The notes beneath the pieces are model-generated. The model was not told where the DNA came from, searched no databases, and worked only from the letters and a program-made list of their open reading frames with translations. This document shows, piece by piece, positions 1-64,000 of a stretch of 64,000 bases of DNA. How positions within the stretch are numbered: the first letter of the stretch is position 1; each line of letters begins with the position of its first letter. The translations under genes and the position numbers were made by a program. The stretch is from Blasia pusilla (taxonomy: Eukaryota), in assembly GCA_050084515.1 (NCBI GenBank), contig CM114271.1, positions 27,032,001-27,096,000 of the forward strand, in the 5' to 3' direction.

Positions 1-3000
1 CCACAACACATAAGACGGGCGCTCAAAGGAGTAGGCACACGATAAATACCCTAAGTAGTAATGATCAAGTATCCCTATAGTTTGGATGTATTGGCTAAGT
101 TTGACCTTCAAAAGTCTTCATTGTACGAGGGGTTTAGGATGGCTCAAATAAAAACTTATGGTAATTTTTATGGTTGGACAAAAAAATGATTATAGTTGTT
201 ACAAAAAAACGTGTGGATTTTCGTCAATATTTTATCTTTATTTTTAATTAAAATTTCCATGATTCGAATGAAGAAGAAATCATCTTTCCATTGGCTATGG
301 AAAATTGATATAATTGTCATAGTCTACCTCCCTAGGTACCTCATTCACCAAGCATATGAGTGGCCATAACTTTCACATATTGAATTTGCTTTAGGTAAGT
401 TTTGAGTCAGCTTAACTAGTACGGTTGTATTTACATATGGTTGAACCTCCATGACATATGAATAAGAAACCTTAGAAGAAAGCACCTTGATATTCTTCCC
501 GAAGATTAATTTTCAATTGAGAGGTTAACGAAAGCAAGAATCATTCTCAATCACGACAAACCTTATATACCCCAAGAAACTCAACCTAATCACTTACTTG
601 CTTAATGACAATATGGTGTTTTCTTGTGATTTCTTCAATGGTAATCATTCTTATTTAAAATTTCTCTTAATTGAAATAGAACTATCCATTTTTATTTTTA
701 TTTTTATTTTTATGATTCACATACCAGTAAATCTTGCACATGAATTAAAGGGATTTAATTTAGCTTAAGGCTTATCCCTAAAAAATTTATCCTATTTATT
801 ATTTTGTTTAGTATTTATTTTTATTACCAAAATATAAATTCTTCATTTGATGATTGCTCAAAGCAACCCATGTGCTTGTTAAGATGTAAATAATATTTTG
901 AAATTTTTCATTATCCATTATAAAGGATGAGTCTTAGAAAATTTATCAAAAAGAAAAGAAAGTTTAATCCAATCATTGTGTAGGGTTTACTATGCAACCA
1001 TATCTATCATGGTCAAGTTAAAGGCAACCCTATTCCGCATCATGGATCGACTACTTGATACCTAAGATATACAATGTTGATATGGAGGTTACAAGGCCAT
1101 CGCCAAGCCTCATACCACTCAATCTGGCCACCCATGTGCAACTCACGGATGGCTTCAACTTGGGATCCTAGTAGAAAACTGCTAAATAAGCATAACTTGT
1201 GGAAAACGACTCTCATACTCACACACAACCATGGCGAACGAAATTTTTCAATGAGAGCATAAGTGGAGGTTGGTTCCCTTCTCAATTATATAGGGTATGT
1301 ACAAGAAACCCTGACCCTAATCTTAACCATAGTCTTAAGTTAGACTAATTGTGATTAACTAACCCTAGTTAAGATAATCATGCTTAACTCACTAACCAAG
1401 ATTAAGCTTCCCTACTTTGTGTGAGTACCAAATATAGCAATTGGGATGTCTGATGAGCTTGAATGTAACTCAATATTCAATAGGTTACCCTCCCCCACAA
1501 CCCAAAATAGAGCTCTTGATTTTCATGATCAAAGTGTCTCGACAGGCCAAAGCCATCCGATCAATAGAATCCCAAGGCGTACGCTTCTTGAGACCGCACC
1601 AATGATAAAACCATGAAGGGGCCCACTCAAGCATGTGGTGAAAAGAGCACAATTAGCCTTGGGGACGAGATCAAGTAACAAGGTGATATTATTGAGGGAA
1701 TGCTAGTGGACGCAAGTTTGATGCATGGGTTATTGATTTTTGGAGACTACTATTGCTTGTAGAGTTGTAAATACAATTTCTATTGTTATTTGGCCTTCTA
1801 TCAACACACTCAACTTTTTTTAATTACACAAAGTATTGTACATGCATGTGTTTCTACCTTTGAAATGCTCCAATAGATGTCGATGAGACTCCAATGGATT
1901 GAGTGTATCAAGGCAAGGACGTAATAGGAGGGATTTGAACAGAGACGTAGTGGACGTCCATGTGATGCCTAGGTTAATACTCGGAAATTTAAATTACCCA
2001 TCATCATCACTAACAAATTGATTACAAATTTGGCCCCGTGAATGATCGAGTAAAGTCAGGAATTTGATGGTAGGGTTAATTTTTGTACTATAAACACAAA
2101 TCATAACAGTCAGGAATTTTATGGTAGGGTTAATTTTTATGAATACACTCTTGAAAAGGAATTTTTTGAGAAATTTTCCACAAGACAAAAATATGATCTA
2201 AAAAATTCCCCTTTGAATATTTCCAGTGGTAGAATTATGATTTTAAAAACCTCCCTTATGAATATTTCCAAAAATAGAAATATGATCTTAAGAAAAAAAT
2301 TGGTTGGATCCTTCCTAGTTAATACTTTTGACAACAGAAATCTGATTTGATTCAAGTTGGAAACTGAGCAACCTTGGAAGAAAGTTGAGCATGGATGTTT
2401 TGGAACATCATAGGTGTGTATACACCTTCCACACACCTTCTACTTATCATCTTATGGAATTCGAAGATATTCCAAAACTTCCTAATCTACACCCCATGAC
2501 ACTCCCTCTGCAATATGGTTGAAGCTTAGACAAACTCGTGCAGTCGTCGCAACAACTCCTTGTATGGACCACTCCTCCATGGATGTCATCACTATGTAAG
2601 GAACTAGCCTCTCACAAGTCCTCTTCATCCTTAAATTGTTGGATCAGTAATACGTAGTGCAAATCATACAATTGCCTCTAAGCCTCAATATCTCCATGAT
2701 TCCCATCAGTATGAAAGGAAGTAGCCTCTCACGACTCCTCTTCATCCTTAAATCGCTCAATCAATAACATGTAGTGTGGGTCGTAAAATTGCCCTAGGCC
2801 TTAGTCTCTTTCCTGTGCCTAACATAGAGCTCATAATAATCATCCATCCACCTAAGGGCCTTGCAAACATCATAGAAAATGGTCATCTCACACGTATGTT
2901 CCCCCAATATGGGAAAATCCTACCCATCCAACTTCCAAGAAAAAAGATGGTTGTTCCACCCACTAGGAGAACAATCCCAGCCACTATGACAAGTAAGGTA

Positions 3001-4345
3001 AACCCATGATAAAGATATCCTTGATGTCAATTAGATTTTAAAATTTGAGTGATAGTTTCTAAGTTGATTTATTCCTTCTTTGTAAATATTTAATGAGGAT
3101 CACTCTCACTTTGAAAGACTCAAACCTCCGTCAACTTCTAGACATGAGATGTGTTGAAGGTATAGATTGAAATTACGAAATCTAAATTCGCACGAATGTG
3201 GAAATTTTCAAATATAAGTGGGGGTTTCAAAATAAACATATAGATGTGGAGGCCATCGGAATGTGGCAAAAAAGGGTCACCTCACAAATTTATTTTCACA
3301 TTTTCATCTTGTGGAAGGATTCGCGGGTTTCATGAACTAACGACATGCCATGGCACTTCGCACACATGCTAATGCAGATAGTTTGTTTGGTGTGTTGGGA
3401 TTTCATATAAAATTGTCTGCTATTCTAATACTTTCCTCCATTTTTTTTTTTAGTTTTAACTATGCAAACTATGGTTGGAAGTTCACCATGTTCGATTAGA
3501 TAATTAGTTATCTCTTAACCATTCTTGTTAGTTCTAGCTATGTTAATTGTGCTCATGGCATGTTGGCATGCCCCTGCTATGTTGCCTTGTCCATAGTGTG
3601 TTGGCTTATGCATGGTTTGATGGCCTGCTCTTGTTATGTTGACCCTTCCACCTTCCCTTCAACTAGCCCCTTATGGGAAACTATATATATCTCTCTCTTG
3701 TCTACTTCTTTTATCCACTTTTACTCCTGCCCTCTAAGGTAGTGTGTCTTGAGATAAGCTCCTTCGTACCTGAATCCTGCTGGTGCCTTTATCAACTAAA
3801 AAGGAATGTGTGTTGGTGTGGACAATGCTTCAAGACCTCTCTTCAGGTCTTGTGTATTCTAATAAGGTGTTGCTTTGCAAAGCCCCCAATTCTCAATAGA
3901 GGTTGCAGACTAGTTCTACAAACAATCCATTTCAGATTTGCTCTTTCAAATTTATAAGTGATTACCCTCATGTACATGGTTGACGGGAGATCCTGTCGGA
4001 ATCTACTGTCTTTTTGTGCTTTTAAAGTTTTAAAGTGAGATCTGATTTCAACATGGTGGAGAACAGACGAGGATTATAGTGACCAGAGATGGGCTGTGCT
4101 TTCCCAGCAAAGTCTGATGGTCTGTTCAGCAATTCAGAATTCCATTGGAAGGGCTTGCTGCAACGATTTTGCTTTCTAATGGGGTGACATGCAAGAATGA
4201 GTGAACTTTAATGCACGAGAAAACTCACAAACCCAAACTCTTCCTGAAACCTCTTGCAGAATTTTCACTCATCCTGAAACCTCTTGGAGAATTTTCAGTG
4301 TCTGGCAAAATTGAGCCACACTGTTTTGACATTGAGTTTATATAA

Positions 4346-7300
4346 TTACACAAAGCCCCTAGAAGCAATGGCAGCTTCAATCCTGTCAACAAGCTGCTCA
4401 ACTGAAAGGCTCCCAACCTCTCCCCCATGTCTTGTCCGCACCATTAATGTTTCAGTCTCTACTTCTTGAGGTCCCACTACTGCCATAACTGGAATCTTCT
4501 GTATCTCCGCATTCCGAATCAACTTTCCTAGTCTCTCTCCAGATACCATCTCTGCTCGGATGTCCTTCTCCTTTAGCATTGCCACAACCTTTTTGCAGTA
4601 GGGTACCTGATCATGTCATACCAACGAATTAGCATAGTAAAAAGCAAGGAAGAAAATCGATCAGGTCTCATGTAGAGCTAGTAGCCTTAACTAGATGAAC
4701 TACCCATCCTTCAAATCTCAGGAAAGTCTTAAACACACAATTTGCGAGTGATAGTAATAGGGTTTCATTAGTCATGAACACTTTCATGGATTTTGAAAAT
4801 ATGCATTTATATCCTAGCTAGATGTTGTACATTTCCACGGACGGCGAGTGAATATTAAAAGAGGCATGGCATGACATTAGGGGTCATTTAGACACCCCAC
4901 CATACGCCCTAATATCAATACTGCCTTCGCGACTACATAGCCAGTTAGCTCGTTCTAGAGGAGAGAAATAGCAAAGCCAAGAAAACAAGAGCTAAAAGAG
5001 ATGGCAGAAGGGCAAGAGAGTTGTGTTGAGTTAATTTTCTATAATTTTCTGGCCTGCACGAAGCCCACATGGAAAATCCCTTCTGTGTGGTGCTGAAAAC
5101 GCACCCACTAGGCACATTAAAGTCAGATTTCAAGCTTCAAGAGCCCGAACTCTCCATGAAGGGGACTTGTTTTCAATGAAGGACTTGCATTTTTCACAGC
5201 ATTCGCCAAGGAGCAAGCCAACCTTCACAAGGAAACTGACCATGATCTCTACCAAGTGCAGAGATCACCTATTCATTTCCTGGGTAGGGGGTACAGGCAC
5301 CAATTTCCTGGGAGTAGGTATTGATCTCGAGACTACCTCATTTGAGATTCTCATGCAAGCAGTTATACCAAACTGCCATTTACTGCTCCATGAATGAAAG
5401 AACTGATTTGGAACAGCAGGCGGCCATAGGACTTGAAACCATATAAGTGAATGCCGTCCGGTAGAAATAGCAAGCCCTTACCTCAGAATCTGTCACTGGA
5501 AGTAGGCGTGCCTGCATAGGAGCCAGCCATAAAGGAAAATCACCCGCATAATTTTCTACTAGGATCCCAAAGAATCGCTCGATAGAGCCTAGTATGGCCC
5601 GATGAATCATAATGGGCTGCTGTCTTGTTGTATTCATGTCAACATATGTCAGCTTGAACCTCTCCGGCAGGTTGAAATCCACCTGTGATTTCAAGCACGA
5701 CAGAAATGTTAATAATAGAATCAGAGAGCTGCCATGGAAATGGAGGAAAAATGAGGAGATGATCCGAATCAGGTAAAGATTGAGAGATGCTCAACGGATC
5801 CACAAACCGGCATCCTCCATTCAAACCCCTGCTTGAGATTCTGTGCAGAGATTCCTCAAAGAAGACGATTCCTCCTAATTCGTTATCGGCTACTTCAAGG
5901 TATAGATAACTTAAGGCTACTTCATTTGAACAATTCAGGGGAGTAGGTGATTTGGAAGGTTTTTCCCCCATACCTGAATTGTAGAACATTGCCATTTTCG
6001 TCCAATGGCATCCTCAATCTTCAAGTCAATTTTAGGGCCATAAAATGCACCACCTCCTTCATCTATGGAATAATCCCAACCTTTATCTTCCAGTGCTTCC
6101 CTTAAAGCAGTTGTAGCCTTCTCCCAAATTTCATCCGACCCTACGGCTTTCTCTGGCCTTGTTGAAAGGTTTACTTCATAACTTTTAAACCCAAACGTCG
6201 TAAGCACATCCTCTGTGAGATCCAAAACACCCCTGATCTCCTCTCTAATTTGATCTGGGAGACAGAATATATGTGCATCATCCTTCACAGAAGAAAATCA
6301 AAAGACTCGTTACTAAATTGAAAACAAGTCTGCCTGATTTGCACATACTTCATTCAGCTCCTTCAAGAGCAAAGTATTGTCTCAAATTGTAAAAATCCTG
6401 AGACTCTCATGACATGCTACACAAGGAGAAATCACATTTGCCCCTGGACTCTTCTTAAACCTTGACACATGGGTGGCCCAGGAAGTGAACGGAACTCAGG
6501 GTTACCATGAACTACACATGCTCCCTGAGAGTCACAAAGAGAATCTGGGACCACTGAGAAGGCAATGATGCTAGGGAATCAATCCATCAAACAGTGTCTA
6601 CTACGACAGTCAACTAGAGATTTGTAACAAGAATGGAGAGAACAATGGAAAGAAATAAGTGAGAGGACATAAGGGATAGATGGTATGAATGGAAGGCCTG
6701 CCAAATAGACCACAAGCTTGAGCATTGAGGTTCATACCCACAACTTTATGACAAAAGCTGACAGATGAATACAGCCGTTTTGGAATCTCTGACTTGACGG
6801 TCTTACTGGTAAGAGAAAACTATTACAGTATCTCATAGCAGCTTGAACAGAGTTAAGAGGGAGACTGTAATCACACCCTTGCACATGTTGACTCTGCCCT
6901 GGTTGGATGGTGCTTCTCATTGGGATGGATGCAGGAGGAAACGGTGAAGAATGCACTACAAGAGGAGAGGGACATTCTCATAGAATGTAATAGCGGTTGA
7001 AAGAGAGTGTTCATGGAGAGCTCCCAGCCAGGTATCAGCCCAGAAGTTCATTACTCTAAAAACTTCTTCCGCAGCTGTGGGTGATGGATATCGGCCTCTG
7101 TACTCAGGGAACATCTCCAATTTTTGAGGAGTGAGCTCTTTTTGCGATAATTTTGTATAATAAAAATGAATTGAAGGGTTTATTCATTGCCGGTTCACAC
7201 AACAAAATGATCTCAAAATTCATTGCCACATCTCCATACATTGTGTGGGGTTTTGACAGTTTCTCCGTCCTACTTACTTCGGGGGAAGAGAGAAAGACTG

Positions 7301-9768
7301 ACCTGTGTAAAACCCCTGACACGAAACAGTCCATGTAAGGCTCCAGACCTCTCAAAACGGTACACTGTTCCCAATTCAGCAACTCGGAATGGCAGTTCCC
7401 TGTATGATCGCAAAACATCTTTATATATCTGGATATGGCAAGGGCAGTTCATAGGTCTCAGTTGGTAAAGCTCATCCTCTACATCCATATGGTCGAACAT
7501 ATTCTCTTTATAGAAGTCATAGTGCCCACTTGTCTTCCAAAGGTCCAACTTTGCCACATGAGGAGTGTATAGTAGCTCATAACCACGCTTCAGATGAACC
7601 TTCTTCCAGTAATCCTCGATTATGTGCCTTACCATGGCACCTTTGGGATGCCAAAAGACTAAACCTCCTCCGGCGTCTTCCTGCACATCAGAGGAATTTA
7701 AGTATTCTTAGGATAATTTTCAAGAAATGAAGATGGGCACCCAACTACCAGGGTGGTTAGTATGTTATTAATGAGGAATGAGTGAAAAAGTACCCTAGTG
7801 TACCTGTAGAGAGAACAGACCAAGGTCTTGACCTAGTCGCCTATGGTCCCGTCGTTTGGCTTCTTCTTTCTGGACTTGGTAGGCCTTCAATTGCTCCTCT
7901 GTTTCCCATGCAGTTCCATATATTCTTTGCAACATCGGCTTCTTCTCATCACCCCTCCAGTAAGCTCCTGCAACAGTTTCAAGCTCGATTGCTCTTCTAG
8001 GCAGCTGGCCTGTTTTCTCCACATGTGGCCCAGCACAGAGATCCCACCATTCTTCACCTGTACGCACAACAAGTTTTCATGACAAAATTTTGATACCATA
8101 GAACAATTTTAAAGCTAACCATCTCCATAAGTTTGTTGATTGAGTAGACAAACTACCCAGTAGAACTAAACCAAAACTTCAGTAGAGACTGTCATCACTA
8201 AGTAGAGTCTGTCACAACCTTGCAACCATGGATCTCACAGCCTGCACTCTCTCATATCATTTCAGTGCTGATCAAAGAGAGTGCTGGTGCGGACCATTCA
8301 GGTGTCAACCTCGAAGGTCTTTATAATGCTATCTACTTTAGCTGATTGGGATCCCCAACACACGTTACTAACTGGCGCAGCAGCTTTGGGCAGGGAATAT
8401 AGACCACTGAAAGCGTGAACAGCTATGGTGATATCATAGGAGACAGACCAACCTATATGATATATAGTGATTGGCTCTGTTTTGATGCTGTCGAGAAGTT
8501 CCAGCTTGTAAGGTTCATTGATCTCCTTAATTCGTCTTGCTGCCTCATCCCTAGAAACTTCTTCTCTCCTCAAAGGAAGATTCCGACCAATTATGCGGTC
8601 CTGCAAGTTGACAGGAATTGTAAACCTTGATCCACAGTACCATCTAAAATCTTTACTGGATGCTTCAGAATGGAACTTTGCAGATGCACAAGAAGTCATA
8701 ATAAATTCTATAAACAACACAATAGGGTTGCAATTGGACAGAGGCAGGCACTCAACCCTGTTCCGAAACTTCTCAATGGGCCTGCTTGGAAAGAGATAGC
8801 ATAAATTCTTCTGCATTGTTGGACCCAATTGATGACACAATGTAAAGAGGAAATTTAGGGCTCACCATTTCCTTCTTGATTTTCTTTAGATCTTTGTCTG
8901 CCAAAGGCTCCTTCATGTCAAAGTCATAATAAAAACCTTTCTCGATCCAGGGACCAATCGTAACCTGCGCATCTGGATACAGCTTTTGAACTGCCATAGC
9001 CATCACATGAGCACTCTGCAGTGCAAGAGGTGGAAGCATCAGAAAATAATGGCTTCGTGAAGTGCATGACAGCATCTATGGTTGTAGTTGAGTTAGCATT
9101 TCATGACCTGTCTAAATAATAAGGTATATGACCCTGGAAGGAAAAATGTTAATCATTCAAGCTCCACCAAAGTACTTTCAAGTCGAAGGCTATCAATACT
9201 TTTGTTCTTTCTGATATTTGAAGCACAATTCATGGACCTGAACCAACTTGCTGTTGTGTCAAATGCCGTGAGGAGCCATTTGCACAGTATTCCCATGAGA
9301 TTACCCACATCCAGGTTTTGGACCAACAAGAGTGTTGATAGTAAGCAATTACGACACGGTAGTAAGTATAATTTCCACAACACTTACGGTATGTCGAATT
9401 CGTAGAAGTTTCTCAGAAGAATCATTGGTGGGTAGCACTACCAGCTTTTTCTCATCCTTTGCCTCTGGAATTTCTATCTCGGATTCCGTTTTGGGAAAAG
9501 TCTCCTGACCAGCTGCCAGCGACGCCACAGTCCTCACCCCAGTGGTTCTGCATTCTACAGAAAACTTACAAGGAACCCTCTCGGACAAGAAAAACCTCCT
9601 TCCTGATCGGAGGGATCGGTATCCAGAAGAGGAAAGGGGAGAAACCGCATGCGTCTGGCCATGTGCCTTTGCAGCAATTAATATTCTGGGGCCACAGGTA
9701 CGAGCTGAGCTCAAGGTTGACTGCCCCTGGGACTTCAAAGCCACCAGAATTCTCGGTTCCCATAACAC
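4346..9768 (-). CDS. thrS: Threonyl-tRNA synthetase, organellar (chloroplast/mitochondrial type), 8 coding exons, about 693 aa
   Basis: Exons 9388-9768, 8866-9015, 8453-8600, 7804-8057, 7303-7680, 5974-6282, 5482-5682 and 4346-4606 all have GT..AG introns and sum to 2082 nt in frame. Motifs: [103 protein letters not shown], and a C-terminal anticodon-binding domain. The Ser/Arg-rich N-terminus resembles a transit peptide. The start codon is less certain than the internal exons. Confidence 0.96.
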
Positions 9769-9911
9769 CTGACTGCATAAGCCACAACACCAAATTCAAA
9801 TCTCGATACTCAGCAACTCCGAACTCCTCAAAATCGTAACGTCGTCGTATCAAAACCCTGACTGCCAGCGACTTGGATTCCTCAGACAACAGGTTAAATT
9901 CAGTACGCTCA

Positions 9912-10381
9912 TCAGTCTCTGTGCAGGAATCCGGGAAGAAAACCTGGCTGAACTCAAACACCAATTCCACTAACAGTCCGCTTATTATCATTCTACTCCT
10001 TCCCACACGTTGCTGCGCCATCCTACTCTCTGCCACCAACGTAATCCCAACGTCTTGAATCACCATCCATCCATCTAATATGCTACAATATTAGGACGGA
10101 AATTGCAACACTATAAGGAGCTCTCTGGAAGACGACTCAGTCTCTGTGCAAGGATCCGCGCTGAACTCAACTACCTAGCTGAACTCAACTACCAATTCAA
10201 GTACCACTCAGTTTATCATCATGCTAGCTAGATAGTCCGTCCCACTCGTCGCCGTGCCATCCTACTCTCTGCTGGCATAGTAATCCCAAGGTCTTCAATC
10301 TCCATCAATACATTCATTCATTCGTATGCAATACTATTCAGACAAACAATTGCAACACTATTACAGCTCTCTGGCAAATGA
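9912..10381. repeat. Two degenerate tandem units of about 230 bp upstream of the ThrRS start codon
   Basis: TCAGTCTCTGTGCA...CCATCCTACTCTCTGC...AATTGCAACACTAT...GCTCTCTGG occurs at about 9912-10136 and 10137-10381. Inverted homologues lie at about 19420-19812. Confidence 0.8.
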
Positions 10382-10939
10382 ATTCCGAAAAAGCGCCATT
10401 CATGCCCTGAGCCACCGGCCTGCGAGGCATACGTTGCAGAGGCACCCGGGAAGGCACACAGTGTGTAATTTACGGGCCCAGAAAAGAAACTTGTGAACGA
10501 ATTGCGCAATCCTCACCTCATGTTTGTTTGCAAGAGGTGACGACGATCTTACCGGAAGCAAGCAGAGTACATGGCGAGGCAATTTCTGAAGAGGAAAAGG
10601 AGCTTTTCTCCTCCTCCTCCTCTTCGCGAGCGATCTGCACCTGGAGACCACTTATTTTGTCCTCACCGCCACTTTTTGCCACGGCACCTTCCGCTTCAGG
10701 TCGTCATCTTTACTGCGACTTTGCGCGTTATCAGATCGAATCTATTTTCCTTTCCTCTTCCCCTTTCGATTCACTTGAGCTTTCTTCCCCACCCATGCTA
10801 TGGACGGGATTCGTTAGTTCATTCCGCCACTCCTTGCGACAACATTATTCAATCTACTAGTTAGTAGATTGAATATATATAATGATCACAAATATTATAT
10901 ATTATATTAACGGGTAATTGTGGTCATGTTACATTGTTG

Positions 10940-12326
10940 CAAACATTATTTTCGGAATCATTCAAAGTTGCATTCTCTCACTTATTCTATTTTGAATTTT
11001 TATAAATGATATCGAAAAATGATTGGAGGAATGTGATAATGAAAATATCAAGTTTAGAGATTTTGTCATCAAAACTCTATTGTATGGAGATGATATCATA
11101 TTACTAGCACGTGATGGCATTCGTTTACAAAAACATCTCAACATTTTGGCAAGGTTTTGTACCCAGAATCATATGGAAATTAATATGGAGAAATCTAAAA
11201 TCATTATAGTGGGTAGTAGATCTAAGTTCTTGTTCTTTTACAAAAGTCTACAATTAGAACAAGTAAAGAGTTACAAATATTTAAGCATTGATTTCTCTTA
11301 TGACTATAGTTGGGCACTTTACGTGCAAAAGAGAGTAGAAGCTGGTTACAAAGCTCCATATTCATTTTTAAATTGGTGTAGAAGAGCTCATCTCGTGTCT
11401 TGAGGTCTAAGGAAGTTCTTATTTAGGAGCTTAGTGCTGTCGGTGGTCTTATATGGGACCCAAGTTTGGGGCCCTAGTTGTAAGAAGACAGGTTGGAAAC
11501 GAGTGGAGAGGGTGCAAAAGATATTTCTCCAAGAAGAATTGGGTGTAAGAAACGAGACTCCTTATGTTATTCTTCTTGCGGAAACAGGTTGTCTTCCTCT
11601 AGAGGCTGAAGCTCTTTACTTGACCATCACTTATATCGCAAGGGTGAGATCTCTTGATGTTTCTCGTCTCCCTCATCAAGCTTTGCGAGCCACACGTTCT
11701 ATAGGGTGGATGGCAGATGCGGTGACTTGGTCTTCAAAGTGGAATGTGGCGGAACGGGATTGGGACTTAAAATTGATGGCACTCCGCGAACATCTACAGA
11801 AGCAATTTCTCAACATCATTTTGAGCAATGCGGGCACAAAAATGGAGTTCTATCAACTTCATGTTAATCCTATGCTTGTATATTATGAACAAGGATACCT
11901 ACTTGCGGGGATCTCCACGTTCTTACGTCATACTATTGTACGACATCAAAGTGGGTCTCATACGCTAGGAATTGAAGAAGGACGATGGCTTAACATTGAA
12001 AGAAGTGAATGAATCTGTAAGTTATGTGACGGAGAGAGTATTGAGGATGAAAAGCATATGTTTGTTACATGTCCAAGGTATGAAGAGATTAGACTAGCTC
12101 ATAAAATAGATGTGGAGAATTTCTATTCTTTACTACAACTAGTGCCTTATGATTTAGGTTGTTATATTGGGGACGTCATTATTCATCGCTCAAGTGCTCT
12201 AGGCAGTAGCTAGGAGAAGGTCTTTAGGATCTTTTTCTAGGTTAGTGAATGAATGACTTGTAATGTGTTTTTCAACCTTTTAACCCTTTGGGTCCCACGG
12301 GCTTGATCTATTTACCATTTACCATT
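10940..12326 (+). mobile_element. 5'-truncated non-LTR retrotransposon (LINE; RTE/L2-like), degenerate
   Basis: ORFs 11023-11403 and 11434-12012 carry the RT motif LLYGDDIILL and YKYL.I. A C-terminal Zn knuckle (ICKLC...EDEKHMFVTC) follows 12012. There are in-frame stops. The 3' UTR ends in a short TTTACCA tandem tail near 12310-12326. Confidence 0.85.
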
Positions 12327-12327
12327 A

Positions 12328-12469
12328 CTAGTAAGTAAGCGTGGATGCACTATAAAGTATATTCATATATTTTTCTGTAGCATGTGAAGCATCTTCTTGG
12401 TATGAGTTGTCAGGTGGCAAACATAGAGGTGTTTGCAAATAAGAAAGCTCTCTCCTATAATAATATAGA
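12328..12469 (-). mobile_element. Short non-autonomous Helitron-like element
   Basis: The minus strand starts TCTATATTATT and ends GTGCATCCACGC...CTAG. It shares the TTTGCAAACAC core with copies near 12772, 16840, 18700, 41100 and 49180. Confidence 0.55.
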
Positions 12470-14024
12470 CTAAAAGAGGACGGGATTTGGAGAACCCCTC
12501 CTATGATGTCGAGGAGGGGTTCCCCAAATACATAGATTTTTAAAAACTTATACACGTTGATATCCGTACAAGGGTCCAAATATACGATTAATTAAGTGCT
12601 AAGTGTACCATTTTTTCAACAATGAATCTAGAAGACATGTTCCCTTCACTAGTTAGTGTATAATTGGTGGAGGGAAAAATTAATCATATTGCGCATAAAT
12701 TCAAAAAAAAATTATGCGCGTAGCACGTGAAACATTCTTTTGCTGCTCAATCGTCACGTCCACTAGAAGATTGTTTGCAAATGAAGGAGGTACTCTCCCA
12801 TAATATAGATTAAATCTATCGGCTAGCATGCAAATGACTTATTTAATAATTTAGAGATATTTTTCATTTCAAAATATGAAGATAATTTTCACTTTATTAA
12901 GAAATCATAATTAAATTTTTTATTAGATTTATTTTTAAATTGAAATATTACCCAACTTCCCTAAATAATTTCACTCTTCTATAAAAATTTGATCAATATA
13001 TACCTTTCCACTCTTCCCAAAAAAAATAACATCCACTAACTAAATTCTTAGTTAATTTCCAATAATGAAATAATTTTCATTTTCCATTCAAATTCATTTT
13101 CCTTTCTCAAACTATCAAATTTGAATAAAAATAATTCTTTTTACTATATTTTCTCCTTTAAAAATTTAAATTTAAATTTTATTTTCATAAATCTTAGAAG
13201 AATTATAACATTCCACTCTTCTAAATTATTCCACTCCTCAAAATTACAATTTAAATGATACCTCACTCCTCTAAATAATTGCACCCTTCCATAAATTTCA
13301 TACAATATGTACTCCTTCTTCATTTAAATTCATTTTCCCTTCCGATCAAGTATGAATTAAGGGAAAAAAATTGTAAAATTATTGCTTTGTTTTCTAGTTA
13401 TCCCATTTTGTCTTATTTTCATATATGATCCACTATTATGAAATCAATAATTCATTAATAAAATTATTTTCCTCTTCCACTCAAATTCATCTTTTCTACC
13501 CACCTTACGTTCATCAAGGGACAAAACTCAAACATGTTGTTATTTTGTCTTACTATCCCACCATTTTATCGTATTGTGTATGTAGATTCGCCCATTACAA
13601 TATAGATATTATTATTTTGAAAGTGCCTCTCGTTTTGCCTTGGCATTTTTAGCCAATAGAAGCATTCAAAACTAATTTAATATGAATTTTGAAAGTTCAT
13701 TGAGGGTGGAAATTTAAACTTGTGCATCGCATGGGTTTACTCTAGATCCAAATACTATTATTGGAAACTTCATTTTGCAAACTCCTCTCCTCTTGATACT
13801 TGGCACCCCCAACCATTATGACCGCTCAAAATCGTCTTATAAAGTTAATTATATTTTGGGAGGTAATTAAAACCCGTGCATGCATTGGCTTACACAAGTT
13901 GTCTTTGAAATTATTGGTGAGGTTAGATATAGGGATTTCTTCGAAAAAAAGACTTTTGATGCTCGGATGTGGTATTGGTGTTCCTCAATTTTATGAGTTC
14001 CTACTCCTTTTAAGTAACTCTATA

Positions 14025-14219
14025 TCTATACTATTAACAAAAGAAAAAGTTAGAGAATCCCTCATCCGTGTGTTACACCTATCTTTTTGGGTTCTATGGT
14101 TGAGATGTGTCAATTTAATTGAGAAACTTAAAGTAAGGGGTAGTTAAGTTAAGAGGAGAAAAGACAAGTGAGGAAAGAATTTTTTTCATTACCCGTGTAG
14201 AGCACCGGCAACACACTAG
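14025..14219 (+). mobile_element. Short non-autonomous Helitron-like element
   Basis: 5' end A|TCTATACTATT, imperfect subterminal hairpin CCGTGTAGAGCACCGG and 3' end CTAG|T, i.e. canonical Helitron termini in an AT target. Confidence 0.7.
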
Positions 14220-16143
14220 TTCTATTAATAGATAATCCAAAAAATTTTACTTATGGAGGTTTAAGAAAATCAAGAAGAAAAGCAATGGTTTTTACAATCT
14301 AATTACTAAAATAATTTCACTATAAATCATATATTTATATTAATATTGATGGGAGGACCTAAGTTTCTTACGTGAAAAAAATATTCTTACATGGATAATC
14401 TCTTTTAGTGTAGAAAAGATAGCAAAGACTTATTTAAAAAGATTGTGCATTAAAAGAGAGCAAGGTCAGTTCACTAGTCTATGATATCATTGGAGAATGG
14501 CTTCTTAATTAGTCTTTCAATAAGGCGGTAAGAGCATATTTACGGCCCTTAAATGTAAGCCTCGCTTTTTTTCTTGGATGGGCGGGCTATCTAGCACATC
14601 ACTTTTGGTTGGTGTGATTCTATCCACCGTGAGATGAGAATTTTGTATGGAGATATGTAATTTAATCCGTGAGAAAATAATGTGAACTTAATATGGTTTG
14701 TGTGATCTTAACCAGGTTTGTGATTTAATGGGTGACCCTACTCTCACTCTTTAATACAAACTTTTTAGATTTGTATTTCATTCAATACCAATTTTCTAAC
14801 GTCGTGTACTCACAGAGGTGTGATAGGACTTCATTTAATACAAATTTTCTTAGCTCGTTTGTGTTGAGATCCGATCCGTGCAAGGAGTTTTTTAATTGAT
14901 TTTGGCGTTTCGGTAAAATCAAATTTCTTACCTACCGGTTTTCACTTTGAGATACCTTTCACAAAATCCTGTCGACGAGTTTCAAATGGAATAGGAAATT
15001 TTCAACTTTAACCGGTCACGGTTACTAATAACCTCGGATCTCCCCATCATTCGTGTGAAATTCTAATACAAACTTTTTTATGTGAACCAAACTAAAAGCA
15101 TTTGCATAGTGTTAGTATTTGTCCAACTTCTGTAAGGGCACCCTAAACCATACCTTGTACTCCCTTCCCGGATTTCCATCAACTTCATTTTCACCATTCC
15201 CCCGTCAAAATCAGGCCGCATACTCGTTTTCATAGTACAAGTAACAGAAAAATCGTTTGGAGGAAGCAAGAACATTTTTTTGTATTTGTATAGAGCATGG
15301 TTACTGAGTATAATTATTCCCATGGAGGGCACGATTTGTACAATAGTTTAGTGTACATGTTGTGCACTAAACTAATATAATCTTGTTATCCACAAATTGT
15401 TTCTTTGTTGCTATGGTTATGAAAAACCAATTAGTTGCCCATGTTATGCACAATCTCTTTTATTAGTGTTGAGTTATTTTTTTCCACACTAAAATGGGTC
15501 ACCCACTATTACGTCGATATTTTTTTTGCCCCAATACTATGTGTTAAGCAAATAAACAAGTTGCCCTCCCTGAGTAGGATAGAGTTTATTGATGTACTTC
15601 AAATGAAAAAAAAATTTGGTTGGGGAGAAAGGAGAGAATGGTCAATTTTGAGCAAGGGAAATTCATAGAGGATAGGGGTAGGGAGAGTCTAAGATGATCA
15701 ACTAAGAAAGGGCATGGAGTTAGAGAGAGTCCTTCCCTCTCTCGTAAGAGTTAGAAATGGATGAGCCCCCTCTTAAGGAACAAAGAGCATCCTTTGAGCA
15801 CAAAAGTTCTTACATGTAACTAGGGACACTCACATATACTATATCTATGCTATTCTAACTCCAACCTCCAATTCTAATGGAATAATGGAGACTTATTGTA
15901 TCTACATATCCTTAGTATAGCATATCCTTGGGTAATATTTGCTAATAAAGTAAAATTATAAGATACTAAAAAAAGATAATAATTCAAAAAAAGAACCCAC
16001 TACTTCAAATAACCAAGAAATTCGAGTCCAACAAGCCATAAAACATTCAAAAATTTCCAAGTATGGCACTCGCAAAGTACTTGTAAAGTAGAGTTTTACA
16101 TTGCTAACATGCTAGACTAGCAGTATTTGCTACACACAAATTT

Positions 16144-16144
<1 letters not shown>

Positions 16145-16174
<30 letters not shown>
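16145..16174. repeat. (CT)n microsatellite
   Basis: Directly visible CT run. Confidence 0.9.
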
Positions 16175-16176
<2 letters not shown>

Positions 16177-19089
16177 GATGAGTTAAAAAATCATTGTCTA
16201 CTCTCCATGGAGTTCCTATTACTACACTTCATGGCCTCTAACTGGGAACATACCACATAATTATATCTCTCTGTCAATTTCAAGATCCACATTGATCTTT
16301 TTGTGCAATGGTGATTTGCTATTCGCCTCATTTTCCTCCTCGACCTTTGGCCCTCTCCCATGCAACCTCTTGCACTTATTGTAGGATATTCACATACATA
16401 TATATATATGCTTGTCGCCTTACCAAAAAAATCCCATGCCCCTCTACTAAGGTCACAAGTATGTTCCAATATATGAATAACATATTGCTCACGTATCTTC
16501 CTATTGTGGAAAACATGATCAAACATCAATTAAAGTCTCACTTCTATTGGCTCACCATTTGATTAATGTGAATGATTATGTGTCAATCGTGCGACTTGCC
16601 AACAACATTACCCGCACTATTGAAATCTCACCAAGTTTATTCATCCATTACTTGGCCCTGTGGGATTTGGTAGTCCAATAGCATGTACCTCATTATGGGT
16701 CTATTTGTGTCTAAAGGTCATAACAATGTTTTGTGTGAGTGTGACCGATTCAACAAGCAAGCCCACTTTGTACTTTGTCAAGAGAATATTGGCAATACCA
16801 AAATTGTGGACTTATTCTAGACCATATCTTCTGACTATCTATACTATTATTAGAGAGTGGCTTCTTAATTTGCAAACATATATATGCTTGACATATGGCA
16901 ACATGACAACAAGAAATTTTTTCTCATACTACATGCAACAAGATGTTTTGGGGGTTAGCAAGAAAATCTTCTTTTGAATTTGAATATGATATCTATCTAT
17001 TATCATGTGTCCATACTGAAAGAATAAATGGAAGATTTGCACTAATTTGCTCATCGGGAGCAAAAATGGCAACCCGTGCTCAAAGTATTCCTTGACTAAA
17101 AGGAAATCAAAGTGGAGGGGATCCTTAAGGATTGGTTAGTACCAAATTGGGAGGCGACTAGTAGCAATAGTTCTTGTGCAAATGCACTACTACATTCAAA
17201 ACCACTTTGTAAGTCTTAAGAGCCACACCTTAGTCGTAATGACGCCCTAGTTCAATTGCAACTTTGCTAGTGCTACTTTCATAATTTCCTTACAAATAAA
17301 AATTGGGAATTTGACTCATAGTTAGCCACTCCAACGAGGCTTGAAAGTCTTAGTTTATTCCTCTTATAGTCTAGTTGCAATGGGCTTGCAATTGGCTCAT
17401 AGTTGGCTTGCAATGGACTCACAACAAACTCACAAATTTTTACAACATTAAGGTTGCTCTACGAGCCTATGGCAATTTTGAATCACAAACATCCAGTAAT
17501 TTTTTTTCTAATTGGAAGGTCCAAGAGGGTATTGGGATTTGAAGAGGTATTGAAAGTTTAATTTCATGCTTTTTTTTTTTCATTGGATATATTTGACGTT
17601 TCAATGACATAAGGCGAATGATACGACAAAGAGGAAATCTTTATAATTGGAAAAAAATGTACAAAAACTATTGTGCGGTTCCATTGACACTAGTATCAAA
17701 AATTGCACCTAGTACGCCACTGGCGTGCATCTAATGTGCCACATATGCATGGGTACATTGAACATGTAGGTGGTAGAGTGCCCAAAGATGTCCCATGAGT
17801 ACGTGTCATTGTCATCCACGTTGGTCCATTGCAGGTAATTGCCCTAGTAGGGCTAGTAGTGCCTCTAGCATCTTGCCCAATCCTTCATGGTGACACCTAC
17901 TATGGACAACCTCATACGTCCATTGAGTACACTATGAGTACACTCTACCTTAGAGCCTCTAAATGCTCTATAAGGCAGATCCCCTTGTCCTCCTCCTCCT
18001 CCTCCTTTCCCTCCTCACCTTTGCTCTAAGAGCCATCATCCAAATGGTTGTATCCTCTTATCAGCGGATCCAAAGATTCAAGAAGAGGTTCTCCCATAAT
18101 AGTAAAGATGATTTCTTGAGCAAATTCTAAACAAGAATTTTGTCAAACTCATCTATATTATAATGTGTGGCAAGCCTAGCCTCTCATTAACAAATGCCTT
18201 TGAGCTCGACGCTTGTCTTCTATGATGGCCCCATATTTAACACTTGTCCCATCCAACTAACTTAGTACCATCTAACTAATTTAGAATGAATCGGTGAACC
18301 AGTAGCTTATGCATTGTAGAAGCATTGACCAATAACCAATGTGCGGCCCCTTTGGGAACTATGGTTGATTAGCTTCCAAAAGGTTTGTATTCCTATTACT
18401 AAGACTAAAACAAAGTAGTGTAAACAGAAAATAGAAAGGGAATGGTGATTGGTGACACAAACCAATTCACACGAGAATAACACCAATCCACATTGAAGCT
18501 CACTCAAACAAACACTAATTCAATTCACACAAACCAAACACACTAGTTGGCAGCCCTAGCCATGCACGAGAATAAAAGGACTAATCCGTTGGAAATTCTT
18601 TTTTTCTTCCTGCCCATAGAATGGAAAAGATTTTGTTACTTTCCACATAGGGAGAAACATTTTCTTGTTGCGAGGTTGCCACACGTCAAACGTAAAGGTG
18701 TTTGCAAATCAAAAAGGCACTCTCCCTACAATAATATAGATTCAAAAGAAGTAAATTATTGGAAGCTCACATATTAAATGGATATATGTGTGTCTCAAAA
18801 ATCAACACACCATAAGGATAACATAAACACATTATTAAATGGGTATGTGTGTGTCTAAAAAAAATCAACACATCAAAGGGATGACAAAAACACACGAGAG
18901 GGAATAATGATGGATTTTCCACTTGAAAAAGACGAAGACTGCTGAAGTGGCCGCTTGTGACTACATGTTACTACTATCCTCTGACGGGATGTTCTTGTAA
19001 AGAGTGAGCGCGGCGGAACGAAGGTAAGAACGCCACCACTGCTGGGAAGAGAGCTTCAGGCCATGGAAACCAGTCCGGAAATTCGAAAG

Positions 19090-19885
19090 AGGTTTGATCT
19101 GAGAACGCGCCAAAGAGCAGGAAGGAGGATGAACTGAAGCGGAAGCTGCATTGCCTGGAAGTGGCTGCGAGGATAAAAATAAGTGGTCTCGAGGTGCAGA
19201 TCGCTCGCGAAGAGGAGGAGGAGGAGGAGGAGGAGAAGAAGAGCTTCTCTTCCTCCTCAGAAATTGCGTCGCCATATCCTCTGCTTGCTTCCGGTAAGAT
19301 CATCGTTAACTCTTGCGAAAAAATATGACGTGAGGTTTGCGTAATTGATTCATAAATTCGTTTCCTGCATTGTCAGAATCCATCAGAAAGGTCTTACTAG
19401 TGTTGGACTTGTTTGGCTCAATAGGATAGCATATGAATGGATGGATAGGGATTGAAGACCTTGGGATTGTGTCTCTGGTAGAGAGTAGGATGGCACAGCG
19501 ACGAGTGGGAAGGAGTTGCATGATGAAAACCCAAACGGTAGTTGAGCTCAGCTAGGTTTTCTTTGTGGATATTGCATGGAGACTGACTCATCTGCCAAAG
19601 AGCTCTTGAACAGTGTTGCAATTTTTGTCGTAATATTATAGCATAATGAATGAACGCCTGGAGATTGAAGACCTTGAGATGACGTTGCTGGCAGAGAGTA
19701 GGATGACGCAGCGACGTGTGGGAGTAGCATGATAATGAGCAGAGTGGTGTTGAGGTGGTGTTTGATTTGAGTGAGATTTTCTTCTCGGGTTCATTTCAGC
19801 ACAGAGACTGATGAGCGTGCCGAATTGAAACTGTTGACTGAGAAAAGCAAGCCACCGACAGTCAGGGGTTGGATTGAAAGACTTT
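19090..19885. repeat. Inverted paralogous copy of the ThrRS upstream region (about 9840-10740)
   Basis: Reverse-complement similarity throughout. ORF 18961-19275(-) MATQFLRRKRSSSSPPP..LRERSAPRDHLF mirrors ORF 10571-10864(+) MARQFLKRKRSFSPPPPLRERSAPGDHLF. The 230-bp units are also mirrored. Confidence 0.85.
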
Positions 19886-20136
19886 TCGATCTCGCAGTCT
19901 ATCAAATTTCGGGAAGGTCGTAAACTCCTAAAATTGAAGTGATGGAAATGATGGTCAGATTTGATCAGAGTCAGAGTCTCTTTCACGGATTCTGGAAATA
20001 GGCTATCCTATTTCCTATTCCTATATATCCTAATGACGGCCAGTGACCATTAAAGGAGCCACCGCGTGACATACAGAGTCCTACAGATACCCCATCACAG
20101 GCTTCAATGTGATTATTGCCTTCTTGATCACTTCGC

Positions 20137-21235
20137 TAGTTAGTTCCTTCTTATAGAGGAAATTAACAGCAAAGCCTCGAAAACATAAAATAAGAGAGAT
20201 GGTAAAAGAGCGAGAGTCCATATGGAACACCCCTTTCCACTTGGCACATTCAGGTCAGATTTTAAGCCTCAAGGGCTTGCACTCTCCATGAAGGGGGGAC
20301 TGGTTTTCAGTGAAGGACTTGGATTATTCCAAACCATTCATACTCCGGGAAGGGGGCACGGGCATCACTTTCCCTGGAGCAGGTATTGGTCTTGAGACGA
20401 CCTAATTTTTAGAATCTCATGTAAGTACAGCTATGCCATAGTGCCATTTGTGGCTCGATGAATGAATGAAGGGATTTTGGACTGAAGACTGCCATAGGAC
20501 TGAAAAAAACCATGCAGGTGAATGACCTTTGTTAGAAATAGCAGGCCATTCCCTCGGAGTGTCAAAGAAAGTAGGCATGCCTGCATGGGAGCCAGCCACA
20601 AAGTGAAACGTACATAAGTTTCCACTAGGATCCCAAAGAATAGTTCGATAAAGCCTAGAATAGCCCAAGGAATCACAATGGGCTGTTCTCTAGTTTCATT
20701 CATGTAGAGGCACGCCAGCTCAAACCTCTGTGGCAAGTTGAAATCCACCTGTGCTTCCAAGCACAACAGAAATTTTCACGAAGGAAACAGAGAACTCCCA
20801 CTGAAATGAAGAAGAAATTATGGAAGGATCAGAAGCAGGTAGAGATCGAGAGATGCACAACCAATTCACAAACTAGCACCATCCATTTGAACCCCTGCTC
20901 AAGATTCTTCTGCTCAGAGATTCCTCACAAAAGATGCTTCTTTCTAATAATTGTTAGCAACTTCACTTGAACAAATCAAGGTGTAAGTAATTTGGAAGGC
21001 TTTTTCCTCCCTACCTGAATTGTAGAAAATTGCCATTTCTATACAATGTGGTCCTCAATCTATGAGTCAATTTTAGGGCCATAAAATGCACCACTTCTTT
21101 CAGGTATAGAATAATCCTTACCTTCATCTTCCAGTGCTTCGCTTACAGCAGTTTTAGCCTTCCCCCAATTTCCTCCAATCCTACGGTTTCTCTGGCCTTG
21201 TTGAAAGTTTTACTTCAATACTTTTAAACCCAAAC
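20137..21235 (-). pseudogene. Partial duplicated ThrRS pseudogene (3' part of exon 6, intron 6, exon 7, part of intron 7)
   Basis: Direct-orientation copy of about 4941-6196. The translation QVDFNLPQRFEL..QPIVIPWAILGFIELFFGILVE matches exon 7. It has frameshifts and stops. The introns are retained, so this is a DNA-level duplication. Confidence 0.9.
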
Positions 21236-22307
21236 CCTGCCATGTGATCACCAGCTTGATAATTTGAGTTTTACCATAACCATCGCTGCCTAGATCTACA
21301 TGTTCATTTAAAGTATGGCGTGTGATGCTTTTGCAAGCTGTTGTCACTATGTCACTGAGATGGGTAGTCTTCTAATCAGGTCATCGGTAGAAGGCTGTAT
21401 AGTTGTCCCATTGTTCTCTAAAGCCTTTGATTAGAACTTGATATTCCCTTACAGTATGTGAGATATTACTCTGAAGCCTTCCGTTCTTCCATTCGTTGGA
21501 AGAACGAAAGGCTTCAGAAGTCTGTCTAGGCGCAAGTTTTCAAAGCTACCGCCTTAGAGTTTGTTTTTGATCCTATACCCTAAATTACTGTTTGTGGATC
21601 TGTGCAGCTTTTTTTTTTAATCTATGTATCCTCATTTCTAGAAACTGGGACCATATCCCCTTGGGTCTCAAATGGTTTCTGGATGTGGTCTAGAGAATCA
21701 CTGCAAAACGTTATAAAGCTTCATTCAGACCTTATATAAAGGTTTTAGACTGACTAATTGTGATGAGGTCGTCTTTCTCTGTTTGCACAAGCTTCTTAAA
21801 TAGGCTAGACCACTGACTTCAGAAACTTCCAATCAAACCTTAGGTTGTGCAACTCATTCTTGATAAGCAAGGTTGTATTCCCAGGAACCACACGGTTGGG
21901 TTTGGATGCATTGTATTCCCTGGAAGTCTGGCCTTTATCTTGATGTCACTCATCAGAATCTTACATGGCTCAAAGAGAGGATGTGATGATTTACAAAATG
22001 AAATGGGAAGATAAAACCATTCTTGTGAGCAATCACAAGGTTGAGTTGTGTATTCTTTTGGGTCAAGTGCAGATGAACTCGTCTTGTTACCAATAAGTGT
22101 GGTGATCCTGCTTGGTGGGTAATTTGTGAAAGGTGCTGGCTTGGTGTGGTGTTGAGTTGTTTCCAGCAGTTGGGCATCGTAATTGTCATTTATTGGCAAT
22201 GTAATTAAGAATATTCAATTTTTGATTTTGGCTGCGGAAAGCCAAACAATAGTCTGTTGTGAACAATGACAGGATTAAAAGGTCTTTTTTGGCTGTGTTG
22301 ACTGTAG

Positions 22308-25300
22308 ATGAGCTTGGCACTTGTTGCCAACTATTCCTCTGATGAAGAGGAGGAGCAGAGGTTAGTTGATGACAGTGACACTGAAAACAGCCAAGATGAT
22401 CCAGAGGTGAATCCTTTGTCCAGGCTTGGGAATAGTAACACTGTTCAGCAGCCAAAAACGTCTCTTTTACCATCTCCAGACGAGATTTTTTCAGAGGTAC
22501 TATTCTGTTACCACGTAGCATAAAGTTTTGGAGTTCTTCAGCTTGAGCTAAACTTTCTCATGCTTTATTTTAAAATTTCTGATGTATACAGTTTGGAGTG
22601 CCTGCCAGATACATGTAGTTTAGGCTGCCATATGTTGGAGTGGTTGATTGTAGCCCATCATCAATGATCATTGGCATGGTAAATTATCCAAGTGGAAAAG
22701 TGCTTCTACTTGACTCTTATTTGTGGTACCCATGATTTAAAGAATTTGGAAAAGCTGTGTTTTATGACATGGTGGGTTGCACTAGTTTCCTAAGAACAAC
22801 TAGCTTAAGTTTATCTGAAAGGCACTTCTAGCAGGAAAGCTAAAGATCGTACTATAGAATGGGTACCAACAAAGTGGGGTGACTGCAGGTTACAGGACCT
22901 CCTGAATTTTTGAAGAGCGAGGCTACAAAGCCTGTTCCTTGTCGGCCTCAAGACAACTGGCAACCTGCATATGATGCATCTCGTGCCGGTTCCAAGTATT
23001 CCAATGGGCCACATTCAGTGACCGACTCTCCACGGATACCCCCTCCTGGTATGCCGTGAACTGTTATGGCTGGCTTGGGTCCGGTGCTGGTTGCACTCTG
23101 TTCTTCAATGTATCAGTAAACTGTTCATATGTGTGATTGTAGAGGCAACTGCTTACGTTCATAAGTTGGTGATTGCTTTGAACACTTGAATGATGAAAGT
23201 CATTGTCCATGATAAAGAATGGGCTCATCAACCTATTTTTCTTTTATTTTTATAAAAGGGAGCCTGTGTTTATCAAGGTTCTAAGTATTTGTGCATACAG
23301 GTGCTGTGGTTGAGGCTAAAGCTCTATTGATAGGAGACCACGAGTGGTCACGTAATGATAATGGAGATACTATAAATGGTGTCAAAACTACGCGCAAAGT
23401 TCCAGGTGTAGATATGCCTCCACCAGAAGATGCTGCTGCCTTGCTCAGGTAATAGACCACTGACAGAGAACTGCATGTTGTAGCCTTGCAACTGTGGGCC
23501 CCATGGCATCTACCGTACCTGGTATTGAATCTCCACAGCATCAGTATGCACTTCATCTATGAGCTCTTAATTTTACTGACTGAACTTGAAGAAGAGCTTA
23601 GATGACAGCAGCCCAGCTAATTTTTGTTGTTTCTTTTAGATAAAGCAGAGGACTCTAGACTGAGCTATTGAGGCAGAGCAATAATAAGGAAGGCAATATA
23701 ATAGCAAGCACCTATAAGGAATGTGGTCTGCAGCATTTAGCTGATCAGAGTAATTCATACATACCTAGGGACCTCTGAATCGTGTCCTTCCTTGAATACA
23801 AAGGTGTCGTAGCTAAACAGAAGACAATTCACGTCCAGGATGCTGAGTCGCTGAAATGTGACACCTATTAACAGAAACATGCAGTGAGTCACAAAAAGAC
23901 CTACCTGTCCTATTTGACTTTGTGTACCCAGTTGTCAAATGTCGCTAAGTGTCAAAAAACAGACAAAGGTCATTGATAATCAGCTATGTATGTTATAATT
24001 TCTCACATTCCCACTCCCACTCAGTGACCACTTCTGTTGACGGTAGCTCTCTTGTCAATCCTTTCTAAAAAATCTGCCAGCGTATCATTGGTGTCACGAT
24101 TGGTATCTTTCTGGGTATCTTTCTCATGGGGCTTCTTCTTCATTCCTGGGGGAATCCTTTTTAGAGAGCTTTTATCCTGACTCTACTGTGTGAAAAAGAT
24201 TGACCAGCAGAAGTATCTCCTTGTACAAAGTCAGAACTAGCTTCAGCTAAACCATACATGATTTCAGCTTGTATACAATCAGCAAATCAGTTTCTAACTC
24301 TATTGCCAAATCAGAGCCCTACCATGATGTGACTCTCCTTGTTATCTATCAGATACTAAGGAGGATTCCACACAGTCACACCTTGCACTCACGTTTTTCA
24401 CTCACTCACATGTCACCAGCTCAGAAATCACACATGGCTCACACCATTGAGCACAAGCAATCTTCATCAGCTATCTAAACAAAACGACCTGCCTTCGAGT
24501 GAGGCTCTAGCAAGCATAGAACTTAGTCTCAATCTCCTCGTCCTTCTGTCAGATCACTCTGCAGCAGGGCCAGTGCTGCATGACACACCAAGAGCCCCAG
24601 GAGTCCTCACCAAAAGCTGTGCATACTGTAGAATTATCTTCTGACTCTATGCAGAGACAATATTTATACATGAGGGTGAGCATTTCTTCTTGAACAGATC
24701 CATACCCTAAATTTGATGACGGCTAGCCCAAATTCTAGATTACCCTAAAAAGATTGAGGAGCTCTCAGTTGTCTCCAGCTAACTAAGTTAGTATCCAGCT
24801 AAGTTAGTATTCAACTAACTAATTTTAGTGCATGCCCTAAAATTCTACCAGGGTTCTGTACCGTATTCTGATGTACCTCTGATTTCTGCCTCTGAAGGTA
24901 CACAAGTCAAGAAATATCTAGCTCTACTGTACGGTCCATAAGCATCAGAATGTTAAGGATCAGAATGCTTACAATAGAAACAGAGAATTGATGTGATGGG
25001 AAGCTTCTTCCTCTTGCTTCCTCTACATTGATTGAATCTTTGATTACCTTCTGTATAGAGTGCTGTTGATGACTCATCAGTCCCACCCATATCTTTCATA
25101 GTAGTTTCCTCTCGCAGCAATTGAGGAATGAGAGTTGTCATTGTCAACTTGGCCTGGGCCCGAATAGAAATCATAAGACCTCTATAACTTCAAGGCATGG
25201 TACGCACCAGATCGAACACTTTCTTGTCTCCACTGATGTTAACCCCTCCTTGAACAGAAACAGAATGCAGTTCATGTCCAGGATGCTGAGTCACTGACAA

Positions 25301-25744
25301 GTTACACCTATTAACTGACACAAATCTGACACATATAGTGAGTCAGCAGAATGACCTGTCTGTCCTATTTGACTTTGTATACCTAGTTTGCTAGGTTTTA
25401 ATGGAGGTATGTTGCTGATAATCAACTATGCGCTGTGTAAATATTTTGTCTTGTGTGTGAGAACTTTCACCCTCATTGGGTCATCCCTTGTATAATGAGC
25501 ATTTTGTGAATGCAGAATATGTTTGAAATGTGGGGTACCAAAAACATATTCGGGTGCAAAAGAGAGCATGGTGTGTCCCCTCTGCAATGATAGGCCTACA
25601 GCTGGAGACGAGAAGACAGAAACAGAAAAACGGAGTGGATCAAAGATCAAGGATAAGGAGAAAAACAAGCGCATGAAAGGACAATCTTCACATGCAACGT
25701 GGAAAAGTGAAACAGAGATGCAGCTACGGCAACACTTTGACTGA
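22308..25744 (+). CDS. Conserved uncharacterised plant protein, UPF0690/C1orf52-like, with a CxxC..CxxC Zn finger; 4 coding exons, about 241 aa
   Basis: Exons 22308-22496, 22889-23048, 23301-23448 and 25516-25744 (726 nt, in frame, GT..AG). Motifs: MSLALVANYSSDEEEE, LLPSPDEIFSEVTGPPEFL, CLKCG..CPLC and the C-terminus KRMKGQSSHATWKSETEMQLRQHFD. An AG immediately before the ATG suggests a 5' UTR intron. The family assignment is from recalled similarity. Confidence 0.85.
24953..25210 (-). mobile_element. Degenerate Copia gag-like fragment inside intron 3
   Basis: LTMTTLIPQLLREE...ALY...CFYC resembles the Copia gag C-terminus up to the Zn knuckle. The surrounding 1.3 kb is bracketed by a degenerate direct repeat of about 160 bp (23830-23990 and 25273-25430). 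Confidence 0.45.
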
Positions 25745-25814
25745 AGGGATGTCATTCTACTAGTGACAGGCTCAATTTAATCTTGGCTTCATGGGAAAAT
25801 CTGATGTCGTATGG

Positions 25815-26123
25815 TGTAGGAAATCAATTAGTCCAACGAAACAAATCATCAGAGTGCTGATCCAAGAATTGATCACACGGATCAATCCATACGAACGATC
25901 TAGATTAGATTAGGATCAATGTTCTGTTTATGAGCATTGATTACTGCTAGTAACGTTTCATCTTGCGAAACGATACATAGCTATGAGACATTTCTGAAGT
26001 GACACAGTTACCGTCACATTTTTTGATTACGGCTCTTAGTTTAGAGCAGACTTTACTACTTATGTATCGGCTTTTCAATCTATCAATACAGAGAACACAG
26101 AGAGTACAAACGCAATTCTCACA
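25815..26123 (+). repeat. Copia 5' LTR
   Basis: TG..CA ends, followed by the PBS, near-identical to 39681-40007. Confidence 0.95.
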
Positions 26124-29075
26124 TGGTATCAGAGCCCAGGACGCTGTCACAAAAATGTATCTGCAAGATGAATTGCAGACTCTTAAGATGAAAGAAGGCG
26201 ATAGTGTTACCAAACATGTCCATCAATTTAGGACATTGATTGATCAACTCCACGCTGCTGGATCGGTGACTACTGATGAAAATCAGTATCTTGCATTGAT
26301 GCGATCAATGCCCAATAGTTACCGCAACTTATTGACCTCATTGCGAGGTCAGAGTAACCTTACTTCGCAATCTGTGAACACTTTCCTTCTTCGGGAGGAG
26401 AAAATCATGCAGATGTAGACTGCTGAACCGTCCTCAGTTTTTTTTGTTGGACGAGGTTCTGCCCCTTTTCATTCGAAGTCCAAATTCAGCAATTCGAGGC
26501 AAGGAGGCTCCTTCAGAGGTTACGGTCGAGGCAAAGCTCCTCAGAAAGGTTTTGGTCCTTTCAAACCAGGATTTGTTCCTGCTTCTATGACGATTCCACA
26601 TGGCGAATCGTCCAATCATCAAGCTGATTGGCAGGCTTCATCCTCCAATCAGCAGAACACTTATAAGAAAATGAAGTGTTTCTACTGCAATTTGCAGTGG
26701 CATCATATTAAAGATTGCCGAAAACGTCTTGCAGATCAGCAAATGCAGTCCAGATTGTTTGCTCCAAAAGCAAATTTTACGCCTCATCTCTTCTTTACCG
26801 TTGCCTATTCAACTTCGGCTTCAGATATTCAAGATAACACATGGTATCTTGATACCGGTGCTACTCATCATATGGCCTCCTCCACTCATTACTTTTCCAA
26901 TTACACTCCGTATGAAAAATCTTCGTATGTTTTCCTAGGTGATAACTCTAGTCTAGAGATAAAAGGATCTGGACACGTTGAGATCCTTCTGACTAATGGT
27001 ATTCGATACATTCTTCGGAATGTTCTCTTTATACCAAGCTTGAAGAAAAAACTTTTCTCAGTCAAGCAACTAGACACTTCAGGAGGATTTGCCTTGATTC
27101 ACAACGGAAAGTGCATACTCCGTGATTCTACAGACCAGATCATCACAACATGTTATTTAATCAATGATTTGTACAAACTCGGACAAGCTGTTCTTCCACC
27201 CTCCCGATTTTCTCCCATTACAGTTGCCACCACGATTCTTCCCACGATCGCTGATCTGTGGCATCACCGTTTGGGTCACATCAGCGCCACTCGTGTTTCT
27301 CAACTTCAAAATCAGCAAAATGGCTGGCGGACTTCCACGGCATAATCCCTCTTAGATTTCTTCATGTCGAGACTGCCTACATGGCAAGCAAACTCGCAAA
27401 CCTTTTTCTAACACTTCTCCACTCTATAGAGCTCTCAATGTTTTAGAATTAATTCATACAGATATTTGCGGGCCTATTTCTCCCCCTACTCATTTGGGTT
27501 TTTGGTCTTTATTGACAATTTCTCCCGGTATACTACTGTTTACCTCCTCCATTACAAATCCGAAGGTTTTCCCCGTTTCACTCAATTTGTGGCTAATGTA
27601 GAGACACGACATCAACCTCGACGCATTCAAACATTGCGATCTGAAAATGGTGGGGAATTTAAGTCATCTGCTTTCTTAGACTTCAGCCATTCTCGAGGAA
27701 TCTCCAGGCAGTTCACTGTTCCCCACACACCACAACAAAATGGTGTTTCAAAAGGTAAGAAGAGAACTCTTGCTAATTCTGTCCATTCTATGCTTTTCCA
27801 TTCTGCTCTCCCCAAGACTTATTGGGGTGAAGCTTTGGTCACTGCTAATTATTTGCAAAATCGTCTTCCGAGCAAAGCATTTCCACTTTCCAAAACACCC
27901 TATGAGTTATGGTTTAATCGTAAACCTGTGTTATCTCATCTTCGTATTTTTGGAAGCCCTGCATTTGCTAACATCAATGATCCTCATTCAAAGTTGGATT
28001 TTCGTGACCGAGGAATGCATTTTCCTTGGTTACAAGTGACCAAAGCAAAGCCTTGCGTCTCGAGAGACCGAGAGACAAAACTATCATTCTCTCCCGTGAT
28101 GCTATAGTTCTTGAAGATCGATCGCTCAGACCACTCCATCTTCCGCTTCTTTCGATGCGTAAGATCCGCTATCGATCCGATCCTCTATTTTTCCGCTCAT
28201 CCCCTAATCCTCAAACTTCCTTGCCTATTCCTCGCTACTTCCCGATTATTCCCTCGGTGGGAACACCCTCTCCTTCCATGTCATCTTGGTGGGAGTTCAA
28301 CCTTTTCAAGTCCGCCACATCCGGAGGATATGCCTTCACCAACGGTCTCTTCCATCGCACACCCTGCACTGGTCATGGGTGTACCCATCTTTACTATGAA
28401 AGAAGACAACGAGCTCCTACTCCTCCTCTTGCTCAAAGAAAAAGTCCTCGCATTACTCGGGCTATTGAGCGTTACGATGCACTTATTGAAGCTGAGAAGA
28501 ACAAGAAGCGAGCTGCAGAGAAGCGTTGGGCCTTGCTCTCATCTACTTGTTCTTTTCTTGAACCCCAATCTTATGAAGAGGCTATCTCTAGACCTGACTC
28601 TTCACATTGGAAGGCTGCCATTTCTGCTGAACTTCAGAATATGGCTAGAATGAAGCTCGGGGGGGTCACTATGTGGAGGGCTCTACATCACCTACGACGT
28701 TTTAGGGTCTAGACCCCCTAACTTATAAGTGAAAAAATAATTTTTTCTTACCCTTATGTATTTTAAAGGAATCATTTTTCATTTTTGGTACCCCTAAAAT
28801 TCTTTAAGTAAAGCAATCACTTGAAATAAATAAGACCTTGAAAGAAAAGAAAAGCACCAACTTAAGTTAACATCCAACATGTTATCCTTACTTTATGACA
28901 AAGGGGAATTGAACCCCTAATTGAGCAAGAGGCTCAATCAGCCAATCTGTCATCCCCCTAGCCTACTCCCTCCCATTATCGTGCTCACAATTCAAGAGTG
29001 TCAAATACATTCTAAGCACACTCCATAAAAATATTTAATTTAACATATCTCAAACATAAAAAAAACTCACCAAGA

Positions 29076-32000
29076 TCAGCTCACACTCTGAATATATGTA
29101 GTCAAAGCATGTAAGTCAACTGAATCAAGTATGTATATTCTGTCTTGTACCCCTGATTTCATTGTCAAATTCACATTAGAGATCACCATTTCAATATCAA
29201 TCCATTGCACATCTATTGCATCATAACTGAACAAGGTTTTGGTGTTACCATGGCCGAAAGACTTATACCAATTACACATAATATGACAAATGCTTCCCTT
29301 TTGTCCAGGAGGAGGTACAGGCTTGTTTAACAAGTCCAAGGCCGTACGACGTTTTGACCAATGTGAACCATTCTTTTGAATCATAAACACAATACGCCCC
29401 AACCAATACTCTTTTTTTGCAACTCCTGCCTCCACTGCAAGTTGTGTCTCATGGTCAAATCAATATGGTTCAAATCTTCCTCAGTTCTGCTTGAACAGAT
29501 GCAAACACATGTCTTACTTCATGTCCTAATACTTCCATTTCAATGGATTTCGGATCAATGTCAATATCTATCTCTTCGTTATCTATTATGAAAGGTACAT
29601 TGATATCACAACTTTCCTCTACAACCCAAGAATCAATATGGTTCAAATCTTCCTCAGGGTCCTTAAACTCTGAAGACTCCCCAGTTGGCTGCTCATATAT
29701 TGGAGACACTATTGTGGATCGGTTATCTTCATGTTCTTCAACATCATCACATGACACTACTTCCCTTATTGAAGGTGAATGAGGCCATGTCTCGGCCTCC
29801 ACATCCCATGGATTCATCCACCACCTTCTCTTTGCAATTGGCAAGGAACTCCTTGGAGACATGTTCAACAACCTCAAAAGCTCTTTTGCTGCATCCAACC
29901 CTTCTTTAAGAGCATCAACAACCAACTCATTAGTCCCAACCAATGAATAATCAAATAGATTCGGAGCCTGGTCTCCTTCACCAAGAGGATGCAGTTTTGC
30001 CCAAATATGATCTTGCTTATGATGTGAACGACGTATCTTTAATCCTTCTCGGTCCATACTCTAGGCCAGCCAGTCGATTCACTCCTACTACACTATCTAA
30101 TAGAGATCCAAAGTCATAGTTTCTTTCATGACCACTCATGCCACCTACCTTGCTGAAAAAAATCTCACAACAATCAGATCCTAGCAAGTGAAATGGAACT
30201 TGAAGATATGGAAACTTGTCTCGAAATGCACAAACTAAGAGTACAATGAAATGGCAAGACATGTTGATATCATGGAAAGCTTGAATAGAGATCATATTTT
30301 TTTCTGTGACACATCGAGTATTCCTTGTCAAAGAATGGTCACCGTACCTCAACCATAGCCTCCACAGTCGGAGAAACCAAGATACCTTAGATGCCAATAC
30401 TATACGAGTTCTCAAGTCATGCTTCACAGAGAAGAAAATGTCGATGTAATCTGCACAAATCTCAAGGTACAACTTTGTCCCAAAACTTCTATCATGTCGA
30501 ACATCTTGCCGCTCAAACATGTGGTGTAGGCAAGCTTGGACTCTCCTAGATGCTATCCGTTGTGGGCCAGCCCAGTTCTGTCTGTCGGTCCTATTCACAT
30601 CATCCCAGTTCAAGCCATGCTCCTCAATTTTATAATGGTTATAAATTGACGTCACATAGGACAACGATGCGTGTTGGTCACCAAGCACTAGCATGGCAGC
30701 ACATCGGTCCAATGGGTTAATAGCCTTTTTCCCATTGTGAGGTGGATCTTGGTCTCCAAAGCCATACAAGTCTCCATTTGGAAGAATGGACACAGAATAC
30801 TGCCACCCTTCCCACCCTACTTTATACCTTGGAAAAGAACCATTCATACCAGTATAATCTTCCATCATTAATTTCCTACGACGAGCATCACCATCACTAG
30901 CATGCCCCAGTAAAGGACCAACATTGGCTTTGCAATATTCATCCCACATGGATTTCAGCTGCACCCAATGTTCCCTCACCCAATCTGCTTTGAATCGATT
31001 ACAAGTTGCGGTGGCACAGAGCGCCAATTTTGGCATTTTCTCATGCAAAGGATTCACAATTACTACTCTAGCATCAATACCTTTCGCATATTTCTCAAAA
31101 GTACTCACAATTTTATCATACCCTTCATTACCTTCCCCAACAAGTACTTCCAAGCCAAAAGAGCATGTATGTTCTTCCGAGGGACCACAAAAACCAATAA
31201 GCGTGTCATATTTAGCCTCCCATCTCTCACAACAGAAATATCAAGTTAGAACATAAACCCAATAGAAAACAATAAACATGACATATAAATGTGCAAAGTA
31301 ATATTATCATTATGTTAGAGCATACCCATACATATATCAAGACCAACTTTCTCCAAAGATTCTAACACACCTTGGCCTTTCTTTTATCCTTGTTTCATCC
31401 TCAGCGAACATTACAGGCACATCTCCCTCGATTCCAAGTAGTTGTTTTGATGCAAATAGTACTCGGGAGACCTCTTGAAATATCTCTTTTTGTAGCCCAG
31501 CTCTAAAGGGTGGTAGTTTTGCTCTATCACGTTTCAAGGTCTTCAGACTTGGCCCTCCCAAGTTTTCCTGAAAGCAGTGGGCAACTTGTCGGCCACCAAA
31601 TTGGAATATGGCTTGGGAAAAAGCTTTGGTTCTCTTATTGTAACGATAACCATTGGCCACTCTTTGCAAATTCTTAGCCACATCTTTCACGAAATCCCAC
31701 AACCCCTCCTTACCACCAAATGCCCCATCCCTATGTCCATTTACTACGTTCCTAAGAAAGAGTCTCAAATCTCTCCTATCTGCAGCTACTCCTAACATGT
31801 CTTCTAGCTTCTTTCGCCTAATACTCAAGGCACAAATTCTTTGTGATTGTTGTGCCAAAAGCCAACGTTGTCTCCTAAATTGAGTGTTCAATTTTCCCAC
31901 ATGCTCCCTCAACTCTGTCTTGGTCAAGTACTTCATGGCCATCCCTCTTTGAGTTGTCCTGCCTCCTCTATGCACTAAAGCTTCCGCTTCCCTGTGCACC

Positions 32001-33465
32001 CGACCACGAAAGTCATCCTCCCGCTTAATGGAGTCACAATGACTACAAGTGAGGTTCTCAAACCCTCCCCCATTACTTGACAATCTAGAGCAAAGCTTGT
32101 GCCTAAAACAACCTTGTATACATACAATTGACCTACTACTTGGGTTGAACACTTGCGCCAAGTGGTAAGCTCACAATCCCAAATAGTTCCTCATGTCGAT
32201 CATCTAGTATGGCCTTCACATCCATCAACTCTCCTCTCCATTGGACGGTTGACTTAAGCCCCAACAAAGCAAACTTAGTCCAAAATCAATGGAGGAAGCA
32301 AACCCACCTTTTCTCGAATCTGCTTCCTTCCTTGAAGGCATCGGGCTAAAGAATTTGGTAATGGAATTTTGAGACGAAATAAGTCCCTAGGATCTGGCTT
32401 CTTTGGTCTTCCCTTCTTCCAGCACCTCAAGACAAGTTGGGCAAAGGTGACCTCTCTAGTATCAAGAGCATCCAAGTGATCACGACTAACCAAGTGTTGT
32501 CGTAGATTATGCTCCAAATTGGCCTTTCTTGGGCACATGTCTGTGTGCAACTTGCCACAGATTATACATCATACCTTGAACAGGTATGACGTGTGTGCAA
32601 ACTGTGTATCAGCAACAGATGGCGTCATAGAGAACACTACTATCTCACCCCCAACCTCTACATTCATTTTCTCAACTATTCCTAAACCTACGGTGATCTG
32701 ATGTTCATGATCCCATTGAGGTTGTTGTATAATGTCACTAGGAGAAATCAATGTACTAGGTAGACCCCATCTCTTACAAAAATTGTCCTTGTGCTTAGGG
32801 TTGTTGAGATGCTTAGTCTTGAAATTGCTAAAGCAATTTGCAATTGATTTTAAAACTTGGGAATTAGCTGCATTCCCATAAGTCTCTCGACACTCTAAGC
32901 ACTCTAGGTGCCCTCGAACATCTTGCCCCTCATCCCACGTTCGCACTCTCCACTTATGCTCATCATATCCTTGTCGCTTTACCCAATCTTTAAGCTTGCT
33001 CCACTCTTCATTCCAACTCTTTGCTGCCACCTCACACATAAGCACTGACTCAAATGAACCTGTGACAGGCAATGTATTGACTACTTGCTCTTGGGTTGTG
33101 GCTTCGTATGTGATTGAGACCCAACATTTGTGTCCTCTATGATAGACACAGAGAAAGAGCAGCAGAGATGAATGCAAGGACACAATTGCAACCCCCAATA
33201 CATCCAGAGGCTTGTTGTGCAATCACAAAACACTCCCTTCAAGTTCACTAATCTCAATGAGGTTCTCAATAGGATGTCTAACTCTACCTGGTAGCCTATC
33301 ATCCCAAAAATCAAATTCAAAGTCAATCGCCCCTAGCACATCGAAAAGTGCGGAAGTCGGCCGTGTTTGTCCTTCTTTGAAGGACAACACACAAATTGGT
33401 ACATCATCCTTCCCTTCCGCAGTCTTTTCTACTAGTCTCACTGAGTTGGAACTAGGGTTTGCCAT
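29076..33465 (-). pseudogene. P-element-like transposase gene: N-terminal C2H2 fingers, RNase H-like DDE core with insertion domain, C-terminal domain; disrupted outside the core
   Basis: The core is ORF 31337-32161 spliced (GT..AG intron 31224-31370) to the ORF ending at 30017. Motifs: FAEDETRIK (D1), LIGFCG, HASDGDARR (D2), DQDPPHNGKK (DxxH), DRQNW, GTKLYL..DYIDIF and GSDCCEIFFS (E). Frameshifts and stops occur in the flanking parts. Confidence 0.75.
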
Positions 33466-33817
33466 TTGTACAAGGTGTCAAAGGCATTCAAACTGTCATA
33501 TATGTAGTTCAACCTGTCATGTACCACAAAAACAAACAAAAGAGGTCACAAATCAAAGTTTGTTATGCTTCTACAACAATTGATAGCCATACATAACATC
33601 AAATAACTATCCTCATTCCAACTTCAAGACTTAATCCATTTAATTCATTACAACCCAACCAAAACGTCCATTCAACATGAGTTATAGTTTTGAGTCTGAA
33701 GATACAAAACTCTTGAAAACATCAAAGTAATTTGTGCAAAATATTACACCTGAAATATGTAATGAGACTATAGACCCATTGTTCTTACCTACAAAATTTC
33801 TCTATCGTATTCAGTGA

Positions 33818-34513
33818 TTAAACCCAAGAGATATGTTGATAATTTGTAGTGCCTAATGTGGGGACAATTGGATGATCAGGGCAATAGATCATCCATCTGA
33901 TCTCATTATGTGCAACATGACGCCAAGATTCTCTGCCAGGTGTAAAACCTTCCTCCTTGCTCGCTGCCAAGCAACCCAAATGCCATGTCTTCGGATATCT
34001 CAAACATTGGACGACGTTTGCTAGATGCTCACTGCGATGCGGCATGTTGCATGCCACACATGTATGGAGAGGGCAACACTGTACATCAAGTGGCAAGCAT
34101 CCAAGGCAGAAGAAACGAACACAGAAAGGTTGGGGGCATTGTCTCATATTAGTTTGAATGGAAGCCATTCTACCACACTTGAAACATTTGTATGTCCCGG
34201 AGGTACACTCTAGACAATACCAAGGGTCGTTCACCTTATCCTTTGGAATGACCACTGCGGGGCAATGAGACACCGTCTGGCCAAATCTATGAACATGGTG
34301 AAATTGTCGATGGCAAAGCCCATCACAAATCACTAGATCTCCATGCAAATCGCAAATAGCACACAAATGAGGACTGCATTGTCGCAACTCAATATCTGAG
34401 AATAGGGGAATTTGTGGCAACCTCATGCTCATCTTCTTCCTAGAGTGTGGATTATTCTTGGCTTGCCCCTTGTACCTTGCCGTTATGGCTACTGGACATT
34501 TAAACATGGACAC
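33818..34513 (-). CDS. EDM2/NSD-like tandem PHD-finger protein carried by the transposon
   Basis: CAICDLHGDLVICDGLCHRQFH...WYCLEC...CFKCG...C...C.RFF...CPLHTCVAC...CLRYPKTWHLGCL...SW...MIYCPDH..PTLGT...HI follows the Cys/His pattern and C-terminal extension of the plant EDM2 PHD cluster. The 5' exons are unresolved. Confidence 0.7.
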   Translation of the reverse strand: MSMFKCPVAITARYKGQAKNNPHSRKKMSMRLPQIPLFSDIELRQCSPHLCAICDLHGDLVICDGLCHRQFHHVHRFGQTVSHCPAVVIPKDKVNDPWYCLECTSGTYKCFKCGRMASIQTNMRQCPQPFCVRFFCLGCLPLDVQCCPLHTCVACNMPHRSEHLANVVQCLRYPKTWHLGCLAASKEEGFTPGRESWRHVAHNEIRWMIYCPDHPIVPTLGTTNYQHISWV

Positions 34514-35247
34514 TGAATTAGTTATAACTTAACCAAATAGAAGATATAGGCATGCATAATTGTAGACAAACTAAAAGACTTAAAAGTCAATTGCTTAGAA
34601 CTCAACTAAATACCAACTCTCACAAAAATAAACTATGCCTGAAAAAGAAGTAGAATCCTTCCTAGGGTAGTTCTGAATGCCTGCTGCAAATGCTTTGAAA
34701 TGAGGGTCTGATAACACACAATGTAGAATAACCATAGAATAATTGTTTCTGCTAGCTCGAGAGAAGAAATAGGCTATAGACATAAACTCAACATCCCCAC
34801 ATGTTGAACACACCTCAAAGGCAGGTTGGATAGTTACATAAGACCACATTACCAATCTGTGCCCTTGTGACCAAGTGGACGGTACCAACTTTGGCCAGCA
34901 GGTACACACTAAGAAACAATTGGGTACTACTCTCATCCCACCCAAAAGGTAGAGAATTGCAAGAAGCGGCATGGATTTCTAGATGTACAACGTGGACGAG
35001 AAGTCTTCCCTTACTTCACAAAAGGGACATGATGCTGATAGCCTGAAGTGAAAGGTTGCAGAACCCCTATAGTTCCAATGACTCTATATGAGATGGGAAT
35101 AACAACAAAATCCTTGAATGGGGCACCGTGTGGGGAGCGGTAATTTGCTCGACGGGCCCCTTAAATGCATCATGCAGCCTCTCTCTCAAGGCTACGACAG
35201 GCACGACAGGAACTACGCAAGGCTACGACAGGCACTACTCATTGAGT

Positions 35248-35251
<4 letters not shown>

Positions 35252-35280
<29 letters not shown>
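35252..35280. repeat. (TC)n microsatellite
   Basis: Directly visible. Confidence 0.9.
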
Positions 35281-35282
<2 letters not shown>

Positions 35283-37599
35283 GATCCATCGCTTCACGCC
35301 GCCAACACAATGTGCATGGGTTGTTGCTAGCCAGCTAGCGCGGATAAAAAATCTTCCACCTCTAGAAGATCGTCCAGCTCCGTTTCTTGCTCGCACAGGA
35401 GCTCCACGAAAGAACCAAAATTGCTACGCAGTGTTCGCGGTGAGATTCTTGCTTCCTCTTACAGCATTCAGAGTCAGATTTTGCTTCCCCTCTCAACTTT
35501 CTAGAGTTAGATTTTTGCTTCCTCTCACAGCTTTTCGGAGTCGGATTTTCGCTTCCGCTCACAGCGTTCAAGGCCTTTCTCCACTTGAGAGAAGTAATGA
35601 CGACACATATATCCTTGAACCTTAGAGATTCTCCGTATCCTTCTAGTGCCTCCCTTGCAGCTTCCTCAGTTTGATCCGCATTCTTTTGCTTCCGCAAGAT
35701 TTCCCCAGACAGGTTCAACTTGGACCTAGAGGCTACCCATCTGTCCACAACATACCTCAGAGTCTTCTCGCACTGAGCCCAGTATGATCCTCAGTGGAAT
35801 TATCCTTGGAGATCTCTATATTCAACAGCCTCAGCTGCTCACCCAGAGATGAGTTCCTTTGACAGCATGAGGGGGATCTTGTCCGTTTTGAAATTAGAAT
35901 TGGACACAGCTTTTGTGCTTCTCACGAGAGCTATCATCCTCGGCTTGAGATGGAGAGGCATCGGAGTCTCTCAGCAAAATAGAAGAGCTTCTTAACGCTC
36001 AGGAATAAGCGGAAACTACACGAGAGGATCTCCGACAGGTCCTAACGCTTGCCTCAAAGCTGAAAGTAGAGACATTCAACCAAGGCTATGGTCACAAGGC
36101 TACGACAGGCACTACTTAATGAGTACAGTCTCTATGGGGTAGATTGATGAAGAAAACCACTTCTTCTAGATCAAGATAGCTAAGCAGGTGGGAATTCTGA
36201 ACAATATTTGCACAGCAATTTTATAGTTCAGGCCCAATGCACTCCTAGGGAACTTCCCCTATGAGGCTCACTCGGGTTCTATTGACAGAACCACCAACAA
36301 CGGGGACATCCTCATTATAGGTGATGTCAAGAGAAGAATGGGCAGCAACCAAGCTCCAATCTATATGCCAACCAGGAATATGGAGGCACATGCTAAAAAA
36401 CATCATCCCTTAAATTCGTCTCTGAAGGAACTTCACCGCAACTCCAATGCACATCGGAAGACACGTAAAAGCTAAATTGGTTGGCTTGGTGAATGCCGAT
36501 CGCATCTTGCAAAACAAACTGCAATCCTTGGCGACTCTAGTGGCGCTTTCAAAGCCCAAATGCCCCCTCTGGTGAAGACATAGAGAGCTATTCTCCGCGC
36601 CTTTCACTTTACGTAAAGACATGGACACTAAAACAATTGTTGGACATATACGTGTGACACTATTAGTGTGAATGTTGGGCTCATCGGAAGAAGATGCCCA
36701 ATTCCTTTCACCCACGCTCTGGTTGGGCTACTCAAATTTGAGCTTGCCCGATGTGCAAGTCTATTGATGGCAAGACAAGGCGATGGTGATCTCGAACAAT
36801 GCGTGAGCGCGCGTAAACCTTTTGTCGAGAGAAATTTGGACCAGCGGAAGATCGGTGAGCTTTGAAATGCGGTTGCTTCACTCTCACAGGGGCCATGTGA
36901 ATCTGAGGTGGCTACATCACTAAAAACCATAATGGTCCACTCCGTCCATTGTCACCCTTGTAGGAAATGAAATCAATGCCAATTTAGTAGGTCAGCAACC
37001 ACTACCCACCATCGTGACTAGCTTTGGCTTTCAGTCGAGACACGTGAGGCTGCTCACTGCACCCGTTAAACTTGGCCGAGTGTACATCGCCTGTAGCTAG
37101 TTGATGGTATGCTTTGTCTAAATCGACTGAAATCTCTGAAGGGTGACATGCAATTAGACAGAATTAGAGATCTTTCGGATTTGGAAGCGTACAGTTGCCA
37201 AGAAATGGAAGGGAACCAGTGATGAAGGGCGTGTACTAAGTGGGCATTCTAACGCGAGATAAGAAAGTGATTGTAAACGACCGTTGGCAATATGCTAAGA
37301 GCTTACCAATACACAAAGCTGGATGAATTTGTCGCCGAACCGATGAAAGAGGTTGGATTGCAATAGAATTAGGCTCAACTCGTTCTCTGGCTATCAGCAA
37401 TGGAGACTCTCTCGATTAGGCTCAGGTGGAAGAACATCTCGAAACTGGAAGATGATCTATCCGTGAAGAAGCTGGACGCATTCATATTCCGACACAACAA
37501 ACTGGAAAAGAAGAAGAACCATTCATACCTAAAGTTTTTTGGATTCATCACCCCCCGGCTGACAAAAAAAAAAAATCCACTCACCTTCCAATCGACGCC

Positions 37600-37684
37600 C
37601 TCTCGCCTTACAAAATCAGGCCACTCCCGATCACTTTCGCTCTCGCCTTACAAAATCAGGCCACTCCCGATCACTTTCGCTCTC
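37600..37684. repeat. Perfect 40-bp tandem duplication inside the transposon
   Basis: CTCTCGCCTTACAAAATCAGGCCACTCCCGATCACTTTCG occurs twice in tandem. Confidence 0.9.
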
Positions 37685-38165
37685 CTGCTGCGCCACTCCA
37701 CTCGAGTCACGCTAAGCCACGCTCTCCTGCCCTGAGAAAGTTGTGCACTCGGAAGGGGCTTCAAGTTGCGGCTCAATTTGGCGCTCAAAGCTGGTCTTCG
37801 AAGGCCAAAACCCTAGACCCAACAAACCCAACTAAAATTGAGAGGGAAACTTCAAAGTAAGCACTTCCTTCTTCCCTCTAAAACTTTTCCATAAAATTGA
37901 TTTTTTTAGCTAGGGAAGCTAATTTTTGTAAAACAATAATTTAATATATGTAGATGTGACATGTATAAACCCTATCTTATCTTAACATTTTCCATGGAAG
38001 GAAGACTAATAAAAAATACCTATTGTTCTTATAAGAGTTTGATGGAATAAATTATGCCCTATTATTCTTCCACAAAACTTAATAAGTCTTCCGATGGACG
38101 CAATTAAAAAACCCCTAACTTTTTCGCACGTGATGGGGCATTTGTGTGGAAGTGAGACCCCCGAG

Positions 38166-38671
38166 CACGTAGAGAGCAAGGATCAGAAAATTTGAGTCCT
38201 TGTTCAGAATGTAAATATTAGAGTCAACAGTGGTGCTGACAAAACCAATGTCGAGTAAAACATAGTGACATCGTTCATACCGCATATGGGCTGATTGCTT
38301 CAAACCATAAATGGACCTTTCGAGAAGGCAGACCAAGTTATTATGGGGAACTAGCAAGCCTGGAGGAAGGGCCATGTAGATCTTGTGTTGCAAGAATCCA
38401 TATAGAAAAGTAGTGATTACATCTAATTGATGTAAGTCCACGTTGAAATAAGCAGCGATAGCAATTACAATACGAAGAGATTGAAGTTTAACAGTAGGAG
38501 AAAAGGTCTCGTCATAATCAAGATCAGGAACTTGAGTAAATCCTTTAGCAACCAGACGGGCTGTGTACTTGTGGATCGTGCCATCCACATGAGGTTTCAT
38601 TTAAAAAACCCAACGGCAACCAATTGTGCTTTGATTAGGAGGAAGGGGAACCAAAGTACAAGCCTTCATTC
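38166..38671 (-). other. Inverted segment of the Copia RT coding region
   Basis: The RT N-terminal half (TLVPLPP..KYTARLVAKGFTQ..SIYGLKQS..LALYV) reads on the minus strand. The rest of pol reads on the plus strand and resumes at LYVDD near 38675. Confidence 0.95.
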
Positions 38672-39680
38672 CTCTCTACGTGGATGACACTTTCATCGCC
38701 AACTCCATTCGTTTTGCGCTGCTTTATTTTGTCAAAACGAAGCTCCTCCAAGAGTTTGAAATGACTGATCTCGGTGAAGCTTATCATGTTTTGGGAATTC
38801 ATATCCAACGAGACCAACAACAAGGATGGATCAGGCTCAACCAGACGACTTACATCACCAACAAACTCAAACAGTTCAACATGCTAGGCTGCAAACCTAT
38901 CTCCACTCCTTTGGATTTTGGCCTTCATCTTAGTCAAGATCAATCTCATGTTCATCTTGATGACATTGCAGCAATGTCTTCTATTCCTTATAAAAGTGCT
39001 ACAGGAAGTTTAATGTGGGCAATGGTGTGCACTCGCCCCGATATTGCCTATTCTGTTAGCACTGTTGCACACTTTATGACCAATCCTGGTCCTATACACT
39101 AGACTGATGTCAAACGTATTTTCAGGTATCTCCAAGGGACAAAACATTACTTTCTCCAATATCAACGCTCATCTATTCCTTTTCATCTTCAAAGATATTC
39201 TGATGCTGCCTATGGAGATAAAATCGACTCCCAAAAATCTACTAGCGGATTTTGCTTTCTCCTTGAAGGAAGAGCAATTAGTTGGGCAAGTAGAAAACAA
39301 AAGTCAGTTGCTCTTTCAAGTACCGAGTCTGAGTACATTGCAATGACTAAAACTAGCACTGAAGCTATTTGGATCAGAAGATTACTTTACGAAATTGGTT
39401 TTACTCAGAAGATAACCGAGATCTTCTGTGACAACCAAAGTGCTATTGCTTTGGTCAGTTCTACAAAACATCATGACCGCACCAAACACATTGACATTCA
39501 ATACCACTATATCAAAGATCAAGTATCAAGTGGCAAAATTATTCTGACCTATATTTCAACTGCAAAGATGATTGCAGACATTTTTACTAAGGGTTTACAG
39601 AAAGGACCTCATTAGAAACATACTGAATCTCTAGGGTTAACTAGTAATCAAAATGGCTGATTTGTTCCCCTGAGTGGGAG

Positions 39681-40007
39681 TGTAGGAAATCAATAAAACC
39701 TGCGAAAAAAATCATCAAAGTACTGATCCAAGAATTGATCACACGCATCAATCCATACGAACGATCTAGATTTGATTAGGATCAATGTTCTGTTTATGAG
39801 CATTGATTATTGCTAGTAACGTTTCATCTTGCGAAACGATATATAGCTATGAGACATTTCTGAAGTGACATAGTTACCGTCACATCTTTTGATTACGGCT
39901 CTTAGTTTAGAGCAGACTTTACTACTTATGTATCGGCTTTTCAATCTATCAATACAGAGAACACAGAGAGTACAAACGCAATTTCAATTCATTCTGCAAT
40001 TCTCACA
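39681..40007 (+). repeat. Copia 3' LTR
   Basis: Preceded by the purine-rich tract GAGTGGGAG and followed by TSD TATGG. Confidence 0.95.
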
Positions 40008-40962
40008 TATGGCTCAATCTACGCAACATGTTGGATGTTGATGTGCATCCAAATGAACGCGGCAAGTACAATGATCATCAATATTTTCAATGTATATGCA
40101 TACCTTGATACTTGAATTCCAGACACTTGGCAAGGCTTATCACTCAGTCCAACAAAAAAATCAGACAATATCCAGCTTTCATCCGCACTTTTCACTCGGG
40201 GAAAAGTTGACTCCCTGACTGTCTGATTTATGATCCTTTCTAGAATGGAGGAGGAAAGATTGGATCACTTATCCACAAAGGGTTTAGGGAATTCTAGAGA
40301 GGAACTGACCTGATGGTACTCCTCTCATAGCTAAGCCGAGTCGTTAACATGATTTCAGGGATGGTGAAATGTGACAACAGAGTAGCTCATGAGAGCCCAT
40401 GGTCTTACACACAAAGCATGCCATGGGCGGTTTTGTACATGGAGCTTGGTTTTTTTTCCCTCAAAACATTTGCACCTGTGCAAGCTTCTAACATTGGACT
40501 CCAGGTCTCCAACACTGGACCCCAACTCTCCTTGGCAATGACTGCTAGCACCGAGCTAGCCACTTTCCTTAACTTCTATTAGGGGGCCAATGTATTTATC
40601 ACTTTATTATGGGTTATTTTCCATAAACGGTGTTGAGTTCTGAGTGGGTAAGACCTCCTTTCTGTGGAAGGCAGTCAACTATTGTTGGTCATCGGTGATA
40701 AATAGAGGGTTGTGACCCAAGACAGATATCAATCGAAGTGATGGATATAGGATTGTAGTTCCAGAAATGATTTAATTGCAATTGGTCCTGGGCATGGGAT
40801 TATCTGATGTACAGTTTCACCTTCTTCTTTCTTGGAACCAGAATCTCTAGAAGTGGCATGCCTTGTTTCAAATAAAAATACGTGTCACAACCTTGACAGC
40901 ATATCATCCACGGACATCAATGCGAGGACAAGGGAGTCTTTCACATACATTTATTTATATTA

Positions 40963-41142
40963 CTAGTATAAAGCCTGTGCGATGCATGCACTGGAGGGAA
41001 GTGATTAATGATGCTGCAGCAAATTCATAAACTTTTTTCTTGGTGCTCTTAGTATGGGAACGTGTTCTTGCTGTCCGGTTGTCATATGTCAATCACACAG
41101 GTGTTTGCAAATCAAAAAGGTACTCTCCAAGAATAATATAGG
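40963..41142 (-). mobile_element. Short non-autonomous Helitron-like element
   Basis: The minus-strand 3' end is GTGCATGCATCGCACAGGCTTTATACTAG|T. The 5' end resembles (T)CTATATTATT. Same family core as 12328-12469. Confidence 0.6.
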
Positions 41143-41653
41143 TTAATGGAGATGCGAGATCATTTGTGGTTATTATGCGAGGAAAGTGAAGTTTCATTAT
41201 TCACCACCCCAATTATAATCCCCGGAAGGATTTGGAGTTAATTCCATGGTCTATGTATGCCACCGGAACAGTCGAATCTTGTTATTTGAGAATATTTTGA
41301 AATCTCTAAACAACAATTAGTATGATATCATGGTATGAACTCAATCCAAAATCAATTGCATCAGGTGAAAGAAATAGTGATTAGGCTAGTGTGAACATGA
41401 AATAAGACATGAAAATACACATTTGAGTTCTTGGGCCAGTTGCAATAAATGGAAAATTAGGTTTATCTGAAAACTTGATAGGATATAAAAGTATGTAATG
41501 AAGAGAGAAGGGATACTTGAAAAGTTGATTTGATTTTTTATTTGGGATTTTTTTAAAAATTTCAATCTTGAAGCATTGATGTTATTAACAAACTCATGCA
41601 ACTATTCAAGACATAAATATGGTTGTGCGTCCTGGTGACTCCATACACCATCT

Positions 41654-44600
41654 TGTCACATCATAGTTAGCCGACAAATACAATTCATAAGATTGTTCAA
41701 GCATAAATCCTTCCTTAGTGTTTATATGAGGTTAGTGATAACTCAATTGCGTCGAGATTGTCATTTTGAACAAACCCTCTATTTTGCTATTTTGGGCTAG
41801 GTGACCCATTGATGGGTTCAACGATCATCATGTTGCCATTTTAGGCTATTTTTGGGGGAAGAGCTCTTTTAGCCCTTCCCAAGGGTATAAAGGCGGGAGA
41901 GATGGCTTTCATTGGCCATCTCTCTCATATTTAGCCTTTAGAGCATTCATCCTTTTAGGGTTTCATAGAAGTTTGAGTACTAGAGTTTGGATTCCCTTAT
42001 GGCAGAGGGTGGATGTGGCTTGATACAGAGATATACATTTGGGAGTGAAGTTGATTGTGTGAGTTATTTTTACGAGATGACGTCCGTACTCCTTAGAGTG
42101 GAGACATGACACACTTGGATTTACACATTTATTATGTGGCAGTGTTCGAAGGAAGGTATTAGAATGCTAAATCTCTTTGGAGGGATTTAGCTCAAGGTTA
42201 GTTATAGTGTTGTTGGCAATCATACAAATGCATCAGTACCTCTATGTTGGGAGAGATGAGATCACACAACGATATCCTAATTTATTACTAGAATTTGTAA
42301 TATAATACAGGAATACTAGTGTACACTATCTTTTGGTATTTCTTTTTTGGGGCATAAGACCTAGATAGAGTTGCCACCATTGATTTGGTAATCTCTAGAT
42401 CGCCCTGCTAAAGTCATTAATTGGATTTTCGAGGACTTGGTTTGTATGATCTGAGGTCGAACATGGGATTGAGCATATTTTGGGATATGTTGTGTGTATT
42501 GTAGCACATAACATGCTAGATGTTATTGCAAGGCACATGTCGTGCGCATACACATCGCTACACAACATACATCGTTATCACCGAACACACACGCAAACAC
42601 TCACGATCCCATGCTAACTCATGGCATCCAAACAACGAGACAAGAAGTACTAAAATATCTCCAATAAAGTAAGATCCAATCTCTCTCTACACCATCTCAT
42701 ACCATAGCTCTCAAAAGTGTGCATTCTCTCTCATGTCAAACCAAACCCACTCTCTTGATGAGAGACTTGGGTTACACTCACAAGGCAAGGGACCATAGCT
42801 CCGCCGCCTTATGCCAAGAGGTTCAACAAAGAGAGAATGGTCTCTCAAGTTCTCTCTCCTTGAGGTATACCCATCCCCTCTCCCAAGCTCTCTCCATAGT
42901 AACCTATTCTCCCAAGTCACCTCCTTGGCTCTTGACCTAATGTAGGAGGTCAAGGGCCACTTACCAAAAATATAAAGTCGATCATATACTCAAAATGGTA
43001 ATTACCTAAAATAGTAAGTTTCTCAATATGGCTCCAAATGAGCCTAAACGAAGGGGAAACCTGCTCTCTCAAGTTTCCCGGGGCCTCAACAGGTTACCCT
43101 CAACCTACTGAGCATATCCTCCACTATTCATGTAGGCGCTCTACTACATCTCACTGATCTATCCTAAAAGATGTGACATTTGTCGTGCATATACACATCG
43201 CTGTCACCAAACACACACACAAACGCGCACGATCCCATCCTAACTCATGGCATCCAAACAAAGAGACAAGAAGTACTAAAATATCTCCAATCGCTCCCCT
43301 AGTTGGTGGTTAGGTCCCTCTAATTCCAGATAGCCATCTATCCCTACCTACCATGACATACATCTCTCGCACACTAAGAGCAAGAAAGGCCAGGTGCTCA
43401 TGTGGCCCCATCATTAGTCGCCTTCTTGTCATCCATATCACAAAAGAAGTCGGAATCAAAACGAACCTGTATCTCCTCTATGTACATCTGGGATATATCC
43501 ATCGTCCTCGAGGAATCCTAGTGAGAGGTGGCGTCAGACATGCCATATGCCAACCTCTCGAACATCCATCACAGACTAGCATCGTGGCCGCACCAAGGGC
43601 AGAACCACACAACATACAACGCAAGCCTGCAAGAACTACTGTTAAGCTCGGATCTACTATACCATCAATGTTAGGAAGATGATATGGCGCACAATTACGC
43701 ACATGGTCCTTCCATACCATACCATCGTGCCCCTCCAGCAAGAGAACACTGGATGGCAAAACGTCACGCACTCTCAGGATAGTGCGCCCTGCAGTCACAT
43801 CCAATGTCGTCGATGTCGTTTGCTGAAAGAAGACATAATCTCTCTGATGAAACCTCTGGATAGTTGGTCGATAACCACCACCCCGAATAGTCACATACCT
43901 CAACGTATTCCGATGCTACGCAATCCCCAAGTTCTCGAACGCCATGGGCATCACTCTCCGAAATAACTCAGCTCTCTGAGAACATGCTCGCATCCATTCA
44001 TCTAGGTCATCAAGGTCTAGCACCTCACCAGCATCTCGACGAATGGCCGCAGGTAAATCTGGCTCTCAGCCATAAAGTAGCAAGTACGGTGAAAAAGACG
44101 CTAAGGATGCCTGCCTAATGAATCTCTATCCCATCGTCTGCACAACTCTCTCCGCTAATCCATCCGCCTCGAGACGATCTCGCGAAGTCGTGCGGTGGTT
44201 GATTAGCGCGTGATCACACAAGGTCTGGAACTCACCGCAAATCGGGTACTGATGCTCAACACTCACCGGTCGCCATAATGACTCAGCACTCTGTCAAGGA
44301 AGGCATAACCTACTCCCTCACTCGCTTTGTCAGGAAATACCTCGATCTACTTCGAGAAGTGCTCGACCATCATCAACACATAACGACTGTGACGCTCTGT
44401 CAAGGCAAAGGTCCTGCAAAATCCAAACTCCATCTATATCCTAAGCCCATGATCAGTAATGGATGCAATTGTGGAGTCGCAACATTGAACAATGCTCAGA
44501 CCCGATCACACACCATGCACCTGGCAAAAAACTGTTGAACGTCAATCTGCATGCCTCGCCACCAATACTGAATCTGGAGCAAGTTGTACGTCCGCTTCAT

Positions 44601-47600
44601 CCCAAAGTGATCCAACTCCTCATGGGCATGCTGCACTAGTCGTGCTCTCTGCAAAGGATGCAACACTACGTGTACTCTGCCATCCTCCCAAACCCTCAAA
44701 ATATGTGTCCCCTCCCAACGGAACTGTCTGGCCCGCTGTAGGATCTGATCCCGCTCTCTAGCACCCACGGTGCTCACAACGCTACCAGTACAAAGGTACT
44801 CCAAGACTTCTCCATCATCATGAATATCTCGGCCACTTGTCATGTCATCGCTATCCTCGGGATCCAAGGACTTTCCACTAGACCTCGCCATTGAAGTCTC
44901 CACACTCTAGCTCTCCATAGCCAACATGCCTAAATAGGCTGACGCGTGCCATTGTGGCAGTGACTCCTCATCACTCTCTCCATGCCATCGAGCTCCAATC
45001 GCATCTTGCTGACTTGGGCATGGGTTACGACTCAACCCATCTACATCCTAGTTGAGCGTCCCAGGTCTATGTACCACATGAAAATCATACTCCTGCAACA
45101 AGAGAGCCCATCTCGCAAGCTTCTGTGTAAGCTTGTCGGACTCCATCAACCACTTCGGTGGTTGATGATTAGTAATGATGGTAAAGGGATTGCCGAATAA
45201 GGAACACCTCAAATGCCAGACAGCCCACACTGCATCCAAGCACTCACCCTTATACGAGTTGTACTTCGCCTCTACAGCGTTGTTCGAGCGGCTAGCGTAA
45301 GCCACCACGAACTCTCTACCCTCATCATTATGTTGGGTGAGCACCGCTCCAAGCCCCAACATGCTCCAATATGTGTGCAACTGGAAAGGATGCCCCCTGA
45401 TCGGTATCCTCAAGATGGGCGTGGACGTCAACCTGTCCTTGAGCAACTGAAATGCTCGCTCTTACTCATCCCCCTAGTGCCACTCGTGATCCACCTTGGT
45501 CAGCAAGGTTAGCGGCTTCACAATCGAAGTGAATCCCTTGACGTACTGCCGATAGGAGTTCGCCAATCCCATGAATGCACGAACACGGCTCACATCTGTA
45601 GGGTGTGGAATGCGTGAGGTAGCCTCTACCTTCGTTTGCTGAACACCAAGGCCCCGTGGGTATATCGTATGACTCAAGTACTCAATCTGGTCGTAGAAGA
45701 ACTTGCATTTGCCTGGATGTAGCTTCAGCCCATGTAATTGCAATCATCGAAACACCTCCTCTAGATGTCGCTCATGCTCCTCAACCGTGGCGCTAAAGAC
45801 TATGATGTCATAAATATAACACCTAGAAAAATCCAGATCAGCCAAGATCCTATCCATGACCCTCTGAAACTCAATTGGGGCATTCTTTAACCCAAATGGT
45901 AAGAACCGCCACTGATACAAATAATCCTTCCCGTGAGGATCGATGCCCCAAAATGTCGTCTTTTGCATGTCCTCCAATCTGATAGGCAGCTGATGGTATT
46001 CGGCTCGCAAATCCAATGAACTGAAGAGCTTTGCGTGACCAATTGCATCAAAGATCTCCTCAGGGGTGGACAATGCATACCTATCGCACTTGGCATACCT
46101 ATCGGACTCGATGACTCTCAGCCTCGCGAGTAATCCCTGAATCATTGATCCCAAACATGCGGCACTCGATCTTCACTCTCCCTCCCCGAGACGTATAACG
46201 TACGACAACAAGCGGTGTGGTGCCGCAAATCGACCAAGCTATCATCTCATCGACAACCTACCCTCAACTCTAGACATCCCACACAGGTCTTTGTCCCCTA
46301 AACCACATTCATAAATGATGCTCTCAGCATCCACACAACCCAATATCCACAAATAAACTACCCAAATCCTTGAATCCCTTATGCGTGCAGGATAAAGGAC
46401 CAAAATAGGTAACCTGAACACATATTCATGTCGCTCCTCAACAACTACATATCTCGATCCCAACTCGGTCGTGGAGACAACTCTTCCAATGAGCAAGTCA
46501 TACTCCTCCCGTACTGACGCTGCTCAAAACTCCTCGATAGATTGTGCGGTTCCAACAGAACGGTGCGGCATTGCAGGTGGCACGGAACAACTACGAACGG
46601 AACGGCCCTCGATGGTGGGATGCGGCACTCGGCGGCATACCCTCCTCAATCAACAATAAACCCACACTCTGCTCCACAATAACGGAGCAACTCGTTGATG
46701 GAGACGGTGTGGTGCATCCATGAGCGGCACGGCACGGCAATCGACGGCGCGTTGCGGCTACGGGCGTCACGGTACGGTACTCGATAGTTGTCGAGCGGCT
46801 ACCAATCACAACATAACAACATGAAATCAAAACGAAAACACCATAACCGGAGGTCATCTACCATCACTGGTTAATGACGAAACAACGATGATGGTGGCGG
46901 CCAAAATTGCGTACGTGGTGGGACTTAAGTCAGAAAATCAATGAACGTTGTGGAAGACCTTCCACTCTCTAACGGCGGCAATGGCAACCAAAGGGTGGAC
47001 AACGGACGGTGGACCATTGACGATGATGGTTGACCGTTGATGGTGACGGCCGACCGGTGACGGTGATGGTTGACCATCAACGGTAGACCGTTGATGGTGA
47101 CTATGACGTCGACGGTCGCCGCCGGCGTGGCGGTTGGTTTGGGGTTTGAACAATTTAACCCTAAAAATTGCCTAGCAATGGCAATTTTGCAAGATTGACC
47201 ATAACTTTTTGCTCACAACTCAAAATTGCACACTATTTCTTGCACAACCTGCACAACTTTATGATCTACAACAACGTCAAAAAATATTTAGAATCAGACA
47301 TTCCAATAAAAACCGACAGGGATTGTCATAAAGCCCAATGTCTTTTTCTCTTAGACAAAATTTGGCAGCGCTTCTGCCCTGATTTCTCCCAACCAAAATG
47401 TAAAACCTATAAAAATACAAATCAACAAGCTACATGGTGCTCTCAAGAGCACCGGTATGGGGCAACCCGCCCCCATAATCAATCCCTATCATAAATTGGG
47501 CAGCGCTTCCGCGCGCCACTCTTCCACACGAAAAATCGACAAATGCAAAGAACAATCAAAATAGCCCTTGCTCCGGTGAGCACTCCCATGAGCTGCTGAA

Positions 47601-48598
47601 ACAACGAGGGACCAATGAGCTCCCCCATGAAGCTCTCTCACTCTCTCATTCTCTCTTTGTAAGTAAGATCCAATCTCTCTCTACACCATCTCACACCATA
47701 GCTCTCAAAGGTATGCACTCTCTCTCATGTCAAACCAAACCCACTCTCCTAATGAGAGGCTTGGATGAGACTCACAAGGCAAGGGACCATAGCTCTGCCG
47801 CCTTATGCCAAGAGGTTCAACAAAGAGAGAATGGTCTCTCAAGCTCTCTCTCCTTGAGATATACCCATCCCCTCTCCCAAGCTCTCTCCATGGTAACCTA
47901 TTCTCCCAAGTCACCTCCTTGGCTCTTGACCTGATATAGGAGGTCAAGGGCCACTTACCAAAAATATAAAGTTGATCATATATTCAAAATGGTACTTACC
48001 TAAAATAGTAAGTTCCTCAATATGGCTCCAAATGAGCCGAAACGAAGGGGAAACCTGCTCTCTCAGGTTTCCTGGGGCCTCAACAAGTCATCCTTGACCT
48101 ACTGAGCCTGTCCTCCACTAATCACAAAGACGCTCTACTACATCTCATCGATCTATCGTAAAAGACGTGACACACACGATCTGGAAGGATTATATGTGAT
48201 ATACTATCTTTCGAAAGTATGTGGGAAAGTTTATTCAATCTATGCAGTCATACATGTAGGTTTGAGGTGAATGTTGTGTGGATCTACAAGGGATGAAGCC
48301 ACAATGTTGGGATGTGATAGCTGTTCTAGAGTATCATATGTCGTATTTGGCACCTCATCAAGAAAAATTCACCCTTCTTGATGAGGCTCCGACAGAACAA
48401 TGATTATGTCCCAAATGTGCATAAATAATCCATTATGTCAAATGAATATGATGTGTGCTACTTGGAGTTAGGAGACCCAATTTCCAATTCGGGGGTGGTT
48501 GTGATCTTATTACATATGTATGAGTCAATTTTTGTATGTTTGCGGATCTACCTATGCGTTGGGAAGATCAATGAATAACGATGTCTATATGCACGACA
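41654..48598 (+). mobile_element. Old, internally deleted relative of the DNMT/PHD Gypsy family; host of the 42538-48172 insertion
   Basis: Begins TGTCAC and ends GCACGACA like the younger copies; flanks ATCT/ATCC (imperfect 4-bp TSD). Degenerate DNMT motifs I-IV at about 42100-42505 (EGIRMLNLFGGI, HQYLYV, IDLVISRSPC, FWDML). Degenerate integrase tail and PHD at about 48175-48425 (MLCGSTRDEATMLGCDSCSR..LCPKC). Confidence 0.7.
42538..48172 (-). mobile_element. Gypsy-type retroelement with split direct repeats (copy A); retains RT-RH-INT-PHD, lacks most of gag, PR and DNMT
   Basis: A1 47661-48172, B1 43181-43291, A2 42666-43178, B2 42538-42665; TSD CACA on both sides. RT at 45474-46100 (LPFGLKNAP). 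RH at 45048-45446. Integrase HHCC at about 44500-44630 and core at about 44130-44460 (WSLDFAGPLP, DGLAER). PHD at 43478-43630. Confidence 0.93.
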
Positions 48599-50117
48599 AT
48601 CCCTATTATATGACTCTAGTCATCAATTGTCTATGATATGACATATAGGACCACGACACTAATATGATAGGATCCTAAGCATCGTTACAACCCTTATGAT
48701 TATAATTTCTTATTACAATTTATGTGTCAATGATTAGAGCCTATCTAGAAGGAATTTTTGTAATTTAAATCAAAAGGATCAATATAGTATTAAATATTAT
48801 TGTGGTAGACAAAAAACACCCATCCACACCCTCTTCAATGTGAGTTTCCGCGATAAGTTATATTTTCTTTAGAGTCAACCCAAGCACCCATTGTGACGAT
48901 CCATTGGAGCCACCAAGACAAATCCTTTTTTTCAATCTCAACAAGCACACACCATTGGCCAAGTAATTGTGCATTGCCCTAGCAAACCCCTTCTTGGGAA
49001 AGTTGGTGGATTTGAAAGGCCCTTGGTACTTTACAAAAAATGCTAGTGTAGATCTTGTGCCATGCATGGGAGTGAAGGGACTAACCATGTTGCACACAAA
49101 TTCAAAATTTTATTTTTTGGCATGTACTATGGGAAACATTTTCTTGCTTCCTAGGTGCCACATGTCAAGCAGATATGTGTTCGCAAATCAAGAATTTAAT
49201 CTCCAATAATAATATAGATGAATTTTTTTTGCCTTTTTTTTTCAAAGTAACAGTTGGACCCCAACTTTTCTCACCTTGGACGATAATTCGATGTTGCAAC
49301 CAAGTGTATCCATCGCGGTTAGCAAACAGTCGTACACGCATAAGGGCATAACCAAAAAAATTCAATCATTTAGGTAAGTCTCACCCCACTTGCGTGGAGA
49401 TCTATAGATGACATCTCTTAAGTAGAATTTTGGATCTCCATTTCCATGGAAACTATTTTTCACCCATATCACTCAATTGCCTATACCTCATCGCAAGAAC
49501 TTACTAAGAATTTTTGGACCCCAAAACCAATCTACGTAGTAAAAAAGGATTGGGTTGGAGGAAACCTTCCTCCCGTGTTGACACGTGTACTTTCTGCCCT
49601 CCTTCGATGTTGACACATGTAATATTTAACACCAAAAAGAGCGAAATTAACCAGTTATAGACTTATCTAGCATAGTACTAGCATTATGCTATTCTTTAAG
49701 TCTAAGAACGTGGAGTTGGGGTGGCTCATATCCACCCAAACTTGGGTTTCCCTACAATATACTAGGGTTGCATTCATCACAAGATTCATGGTTTAGTTTC
49801 CAAATGGAAGGCCAACGCTTAAGCCATAGTAATTTTTTTCCAATGTTTACACTTAGTTTTTTTAGAGAGGTAGAAGGTCAATTTCTCCATAGATGTTAGG
49901 AATGAGAAATGGTGTCGCATCGCGTTGTAAACTAATTGCCCATTGCAAAAGAACTCTCATGGGAATTGCGAGTGTGGCACATTATGTTTGCACAAGTGTG
50001 AGTATCATTCCAATCACAATCTCGACTTCTCTAGAGAATTGAAAGTCTGGAGCTATAGGTCTGAATCAAGAACGGAACAGATCAACACTCTCCATTGATC
50101 ACAGATCAACACTCTTC

Positions 50118-50567
50118 TTAAGTGTTCCACCTTCTCGCTAGAGTGCTTCGTAGCCAATTTGGCTTTAGACTAGTGTCGTTATTTGGAGCCCTACATGAGC
50201 GTTTTGTCTGGCTTGGATGAGTATAATCTACAAGGTTCTCCATAAAGTTCATATGTCGCTCTTCTATCGTATCATTGCCATCCTGTTGTACATTTCTCAT
50301 CTGTTTACAACATGAGCCTCATTCACGGTTAGGTTTGATTCGGTGGTGCATTGTCCAAGGGAAGGGCAACCGATCCCGTGTAGTCAATGAATACTTCATA
50401 TTCAAATGTGACAATGTTATAGAGGCTGCACCACTCGCATTGCAATGCAATTCCCGAATGTCAGTGCATAGGATGACAGGAATACATCTGAGGATTGCGA
50501 CATGCGAGATTGTGAGCAGGTTGGGGAGGGTTTTGAGGGTTGAAGAAGCAGCACATTCACCATGCAC
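50118..50567 (-). pseudogene. Possible Ulp1/C48 protease relic of a DNA transposon
   Basis: NVQQDGND....MNFMENLV resembles the catalytic QQxNGxDCG..FME motif, but the Cys is lost. Highly degenerate. Confidence 0.3.
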
Positions 50568-51696
50568 TCTCAGCCACAGGACCCCAAATCGCGATAGAAA
50601 AACCGATGTTAACGCGACTTCCTCCGCCTTCGCCCTAAAGCTCGATCACAACCAACGTTTGCAACTCTCGTCCGACAGTAGCAAACCAAAACATCTCCAA
50701 TGCATCTCGTCAACACCCTGACTCAAACGCTGCTCGATTCATAGCACAAGATTGATAAGAACTGGGTAGTGGCATGATCGTACTCCTCCCAAAGCTCGAT
50801 CGGCTTGACTTAGCAGAATTAGGAGCTCTATCCCACATCCCCGCAATGCATGCATTTTCTTTGCCTCCGAGACATGGAATCGTCTAAACTTTAAACATCT
50901 CTTGCAACCCTCAGATTCATAGGAGTGCCTTAGCCTTAACGTATTCCAATTACCGCTTGAGCCCCTCACTCTATTCCGCCACAACTGCATTCTCCGGCGG
51001 GAAGTTTTGCTGTCAACGCCCTGTCCAAACCAGCCCCGTTCAAGCGGCGCGGCCCAGCCATCCGCTTTCGGCCGCAGCGTCTTGACCGCCAGAATCCAGC
51101 CAGCCACCCTTGGCAACGATATGATCACCATCGCTTTCCCTGCACGAATGTGGGGCCTACCTGAGGTGTGATAGAGGTATGCTCTCGATAGACTGTAATT
51201 TCATGTTTCCCTCCTAAGGAAGAAAAAAAGGGAGGACGATGTTTCTAAAGCCCGAAGCCTTTATGGTTGCGGGCTTAGGGGTTCCCACTAATTGGGAACC
51301 CTTGAGCGCCCTAACCTACCCATTATCTCCTAACTTACCCCCAACTCCCTAACTAACGTCTTTCCTCAAGGTTACCCCTATGGGCCTATCACGTCCTTTA
51401 AGATAGATCGGTGAGATCTAGTAGAGCATCTTCAAGAGTAGTGGAGGATAGGCCTAGGAGGTCGAGGATGACGTGTTGAGGCCCCGGCGAAACCAGAGAG
51501 AGCAGGTTTCCCCTTCGTTTTGGCTCATTTGGAACCATATTGAGGAACTTACTATTTTAGATGAGTACCATTTTGAGTATATGATCGATTATCTATTTTT
51601 GGTAAGAAGCCCTTGACCTCCTACATCAGGTCAAGAGCCAAGGAGGTGACTTGGGAGAATAGGTTACCATGGAGAGAGCTTGGGAGAGGGGAGGGA

Positions 51697-51918
51697 TATA
51701 TATCCCAAGGACAGAGAGTTTGAGAGCTCATTCTCTCTTTGTTGAACCTCTTGGCATGAGGCAGTGGAGCTATGGTCCCTTGCCTTGTGAGTGTAACCCA
51801 AGCCTCTCACTAGGAGAGTGGGTTTGGTTTGACATGAGAGAGAGTGCACACCTTTGAGAGCTATGGTGTGAGATTGTGTAGAGAGAGATTGGATCTTACT
51901 TTACAAAGAGAGAATGAG
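51697..51918 (+). promoter_or_regulatory. Retroelement TATA box, Inr-like start and self-complementary primer-binding site
   Basis: TATATA at 51697-51702. About 28 nt downstream, CTCATTCTCTCTTTGT (51727-51742) is the exact reverse complement of ACAAAGAGAGAATGAG (51903-51918), which lies right at the end of repeat A1. Confidence 0.75.
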
Positions 51919-54900
51919 AGAGTGAGAGAGCTTCATGGGGGAGCTCATTGGTCACTCGCTATTTTTTCAGGTTGGGGATCGTGTTCCCTATTCAACGGCT
52001 CATGGGAGTGCTCATTGGAGCAAGGGTTGCTTGGATTGTTCTTTGCATTTGCCGATTTTTCATGTGGAAGAGTGGCGCGCGAAAGCGCTGCCCAATTTCT
52101 GATAGGGATTGAGTATGGGGGCGGGTTGCCCCATGCCGGTGCTTTCGGGAGCATCATGTTGCTTGCTGATTTGCATTTTTACAGGTTTTACAATTTTGTT
52201 GGGAGAAATGAGCGCGGAAGCGCTGCCAAATTTTTTGTAGGAGAAAGAGACATTGGGCTTTACGACAGTCCCCGTCAATTTTTTACTGGAATGTTTGATT
52301 CTGAATATTTTTTTATGCTGGCATAGATCGTGAAGCTCTGCACGCTGTGCAACAAAAAATGCACAATTTGGAGTTGCGAGAAAAAAATTATGGTCAATCT
52401 TGCAAAATTGCTATTGCTAGGCAATTTTTAGGGTTAAATTGTGCAAACCCTAAACTAGCCGCCACACCAGCGGCGGCCGTCGCCGTCATAGTCACCATCA
52501 ACCTTCAATGGTCAATCATCACCGTCAATGGTCCACCGTCCGTTTTCCACCCTTGGTTGCCATTGCCGCCGTTACGGAGTGGAGGGTCTTCCACAACGTT
52601 CGTTGATTCTCAGACTTGCGTCGCCATCACGTACTTTGTTTTGGTCGCCACCGTCATGAACCTGTGATGGCATATGACCTCATGTTATAGTGTTTGAGTT
52701 TTGATTTCATGCTGTTATGTTGTGATTGGTAGCCGCTCAACGACGATCGAGTACCATGCCGTGACGCCCATAGCCGCAACGCGCTGCCGATTGCCGCGTC
52801 GTGCCGCTCGTGGCCGCACCGCAGCGTCTTGATCGCGGAGCCGCTCTGGCATTGTGGAGAAGAGTGTGGGTTTATTGTTGATTGAGGAGGGTATGCCTCC
52901 AAGTTCCGCATCCCATCATCGAGGCCGTGCCGTTCGTAGCCGTTCCGTGCCGCCTGCAACGCCACACCGTTTCGCTGGAACCGCACCGTCTATCGAGGAG
53001 TTTTGAGCAACGTCAGTACGGGATGAGTATGACTTGCTGATTGGAGGATTTGTGTCCATGACCGAGTTGGGGTTGAGATTTGCAGTTGTTGAGGAGCGAC
53101 ATTGACATGTGTTCAGGCTACCCATTCTGGTCCTTTACCTTGCACGTGTGATCATGAGGGATTCTGGGATTTGGGTAGTTTATTTGGGGATACTGGGTGT
53201 GTGGATGCTGAGAGCATCATTTATGTATGTGGTTTAGGGGACATAGACCTGTGTGGGATGTTCGGAGTTGAGGGTAGGTTATCGGTGAAATGATAGCCTG
53301 GTCGATTTGCCCCACCACGCCGATTATTGCCGCACGTTACATGTCTCGGGGAGGGAGAGTGTAGATCGAGTGCCGCATTTTTGGGATGAGTGATTGAGGG
53401 ATTATTCGCAAGGCAAGAGTGATCGGGTGAGAAGGGCATGAGGGTCATCACGGCGTCCGTTCGGGACTTTGAGAGGCGAGGTGGTGAACCCGAGAGCAGC
53501 TCTAGAGGTTTTACGCGGAGTGGCGTGAGGTTCTGAGGGTCTTCACTTGAGGGACCACCTCGACCTCCTTCTCTGTCATCGTCACACAAGGGGGAGGGTG
53601 TAGAGGAGTTTGTGAGCACATCGCCACACATTGTGAAGAGAGAGTCAGGAGAGGAGAGAGAGTCAGGAGAGGCTACTTCCTCTTCCACAAGTGATGTTTT
53701 AGGAGGAGCCTAGAGATCGTTCACCAAGTAGTCCCGTTGGGAGACGAGGAGCTGGAGTTTCCCGACAGGGTGGTGGAGCTGCCCGTGGAGGAGGTAGAGT
53801 ACTACCACCTAGACGTTGGACGTGAGGGTGGGATGGCTGCTCAGATACAGTAGTTGCATGAGCAGATTGCCGCTATGGCATTGAGGTTACCCGATGTCGG
53901 ATCCGTGGCATCGATATCATATGGAGCAGCCAGAGATGTGGAAGGTCCTAGTTGGATGTGCGGGGTTTCCCAGATGGAGGCCGCCGCAGTTGTGACGCGT
54001 GGAGCAGCTGCAGAGTTGGATCCACAGCGAGAGGAAGCCAGGAAACAGACAAGGCTTCCTCAGTCTTTCACGTTGTCCGAGGCGATGAGGATCCCATCGA
54101 TGGGTCCTGAAGAGCTGGTGATGTTGTTGGTGTGTAGGCATGGAGGGCGATGGGAGAAGCGAGTATGACGACTCCTATTGTTGATGCTCAGGAGGGGCAT
54201 GTGTTGAGCACGTTCTTGGGGGCGGCCACCGTTGTGTACCGCACTCCTTTATTTTCTGCTTCTGATGTTATGACGTTGGGGGGTACGCCCGCCGAGGCTT
54301 TTTGGCTGGCCGCTTCACTATGTGAGCGCAGAGTTGGAGTTCTTGCATCACGTTCAGAGGTGATTGCAGAGGAGGTGATGGACATGCCCTTGGAGCGGAT
54401 GCTCGGGCCGTCTGCGTCAGATGCATGGTAGGCTGCGGCTGCTAGGATGACGGAGATGCCCGCTAGACCCGCGATAGAGCATGCCATGGCTTCTCCTAGT
54501 GTTGTGTTGCTGGATAACCAAGGAGAGGTATTCCAGTTGGTGAGTCCCGGAGATAGAGCTTTTAGTCCATAGCGCGTCTTGTTGGATTCAGGAGCGCAAC
54601 CCCTGATGTTGGGGAAAGCGTCATTCAGAGGATTGGGCTTGACAAGAGCCGATGTGGAGTGTTGTCCATTCCAAATATAGACATCCTTTGGGTGGAGCAA
54701 GTACCACATAGTATATTCACCCGACATGAGGTCGTGGTGAGAATTCGCTGGGGACATCCTACAGATAAGTCCGTGGTGCGAGCCAAGGCGATAGTGACTA
54801 ATGCAGAGTCCTACGACGTCTTGGTTGGTGGAGCAGTGGTATATCCAATGGGGTTTGCCCTGGATTATTGGGAGGATTCAGCGTCCTACAAATCAGGATG

Positions 54901-55289
54901 GCAGTCAGGTGATGGGCGCCTTAGTTCATTATTCGTTCGATTCACAGGTGCAGTGATCGAGCAACGACCAGGAGAGATGGCGACCTTATCAGCATTTAGC
55001 AGTGCCATCACTTGGCCTAGTGATTTGATTGAGGGACATGTCCATGCAGAGGATACTCCCATTCCTGATATTTCTATGGAGAGGAGTGTTATGGTAGCTC
55101 CATCATTCCGTGGAGGAGAGGTGCCATTGTGGGGCTCGACTGAGGAGCTTCGAAGATTGGCATATGAGCACGTGCAGACCGCGTGGAGCGAGGCGTTTGG
55201 ACCGGAGCGTGACGGGTCTGAGGAACCCGAGGTAGCAAGGAGTGCTACGATGACACCCTTGGATACCACACCCATTGTGTGGTGTATCT

Positions 55290-56250
55290 TGGAGGAGGGT
55301 ATTCGAGTGTTAGATCTCTTTGGAGGGATTAGCACCGGGTTAGCTGTTGTTTTGCAGGCACGAGTGCGAGTACAACAGTACCTGTATGTGGAGAGTGATG
55401 ATGTTGCGAGGCGCGTCTCACTATGACATGTGGCGCACTTACGCCTATGTTTTCCCGACTTATTGTCTGTGTCCGCGGTACAGGGGTACCAGAGTTCCCT
55501 ACCCAGGGATATTTCGTTGTTGGGGGCGCAGGACTTAGAGCGGGTAGGGACCATTGATTTGGTCATTTCCGATTGGCCATGTGAGGGCCAATCGAGTGTT
55601 GGACGAGGAAGCGGGTTGGCTGACACTCGGTCTAGATTGTTTTGGGAGATGTTGAGGGTCTTACGGCGATTCAGAGAGCTGGTCTCATTCTCCAGCCTAC
55701 ATTCTGGAGAATGTGCCCATCTTAGGAGACTCCAGGTCACGGGTGGTGACGAGTGCTCATCAGGTGCGTGCTTGGATCGGCCCAAGCAGTATTCTTGGAT
55801 GGGGCGAGTGTAGGTTCTAGAGCCCATCGCCCGCGTCTATGGTGGACCAACTTGGTGCCTCATGCGGGGTTACGGAGGGCGTATGCGAGAGTGGAGCGCC
55901 CCTCCCATTTGTTAGTGGATTCCATTCTAGATCCAGGTCGTCGATCACAAGTAGAGAGGCACTATGATCGACCACCGCTGACTGTGGTCAACAGGGTAGG
56001 CAGGCCGCGGGCAGCCTTTCCCACGTTTGTGAGTTTTCCCGCTTCCTATGCATACAAGGAGGCCGATCCTGGCTTGGTTTGGGATGACCAGGTTCAGAGG
56101 TTGGTGGAGCCCAACGCTGACGAGAGAGAGCGGGCGATGGGATTTCCCACAGGAGGGACGGCAGTCTTGTCAGTATCAGAGGCATCATGACGCCATGTCT
56201 TGGGTCAAGCGATGGACCTGAACTACTTGATATGGATCTTCAGCTTGGGA
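55290..56250 (+). pseudogene. C5-cytosine DNA methyltransferase domain (DNMT3-like motif pattern) within retroelement pol
   Basis: Motifs in order: I IRVLDLFGGISTG (55301), II YLYVE, IV IDLVISDWPCEG (55571), V SRLFWE, VI YILENV (55701), VIII AHRPRLWWTN (55825), IX ERERAMGFP (56122), X LGQAM (56200). Interrupted by stops and frameshifts. Confidence 0.92.
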
Positions 56251-59200
56251 GTGGCTGAGCAGCGTCGGATGAGATCGCGACAGATCACAACGGTTGTGTT
56301 GGTGAGCCCCATGCCTACCGAGACAGTGGAGGCAGTGGCTAGGGGCGAGACCCGAGGAGATCGACACACCAGAGGAGATCGGGAGAGACACCCTTGGACT
56401 TCTTGGGATGTTTTGCAGGTACGCCACGAGATGATAGCCACAGCATCAAGCGTAGTTCCGAGCACTGCACGTGGAGGAGATCAGAATTTGCAGTTGGCAG
56501 CAGAAGAGCAGCCGAGTGTTGTTGTTCAAGATTGGATTGCACCATAGCAACCACCGAAACCCGCGCCAGAGAGTGTTACCATAGTCACGATCAAGACTTG
56601 GGAGCCAGATATGGGCCCTACATTGACAGGAGGAGAGCGGCACCGGATACATCAGTTCCTCAGGAGTTATAGGAGCTACTTTGCATTTAGCATGGAGGAT
56701 TTGGGTACGCTGAAGGGACCAGGGATCCGCATTGAGTTGTCAAGTGACACGCCGATCTTCCGACGACCCTACAGGTACAGTGATATGGAGAGGGCTCTGA
56801 TTCAAAGTAGGAGCTAGGACTTGGTCGGAGGAGGACTAGTGAAGATGTCCCATGGGGAGTATGCATTTGCCATTGTCATGCCCGCCAAGAAGGATGTGCA
56901 TGGCAACTGGACAGATAGGCGGATGTGTGGGGATTACCGACCTATCAATCGACAGACGAAGTCCGATAGTTATGCCATGCCCACCCTTGAGGAGATCTTT
57001 GATGCGATTGGTCACACAAAGGTCTTCAGTTCATTGGATTTGCGAGCCGGATACCATCAACTGCCTATCAGATTGGAGGACAGGCAGAAGATGGCATTTT
57101 GGGGCATCGATCCTCACGGGAAAGATTTTTTGTACCAGTGGTGGTTCTTACCATTTGGGTTAAAGAACGCCCCGACTGAGTTTCAAAGGGTCATGGATAG
57201 GATCTTGGCTGGTCTGGATTTTGCTAGGTGTTATATTGATGACATCATAGTCTTTAGCGCCACGGTTGAGAGCATGAGCGACATCTAGAGGAGGTGTTTC
57301 GACGATTGCAATTACAAGGGCTGAAGCTACATCTAGGCAAGTGCAAGTTCTTCTACAACCAGATTGAGTACTTGGGTCATACAATATACCCAGGGGGCCT
57401 TGGTGTTCAGCATTAAAAGGTAGAGGCTATCTCACGCATTCCACGCCCTACAGATGTGAGTCGTGTTTGCGCATTCATGGGATTGGCAAACTTCTATCGG
57501 CGGTACGTTAAGGGATTCAATTCAATTGTGAAGCCCCTGACCTTGCTAACAAAGGTGGATCATGAGTGGCACTCGGGGGATGAGCAAGAGAAAGCATTTC
57601 AGTTGCTCAAGGATAGGTTGACGTCTGCGCCCATCTTGAGGAGACCGAACCGGGGGCGTCCTTTCCAGTTGCACATAGATTGGAGCATGTAAGGGCTTGG
57701 AGCGGTGCTCACCCAACATGATGATGAGGGTAGAGAGTTTGTGGTGGCTTATGCTAGCCGCTCGAACAATGCTGCAGAGGTGAAGTACAACTCGTATGAG
57801 GGTGAGTGCTTGGCTGCGGTGTGGGCTGTCACGCATTTTAGGTGTTACTTATTCGGCAACCCCTTTACCATCATCACTGATCATCAACCACTTTAGTGGT
57901 TGATGGAGTCCGGTGGTTATCGACCAACTATCCGGAGGTTTCATCAGGGAGATTATGTCTACTTGCAGCAGACGGCACCGACGACGTTGTATGTGACTGC
58001 AGGGTGCACTATCTTGAGAGTGCGTGACGTTTTTCCATCCGGTGTTCTCTTGCTGGAGGGACGCGATGGTATGGTATGGAAGGACCATGTGCGTAATTGT
58101 GCACCATATCACCTTCCTAATATTGATGGTATAGTAGATCCGAGCTTAGCAGTAGTTCCTGCAGGGTTGTATGTTGTGTGGTTCTGCCCCTGGTGCGGCT
58201 ACGATGCTAGTCTATGATGGTTGTTCGAGAGGTTGGCATATGGCATGTTTGACGCCACCTCTCACTAGGGTTCCTTGGGGACGATGGATGTGTCCCAGAT
58301 GTACATAGAGGAGATACTAGGTAGGTTTCAATCCCGACTTTTTCTCTGACATGGATGACACGAAGGCGACTAACGATGGGGCCACATGAGCACCCAACCT
58401 TCTTGCTCTTAGCGTCTGAGAGATGTATGTCATGGTAGGTAGGGATAGATGGCTATCAGCAGTTAGCGGGACATAACCACCAGCTAGGGGGGCAATTGGA
58501 GATATTTTGGTACTTCTTGTCTCGTTGTTTGGATGCCATGAGTTAGCATGGGATCGTGCGTGTTTGTGTGTGTGTTCGGTGACAACGATGTATGTTGTGT
58601 AGCAATGTGTATGTGCACGACAACTGTCACGTCCTTTAGGATAGATCGGTGAGATCTAGTAGAGCGTCTTCAAGAGTAGTGTAGGACATGCCTAGGAGGT
58701 CGAGGATGACCTACTGAGGCCCCGTGAAACCTGCTCTCTCAGGTTTCCCCTTCGTTTTGGCTCATTTGGAGCCATATTGAGGAACTTACTATTTTAGGTA
58801 ACTACCATTTTGAGTATATGATAGACTTTCTATTTTTGTTAAGTGGCCATTGACCTCCTACATCAGGTCAATAGCCAAGGAGGTGACTTGGGAGAATAGG
58901 TTACCATGGAGAAAGCTTGGGAGAGGGGAGGGGTATATATCCCAAGGAGAGAGAGAGCTTGAGAGCTCATTCTCTCTTTGTTGAATCTCTTGGCATGAGG
59001 CGGCGGAGCTATGGTGCCTTGCCTTGTGAGTGTAACCCAAGCCTCTCATTAGGCGAGTGGGTTTGGTTTGACATGAGAGAAAGTGCACACCTTTGAGAGC
59101 TATGGTGTGAGATTGTGTAGAGAGAGATTGGATCTTACTTTATTGGAGATATTTTGGTACATCTTGTCTCGTTGTTTGGATGCCATGAGTTAGTATGGGA

Positions 59201-60420
59201 TCGTGCGTGTTTGTGTGTCTGTTCGGTGACAACGATGTATGTTGTGTAGCGATGTGTATGTGCACGACAGGCCTTTTCGGGCTAGAATGCTCCACCTTTC
59301 GATCATGAGGGATAATGTTGGACCGGAATGCCACAAATATCCATATATCCATCGTGGATATTGCCATGATATGGGTTTGTTTATGAAGCTTATCATGTAC
59401 ATGATCCCCATGGTAACCCCCAAGCCTACATGAGCAACATCACTCCCAAAAATGCCGACCTTCTTCTTTCTCTCCATCTTATGGACGTCAACTGGGGAAC
59501 TTGTGAGCTGAAGTGTATCTTTCCAATGAATAAAAATTTGTGTTGGAGATCCATGTAAGCAACCAATGATGACTTGAGGATGAATGAAATCTAACGGTCA
59601 TAACAACCCAACCATTGGAAGGAAGTTGAGTACGATTTGATGGCAGAAAATTGTATGTCAACGGAATGGCTTTTGACATCAGCGAATGACCTCATTCCTT
59701 GGAAAACCCTAAGCCTATTTTCCAAAGTTTTCTGAGCTGACTACTTGCAAAATGGTTTCCCACGATTGGACAGGTTTGTCCTCTTTGGAATGGTTTCCAT
59801 CGAACATTGCACCTTCTTTCGAGAATGGCCTTTGCATCTAACACGTTATTGCTCCAACATTATCGTTGCAATGTTATCGCTAGGATTCATCATTTGGTGC
59901 ATCTTTTATTAGACACCCAAGAGTATTGTTGCACGAAAGATACTAACGCTCAATATCCCGTTTGCAAAGGTCGGAGTACACGGAAAATGCTTTTTGTGTT
60001 TGGACTATTTTTTCTTGGAATTCTCTCTGTCACACATGCCTATGCACCATGGTGAACCTTTTTTTTTCCAATTTTCTTAGCAAATGTCTTCCTGCAACGA
60101 GCAATATCCTTAAGGCTTTAGAAAGTGTGTTCCTTCACAAGATGTAGTTAGGAAGGATTCGCGGGTTCTCTTGAGTGTGAACTTATGAAAAATTTGGTGC
60201 TCATGTTGAGGTACTCTTGGATTTTTCCACTCTTCCGCTCCTTCTCATATTCCACTACCCTATTGTTGTTGTGCTTATTAAACAACTTATGTAGTGTCAT
60301 TTTGGCATTAATAGGTCTTGGTAAATCTTCCCTTCGAGTTCAATCATGGCATCTACCTGTCTCCAAAGAGTTGTGTGAGGAGATTCATAGAGGATGGGGA
60401 AACCCTATACCTAGGGTCTA

Positions 60421-60585
60421 GGTTTTATTTTTTGCCTGTAGGATGCGATTGCAAAGCATGCACATCCACTTTTCCCCATCCTCTATGTATTTCTTGGGGA
60501 GAACACATATTGGAGATACATAGAGGATGGGGAAATGTGGATGTGCATGCTTTGTAATTGCATCCTAAAGGCAAAAAATAAAACC
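60421..60585. repeat. Long imperfect inverted repeat (about 73-bp arms, 19-nt loop)
   Basis: GGTTTTATTTTTTGCC...CTCTATGTATTTC pairs with GAGATACATAGAG...GGCAAAAAATAAAACC. Confidence 0.9.
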
Positions 60586-63049
60586 AAGTGCAATGAGAAC
60601 TTGATAAAAACCCACCCTGACTTGTATGAGTCATTGCTAGTCCTACTAGAAAATCCAAGTAGGCATGCTAAGGACCTAGAGATGGATCGTAAGATTGAAG
60701 TGACAAATGCCTAGAGCGAGAGAGAGTGCTCCTTAGGAAATCCAGGGATGCTCATAGGAGGGAGGCTAAAACCAGGAGGGAGCAACTCTACAGGTTGCAA
60801 AAATTCCACTCAAAGAGGTGGTTGTCTATGCAAAGGAGTCCTCATATCCCAAAACTAGGGAAGAAGCCATCACTGGTGGCTTTGATGGAGTGTAATTTGC
60901 ATATTCAGGATTCATGAAAGGATTCTGGTTGCAAGGTACCATGGCGTTCAAGCTACTCTATGGTAGCAGGGAAGAAAGTTCATAATTTTACACCAGCAAC
61001 AACAAAGTCCCCATCTACACCATTGAAAAGTAAGAAGTAAGACACTAGGATTTCTAAGCAGCTGGAAACCATTCCACCAACAGAAGATATGGGTATTGTG
61101 GAAGGCATTCCACCAGAAGTGAAAGTTGATGGTGCAGTTGCCACTCCACCCCCAAGTGAGAACTTGTCTATGGAAACCATTCCGAAAAATATTAAGGCCG
61201 ACAATGTGGATCCCACTCCACCCCCAAGAGAGAGTCTGTCTATGGAACCAATTCCATCAAGTGGGGAGTCCCTCAATGTGGATGCCACTCCGCCTACAAG
61301 ACCCTAATGCGGAAATCATTCCACCAAGGGGAGAGGGGGAATGTGTATGCAACATCACTTCCAAGAGATGATGCGACTATGGAAGCCATTCCAAACTCTC
61401 TATGTGGTGAGGTTGGGGAGCCATTCATCATGAAGGGGTCCGAGATGAGGATCATTTGGACAAGACAACTGGTTCTGAAATTTTCACCCTTTTTCATGAA
61501 GACATGGAGAATCCTTTAGCAAATTCGGTGCCATTGAAGGATCATGAAGATGTTGATGATGACACTCTTTTGAAGAAAAAACCATCCTCTAGAGAGTTGC
61601 AAGCCTTGAACAAAAATCTAGGCAAGACATTGTTGGGAGTTGCAAGAAAAGGAAGTGTTGGGAAAGGCCAAGTAGGTACTTGTGAGGAGCATGATGAGCA
61701 GGACCTTATCTCTAATACACACATCCTCAGGGATTCCAATGAGGACATTGGTAGTGAGTTACCAAGTGGCACCCACTCACAGGTGAGCAAGGCCAAGAAG
61801 GTGAAGTCCACACGAACAAGTTTGGCTCCTGCTATTAAGGAGTACATGGAATTAGGAAAGTCCAAGTTTGAAGTCCTCCAATAAATTATGGCAATCCCAC
61901 CAACCAGAGCTACCAAAAGGAAGAACAAGTACGGCCAGCTCAACTCTGGAGTGGAAAAGAAGAAGAAAAAGGTATGAATGTATGTATGAGTACCTATTTT
62001 CTTAAGGGTTTTTTTATTTCTGAAATTAATACCTTGTAGAGATGCAAGAGTTGTTTTTCTCTACCTTTAAATGTGCTCCCTTTCTTACTTTCATAATAGT
62101 TAAGCATGGATAGTAATGATATTTCTATCTTTGATTTTTTCTAGTTTTGTCGTTGCAGATGGCATAAATGGAGATGTTCCCATATCGGATCTGGGAAGCT
62201 AGTTTCCAAGATGTCTATGCCCGCTGGTTTTCAGATGCATCTCTCATGGCAGATATATAGCTTCGTTAGTTTTTGGCATCAACGCTGTAAATTTTGTACC
62301 TCTCAGATTTTGCTGAAAGGAATTTTGTAAAGAAGGCTCTTAAAGCATCTACTAGAGATATGTTGTTGGTTCTTCACTCGTACTCAAGTGACTGGCCTCA
62401 TAGTAGTAGAGTTATAATAGGTTTTGTCAAGTGGGACATGCTAGCACTTGGAATACCACCACCTTATACAAAGGGTATTTAATTCCAAATTCAAAGTGGT
62501 GGGAATTCGTAAATTCCCATGATTGCTGCAATCAAGTCATGGTGTCTTGTTCTTACATTGTGTATAATTTGGGCAGCATGTGGAATGCTGAGGTTGTGGC
62601 AAACTGTCGCAAACACACAGGTTCAAGAGCAATTCAAATGAGTAAGAAATTCTTGAACCTTCCCATGCTTACTAAACCCATCCATGCAATCAAGTGAACT
62701 TGGCCATACCAATCTTAAAAACCATTCCACTAGAAATAGAAACTATTCCATATGTCATAAATCCATTCCCACACGTCATGGAAAGCATTCCATCGACATA
62801 GTAATCTGGTCAAGTTGGAATGCAGAATGTGGATCCTCATCCAAACTTGTTCATGCACACAAAAACTTAATACATGTCTTCCCTCAAACATATCCAAAGA
62901 GATTAGTTTTTACGTCAATTGTACTCTTCTTATTGCTTATGCATCGTGGAAGCCATTCTGCACGCCATATGTTGGTTTATTTTGACACTTGTTTTTTCCT
63001 TCTTATTGACATATAGTGAAAGATTGATCAGAAACTTGGCCTCCCCGAC

Positions 63050-63656
63050 ATGACCACATGTGATATGCCCACAAGTGATAGCTCTTTAACAAGGAGGATA
63101 TTATCCATGAATAAGATTGTCATTCAAACAGATATTCCAGCAGGACTTATGACAGCCAACGACCTTTGTTGGAATGATGATCACATGGCATACATAACTT
63201 GGGAAAGATTACATGATTTCATTCTTGGCAAGAAATTTCTGGTAGTGATGTAGGGATCATACGCACCAGGGGGGAAGTGAGTATAGCAAGAGTTAGGAGT
63301 CACACTTTGGAGAATAAATGTTATGAAATCTACAACTACGATACAGAGTGGGGTCATTGTGATTTTCCATGGTCTCTGAAAGGGAACATATGCAAGCATA
63401 TTGTAAGGGCATCTTACATTCTTATATTTTCATTCTTTTCAAAGTAAATATTCCATACTAGTTTGCAGATGTACTGAAAAGGTACCATACTGAGTTTATT
63501 GTTTGAAATCTGCCATACAGATTGGTGCCTTATTGAAGGAAAATTACAATGAAGCACATTTGGTGAAATTTTTAGGAACAAGACAAGGCAAGATGGCTCA
63601 TCTCAAGCTCATAACGCAACAATCCAATGAGGAATTGAAGAATGATCCATACCAAA
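63050..63656 (+). pseudogene. Degenerate N-terminal fragment of a MULE-related (SWIM-type) transposase-like gene
   Basis: ILSM..IVIQ..TANDLCW..DHMAYITWERLHDFILG resembles, from memory, the N-terminus of plant MULE-derived SWIM proteins. It is frameshifted and truncated by the Copia segment. Confidence 0.4.
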
Positions 63657-63662
63657 CTCGAG

Positions 63663-64000
63663 GAATGAAGACTTGGACTTTGGTTCCCCTTCCTCCTAAT
63701 CAAAGCACAATTGGCTGTCGTTGGGTTTTTAAAATTAAACCTCATGTGGATGGCACGATCCACAAGTACACAACCTGTCTGGTTGCTAAAGGATTTACTC
63801 AAGTTCCTGATCTTGATTATGACGAGACCTTTTCTCCTACTGTTAAACTTCAATCTCTTCGTATTCTAATTGCTATCGCTGCTTATTTCAACGTGGACTT
63901 ACATCAATTAGATGTAATCACTACTTTTCTATATGGATTCTTGCAACACAAGATCTACATGGCCCTTCCTCCAGGCTTGCTAGTTCCCCATAATAACTTG
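63663..64000 (+). mobile_element. Second copy of the Copia RT segment, running off the window end
   Basis: Near-identical reverse complement of 38334-38671 (MKTWTLVPLPP..LVAKGFTQVPDLDYDETFSP). It starts exactly at GAATGAAG. Confidence 0.95.

Follow-up and report, generated by a model that had tools for sequence, protein, structure and literature searches.

A predicted EDM2-type triple PHD protein carried by a P-like transposon in a liverwort-type genome

A small open reading frame (ORF1) with many cysteines and histidines lies beside a broken transposase gene (ORF2) in the window, the whole 64-kb stretch of DNA that we analysed, which is eukaryotic and has many transposons. This locus raises the question of whether ORF1 belongs to the transposon, from which kind of gene it came, and what its product may do for the element. 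An open Cys/His-rich frame of 231 aa at 33818-34513 had been described before, and our result is nearly the same. In the ORF listing, the frame occupies 33818-34528 on the minus strand, with 236 codons from stop to stop and no interruption. Its first ATG at 34507 gives a protein of 229 aa, and the TAA stop is at 33818-33820. By our own estimate, 236 stop-free codons are very unlikely at about 42% GC and about 6 stops per 100 codons, and the frame would thus not be open by chance.

The predicted protein consists of a basic N-terminal tail followed by PHD1, PHD2 and a PHD3/C5HCH-like module, and 24 Cys/His residues occupy the zinc-ligand positions of these three consecutive PHD-type modules. The start lies 48 residues ahead of PHD1, and the stop lies 3 residues past a conserved tail motif, IYC..H....LGT...HI. 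This motif, which the earlier note had quoted, is present at the ORF1 C-terminus: it is contained in the terminal sequence ...MIYCPDHPIVPTLGTTNYQHISWV, and the end of the protein that carries it reads IYCPDHPIVPTLGTTNYQHISWV. The features of ORF1 are as follows.

33818..34507, minus strand: ORF1, predicted stand-alone triple-PHD protein of 229 aa (ORF, HMMER, alignment and fold model)
34205..34363, minus strand: PHD finger 1, residues 49-101, with a C4HC3 pattern and a weak Pfam PHD-1st_NSD match
34064..34186, minus strand: PHD finger 2, residues 108-148, PHD_NSD-type by alignment
33872..34060, minus strand: PHD finger 3 / C5HCH-like module, residues 150-212, by fold and by a Pfam PHDvar_NSD match at residues 157-193
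to about 33830, minus strand: conserved tail IYC..H....LGT...HI after PHD3, by alignment
33995..33997, minus strand: Tyr171 (TAT) at a zinc-ligand column, a lost ligand by the clade alignment

Sequence searches recovered the similarity to EDM2 and NSD proteins that had been proposed for this frame. HMMER searches with ORF1 against 1.84 billion representatives yielded 184 matches at E<=1e-3, with 30 at E<=1e-10 and 2 at E<=1e-30, and the matches to EDM2-named or EDM2-architecture proteins span ORF1 residues of about 47-234. One relative, P0073, bears the NCBI name 'protein ENHANCED DOWNY MILDEW 2-like [Iris pallida]', and an EDM2 or EDM2-like name stands on 64 of the 119 other relatives listed with it. 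Pairwise BLASTP aligned ORF1 residues 47-226 with P0073 residues 221-428 at 29% identity (E 3e-22), tail included. Pfam gave only sub-threshold matches to the window ORF1 (PHDvar_NSD, 20.8 bits; PHD-1st_NSD, 17.5 bits; cut-off, 27), and two members of the ORF1 clade, P0027 and P0030, exceed the Pfam cut-offs for NSD-type PHD families. We also scanned 26 of the 150 listed ORF1 matches with Pfam and found that 10 of the 26 pair DNMT1-RFD with NSD-type PHD families, which is the EDM2 architecture; P0073 is among these 10 proteins, most of which have 1,170-1,400 aa and carry the cassette around residues 220-440. A Protein Atlas search returned NSD-like or PHD clusters only, with a best score of 0.92 and an assignment to Streptophyta.

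Plant EDM2 and EDM2-like proteins have a three-module PHD cassette in the same order, represented by the Pfam trio PHD-1st_NSD, PHD_NSD and PHDvar_NSD, and their tail YC..H.I...LGTP.R.HI.F is common to ORF1. The differences are nevertheless considerable. ORF1 has 229 aa compared with about 1,200-1,330 in EDM2, its linkers are short, it belongs to a separate clade, and it is borne by a transposon. In PHD2 of the ORF1 clade, a Cys stands at the position of the FYH His of EDM2-like proteins. Pfam found no DNMT1-RFD match in ORF1, and ORF1 also lacks the C-terminal half of the named EDM2 proteins, PF26055, which is listed for most of 120 EDM2 relatives. Without an RFD domain and the entire C-terminal half, ORF1 is classed here, from its sequence, as an EDM2-type module and not as an EDM2 orthologue. 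The best-scoring long relatives of ORF1 are bryophyte-type proteins of 620-770 aa (P0032, P0033, P0036, P0037 and P0044; E 4e-19 to 2e-12). They combine an N-terminal RFD-like region with a C-terminal cassette that ends just past an HI/HV.RFP tail, as ORF1 does, but they have 440-510 extra N-terminal residues and fall outside the ORF1 clade in the tree. Proteins of this type plausibly resemble the donor gene of ORF1.

The predicted structure of ORF1 was compared with known folds. An AlphaFold (AF2) model built on a 29-sequence alignment reached a pLDDT of 85.6 and a pTM of 0.78. The best Foldseek matches were the PHD5-C5HCH tandems of NSD1/2/3, with a probability of 1.00 and a target-normalised TM of 0.59-0.63. 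VIA-align gave Z scores of 5.5-5.9 for the NSD3/NSD2 tandems, 4.8 for NSD1 and 3.4 for the entry that ranked next, and superposed ORF1 on the NSD tandems with an rmsd of 2.5-2.9 over 80-85 residues. The NSD1/NSD2/NSD3 tandem (4gng, 4gnd, 9gbf, 2naa) is the closest structure for modules two and three of ORF1, a match of moderate strength; identity is 20-25%, and the NSD proteins differ in being animal SET-domain methyltransferases. The NSD3 tandem entry is, by its title, a complex with an H3K9me3 peptide. Searching PDB chains with the ORF1 sequence gave chance-level matches only (E 0.5-0.7), and no EDM2 PHD structure appeared among the PDB sequence or Foldseek matches. Sequence and model together identify ORF1 as a predicted EDM2/NSD-type triple PHD cassette.

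We then considered the neighbouring gene. As had been claimed, ORF1 lies upstream of the transposase and is co-oriented with it: the transposase frames, which share its strand, begin at about 33477 and continue to 29076, and the gap between ORF1 and ORF2 is about 350 bp.

29076..33477, minus strand: ORF2, P-like DDE transposase, a pseudogene here (frames aligned to relatives; fold of the relative P0005)

The ORF2 N-terminus lies near 33465 and is accompanied by two C2H2/BED-like fingers (C..C...H...H); the catalytic motifs are AEDET, SDGD and CE.FFS. The ORF2 frames align with relatives of 770-1,530 aa, and the motifs SDGD..RR, D..H..KK and E..FS..G are invariant in 18 transposase relatives. 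The closest of these relatives belong to three liverworts, Riccia sorocarpa, R. fluitans and Calypogeia fissa, whose proteins include P0005, P0006, P0012, P0016, P0017 and P0019. One relative, P0005, is 52% identical to ORF2 across a core segment of 544 columns, and its model has a pLDDT of 71.8. Foldseek placed the Drosophila P element transposase 6p5a at the top for this model (E 8.4e-10; TM 0.71, target-normalised; 511 columns), followed by 6pe2 (E 2.4e-9; 511-516 columns for both), with RAG1, Transib and Hermes far behind. The fold supports the assignment of the ORF2 family as P-like, with an RNase H-like DDE core and a large insertion domain, the model being that of the relative P0005 and not of the broken window copy; the P-like transposase named in the earlier note is borne out to this extent. 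Profile searches gave little: Pfam had no match at E<=0.01 in 16 transposase relatives, and at E<=5 it returned marginal TNP-like domains only among 18 relatives (E 0.012-0.13, each in 1 of the 18, including TNP-like_GBD at E 0.13). No THAP domain was found in the 18 relatives (Pfam, E<=5) or in the ORF2 pieces of the window, Tnp_P_element had no Pfam match in the 18 relatives, and the transposase family profile found nothing in the PDB (best E 1.2).

Several results bear on whether ORF1 is part of ORF2 or a gene by itself. In the alignment, the ORF2 N-terminus near 33465 matches the N-termini of two full-length relatives, P0012 and P0013, neither of which has the PHD cassette, and a PHD domain was found in 0 of 18 transposase relatives. 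Conversely, transposase sequence was found in 0 of the 150 listed ORF1 matches (E<=1e-3). The close homologues P0001 (224 aa) and P0002 (217 aa) are stand-alone proteins with start and stop positions the same as those of ORF1. Because ORF2 has its own N-terminus, none of the 150 PHD matches has a transposase, and P0001 and P0002 stand alone, ORF1 is predicted to be a separate gene and not an exon of ORF2. Splicing or fusion of ORF1 to the transposase, which had been suggested as a check, is ruled out by the same N-terminus and the same 150 matches. We also rejected a fusion since the long relatives P0011-P0014 differ at their N-termini, and a BLASTP search of ORF1 against the retrieved proteins had no match beyond its own clade other than at E>1. 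The linkage of ORF1 to the transposase was seen in this genome only.

The boundaries of the element were defined by its termini and by the Copia-type element that surrounds it.

28656..38165, minus strand: whole transposon copy, 9,510 bp, between two inverted termini
28656..28670, plus strand: 3'-end terminal inverted repeat, 15 nt, immediately after the Copia break at 28655
38151..38165, minus strand: 5'-end terminal inverted repeat, 15 nt, with 13/15 positions as in the other terminus, bordering directly on the inverted Copia RT piece
25987..28655, plus strand: left part of the Copia-type element, with gag, protease, integrase and the start of RT, broken at 28655
38166..38663, minus strand: next 498 bp of the same Copia RT, inverted; Copia resumes on the plus strand at about 38672
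38664..38671, no strand assigned: inverted second copy of the 8 bp at 28648-28655, the end of the left Copia part; the 8 letters fit either side of the joint
34859..37746, no strand assigned: internal low-depth stretch, about 2.9 kb, lying between ORF1 and the 5' terminal region, by DNA depth, with bounds good to about 360 bp

The terminal 15-mer has just two matches at <=3 mismatches in the 64 kb, and these lie exactly at both Copia break points; similarity between the two transposon ends continues into the subterminal sequence, beyond the 15 nt. Position 28655 is joined directly to 38663 on the opposite strand in contigs of two DNA runs and in reads of two RNA runs, and this junction is the intact Copia sequence of other copies. 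The segment 28656-38165 is inserted DNA between inverted termini, with ORF1 inside it. Because ORF1 lies within inverted termini that abut both broken ends of Copia, it is mobile cargo, and a host gene at its native locus is excluded. The claim that ORF1 is cargo of the transposon is supported, and the transposon in turn lies within a Copia element. A shorter element with a terminus near 34860 was considered and rejected, as the left end has no inverted match there and there is no third terminal 15-mer. Rfam had no match at E<=0.1 on 34500-38200.

The flanks of the transposon are not direct repeats. A copy of 8 bp of the left flank and a copy of 11 nt of the right flank lie inverted at 38664-38682, in the one copy available. 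P elements produce an 8-bp target duplication, and the duplicated 8 bp here fits. We read 38664-38671 as an 8-bp target duplication in inverted orientation, and the flanks fit an element-linked inversion, as judged from this one copy.

DNA depth was then used to assess copy number. In two runs, depth was high and continuous over 28722-34858, which comprises the transposase, ORF1 and about 350 bp upstream, and high again over 37747-38107 in the 5' terminal region. It was near zero over most of 34859-37746, except for a short repeat at 36086-36133; this stretch is probably private to this copy, as nested or acquired DNA. Each DNA run had 2-4 distinct contigs over the ORF1 positions, and up to 12 lay over the 3' end of the element. 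The contigs over ORF1 represent other copies, because all of them differ from the window copy at listed sites. One contig per DNA run joins 30482 to 33729, and this junction is an internally deleted derivative.

The window copy itself has decayed. The reading frame of ORF2 is broken by an in-frame stop codon in a conserved column (32569-32571) and by a frameshift near 30050, where contigs of other copies have one base fewer. A stop-rich stretch of ORF2 at about 31241-31378 is missing from all aligned relatives and is likely to be an intron. In ORF1, of the 9 clade sequences that have a residue in the column of Tyr171, 8 have Cys. With a Cys-to-Tyr change at a zinc ligand, and with both a nonsense codon and a frameshift in its transposase, the window copy is a dead, decayed relic; it also holds about 2.9 kb of probably foreign DNA and has a flanking inversion. 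RNA-seq reads from two runs (about 6 and 12 of every 100 reads used) gave a mean depth of 0-0.57 over the ORF1 bins compared with 9-33 over the Copia flanks, and no expression of ORF1 was found in them.

To place ORF1 among its relatives, a tree of 116 cassettes was built by a quick search with no bootstrap, omitting rows with <170 matched profile positions. The window ORF1 and 7 short stand-alone ORFs share one branch with an SH-aLRT of 96 and a length of 1.12 substitutions per site, which separates the ORF1 clade from all rows with the EDM2 architecture. Ten clade members show 34-58% identity to the window ORF1. Clade members are full-length ORFs, each with its own start, a basic tail and a stop at the same place. 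Among the 10 members, the 24 zinc-ligand columns are 95.6% pairwise identical (830/868), compared with 36.2% (1975/5456) for the remaining columns of residues 44-229. Since the zinc ligands are conserved to such a degree relative to the other columns, the alignment points to a protein kept by selection over a long time and not to a fresh passive capture. One zinc ligand is missing in each of P0027, P0028 and P0034. The earlier note had named as refuting a cassette found in only this copy and evolving neutrally, and our results speak against this, with 2-4 contigs per run over ORF1 and a diversified clade with strongly conserved ligands. P0001 and P0002 come from contigs of 2.3 and 1.6 kb, and the other clade members are known as proteins or from short contigs. 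A metagenome scan added one close homologue (L001, frameshifted, on a contig of 1.5 kb that is too small to include an adjacent transposase) and two distant ones, and scans of viral contigs with the ORF1 and transposase proteins found none.

What could such a protein do for the element? The safest statement, drawn from sequence and model, is that the ORF1 product would bind histone H3 tails in the nucleus. We propose that this liverwort-type genome contains a P-superfamily DNA transposon with two genes, of which ORF1 would encode a PHD reader and ORF2, about 350 bp downstream, the transposase. The cassette may be an old acquisition from a host gene of the EDM2-like type, taken over with neither the RFD domain nor the C-terminal half, and it would since have been retained as a gene whose short stand-alone products form a diversified clade. 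Its product would be a small protein, probably nuclear, that recognizes a state of the histone H3 tail and ties the element to chromatin. Most likely, it would direct integration to a particular chromatin state, heterochromatic and rich in TEs, or license it there, by analogy with the chromodomains of chromoviruses and with the RAG2 PHD finger for RAG1. The insertion of this copy in a Copia RT is a single case consistent with such targeting. We lean towards this proposal as a whole, that is, a two-gene P-like transposon with a long-kept, EDM2-derived cassette that couples the element to chromatin. Targeting or licensing is the role that we would favour for the cassette, with anti-silencing as the next most likely.

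Anti-silencing, which the earlier note had named first, would have the cassette occupy the marks that the EDM2-like or silencing machinery of the host reads, acting as a decoy, as a dominant negative or by recruiting partners, so that the element stays transcribed or its long transposase transcript is completed through heterochromatin. We regard this reading, in its entirety, as unlikely but worth serious consideration. EDM2 is described in PMC7529245 as binding H3K9me2, as altering H3K9me2 and/or transcript levels at >2,000 TEs, and as promoting full-length transcripts of TE-containing genes, and the cassette of ORF1 is homologous to that of this H3K9me2 binder acting at TEs. A decoy would need the reader domain alone and no binding to the transposase, and VANC of VANDAL/Hiun provides a precedent in the accounts of PMC6446971 and PMC10398659. 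However, ORF1 is without all EDM2 parts beyond the PHD cassette and could not itself perform the job of EDM2. A histone-mark decoy would also act genome-wide and not on its own element, whereas VANC is sequence-specific, and the two RNA-seq runs gave no ORF1 expression.

Two further explanations would deny the element a reader of its own. The short PHD proteins might be host genes, possibly domesticated, of which one was recently picked up by this element or this copy; P0001, P0002, P0026-P0031 and P0034 are known without genomic context and could be host genes, none of the 18 transposase relatives contains a PHD domain, and the low-copy DNA of 2.9 kb between ORF1 and the 5' terminal region would allow ORF1 to have entered the copy secondarily. 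We consider this improbable, since the depth and multi-contig profile of ORF1 is the same as that of the transposase, continuous over 28722-34858, and since both copies seen at the DNA level (the window and L001) are damaged, as is usual for transposon copies; moreover, predicted transposase proteins are not expected to include a separate upstream gene. Very improbable, in our judgement, is a functionless, transduplicated fragment of a host gene, as in Pack-MULEs, that is open here by chance. An old and diverse clade (34-59% identity, stem 1.12, SH-aLRT 96) of full-length ORFs with their own start, basic tail and same stop position argues against it, and ligand columns at 95.6% compared with 36.2% elsewhere are not expected from neutral decay. 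Its appeal lies in the window copy, where ORF1 has lost a zinc ligand within a dead element and where ORF2 has about one disruption per few hundred codons, so that a frame of 229 codons may stay open by luck; the absence of ORF1 RNA in the two runs and the frameshift of L001 also agree with it.

Returning to the two-gene transposon with its own reader, the finding suggests that a P-like transposon family of liverworts brings its own chromatin reader. A more specific version is tentative and, in our view, rather doubtful: a P-superfamily lineage of liverworts may long have carried an EDM2-derived histone reader as a second subunit that senses H3 methylation, and this subunit may direct or permit integration in heterochromatin, or else weaken the pathway that EDM2-like proteins serve in the host. 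If the proposal is true, the element would be the equivalent, in plants and among cut-and-paste elements, of RAG1-RAG2(PHD) and of the chromoviral chromodomains, and a transposon would have stolen the very module that its host uses to manage transposon heterochromatin. With EDM2 as the host reader of transposon-type heterochromatin, a retained copy of its cassette would be a clear case of borrowed host chromatin machinery. The element would offer a simple two-gene system for the effect of a histone reader on cut-and-paste transposition in a land plant, including site choice, escape from silencing and transcript completion. Among plant members of the P superfamily, it would add elements whose second gene is directed at chromatin, and ORF1 would provide a minimal natural EDM2-type PHD cassette of about 190 aa for binding studies. 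Searches of the literature outside Repbase and subscription journals turned up no report of an EDM2-type PHD gene on a transposon, nor of a PHD gene in any P-like element.

Compared with known systems, the ORF2 family is predicted to share with the Drosophila P element transposase and THAP9 an RNase H core with a large insertion domain. This transposon differs from the P element in having termini of 15 nt instead of 31 nt, C2H2/BED-like fingers with no THAP domain, and a second gene. Other mobile elements also bring chromatin-directed modules. Chromoviral integrases carry chromodomains. The PHD finger of RAG2, together with RAG1, is a further case (PMC12337333), and PMC6446971 describes a PHD finger in Rehavkus transposases and the anti-silencing protein VANC of VANDAL. 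Like this transposon, each of these pairs a mobile element with its own chromatin-directed protein or domain. In contrast to RAG2, the chromodomains, Rehavkus and VANC, however, the element described here is P-like, comes from a land plant, and has a small gene of its own for what is predicted to be a complete EDM2-type triple cassette.

We compared the sequence of the P-like transposon (28656-38165, minus strand) with two DNA sequencing runs, and one contig in each run joined position 30482 directly to 33729, skipping 3,246 bp, with just 28 nt on the shorter side of each junction contig. This contig is an internally deleted copy of the transposon. In this copy the transposase lacks its N-terminal two thirds, and the break lies 89 bp downstream of the stop codon of ORF1, the stand-alone triple-PHD gene of the EDM2 type.

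A 498-bp piece of Copia reverse transcriptase adjoins the 5' end of the transposon (within 38166-38682) and is oriented opposite to the remaining Copia sequence. The last 8 bp of the left Copia part (28648-28655) have an inverted second copy at 38664-38671, and an 11-nt copy of the other flank is found, also inverted, at 38672-38682. One-ended and hybrid-end insertions have been described for P elements. The inversion of the Copia flank looks like a product of the transposon itself, generated by such an insertion with 8-bp target cuts.

Among the transposase regions, RNA-seq reads covered parts only (30527-30887 and 31610-32331), and this coverage was low and patchy, with a mean of 1-11. The first mates of these reads were on the plus strand in almost all cases, which, given the usual stranded library, would be compatible with sense transcription of some family member. 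The transposon also contains two copies (36086-36133 and 35218-35256) of a motif about 48 nt long; the copies are 90% alike and lie beside CT/GA runs. The motif reached a depth of 300-370 in each of the two RNA-seq runs and of 250-380 in the DNA runs, and thousands of reads continued from it, on either side, into unrelated sequence. An Rfam search of the motif region gave no match. The motif is either a short repeat that occurs in very high numbers or the end of an element that is itself abundant.

A homologue of ORF1 with 54% identity was located at 739-1420 of a soil-type metagenome contig of 1.5 kb (L001), where a frameshift after the first finger splits the frame; the database protein P0031 is the first half of this homologue.

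Left of the transposon-rich region, three ORF pieces at 5383-7707 (minus strand) matched tRNA-synt_2b, the core of class II aminoacyl-tRNA synthetases, with E-values from 1.6e-9 to 5.5e-19, and these pieces are exons of a host gene. Two further elements were identified in the window:

43481-46172, minus strand, Gypsy-type element with RVT_1, RT_RNaseH and Integrase_H2C2 (Pfam)
55427-58302, plus strand, second Gypsy-like element with RVT_1 (56818-57285) and RNase H (57417-57893)

Within the second element, the upstream ORF 55427-55810 matched the C-5 DNA methylase PF00145 (E 1.2e-5; 25.4 bits, cut-off 22), and tblastn with the database protein P0152 detected a PHD-like stretch at 58165-58302. 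The earlier note had claimed a second transposon-borne "epigenetic module" in the window, and this element is probably the one that was meant. In the minus-strand element, ORF 43481-43915 encodes a canonical PHD finger (PF00628, E 1.4e-9) downstream of the integrase, the position at which chromoviruses have their chromodomain.

Follow-up and report, generated by a model that had tools for sequence, protein, structure and literature searches.

In the textbook account, LTR retrotransposons and retroviruses insert a linear cDNA through its outermost ends, and joints between LTRs count as dead ends. Two related insertions in the window (the 64,000-nucleotide stretch of DNA analysed here), copies A and B, raised the question of how a retroviral-type element comes to be inserted in another form. 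Their family combined a conserved DDE integrase and genuine target site duplications (TSDs), yet each provirus contained an uncut LTR-LTR joint and had its termini inside the LTR (Table 1).

The element is a Ty3/Gypsy retrotransposon encoding a protease, a C5 cytosine DNA methyltransferase (DNMT), reverse transcriptase, RNase H and an HHCC-DDE integrase with a PHD finger at its C-terminus. The Pfam domain order of the window pol (RVT_1, RT_RNaseH, Integrase_H2C2) was that of Ty3/Gypsy. The preliminary description of the locus had assigned it to Gypsy with a DDE integrase, and this assignment held: H2C2 and PHD domains were detected in copy A, relatives at 54–78% identity carried rve (PF00665), and the catalytic triad aligned to that of Ty3. 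The D, D and E residues were invariant in 6/6 aligned relatives. Ty3 Gag-Pol was the best PDB relative of protein P0021 (E 2e-94), with the D, D, E positions aligned. At a split-repeat locus of the metagenome set (L076), Pfam detected DNMT, reverse transcriptase, RNase H, H2C2, rve and PHD, together with a weak protease match below the cut-off. A C-terminal chromodomain, a Tf1/Sushi trait, was absent from copy A and L076, in which a PHD finger occupied the integrase C-terminus. The nearest named proteins were those of the liverworts Marchantia and Calypogeia and the moss Sphagnum.

In copy B, A1 and A2 were 91.9% identical (517 nt) and B1 and B2 96.9% (128 nt); A1 opened with TATCACG, the TG end with its G mutated to A. 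Copy A had lost 3530 bp of protease and DNMT by an internal deletion unlike that of copy B. In the latter, a deletion at approximately 57912 (blastn breakpoints) had taken out 1257 bp across RNase H and the integrase core. RNA reads from intact copies had loose ends at 57910/57912, the deletion point of copy B. Both window copies were dead, with the integrase core decayed below Pfam detection.

Table 1. Positions in the window of the features of copies A and B. E values are those of Pfam matches.
Feature	Position	Strand	Remark
Copy A	42538–48172	−	part order as in copy B
Copy A repeats	A1 48172–47662, B1 43291–43181, A2 43178–42666, B2 42665–42538	−	
Copy A spacer AA	43180–43179	−	between B1 and A2
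Copy A TSD TGTG	48176–48173 and 42537–42534	−	CACA on the plus strand
Copy A reverse transcriptase and RNase H	45051–46172	−	RVT_1, 2e-16; RT_RNaseH, 2.9e-28
Copy A integrase	43481–44906	−	HHCC zinc finger, decayed catalytic core, C-terminal domain, PHD finger
Copy A HHCC zinc finger	44499–44906	−	Integrase_H2C2, 9.9e-14
Copy A C-terminal part with PHD finger	43481–43915	−	PHD, 1.4e-9
Copy B	51387–59269	+	
Copy B left TSD GGCC	51383–51386	+	same four bases at 59270–59273
Copy B A1	51387–51902	+	base 51903 assignable to either side
Copy B TATA box in A1	51697–51702	+	
Copy B self-primer complement in A1	51727–51742	+	putative RNA start
Copy B self-priming primer binding site	51903–51918	+	16 nt, exact reverse complement of A positions 341–356
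Copy B C5 cytosine DNA methyltransferase domain fragment	55427–55810	+	within pol; PF00145, 1.2e-5, passes cut-off
Copy B reverse transcriptase	56818–57285	+	RVT_1, 1.4e-18
Copy B RNase H domain start	57417–57689	+	RT_RNaseH_2
Copy B polypurine tract AGGGGGGCA	58486–58494	+	adjoins B1
Copy B B1	58495–58622	+	3' end CACGACA
Copy B uncut internal attachment site (putative)	58616–58631	+	B end CA, spacer AC at 58623–58624, TG of A2 start
Copy B A2	58625–59141	+	
Copy B B2	59142–59269	+	
Copy B right TSD GGCC	59270–59273	+	

Split repeats and target site duplications across the family

The family survey comprised 80 metagenome loci and the two window copies. The layout A-internal-B-A-B, the TG..CA ends and the differing 4-bp TSDs reported in the preliminary description were borne out in both window copies. 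The flanks of the two copies were unlike each other, and they are therefore not segmental duplicates, as had also been argued. In the metagenome contigs, B-A-B occurred at 15 unique, independent 3' ends from at least three lineages. The TG/CA ends with true 4-bp TSDs proved to be family-wide: the TSD was perfect in 10 of the 13 elements with both ends readable, and three of the four bases matched in the other three (the chance of a 4-bp flank match is 1/256 per element). Its sequence varied nearly element by element, ATTA being found twice. The stretch enclosed by the TSDs ran from the A1 start to the B2 end, and they did not bracket a conventional LTR pair. Two complete identical LTRs at the provirus ends, as in Ty3/Gypsy elements, were absent, with no B 5' of A1 in either window copy or at 24 unique 5' ends.

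Two further forms had been predicted. The mirror form A-B-A-internal-B was seen at none of 24 unique 5' ends, and the 200 nt preceding them contained nothing resembling A or B. The form A-internal-B was present, with TSDs; 12 unique short elements of this kind were counted, and these could be direct products or could have arisen by B-by-B deletion. All sampled elements were old, with 78–95% identity between A1 and A2.

The reverse-transcription LTR and its two joints

The purine tract adjoined B1 and the primer site adjoined A1, which supported the earlier reading that the LTR in terms of reverse transcription is B+A. A G-run purine tract was adjacent to B1 in 19/19 metagenome loci listed and in both window copies. 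The 14–17 nt directly 3' of A1 were exactly complementary to a site in A, resembling the self-primer of Tf1. In five of six elements, none of 2000 shuffles equalled the observed length (for the 16 nt of copy B, 0/2000). The sixth element (L062) had a mutated match of 10 nt, a length reached by 10 of 2000 shuffles. The primer-site sequence differed among three lineages, and the complement in A covaried with it. A TATA box was located 30–32 nt upstream of the self-primer complement in copy B, L057, L076 and L019, and none was found upstream of it in L031. No RNA start at A341 was evident in the RNA read tables.

The joint between B and the following A (B/A) was CA-nn-TG, with a spacer of exactly 2 nt in 20/20 unique junctions (CA-AC-TG at 58621–58626 in copy B). 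The joint between A and the following B (A/B) was ragged. Among 17 unique A/B joints, seven were exact, nine altered and one ambiguous. Five altered joints contained one additional nucleotide, one contained one to two, and one a 21-nt insert; two joints lacked 2 nt at an AT microhomology, while the B1 start of the same elements was intact. Such raggedness is what end-joining would give. The earlier claim that A2/B2 resembles an end-to-end joint of cDNA termini was supported; in copy B (59141/59142), the U5 end was fused straight onto the U3 start. An identical extra A at A/B was shared by three clade-1 copies (L031, L023 and L014), in which the joint could have been inherited and not made anew.

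Three raw RNA-seq runs covered the whole element in sense at a depth of 13–218. The depth was 7–14 over 59101–59360 (the end of A2, B2 and the flank) versus 106–218 in two B1 bins, and A/B was rarely crossed by RNA reads. RNA reads matched the family at 85% identity or above; intact relatives are transcribed.

A putative integration route and its alternatives

The rotated insertion layout suggests that an ordinary retroviral-type integrase cuts inside the LTR, not at the LTR ends. Based on the B+A LTR, the TG..CA ends with TSDs and the constant B/A versus ragged A/B joints, the element is probably a permuted two-LTR cDNA that was cut at an internal site and whose outer termini were end-joined. 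The window copies are old, broken members of a self-priming Ty3/Gypsy lineage with a C5 DNMT in pol and a PHD finger in the integrase. The usual LTR logic of reverse transcription would yield a B.A-internal-B.A cDNA, in which U3 would start with B beside the purine tract, R approximately 30 nt downstream of the TATA box in A, and U5 would end with A beside the primer site. The integrase would leave the outer cDNA ends unused, the TG and CA ends that it recognises lying back to back within the LTR (B-CA nn TG-A). Cleavage 3' of each CA would take place at the upstream CA-nn-TG copy, and both cut ends would enter the target with a 4-bp stagger. End-joining would link the outer cDNA termini (A end and B start), so that A2/B2 would be made afresh in every cycle and the provirus would be the circular permutation A-internal-B.A/B.

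The cleavage chemistry, and whether joining would precede cutting (in a 2-LTR circle) or follow it, we infer. Because a 2-LTR circle contains the site twice in identical form, it would be expected to yield the mirror form as often as the form observed, yet the mirror form was found at 0/24 5' ends. We prefer a refinement in which the site would be cut during reverse transcription. As long as plus-strand synthesis is short of the downstream LTR, there would be one plus-strand copy of the site and one double-stranded site at a time, which would account for the missing mirror form. The absence may instead reflect a later collapse of tandem A copies; all sampled elements are old.

Alternatively, reverse transcriptase alone could make a linear A-internal-B-A-B cDNA by extra template switches, for instance by a jump of the plus strand from the A end to the B start, with integration of ordinary nn-TG..CA-nn ends. 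Neither a circle nor an internal double-strand cut would be involved. The constant polarity (0/24 mirror forms) would fit the asymmetry of plus- and minus-strand synthesis, the single extra bases at A/B resemble untemplated additions at switches, and the identical extra A in the three clade-1 copies also fits. However, an A end followed by a B start is present on no template, and RNA seldom spans A/B. To form the left end, the plus strand would have to be primed just before A, where the purine tract is absent although it is conserved before B. Two kinds of altered joint, those with 2-nt losses at an AT microhomology and the one with a 21-nt insert, resemble products of cellular end-joining. 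We consider template switching unlikely.

Replication of the DIRS/PAT/Ngaro type, with a tyrosine recombinase acting in cis or in trans on a circle and the DDE integrase idle, is very improbable, even though the order A1-B1-A2-B2 is presented as the hallmark of PAT and Ngaro (PMC4157794) and a figure legend calls the repeats of the Gypsy element KnitGypsy-Dnmt3 DIRS-like (de Mendoza et al. 2018, PMC5890265). Pfam detected no tyrosine recombinase (Phage_integrase, PF00589) in 20 window ORF pieces or 10 L076 ORFs, nor was the domain among the precomputed Pfam entries for P0021 and P0024–P0026. According to PMC7192593, a single invariant short core, equal to the spacer of the circle junction, flanks tyrosine-recombinase elements. 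Here, the flanking 4-mers varied nearly copy by copy and never matched the 2-nt spacer. The TG..CA termini and the conserved DDE triad also argue against a tyrosine recombinase.

An origin of the layout in later changes to a conventional LTR element (tandem LTR formation or a nested insertion) or in misassembly, in which case it would be uninformative on integration, is scarcely credible: both window copies are old and have large deletions, but the same order recurs in both of them, at the 15 metagenome 3' ends and in the legend on the Klebsormidium nitens element, the TSDs lie at the A1 start and B2 end, and B-like sequence upstream of A was found at 0/24 unique 5' ends.

Comparison with known systems

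The preliminary description had regarded the architecture as undescribed, which does not stand. According to the legend of Fig. 4c in de Mendoza et al. (2018, PMC5890265), KnitGypsy-Dnmt3 from K. nitens combines Gypsy domains with repeats arranged as in DIRS (A-coding-B-A-B). Its Gypsy domains are accompanied by a Dnmt3-type C5 methyltransferase inside Pol, as in this family; the hosts differ, the nearest named proteins here being from liverworts and a moss. The terms target site, circular and PHD do not occur in the main text of the paper, which offers no mechanism, and section 9 mentions no primer site. With the DNMT part of P0021 as query, a word-based search found P0021 and three unnamed metagenome proteins, and no K. 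nitens entry. The evidence leaves evenly balanced the broader proposal that a plant Ty3/Gypsy lineage (the window and metagenome contigs, with nearest named relatives in liverworts and a moss), perhaps the same as that of the K. nitens element, obligatorily integrates via a CA-nn-TG palindrome inside the LTR, each provirus keeping an uncut U5/U3 joint.

PAT, TOC and Ngaro elements (DIRS order) are described as having the identical A1-internal-B1-A2-B2 geometry with constant polarity (PMC4157794). They have a tyrosine recombinase and no true TSDs, whereas this family has a DDE integrase, TG..CA ends and variable 4-bp TSDs. In the account of Neumann et al. (2019, PMC6317226), the Tf1/Sushi group, including the plant Tcn1 clade, self-primes from the first transcript bases. 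Both there and here, the latter judged by sequence complementarity and covariation, the primer site adjoining the LTR is complementary to the element's own RNA. That group has ordinary paired LTRs and a chromodomain, in contrast to the split repeats, PHD finger and DNMT found here.

The spacing of the retroviral U5/U3 palindrome is 4 nt, and a circle model of integration was reportedly put forward by Panganiban and Temin in 1984. Foamy virus and HIV-1 integrases are reported to cleave a palindromic LTR-LTR junction (Delelis et al. 2005, PMC1180852; 2007, PMC1905944). Features in common would be a DDE integrase, an internal CA..TG palindrome and 3'-processed ends, which are proposed here. In retroviruses, the palindrome is the U5/U3 joint, and as a route of integration it is accessory or disputed; in this family, the palindrome sits within U3 and has a 2-nt spacer, the provirus retains U5/U3 uncut, and the route looks obligatory. 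DDE enzymes of the IS3, IS30 and IS256 type act on abutted ends with a short spacer in a circle junction. These are DNA transposons with unrelated transposases and no reverse transcription, and the likeness is in working, not in membership.

If true, the proposed route would realise in nature, in obligatory form, the long-abandoned model in which the circle junction serves as attachment site. Split direct repeats would follow from integration at an intra-LTR site, whichever the enzyme, which would form a concrete bridge from LTR elements to the architecture of DIRS, PAT and Ngaro. Should the mechanism hold, it would widen the natural repertoire of retroviral-type integrases, explain why LTR-finding software misses or mis-annotates such elements, and offer a testable route of origin for split-repeat tyrosine-recombinase elements. 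Since intact relatives are transcribed, the cDNA forms are open to direct examination.

Anatomy and coding domains of the window copies

The preliminary description had placed two Gypsy-type retrotransposon copies in the window, copy B and copy A, with repeat parts in the order A1-internal-B1-A2-B2. Layout and positions were both confirmed with a repeat finder and blastn (table below). Directly outside each end of copy B was the tetranucleotide GGCC, and the flanks of copy A were unrelated to those of copy B. The identity between A1 and A2 was 92% in copy B (blastn) and 95% in copy A (repeat finder). Since each copy had its own large internal deletion (blastn), different in the two, both are old and dead. 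Just outside copy A, window positions 42106-42259 shared 73% identity with 55250-55401 in copy B, its DNMT motif-I region, and are probably what is left of a third, older member of the family.

Parts of the two split-repeat copies (window coordinates)
Feature	Position	Strand	Basis or remark
A1 of copy B	51387-51902	+	repeat finder and blastn
Internal region of copy B	to 58494	+	repeat finder and blastn
B1 of copy B	58495-58622	+	followed by 2-nt spacer AC
A2 of copy B	58625-59141	+	repeat finder and blastn
B2 of copy B	59142-59269	+	repeat finder and blastn
Copy A	42538-48172	-	parts ordered as in copy B; spacer AA; target site duplication (TSD) TGTG/CACA

The assignment to Gypsy elements with a DDE integrase also held. 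Whole reading frames were interrupted by stop codons, and Pfam was run on ORF pieces. These matched C5 DNA_methylase, RVT_1 and RT_RNaseH_2 in copy B, and RVT_1, RT_RNaseH, Integrase_H2C2 and a C-terminal PHD finger in copy A. A query with the C-terminal part of the copy A integrase retrieved 23 relatives, most of which combined an rve integrase core with a PHD finger; the nearest named relatives were from Marchantia (78% identity), Calypogeia and Sphagnum. An intact relative polyprotein (P0021, 1516 aa) had the order DNMT-RT-RNase H-HHCC-rve-PHD. Among solved structures, its best relative was Ty3 Gag-Pol (E 2e-94); the catalytic residues D, D and E of the two were aligned, and they were invariant across six aligned relatives. 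A tyrosine recombinase, for which the preliminary description had proposed a search, was found neither in the window ORF pieces nor in ten ORFs of L076, a nearly intact metagenome element with split repeats, nor in the precomputed domain lists of the relatives. The PHD finger at the integrase end (window 43481-43615, minus strand; L076 14090-14224) occupies the place of the chromodomain in chromoviruses, and may direct target choice via histone marks.

Family-wide layout and target site duplications

The layout was surveyed in 80 metagenome loci, obtained from a contig scan with an alignment of six relatives, and classed by self-comparison and with a library of A and B sequences. The arrangement B-A-B was present 3' of pol in 18 loci, corresponding to 15 unique insertions once duplicates were removed. 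In 13 further loci (12 unique), B alone was present 3' of pol with the flank directly after it. A single A was present 5' of pol in 26 loci (24 unique). The layout occurred in at least three sequence lineages, and the split repeats are a real, family-wide feature. Two further forms had been anticipated. The short form A-internal-B, lacking the second A-B, was found with 4-bp TSDs and comprised 12 unique loci (L010, L037, L042, L060, L051 and seven others); they would have arisen directly by integration or by B-by-B deletion. The mirror form A-B-A-internal-B, suggested as a possibility, was absent from all 24 unique 5' ends, where the 200 nt upstream of A contained no A- or B-like sequence.

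Both ends were readable in 13 elements, eight with split repeats and five short. The predicted 4-bp TSDs at the TG/CA ends were recovered family-wide, with a perfect match in 10 of the 13 and a match of three of the four bases in the remaining 3 (4 and 1, respectively, among the five short forms). The 4-mers varied in nearly all elements, with only ATTA seen twice, and were unrelated to the internal 2-nt spacer. In this variability they differ from the constant core described as flanking tyrosine-recombinase elements (PMC7192593).

Priming, repeat joints and a model for integration

A G-run purine tract adjoined B1 in both window copies and in 19/19 loci examined. In copy B, the first 16 nt after A1 matched the reverse complement of A positions 341-356 without a mismatch, and a TATA box is situated 30 nt upstream of these positions. 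In two other lineages the sequence after A1 was different, and the complement in A had changed to match. The match was 17 nt long in L031 and 15 nt in L076 and L009. TATAAAA was located 31-32 nt upstream of the complement in L057, L076 and L019; no TATA box was found in L031. In five of six elements, none of 2000 shuffles attained the observed match length; the sixth (L062) had a mutated 10-nt match, attained by 10/2000 shuffles. A primer site after A1 with a covarying complement is the signature of self-priming of the Tf1 type, as predicted for the plant Tcn1 clade by Neumann et al. 2019 (PMC6317226). A tRNA primer is unlikely, as on inspection none of three primer-site sequences started with TGG.

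The self-primer signature places the RNA start inside A, predicted at A341 in the window family, and the end of U5 at the end of A, with a poly(A) site predicted upstream of that end. For reverse transcription, the LTR is therefore B+nn+A. The purine tract at B1 and the self-primer at A1 thus bear out the B+A assignment of the preliminary description. Three other divisions were ruled out: A+B, because the internal region lies between A1 and B1 in every copy; B+A at both ends, because no B is present upstream of A1; and A alone, because B2 separates A2 from the TSD and A2 has no purine tract before it. Reverse transcription should yield the cDNA B.A-internal-B.A.

The joints between the repeat parts were of two kinds. 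The B|A joint read ..ACA nn TGTCA.., and the gap from CA to TG was exactly 2 nt in all 20 unique junctions (GC in 9, AC in 6, AT in 2, GT in 2 and AA in 1). At the A|B joint, the end of U5 was fused to the start of U3. Among 17 unique A|B joints, 7 were exact, 5 had one extra base, 1 had one or two extra bases, 1 had a 21-nt insert and 1 was ambiguous. The remaining 2 had lost 2 nt, exactly at the overlap of ..AT (A end) and AT.. (B start), and in both the element's own B1 start was intact. This raggedness resembles the pattern of cellular end-joining, which would recur at each insertion. DNA contigs of run X1 also contained A|B joints with letters differing between both sides. An extra A at the joint was common to three clade-1 copies (L031 10691-10693, L023 9320-9322, L014 ~3050-3054). 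Its template was neither the base after A1 nor the base before B1, and it fits regular untemplated addition or an inherited joint alike.

From its sequence, the integrated element appears to be a circular permutation of the two-LTR cDNA, which would be opened in the upstream LTR, at its CA-nn-TG site, the outer cDNA ends being joined together. We infer that a cut 3' of each CA would give recessed 3'-OH ends with 2-nt 5' overhangs. Strand transfer normally uses ends of this kind. Cutting of the palindromic LTR-LTR junction has been reported for the integrases of foamy virus and HIV-1 (PMC1180852, PMC1905944). Whether a circle is formed before cutting, or the cut comes first and the outer ends are joined later, the provirus is the same.

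The site would be present twice, in identical form, in a two-LTR circle, and the mirror and observed forms would then be expected at equal frequency; the mirror form accounted for 0/24 unique 5' ends. Mirror-form tandem A copies (290-520 bp, 113-180 bp apart) may collapse fast to the short form, which would also account for the 12 loci of that form; the age of every sampled copy would allow such a collapse. Alternatively, we infer that integrase may act during reverse transcription. While the plus strand stops short of the downstream LTR, it holds one copy of the site, so that at any moment only a single site is double-stranded. Cutting once the second strand transfer has taken place would give the observed polarity only, and an earlier cut the short form. 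The family is a Ty3/Gypsy lineage, lacks paired LTRs and behaves as a circle-junction or internal-att integrator, by a mechanism that is only partly shown.

The preliminary description knew of no described Gypsy lineage with this architecture. It is already in print as a remark: de Mendoza et al. 2018 (PMC5890265), in the legend to Fig. 4c, give KnitGypsy-Dnmt3 of Klebsormidium nitens the repeat structure of a DIRS element and the domains of Gypsy. In a word-based search, the DNMT part of P0021 matched P0021 and three metagenome proteins, and no K. nitens entry. Section 9 of the paper is silent on TSDs, primer site, circle and mechanism, and its main text does not contain 'target site', 'circular' or 'PHD'; its supplements may hold terminal-repeat details. 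No mechanism paper was found in the literature on split-repeat, permuted or circular-intermediate LTR elements or on DNMT- or PHD-bearing Gypsy elements. New here is that the layout occurs in metagenome contigs with bryophyte proteins as nearest named relatives and in a liverwort-like genome. Also new are the anatomy of the TSDs and the attachment site, the self-primer, the constant B|A versus ragged A|B joints, the short form and the polarity problem.

Coverage by sequencing reads

The species label of the best-matching DNA run was shared by three raw RNA-seq runs, which covered the element in sense at a depth of 13-218 (sense judged by the dominant first-mate strand). Depth was 7-14 in the last bin (A2 end, B2 and flank) compared with 106-218 in the two bins holding B1, the 269-base bins being coarser than an RNA start or poly(A) site. 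A read is longer than B, so that any read covering B2 must extend into the A|B joint or the flank, and the small number of such reads indicates that the A|B joint is rare in RNA. Loose read ends at 57910/57912 indicated transcription of copies in which RNase H and integrase are intact. In each of the three runs, 11-24 reads joined 56710 to 57781, skipping 1070 bases of RT; the skipped part had ends TG..GG with 5 ambiguous bases, and the join reflects transcription of a deletion derivative or, possibly, splicing. Other RNA reads joined opposite strands at 58689-58749 (A2) and 51450-51510 (A1). The U3 part of A contains an inverted repeat (GAAACC..GGTTTC), a possible conserved hairpin.

At window position 58625, 31 and 64 RNA reads (two runs) entered A exactly at TG, and their upstream sequences were unrelated (agreement 0.46). 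These reads fit read-through into many insertion sites all starting at that base. The DNA contigs were short, and whole-element forms were beyond their resolution. In run X1 (window 51300-59360), summed DNA-contig word depth over A and B was approximately 5-20x that of the internal region, and differences between reads and the window copy were mostly C>T and G>A, which suggests that many copies are solo or non-autonomous and that methylation has driven decay.

Follow-up and report, generated by a model that had tools for sequence, protein, structure and literature searches.

To our knowledge, self-priming, in which a retrotransposon starts minus-strand synthesis from its own transcript, has been proved experimentally for Tf1 only and is predicted for a few other groups. 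Tf1 primes with its own first 11 bases, in a process that includes RNase H cleavage (PMC7175516). Three features described for Tf1 and Tf2 of Schizosaccharomyces pombe and for the Tf1/sushi group recur in the element reported here: a primer-binding site (PBS) that is the complement of a segment of the element's own LTR at TATA distance, no tRNA site, and PBS copies kept at the cDNA end (PMC7175516, PMC11042837, bioRxiv 2022.12.06.519325). About half of Tf1 cDNA reportedly retains the PBS sequence at the 3' terminus, and copies of the PBS and of the polypurine tract (PPT) are reported at the ends (PMC11042837). The Tf1/sushi elements are described as chromoviruses in which three duplexes form a pretzel (bioRxiv 2022.12.06.519325, PMC4600332). 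In plants, self-priming has been predicted for Tcn1 chromoviruses of mosses and clubmosses and for TAR Copia elements, with a figure of 12% of the surveyed elements (PMC6317226), and the available text on SM-Tcn1 reports no sign of it (PMC2864245).

KnitGypsy-Dnmt3 of Klebsormidium nitens has the same Gypsy pol with a C5 methyltransferase as the element reported here (PMC5890265) and the same DIRS-type repeats, A-coding-B-A-B, together with Gypsy domains (PMC5890265, Fig. 4c legend). This comparison is by description, not DNA, and the available text of that source gives no primer, PPT, target-site duplication (TSD) or replication route. Gypsy-Dnmt3 elements are only named in the accessible part of a preprint (bioRxiv 2026.05.21.726589), and a literature search, with most subscription papers, theses and Repbase reports outside its range, found nothing on their priming or integration. 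Chlamydomonas Gypsy-7a is described as having a PHD finger and LTR subparts (PMC9940879).

Results

The window analyzed is a 64,000-nucleotide stretch of the Blasia pusilla genome (GCA_050084515.1, contig CM114271.1, positions 27,032,001 to 27,096,000, forward strand). It contains a Gypsy element at 51387-59269 with the layout A1-internal-B1-A2-B2 and 4-bp target duplications. Features of the element and of a second copy are listed in Table 1. Such elements have TGTC...GACA ends, and a perfect 4-bp TSD was observed in 15 of the 16 elements with both ends and a 5-bp TSD in none. The sequence flanking A1 varies from copy to copy. B1, A2 and B2 followed in order in 7 of 10 regions taken from A1 onward, and the GACA-NN-TGTC motif at the B1/A2 join has 593 exact-pattern sites in the genome. 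A G-rich tract precedes B1 and not A2.

Table 1. Features of the self-priming candidate and of copy A (window coordinates)
Feature	Position	Strand	Basis or remark
Left 4-bp TSD, GGCC	51383..51386	.	Identical 4 bases at 59270-59273
Repeat A1, with promoter, R and U5 presumed inside	51387..51902	+	Repeat of 58625-59141; TGTC start in most copies
TATA-like box	51697..51702	+	Sequence
Predicted self-primer, RNA 5' end	51727..51742	+	16/16 complement of PBS and covariation in related families; presumed start 51727-51730
PBS, not tRNA-type	51903..51918	+	Starts at A2-B2 join; first 2-18 bases recur inside A2/B2 junctions
C5 DNA methyltransferase domain, stop-broken	55267..56190	+	PF00145 match
Reverse transcriptase and RNase H, broken	56818..57692	+	PF00078, PF17919
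Integrase C-terminal part and PHD finger remnant	57897..58310	+	Comparison with other copies
PPT abutting B1	58486..58494	+	Sequence; equal G-run before B1 in all four families
Repeat B1, GACA end	58495..58622	+	97% repeat of B2
2-bp spacer of internal GACA-NN-TGTC site, predicted integrase att	58623..58624	+	Spacer variable
Repeat A2	58625..59141	+	Repeat of A1; primer-segment copy at 58966-58981
Repeat B2	59142..59269	+	A2/B2 junction 59141/59142, predicted joint of two cDNA ends
Right 4-bp TSD	59270..59273	.	Same bases as left
Copy A, second copy, same layout	42538..48172	-	TSD TGTG; primer 47820-47833, PBS 47647-47660

The reverse transcriptase (RT) of the window element has Ty3 RT as its nearest solved structure. 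About 1.35 kb, including the integrase core, is absent from the window copy at 57912/57913 and present in other copies, which gave rve, Integrase_H2C2 and C-terminal PHD matches. The integrase is of the DDE type (rve), and no tyrosine recombinase was found among the ORFs scanned. A tyrosine-recombinase element (PAT, Ngaro or DIRS) was ruled out by the rve integrase and the 4-bp TSD. A Chromo domain search of copy L031 gave no match and a PHD finger was found instead; this domain (PF00628) is present in many relatives. Protein relatives were named from Marchantia, Calypogeia, Sphagnum, Closterium and Klebsormidium, those of the RT from Klebsormidium, Closterium and liverworts, and those of the methyltransferase from liverworts and Sphagnum; none was found in a search of viral contigs. 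Two features of Gypsy-Dnmt3 elements were observed, a C5 methyltransferase within a Gypsy pol and A-coding-B-A-B repeats with a DDE integrase. In contrast to KnitGypsy-Dnmt3, the window's family (family W) belongs to a high-copy lineage with liverwort and Sphagnum relatives. The KFL protein P0086 shows 48% identity in the RT, with weak support for its placement in the tree.

The sequence-only reading had claimed a perfect 16-nt complementarity between the bases that follow A1 and a segment within it, a 14-nt equivalent in copy A, and the absence of a TGG-type PBS after A1. Each of these claims held. The segment CTCATTCTCTCTTTGT (51727-51742) is the exact reverse complement of 51903-51918, 16 of 16, with pairing ending at both sides; copy A pairs at 14 of 14 positions (47647-47660 with 47820-47833); and the nearest TGG downstream is at 51936. 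The PBS thus described lies directly after U5 and is complementary to the element's own LTR, the arrangement expected of self-priming. A TATA-like run was also found where an upstream TATA box had been reported; it starts at 51697, so that 51727 and the A at 51730 lie 30 and 33 nt downstream of its first base. We use TATA box and Inr as labels for this run and for the primer start. In a fold of RNA 51727-51930 the duplex formed the closing stem (z -4.2; 0 of 200 shuffles equally stable).

Both segments of the W duplex are simple in composition and GA runs are common in the W LTR, as would suit low-complexity tracts, one rich in CT and the other in GA, that pair by chance. This explanation is contradicted by shuffling of A1 with the PBS fixed and dinucleotides kept, where none of 5000 shuffles produced 13 or more matching nt (best 12), and by the duplexes of three related families described below, which are not CT/GA repeats and have nevertheless kept their pairing. 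We accordingly regard the probability of a chance origin as negligible. In an unanchored test a 16-nt inverted match arose in 11 of 2000 shuffles of A1 plus PBS, a count that includes self-overlapping palindromes. Anchored matches of at least 14 nt in the whole window were limited to the window duplex, copy A, 10862 and a hairpin near 60470-60570.

Family W has a high copy number in its genome of 390 Mb, and a first look gave 2966 and 3546 candidate copies for two families. Thirty W copies were chosen by flanking sequence and 29 of them aligned, with L092 left out. The duplex was intact (16/16) in 14 of the aligned copies and at least 15/16 in 21. Compared with the window copy, the primer and PBS segments were 95-96% identical and U3 and R/U5 88%. 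Among 100 of 1038 PBS sites, subfamilies varied on either side of the PBS and the 16-mer was constant. No compensated change was found inside W in the 29 aligned copies, which we ascribe to the youth of the family.

A gag alignment was used to scan metagenome contigs and 80 loci were retained, with A...B-A-B complete in five. A duplex of 13-17 bp was observed at the same place in three further families, G2 from this genome and S1 and S2 from the metagenome contigs; RT identity of the other families to W is 58-73%. The S1 duplex pairs AACATAGTTCTTTGAGT with ACTCAAAGAACTATGTT (17/17 in L222, L240 and L281), and that of S2 pairs ACTTTTGGTGATT with AATCACCAAAAGT (13/13 in L280, L272 and the second element of L269). 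In G2, which is related to S1, CAGTTCTTTGAGT pairs with ACTCAAAGAACTG, and the eight G2 copies with both LTR parts showed 13-14 bp in four, 10-11 bp in three and 5 in one. No letters are shared beyond chance between the duplexes of W, S1/G2 and S2, and the PBS of each family begins at that family's own A2/B2 junction. G2 comprises L327 (G000:C6:19455232-19465009 region) and nine other copies, a second high-copy family of the same lineage with an RT about 70% identical to that of W. A1 and A2 of L327 are 99.5% alike, which indicates that G2 was recently active.

The S1 alignment consisted of 19 rows from 28 loci, with near-duplicates and deleted copies left out; 8 of the 28 loci either had lost the primer region or paired poorly, with 9-13 of 17 positions at best. 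Pairing was found in 90% of 323 cells as against 31-51% in slid registers. The pair 21/207 is A-U in 12 rows and G-C in 5, and the covariation score was reached by 5 of 500 shuffles; the count of S1 pairs with a two-sided change was not above shuffles (299/500). Single compensated changes were observed in L225 (G-C to A-U) and between L333 and L327, and in the second element of L269, an S2 variant, an insertion is compensated. A de novo duplex search upstream of gag in 21 more metagenome loci returned only this L269 element, LTR ends having been identified in none of the others. The covariation that self-priming predicts across family members is therefore absent within W, but the duplex has been kept with other letters in three families and through compensated single changes.

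The PBS was compared with 45 distinct host tRNAs (63 calls, 50 loci, 18 anticodons), a partial set with no initiator Met. No 3' end among them fits (1 nt at most), in agreement with the tRNA independence originally claimed. The best internal fit, 9 nt with G-U, is to the anticodon arm of tRNA-Thr(TGT), 3 nt out of register. This match, the partial coverage of the tRNA set and the existence of half-tRNA priming in moss Copia lineages (PMC6317226) leave some room for a host small RNA, a tRNA half or another, as the primer, with the duplex serving another role such as packaging or translation control. However, the tRNA-Thr match would move the U5 end 3 nt off the junctions, and the tRNA-primed chromodomain Gypsy elements of the same genome (L316 and L317), which have ordinary LTRs, carry a TGG-type PBS. 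A stronger argument than the scan is that the PBS letters are wholly different between families and follow the element's own upstream segment from one family to the next, which does not allow a fixed host primer. Priming by a host small RNA is, in our judgment, very unlikely.

If the duplex primes, the right end of the cDNA should be the base before the PBS, and the A2/B2 junction sits there. The junctions agree to one base with the U5 end previously proposed at about 51902, the A at 51903 being assignable to either side. The 1718 junctions found by exact pattern vary at the join point, at the edge of the duplex. Reading the first 100 by eye gave 69 of precise length, 24 with one extra A, 4 with a piece of the PBS and 3 others. 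In 32 junctions that continue with AC, the PBS remnants form a ladder, with at least 10 PBS bases in 10; of the junctions with remnants this long, three belong to full B1-A2-B2 ends and another to a solo A-B unit flanked by a TSD of its own. PPT-like pieces are present inside the junctions of L127 and L335. Three remnants (17, 18 and 24 nt) overrun the 16-nt duplex by 1, 2 and 8 nt with leader letters, which a pure primer copy would not give; the start site is therefore not fixed by these remnants.

On a tree of 33 copies, junction class changed 9 times against a shuffled mean of 10.1 and was not clustered, in a test of weak power. A scattered class is as expected if the junction is remade in each cycle. 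The opposite is expected of a split-direct-repeat mode of the PAT/Ngaro type, where B2 would be transcribed and inherited, the junction would not be remade and the duplex would aid circularization of the cDNA. That mode would explain the use of one att site; RNA reads do cross A2/B2, and the repeat order is the same as in PAT/Ngaro-type elements (PMC5890265, Fig. 1e and 4c legends). It is difficult to reconcile with the PBS and PPT remnants at A2/B2, with a DDE integrase and 4-bp TSD in place of a tyrosine recombinase, or with junction classes that do not cluster by descent (33 rows, weak power), and we consider it highly improbable. Remaking of the junction from the ends of self-primed cDNA accounts better for these observations.

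Of 30 att sites sampled, 27 continue to B2, 1 to the PBS and 2 are truncated. B lies upstream of A1 in 1 of 30 copies picked by their flanks and in 0 of 30 picked by similarity. A symmetrical circle predicts that half of the copies should be A-B-A-internal-B, and the counts speak against it. The circle model put forward in the sequence-only reading is therefore upheld by the junctions as far as end joining is concerned, but a plain two-LTR circle fails to explain the near-exclusive use of one of two identical att sites.

Three stranded RNA-seq runs with the same species label showed sense transcription, with no start peak listed at 51727-51730. The reads are mostly 90-95% alike to the element; read-through from B1 across A2 dominates, and reads cross A2/B2, running past the primer segment into B2. 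All three runs showed a rise in read depth at the 51728 bin (144 to 196, 251 to 318 and 137 to 172), for which an AG-length polymorphism just upstream may account. TATAA lies 29-31 nt ahead of the matching A in G2, S1 and S2, and a pyrimidine-A step is found at 30-34 from the TATA in all four families; the duplex begins on that A in S2 and one base earlier in G2. By this spacing, a primer of 12-14 nt from 51730 is just as likely as one of 16 nt from 51727. The segment originally implied as a 16-nt primer is supported, but its working length may be 12-14 nt.

In all four families the primer segment can form a local hairpin with a 5' arm upstream of the predicted start; in the A2 context of the window copy, it is folded with upstream U3 (58943-58980). 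Inclusion of U3 lowered the predicted long-range pairing from 0.98 to 0.0 in S2, from 0.97 to 0.0-0.16 in G2 and from 0.84 to about 0.5 in W; no loss was observed in S1 (0.87). The modeled hairpin could serve to hide the primer copy in A2. These folds bear on another possible source of the same priming segment: in place of the RNA 5' end in cis, it could be supplied by a partner RNA within the particle, or by the A2 copy located at the RNA 3' end or close to it. A2 holds the identical 16 nt, covariation and junction position would look alike for a trans or A2 source, and no start site was seen in the RNA-seq. Against such a source stand the folding of the A2-type context in all four families, the loss of long-range pairing on addition of U3 in three of them (not S1), the continuation of RNA reads past the A2 segment into B2, and the location of the primer segment at TATA distance in all four families. 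We consider a trans or A2 source unlikely and retain priming by the RNA 5' end.

Tf1-type flanking duplexes of the pretzel were above shuffles in 1 of 8 tests. The W RT is 29-36% identical to the RTs of the genome's chromodomain Gypsy elements and forms a clade separate from six of them in a midpoint-rooted tree without a named Tf1/Tcn1 reference. The duplex is 13-17 bp in the families described here and 11 in Tf1 (PMC7175516). In contrast to the Tf1/sushi elements, a PHD finger is present and no chromodomain, the LTRs are permuted, and the U5 end is not at the CA of the integrase. The label "Tf1-like" holds for mechanism, given the own-LTR PBS and the covariation, but not for membership: since the element has a PHD finger and not a chromodomain, lacks a general pretzel and has an RT apart from the chromoviruses of its genome, it appears to work like Tf1 and is not to be filed as Tf1/Tcn1. 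The Tcn1 and TAR elements are likewise plant LTR elements predicted to self-prime (PMC6317226); those have ordinary LTRs, and Tcn1 has a chromodomain.

Discussion

The covariation, the scan of 45 host tRNAs and the U5 end fixed by the junctions support the original proposal of self-priming. We conclude, with a probability of roughly 0.8, that the family primes its minus strand through a long-range duplex in which the 5'-terminal 12-16 bases of the element's transcript act as the primer. Transcription would start at 51727-51730, and the 5' end of the RNA would pair with the PBS. A cut after 51742, made by the element's RNase H if matters proceed as in Tf1, would free the 3' end of the primer, and minus-strand synthesis would begin at about 51902. 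With the plus strand started from the PPT before B1, the linear cDNA would take the form B-A-internal-B-A, as in an ordinary LTR element with B+A as its LTR. The two cDNA ends would be joined, the A end to the B start, either before insertion, as a circle, or after it, by repair in the chromosome; we infer the joining itself from the junctions. Cleavage by the DDE integrase at the internal GACA-NN-TGTC, where the first B meets A, followed by insertion with duplication of 4 bp of the target, would yield A1-internal-B1-A2-B2. One 2-bp spacer could supply the overhang of both ends.

In IS3/IS911-type circle junctions, a DDE enzyme acts on two ends abutted across a short spacer, and retroviral two-LTR circles are end-joined cDNA with primer remnants. 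The present element differs from both in that cutting takes place within the LTR and the ends that become joined are distinct from those of the integrase. Two-LTR circles are normally dead ends; in the proposed route, by contrast, the joining of ends would belong to the productive pathway.

With moderate confidence, we extend this reading to a Gypsy lineage that ranges from bryophytes to charophytes and in which the ends made by reverse transcription would be uncoupled from those used by integrase. Such elements would self-prime, apparently outside Tf1/Tcn1, and join their cDNA ends, and the DDE integrase would cut a pre-formed CA-NN-TG inside one LTR, at one of two identical sites, making every insertion a circularly permuted provirus. 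If this is true, the lineage would represent a retrotransposon that cannot integrate productively unless its cDNA ends are joined. Predicted self-priming was already known from other plant lineages; what is new is a replication route for this repeat layout, together with a non-chromodomain self-priming lineage with cross-family covariation and cDNA-end scars in more than 1700 genomic junctions. The route is testable and concerns the A-B-A-B Gypsy layout described in 2018, where the available text gives no mechanism (PMC5890265). As programs that find LTRs rely on matching repeats at the two termini, the annotation of thousands of such copies in bryophyte genomes is probably wrong.

Additional observations

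By pattern count, A2/B2 junctions (1718) exceed PBS sites (1038). Solo A-B units were found at L052, L055, L067, L078 and L345, some with a 4-bp TSD, and probably result from recombination of A1 with A2. At L134:613-2306, internal-B-A-B is immediately followed by a further B-A...B, which may represent joined ends in tandem. In rare copies (L096:1534-2106 and L122) B precedes an A that carries the PBS, as would be expected after use of the other att site or after tandem recombination. Another element is inserted in L105 near 1598.

Just past the window element, an inverted repeat of 76 bp (92%, 19-nt loop) occupies 60418-60588. The window also contains a Copia element at 25814-39979, with LTRs at 25814-26113 and 39680-39979 that are 95% alike; inside it, at about 29470-34528, is a minus-strand insert with ORFs that have no Pfam match except a weak PHD. 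An older direct-repeat pair, 78-85% alike, lies at 5105-6196 and 20237-21235, about 15 kb apart. Elsewhere, the small contigs C20 and C23 of G000 (L141-L144) encode methyltransferases that score far above those of the retrotransposons and may be bacterial contamination or organelle-like sequence.

Follow-up and report, generated by a model that had tools for sequence, protein, structure and literature searches.

Host genomes rely mainly on cytosine methylation to hold transposons in check, which makes it puzzling that one of these should bring a de novo methyltransferase of its own. Retrotransposons bearing a DNA methyltransferase (DNMT) have been published for dinoflagellates and a charophyte, as the original prediction had stated and as PMC5890265 reports. 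The charophyte element, KnitGypsy-Dnmt3, was first described in Klebsormidium nitens (de Mendoza et al. 2018, PMC5890265), and the legend of Fig. 4c in that paper gives its repeats a DIRS-like A-coding-B-A-B arrangement. In yeast no methylation was seen with the KnitGypsy-Dnmt3 domain, an assay that the authors deem inconclusive (PMC5890265). The domain of SymbioDIRS-Dnmt3, from Symbiodinium, carries out de novo CG methylation in yeast and is reported as an independent acquisition, DIRS and Gypsy elements having captured DNMT3 separately (PMC5890265). Two later papers mention only 'streptophytes (Gypsy-DNMT3)', citing the 2018 paper. A full-text literature search returned no text on bryophyte Gypsy-DNMT3; bryophyte members, or the domain order of the alga element, may be listed in supplementary figures of PMC5890265 (S13, S14) and PMC12344493 (S3). 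In the literature searched, the plant lineage is represented by one charophyte alga only, with an enzyme that could not be shown to work. A related theme is found in the chromoviruses, Ty3/gypsy elements with a histone-tail reader fused at the integrase C-terminus, in their case a chromodomain that is used for targeting (introduction of a 2026 preprint).

Here we describe a locus in the window, a 64-kb stretch of DNA from a liverwort-like land plant. The sequence at 51387-59269 (copy 1) is very probably an old and dead copy of the Ty3/gypsy family known as Gypsy-DNMT3 (KnitGypsy-Dnmt3).

Structure of the Element

The features of copy 1, and of a second copy of the same family (copy 2), are collected in Table 1. 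Both copies end in TG(TA)…CA with 4-bp target-site duplications, and in both the repeats are split into an A…B-A-B pattern rather than forming two whole LTRs. Repeats A1 and A2 of copy 1 share 92.2% identity (474 matches, 40 mismatches and 5 gap columns). This A…B-A-B layout is not accounted for by the usual LTR-type mode of reverse transcription. The pol order protease (PR)-RT-RNase H-integrase (IN) is indicated by PF00078, PF17917 and PF17919 in copy 1, by Integrase_H2C2 and integrase-core ORFs in copy 2, and by rve in relatives. Taken with the gypsy-type RNase H and the DDE integrase, this order marks the element as Ty3/gypsy-type. A DIRS identity, which implies a tyrosine recombinase and the absence of a target-site duplication, was considered and rejected, given the DDE-type integrase in copy 2 and relatives and the 4-bp duplications. 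In this family pol has the order gag(CCHC)-protease-DNMT3-like methyltransferase-RT-RNase H-integrase-PHD finger, and split A…B-A-B direct repeats bound the element. The fusion of a histone-tail reader to the integrase C-terminus is shared with chromoviruses, whereas the reader of the family described here is a PHD finger.

Table 1 Coordinates of features in the window
Feature	Position	Strand	Remarks
DNMT relic, third family member	42106-42510	+	About motifs I-IV only; truncated by copy 2 insertion at 42538
Copy 2, same family	42538-48172	-	A…B-A-B layout; target-site duplication CACA 42534-42537/48173-48176; integrase and PHD finger kept
Target-site duplication GGCC, copy 1 5' side	51383-51386	.	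Repeated at 59270-59273, right after terminal CA
Terminal repeat A1 (5' 'LTR core')	51387-51903	+	Begins TA; TG in other copies
Degenerate gag C-terminal part and pre-protease region	53824-54430	+	tblastn, Marchantia P0004 residues 395-673, two frames; stops 53851, 54429
Aspartic protease	54432-54900	+	Active site LLDSGA 54579-54596; tblastn to P0003; stops 54570, 54678; 1-base insertions
Family profile match 1	54566-55423	+	Profile 2-58, E 9e-16
DNMT3-type C5 cytosine methyltransferase domain	55270-56280	+	Three reading frames; TGA stops 55424, 56188; frameshifts near 55678-55684, 55781-55797
Motif I DLFGGISTG	55313-55339	+	
Family profile match 2	55427-55810	+	Profile 61-144, E 1e-28
Motif IV DWPCEG	55571-55588	+	
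Family profile match 3	55656-55817	+	Profile 147-183, E 2e-9
Motif VI ILENVP	55701-55718	+	
Family profile match 4	55750-56187	+	Profile 174-313, E 6e-63
Motif VIII RPRLWWTN	55828-55851	+	
ERERAMGF	56122-56145	+	
Family profile match 5	56191-56544	+	Profile 316-389, E 6e-11
Motif X LGQAMDLN	56200-56223	+	
Reverse transcriptase	56575-57416	+	YIDD 57232-57243; frameshift near 57280; PF00078 E 1.4e-18, 5.9e-7; tblastn of P0014
RNase H	57417-57911	+	PF17917 E 6e-24; PF17919
Deletion point	57912	+	~1.26 kb gone (integrase zinc finger and catalytic core); copy 2 equivalent 45137-43879, with Integrase_H2C2
Integrase C-terminal part	57913-58160	+	77% protein identity to copy 2 43888-43604
PHD finger, pol C-terminus	58168-58305	+	PF00628 E 7.7e-10; PDB matches; also in copy 2 and relatives
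Purine-rich run AGCTAGGGGGGCA	58481-58494	+	Adjoins repeat B1 on 5' side; candidate polypurine tract, role suggested by sequence
Repeat B1	58495-58622	+	96.9% identity to 59142-59269
Repeat A2	58625-59141	+	Pairs with A1
Repeat B2, 3' end of element	59142-59269	+	Ends …GCACGACA

The Methyltransferase Domain

The original prediction had placed an ordered set of C5-methyltransferase motifs between the LLDSGA protease and the RT on the same strand, and our profile matches and motif coordinates agree with it. We built a family profile (A1) from 18 family proteins and searched with it the full set of 2097 six-frame ORF pieces from the window; it gave five matches on the + strand in colinear order, with E values from 6e-63 to 2e-9. 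The motifs, named after the literature on C5 methyltransferases (I FxGxG, IV PC, VI ENV, VIII RxR, and X), run I-IV-VI-VIII-IX-X along the strand with no circular permutation, the arrangement in DRM being rearranged. With stops replaced by X in a continuous reading, the domain reaches 474.9 bits with the family profile. It keeps 29 of the 33 residues that are invariant in the family, including the PC, ENV and RxR motifs, and three invariant residues beside the catalytic Cys are altered (A->S, G->D and Q->E). The generic model PF00145, which had been proposed as a check, exceeds its cut-off in one of five pieces of the DNMT region (55427-55813: 25.4 bits against 22, E 1.2e-5). On the read-through the N-terminal half of the domain falls short of this cut-off at 16.9 bits, and the C-terminal half has no PF00145 match. 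In intact relatives, too, the alignment to the PF00145 model is confined to model positions ~3-233; scores of relatives are 35-58 bits. An atlas search for look-alikes of the domain returned generic PF00145 clusters only.

By sequence profile and by predicted fold, the domain is best classed as DNMT3-type. Searched against the PDB, the family profile finds DNMT3A/3B/3C at E ~1e-22 (83 bits), DRM at 5e-12, and M.HhaI and DNMT2 at ~1e-8; DNMT1 is absent at E<=0.01. A structure predicted for the relative P0023 has a mean pLDDT of 69.3, with the core mostly >85 and residues 316-350 <50. The top Foldseek matches of this model are all DNMT3A/B/C catalytic domains (E 5e-18, TM 0.75-0.79 on target). 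Compared with the cellular DNMT3A/3B/3C catalytic domain, its best match in profile and fold, the element domain has the same motif order I-X but lacks PWWP and ADD, has a retroviral-type protease before it and an RT after it, and contains a longer and poorly modelled insert between motifs VIII and IX.

Distribution of the Domain in the Family

The domain was also claimed to be a family trait and not a one-off capture, and the relatives bear this out by carrying PR-DNMT-RT in one polyprotein. With the PR and DNMT half as query, 20 proteins matched at 32-56% identity, including Marchantia polymorpha (16/20), Calypogeia fissa (1/20) and Sphagnum fallax (1/20). The DNMT domain alone matched 72 proteins, three Sphagnum species and Closterium among them, and an exhaustive search gave 529 cluster representatives at E<=1e-30, the best 150 matches all being element copies. 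Members of the DNMT polyprotein family are known from Marchantia, Calypogeia, Sphagnum, Closterium and Klebsormidium nitens, and at least six named genera have the DNMT at the same position in pol. One relative, P0220, is a single uninterrupted ORF of 2188 aa with the order CCHC-PR-DNMT-RT-RNaseH-IN, and this 6.6-kb ORF argues against the relatives being gene-model chimeras. No open polyprotein was found in the 26 metagenome loci examined, of 80 in total, where the longest ORF over the DNMT is 467 aa. Among ten metagenome relatives tested for repeats, two (L033 and L072) have the A…B-A-B pattern, three have one long repeat pair spanning the element and five have no such pair. Across the alignment of family DNMTs, mean column identity is 38% and all catalytic motifs, including the PC Cys and the ENV Glu, are invariant.

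The window itself holds two further members. Copy 2 matches copy 1 at 84-91% in blastn and has lost the end of gag, the protease, the DNMT and the start of RT, in a 3.5-kb gap equivalent to 53428-56959 of copy 1. The absence of a DNMT from so close a neighbour could suggest that a fragment of a host DNMT3 gene was captured by, or inserted into, a single copy and lies outside the pol of the family. However, the same gap takes away the protease as well as ~43 residues at the start of the RT piece, which identifies it as a deletion. The original prediction had looked to insertion junctions of the domain's own as grounds for doubt, and no such junctions are present; in P0220 a single ORF runs through PR-DNMT-RT. 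These points, together with the shared pol position in the named genera, make capture or nested insertion extremely improbable, and we rejected it in favour of a domain native to the family. The diverged relic that the prediction had noted near 42100-42505 is real and has the same domain, but it covers about motifs I-IV only and its match is weak. At the nucleotide level it shows 73% identity over 155 nt (E 3.5e-15); tblastn gives 53% across motif IV (E 1.9e-8), and its profile A1 pieces are colinear at E 0.013, 0.2 and 3.5.

Relation to KnitGypsy-Dnmt3 and Other Systems

The sequence features of the window element place it within the described Gypsy-DNMT3 family and not in a separate lineage. 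Like KnitGypsy-Dnmt3, it belongs to Ty3/gypsy and has within Pol a DNMT3-type domain that is not rearranged, with the order gag(CCHC)-protease-DNMT and with A…B-A-B repeats, the last of which makes it a land-plant member of the known family. On the alga side the domain order comes from the K. nitens protein GAQ93235.1 (P0276), a CCHC-PR-DNMT protein that we take to be one of the published KnitGypsy-Dnmt3 copies. Between the protease active site and the end of the DNMT it is colinear with P0003, at 31% identity over 571 aa (E 5e-60). In a DNMT tree of 72 tips with no outgroup, the window sequence nests among liverwort copies, and P0276 falls in the same clade with a support of 0.985. The two differ in their hosts, a charophyte and a liverwort-like land plant, in the death of the window copy, and in protein identity, which is ~31% between K. 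nitens and liverwort-type proteins.

So low an identity would also be expected if the bryophyte elements and KnitGypsy-Dnmt3 had gained DNMT3 independently and formed separate lineages. The independent captures by DIRS and Gypsy elements provide a precedent (PMC5890265), and the tree is unrooted relative to host DNMT3. A single acquisition is accordingly argued from colinearity and clade membership, not from a rooted tree. Convergence is nonetheless highly unlikely, since colinearity extends over the protease, the DNMT and the family-specific linker, both sides have one domain order and the unusual A…B-A-B repeats (PMC5890265 for the alga), and the K. nitens sequence lies inside the PR-DNMT-RT clade.

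Two further systems can be compared. SymbioDIRS-Dnmt3 likewise has A…B-A-B repeats and a DNMT3-type domain within Pol, but it is of the DIRS kind and has a tyrosine recombinase, whereas the window family has a DDE integrase and 4-bp target-site duplications. A sister DNMT clade is formed by RT-RNaseH-DNMT-IN-PHD polyproteins, for example the 'pol' protein KAF8056149.1 of Scenedesmus sp. PABB004, a chlorophyte and the sole named host. These have the same PHD finger after the integrase, but their DNMT stands between RNase H and integrase rather than between protease and RT.

Proposed Function and Significance

Copy 1 itself does nothing. For intact copies we tentatively propose, as a possibility that falls short of an even chance, a Gag-Pol-borne methyltransferase that acts on the element's own cDNA or insertion, coupled to integration steered by the PHD finger. 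The methyltransferase would be made within Gag-Pol and carried along with RT and integrase, and it could then modify newly made cDNA or a fresh insertion. The PHD finger of the integrase may in turn steer integration to chromatin with a particular state of the histone H3 tail.

To our knowledge, no enzymatic activity is known for the Gypsy-DNMT3 family. The domain may have been kept for another role, such as methylation of the element's RNA, methylation of host DNA near the insertion or far from it, or a non-catalytic DNA- or chromatin-binding module, a reading that we consider unlikely though not remote. It would fit with the yeast assay, in which no activity of KnitGypsy-Dnmt3 was seen, and with the suggestion of RNA methylation that its authors raise for a LINE-borne DNMT (both from PMC5890265). 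It would also fit with CpG content: the observed/expected ratio is 0.75-0.76 in the element and 0.26-0.47 in the flanks, so that the element bears no mark of additional CpG depletion through methylation. However, the invariance of the catalytic motifs in so divergent an alignment speaks for catalysis, and the profile lies far nearer to DNMT3A/B, which act on DNA (1e-22), than to DNMT2, which acts on tRNA (1e-8). The activity of SymbioDIRS-Dnmt3 domains on CG in yeast (PMC5890265) likewise speaks for methylation of DNA.

A wider interpretation, which we regard as doubtful, is that Gypsy-DNMT3 is an ancient green-lineage family that joins a 'writer' (DNMT3) to a 'reader' (PHD), with two pol architectures that arose by one domain move. 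It would be transcribed and possibly mobile in liverworts, would methylate its own cDNA or insertion sites, and would in that way add to bryophyte methylomes. In liverworts the family is abundant and transcribed, and it also occurs in Sphagnum and Closterium; among Marchantia polymorpha proteins it is annotated, with no discussion of it found in the literature searched. Marchantia polymorpha is a transformable model plant with methylome data, and the presence of the family there makes self-methylation, sequence context, and benefit versus taming testable. Two further handles are the PHD finger, which is conserved, and the existence of a second pol architecture.

Decay, Host and Transcription

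Copy 1 is dead, as the original prediction had claimed: the DNMT contains two frameshifts and two TGA stops, the integrase core is deleted and the terminal repeats are 7.8% diverged. The same prediction considered the stops compatible with deamination of methylated cytosine. Half of the 10 stops in the aligned coding region fit this origin, 2 being TGA opposite Arg and 3 TAG opposite Gln in relatives, but the other 5 fit neither. Mismatches between the terminal repeats are 20 transitions and 20 transversions, with 7/40 at CpG. A deamination origin is thus compatible with these sequence data but not diagnosed by them, and the pattern is weakly informative.

The lineage was expected to persist in a land plant. 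At 91% identity, an exon for threonyl-tRNA synthetase in the window matches those of Marchantia and Riccia, indicating a host among the complex thalloid liverworts, and annotated members in Marchantia, Calypogeia and Sphagnum also agree with a land-plant host. Related copies are numerous in host DNA and, given the usual convention for stranded libraries, transcribed in sense. The summed depth over the element is very high in the host DNA run X1, and in three RNA runs from the host species all 30 bins of 52000-58480 are covered, mostly at 90-95% identity. The first RNA mate falls on the - strand ~10x more often, which corresponds to sense RNA if the usual stranded convention holds. Single bases at 54687 and 54716 of copy 1 are missing from related RNA reads (for 54716, from 23/27 reads in run X20), and RNA reads extend past 57912 into integrase-linker sequence.

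The methyltransferase domain and its type

The dead Gypsy element copy 1 carries a C5 cytosine methyltransferase (DNMT) domain within broken retrotransposon pol reading frames at 54566-58308 on the forward strand. The C5-methyltransferase motifs lie where the original prediction placed them, with the protease upstream and the reverse transcriptase (RT) downstream. A profile built from 18 family proteins (A1) was searched against all 2097 six-frame ORF pieces of the window and matched five colinear pieces over profile positions 2-389 of 422 (E 6e-63 to 2e-9). The proposed HMMER check against PF00145 gave a narrow pass: one of the five DNMT pieces scored above the Pfam cut-off (25.4 bits vs 22), the N-terminal half with X at the breaks scored under it (16.9 bits), and the C-terminal half had no PF00145 match in Pfam. 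Even in intact relatives the Pfam model covers just the first two thirds of the domain, and the profile made for the family is stronger evidence than Pfam.

Searched against the PDB, the degenerate half from the window retrieved DNMT3B, 3A and 3C first (E ~1e-3), and the family profile matched DNMT3A/B/C at ~1e-22, DRM at 5e-12, and M.HhaI and DNMT2 at ~1e-8, with no DNMT1 match at E<=0.01. An AlphaFold model of the related protein P0023 (mean pLDDT 69.3, pTM 0.72; weak at the termini and residues 316-350) had only DNMT3A/B/C catalytic domains as top Foldseek matches (E 5e-18). Unlike in DRM, the motif order is not permuted, and the catalytic motifs are invariant in a family alignment of 38% mean column identity.

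Anatomy and decay of the window copies

The 3' block of copy 1 (58495-59269) consists of a 128-bp repeat B, two bases, repeat A and a second repeat B. The A pair is 92.2% identical (40 mismatches in 514 columns) and the B pair 96.9%; half of the repeat mismatches are transitions. A deletion at 57912 has removed the integrase zinc finger and core. Copy 2 shares the A…B-A-B ends, has a 4-bp duplication of its own, and retains the 1.26 kb deleted from copy 1, including Integrase_H2C2. It has no equivalent of 53428-56959, a deletion of the gag end, protease, methyltransferase and RT start. Its insertion site lies within a third family fragment, the diverged DNMT relic expected at about 42100-42505.

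Copy 1 is dead, as had been claimed. Its aligned coding region contains 10 stops, and its DNMT has TGA stops at 55424 and 56188 and frameshifts near 55678-55684 and near 55781-55797. The domain keeps 29 of 33 family-invariant residues; three of the four lost adjoin the catalytic cysteine and the other is an Arg turned into a stop. The further suggestion that the stops arose by deamination held only in part: two TGA stand against Arg and three TAG against Gln in relatives, but 5 of the 10 fit neither. A deamination origin is compatible with these data, which are not informative on it.

Features of the window, with repeats of two metagenome loci holding family members (L033, L072)
Feature	Position	Strand	Remark
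Threonyl-tRNA synthetase gene exons	5380-9800	-	organellar type
Threonyl-tRNA synthetase exon	7270-7707	-	compared with plant proteins
Ty1/copia element	26000-29000	+	Pol_BBD, gag_pre-integrs, rve, SH3_retrovirus
Copia-type RT/RNase H fragments	38115-39615	both
Third family fragment	42106-42510		much more diverged; keeps DNMT motifs I and IV
Copy 2	42538-48172	-	84-91% identity to copy 1
Copy 2 repeats	42538-43291, 47661-48172	-
Copy 2 PHD finger	43478-43615	-	after integrase
Copy 1	51387-59269	+	4-bp duplication GGCC on both sides
Copy 1 repeat A, 517 bp	51387-51903	+	5' end; second A within 3' block
Degenerate gag end	inside copy 1	+
Protease LLDSGA	54579-54596	+	upstream of DNMT
Motif I DLFGGISTG	55313-55339	+
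Motif IV DWPCEG	55571-55588	+
Motif VI ILENVP	55701-55718	+
Motif VIII RPRLWWTN	55828-55851	+
ERERAMGF	56122-56145	+
Motif X LGQAMDLN	56200-56223	+
RT	inside copy 1	+	PF00078
RT YIDD	57232-57243	+	downstream of DNMT
RNase H	inside copy 1	+	PF17917
Integrase C-terminus	inside copy 1	+
PHD finger	58168-58305	+	PF00628, E 7.7e-10
Purine run	58481-58494	+	directly 5' of repeat B1
L033 repeats	5999-6321, 14774-15316
L072 repeats	6141-6477, 14775-15344

Relatives and the two Pol architectures

A query of the protease and N-terminal DNMT half matched 20 longer proteins at 32-56% identity (Marchantia polymorpha 16, Calypogeia fissa 1, Sphagnum fallax 1, unnamed 2). The DNMT domain of P0003, a liverwort-type relative, matched 72 (Marchantia 18, Calypogeia 2, Sphagnum 3, Closterium 1, a cyanobacterial-bin label 1, unnamed 47). 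An exhaustive profile search returned 19375 proteins at E<=1e-3 and 529 at E<=1e-30, each of the 150 matches listed scoring at least 264 bits; among 30 proteins checked for names, those with a species were Scenedesmus sp. PABB004 (“pol”), four from Closterium, and Klebsormidium nitens GAQ93235.1. Species-named matches, a minority of all matches in the protein searches, included none from vascular plants. The presence of DNMT in the pol of Marchantia, Calypogeia, Sphagnum, Closterium and K. nitens relatives bears out its reading as a family trait.

Two architectures can be distinguished with Pfam. CCHC-PR-DNMT-RT-RNaseH-IN (PR, protease; IN, integrase) occurs in K. nitens, Closterium, liverworts and P0220, where it forms an uninterrupted ORF of 2188 aa. 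RT-RNaseH-DNMT-IN-PHD occurs in Scenedesmus (P0244, KAF8056149.1) and many metagenome polyproteins; its carriers, which also include P0219, P0210, P0205, P0224 and P0066, form a sister clade by DNMT. In a FastTree phylogeny of 201 DNMT domains (34 of 235 dropped for <240 aligned residues), the midpoint split parts the architectures cleanly across the 88 scored tips, the other 113 having no RT match and hence no score. DNMT precedes RT in 13 tips and follows it in none of the 72-tip clade (support 0.985); it follows RT in 75 and precedes it in none of the 129-tip clade (support 0.888). The copy 1 DNMT, read through with X at breaks, falls in a 14-tip clade with Marchantia and Calypogeia (support 1.0), and K. 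nitens lies in a basal branch of the 72-tip clade that includes it.

NCBI labels P0033, a family member, as a DNA cytosine methyltransferase from a ‘Candidatus Obscuribacterales’ metagenome bin. On the tree it nests among element copies of streptophyte type, so plant or algal DNA is probably present in the bin.

Relationship to KnitGypsy-Dnmt3

A DNMT-bearing retrotransposon in a charophyte alga, mentioned in the original prediction, is indeed described: the LTR Gypsy element KnitGypsy-Dnmt3 of K. nitens bears a DNMT3-related domain in its Pol, with an A-coding-B-A-B layout yet Gypsy domains (PMC5890265). The window element is tied to it by three likenesses: the A…B-A-B layout, common also to L033 and L072; the gag-PR-DNMT order of GAQ93235.1, assumed to be one of the published copies; and a colinear alignment of GAQ93235.1 with P0003 from the protease active site through a family-specific linker to the DNMT end (31% over 571 residues, E 5e-60). 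A later 2026 preprint has the wording “streptophytes (Gypsy-DNMT3)”, and PMC12344493 also mentions DNMT3 elements. In the full texts searched, no description of liverwort or moss members of Gypsy-DNMT3 was found; the Marchantia, Calypogeia and Sphagnum proteins stand in public databases as hypothetical proteins. The kind of element has been known since 2018, and the window copy extends it into land plants. The second pol architecture and the conserved PHD finger came to light alongside and may merit separate attention.

Copy number and transcription

RNA from three host-species runs covered 30 of 30 bins of 52000-58480. Most aligned reads were just 90-95% alike (1826 of 2077, 1646 of 1810 and 2021 of 2266), so they come from copies other than copy 1. 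First mates were ~10x commoner on the reverse strand; if the libraries follow the usual convention for stranded RNA, the transcripts are sense. Contigs of the host DNA run X1 reach very high summed depth. The family is thus numerous and transcribed in the host. Reads at 57912 continue into integrase-linker sequence, and base 54687 is omitted in some and 54716 in most, so some defects are private to copy 1. RNA reads also carry a joint, 56710-57781, that leaves out 1070 bases (10, 15 and 7 reads in the three runs). It was not seen in contigs of one DNA run and could reflect splicing or a transcribed copy with a deletion.

Possible working of the element

The place of the DNMT in Gag-Pol is fixed. 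Following the proposal of the 2018 authors for a Pol-borne DNMT3 (PMC5890265), the enzyme would be made along with RT and integrase and might then methylate new cDNA or a fresh insertion. Both window copies carry a PHD finger after the integrase, as do relatives with either architecture, and the best PDB matches of the window finger are CHD4 PHD2, PHF12, KDM5B/KDM5A PHD1, KAT6A, DPF3 and PHF21A. Several of these fingers read the unmethylated H3K4 tail. By analogy, the finger would point integration at silent chromatin, a lead and not a result.

Three points speak against a strong claim of mechanism. KnitGypsy-Dnmt3 produced no methylation in yeast, an outcome called inconclusive by its authors where PMC5890265 treats it. 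CpG is no scarcer in the element than around it (observed/expected ratio 0.75 vs 0.26-0.47 in the flanks). The A…B-A-B repeats occur together with a DDE integrase, TG…CA ends and 4-bp target-site duplications; such a layout is not expected from ordinary LTR-type reverse transcription, which should yield two identical LTRs, and no worked-out replication scheme is known for it with a DDE integrase.

Other features of the window

Four long ORFs (407, 277, 217 and 236 aa) at 30017-34528 on the reverse strand match no Pfam family, save weak NSD-like PHD matches in the last (236 aa); the region is a gene or mobile element of unrecognized type. The threonyl-tRNA synthetase exon is 91% identical to Marchantia polymorpha and Riccia sorocarpa, 89% to Riccia fluitans, 86% to Sphagnum, 81% to Calypogeia and Physcomitrium, and <82% to vascular plants. 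The window therefore comes from a land plant, and complex thalloid liverworts are the group it most resembles.
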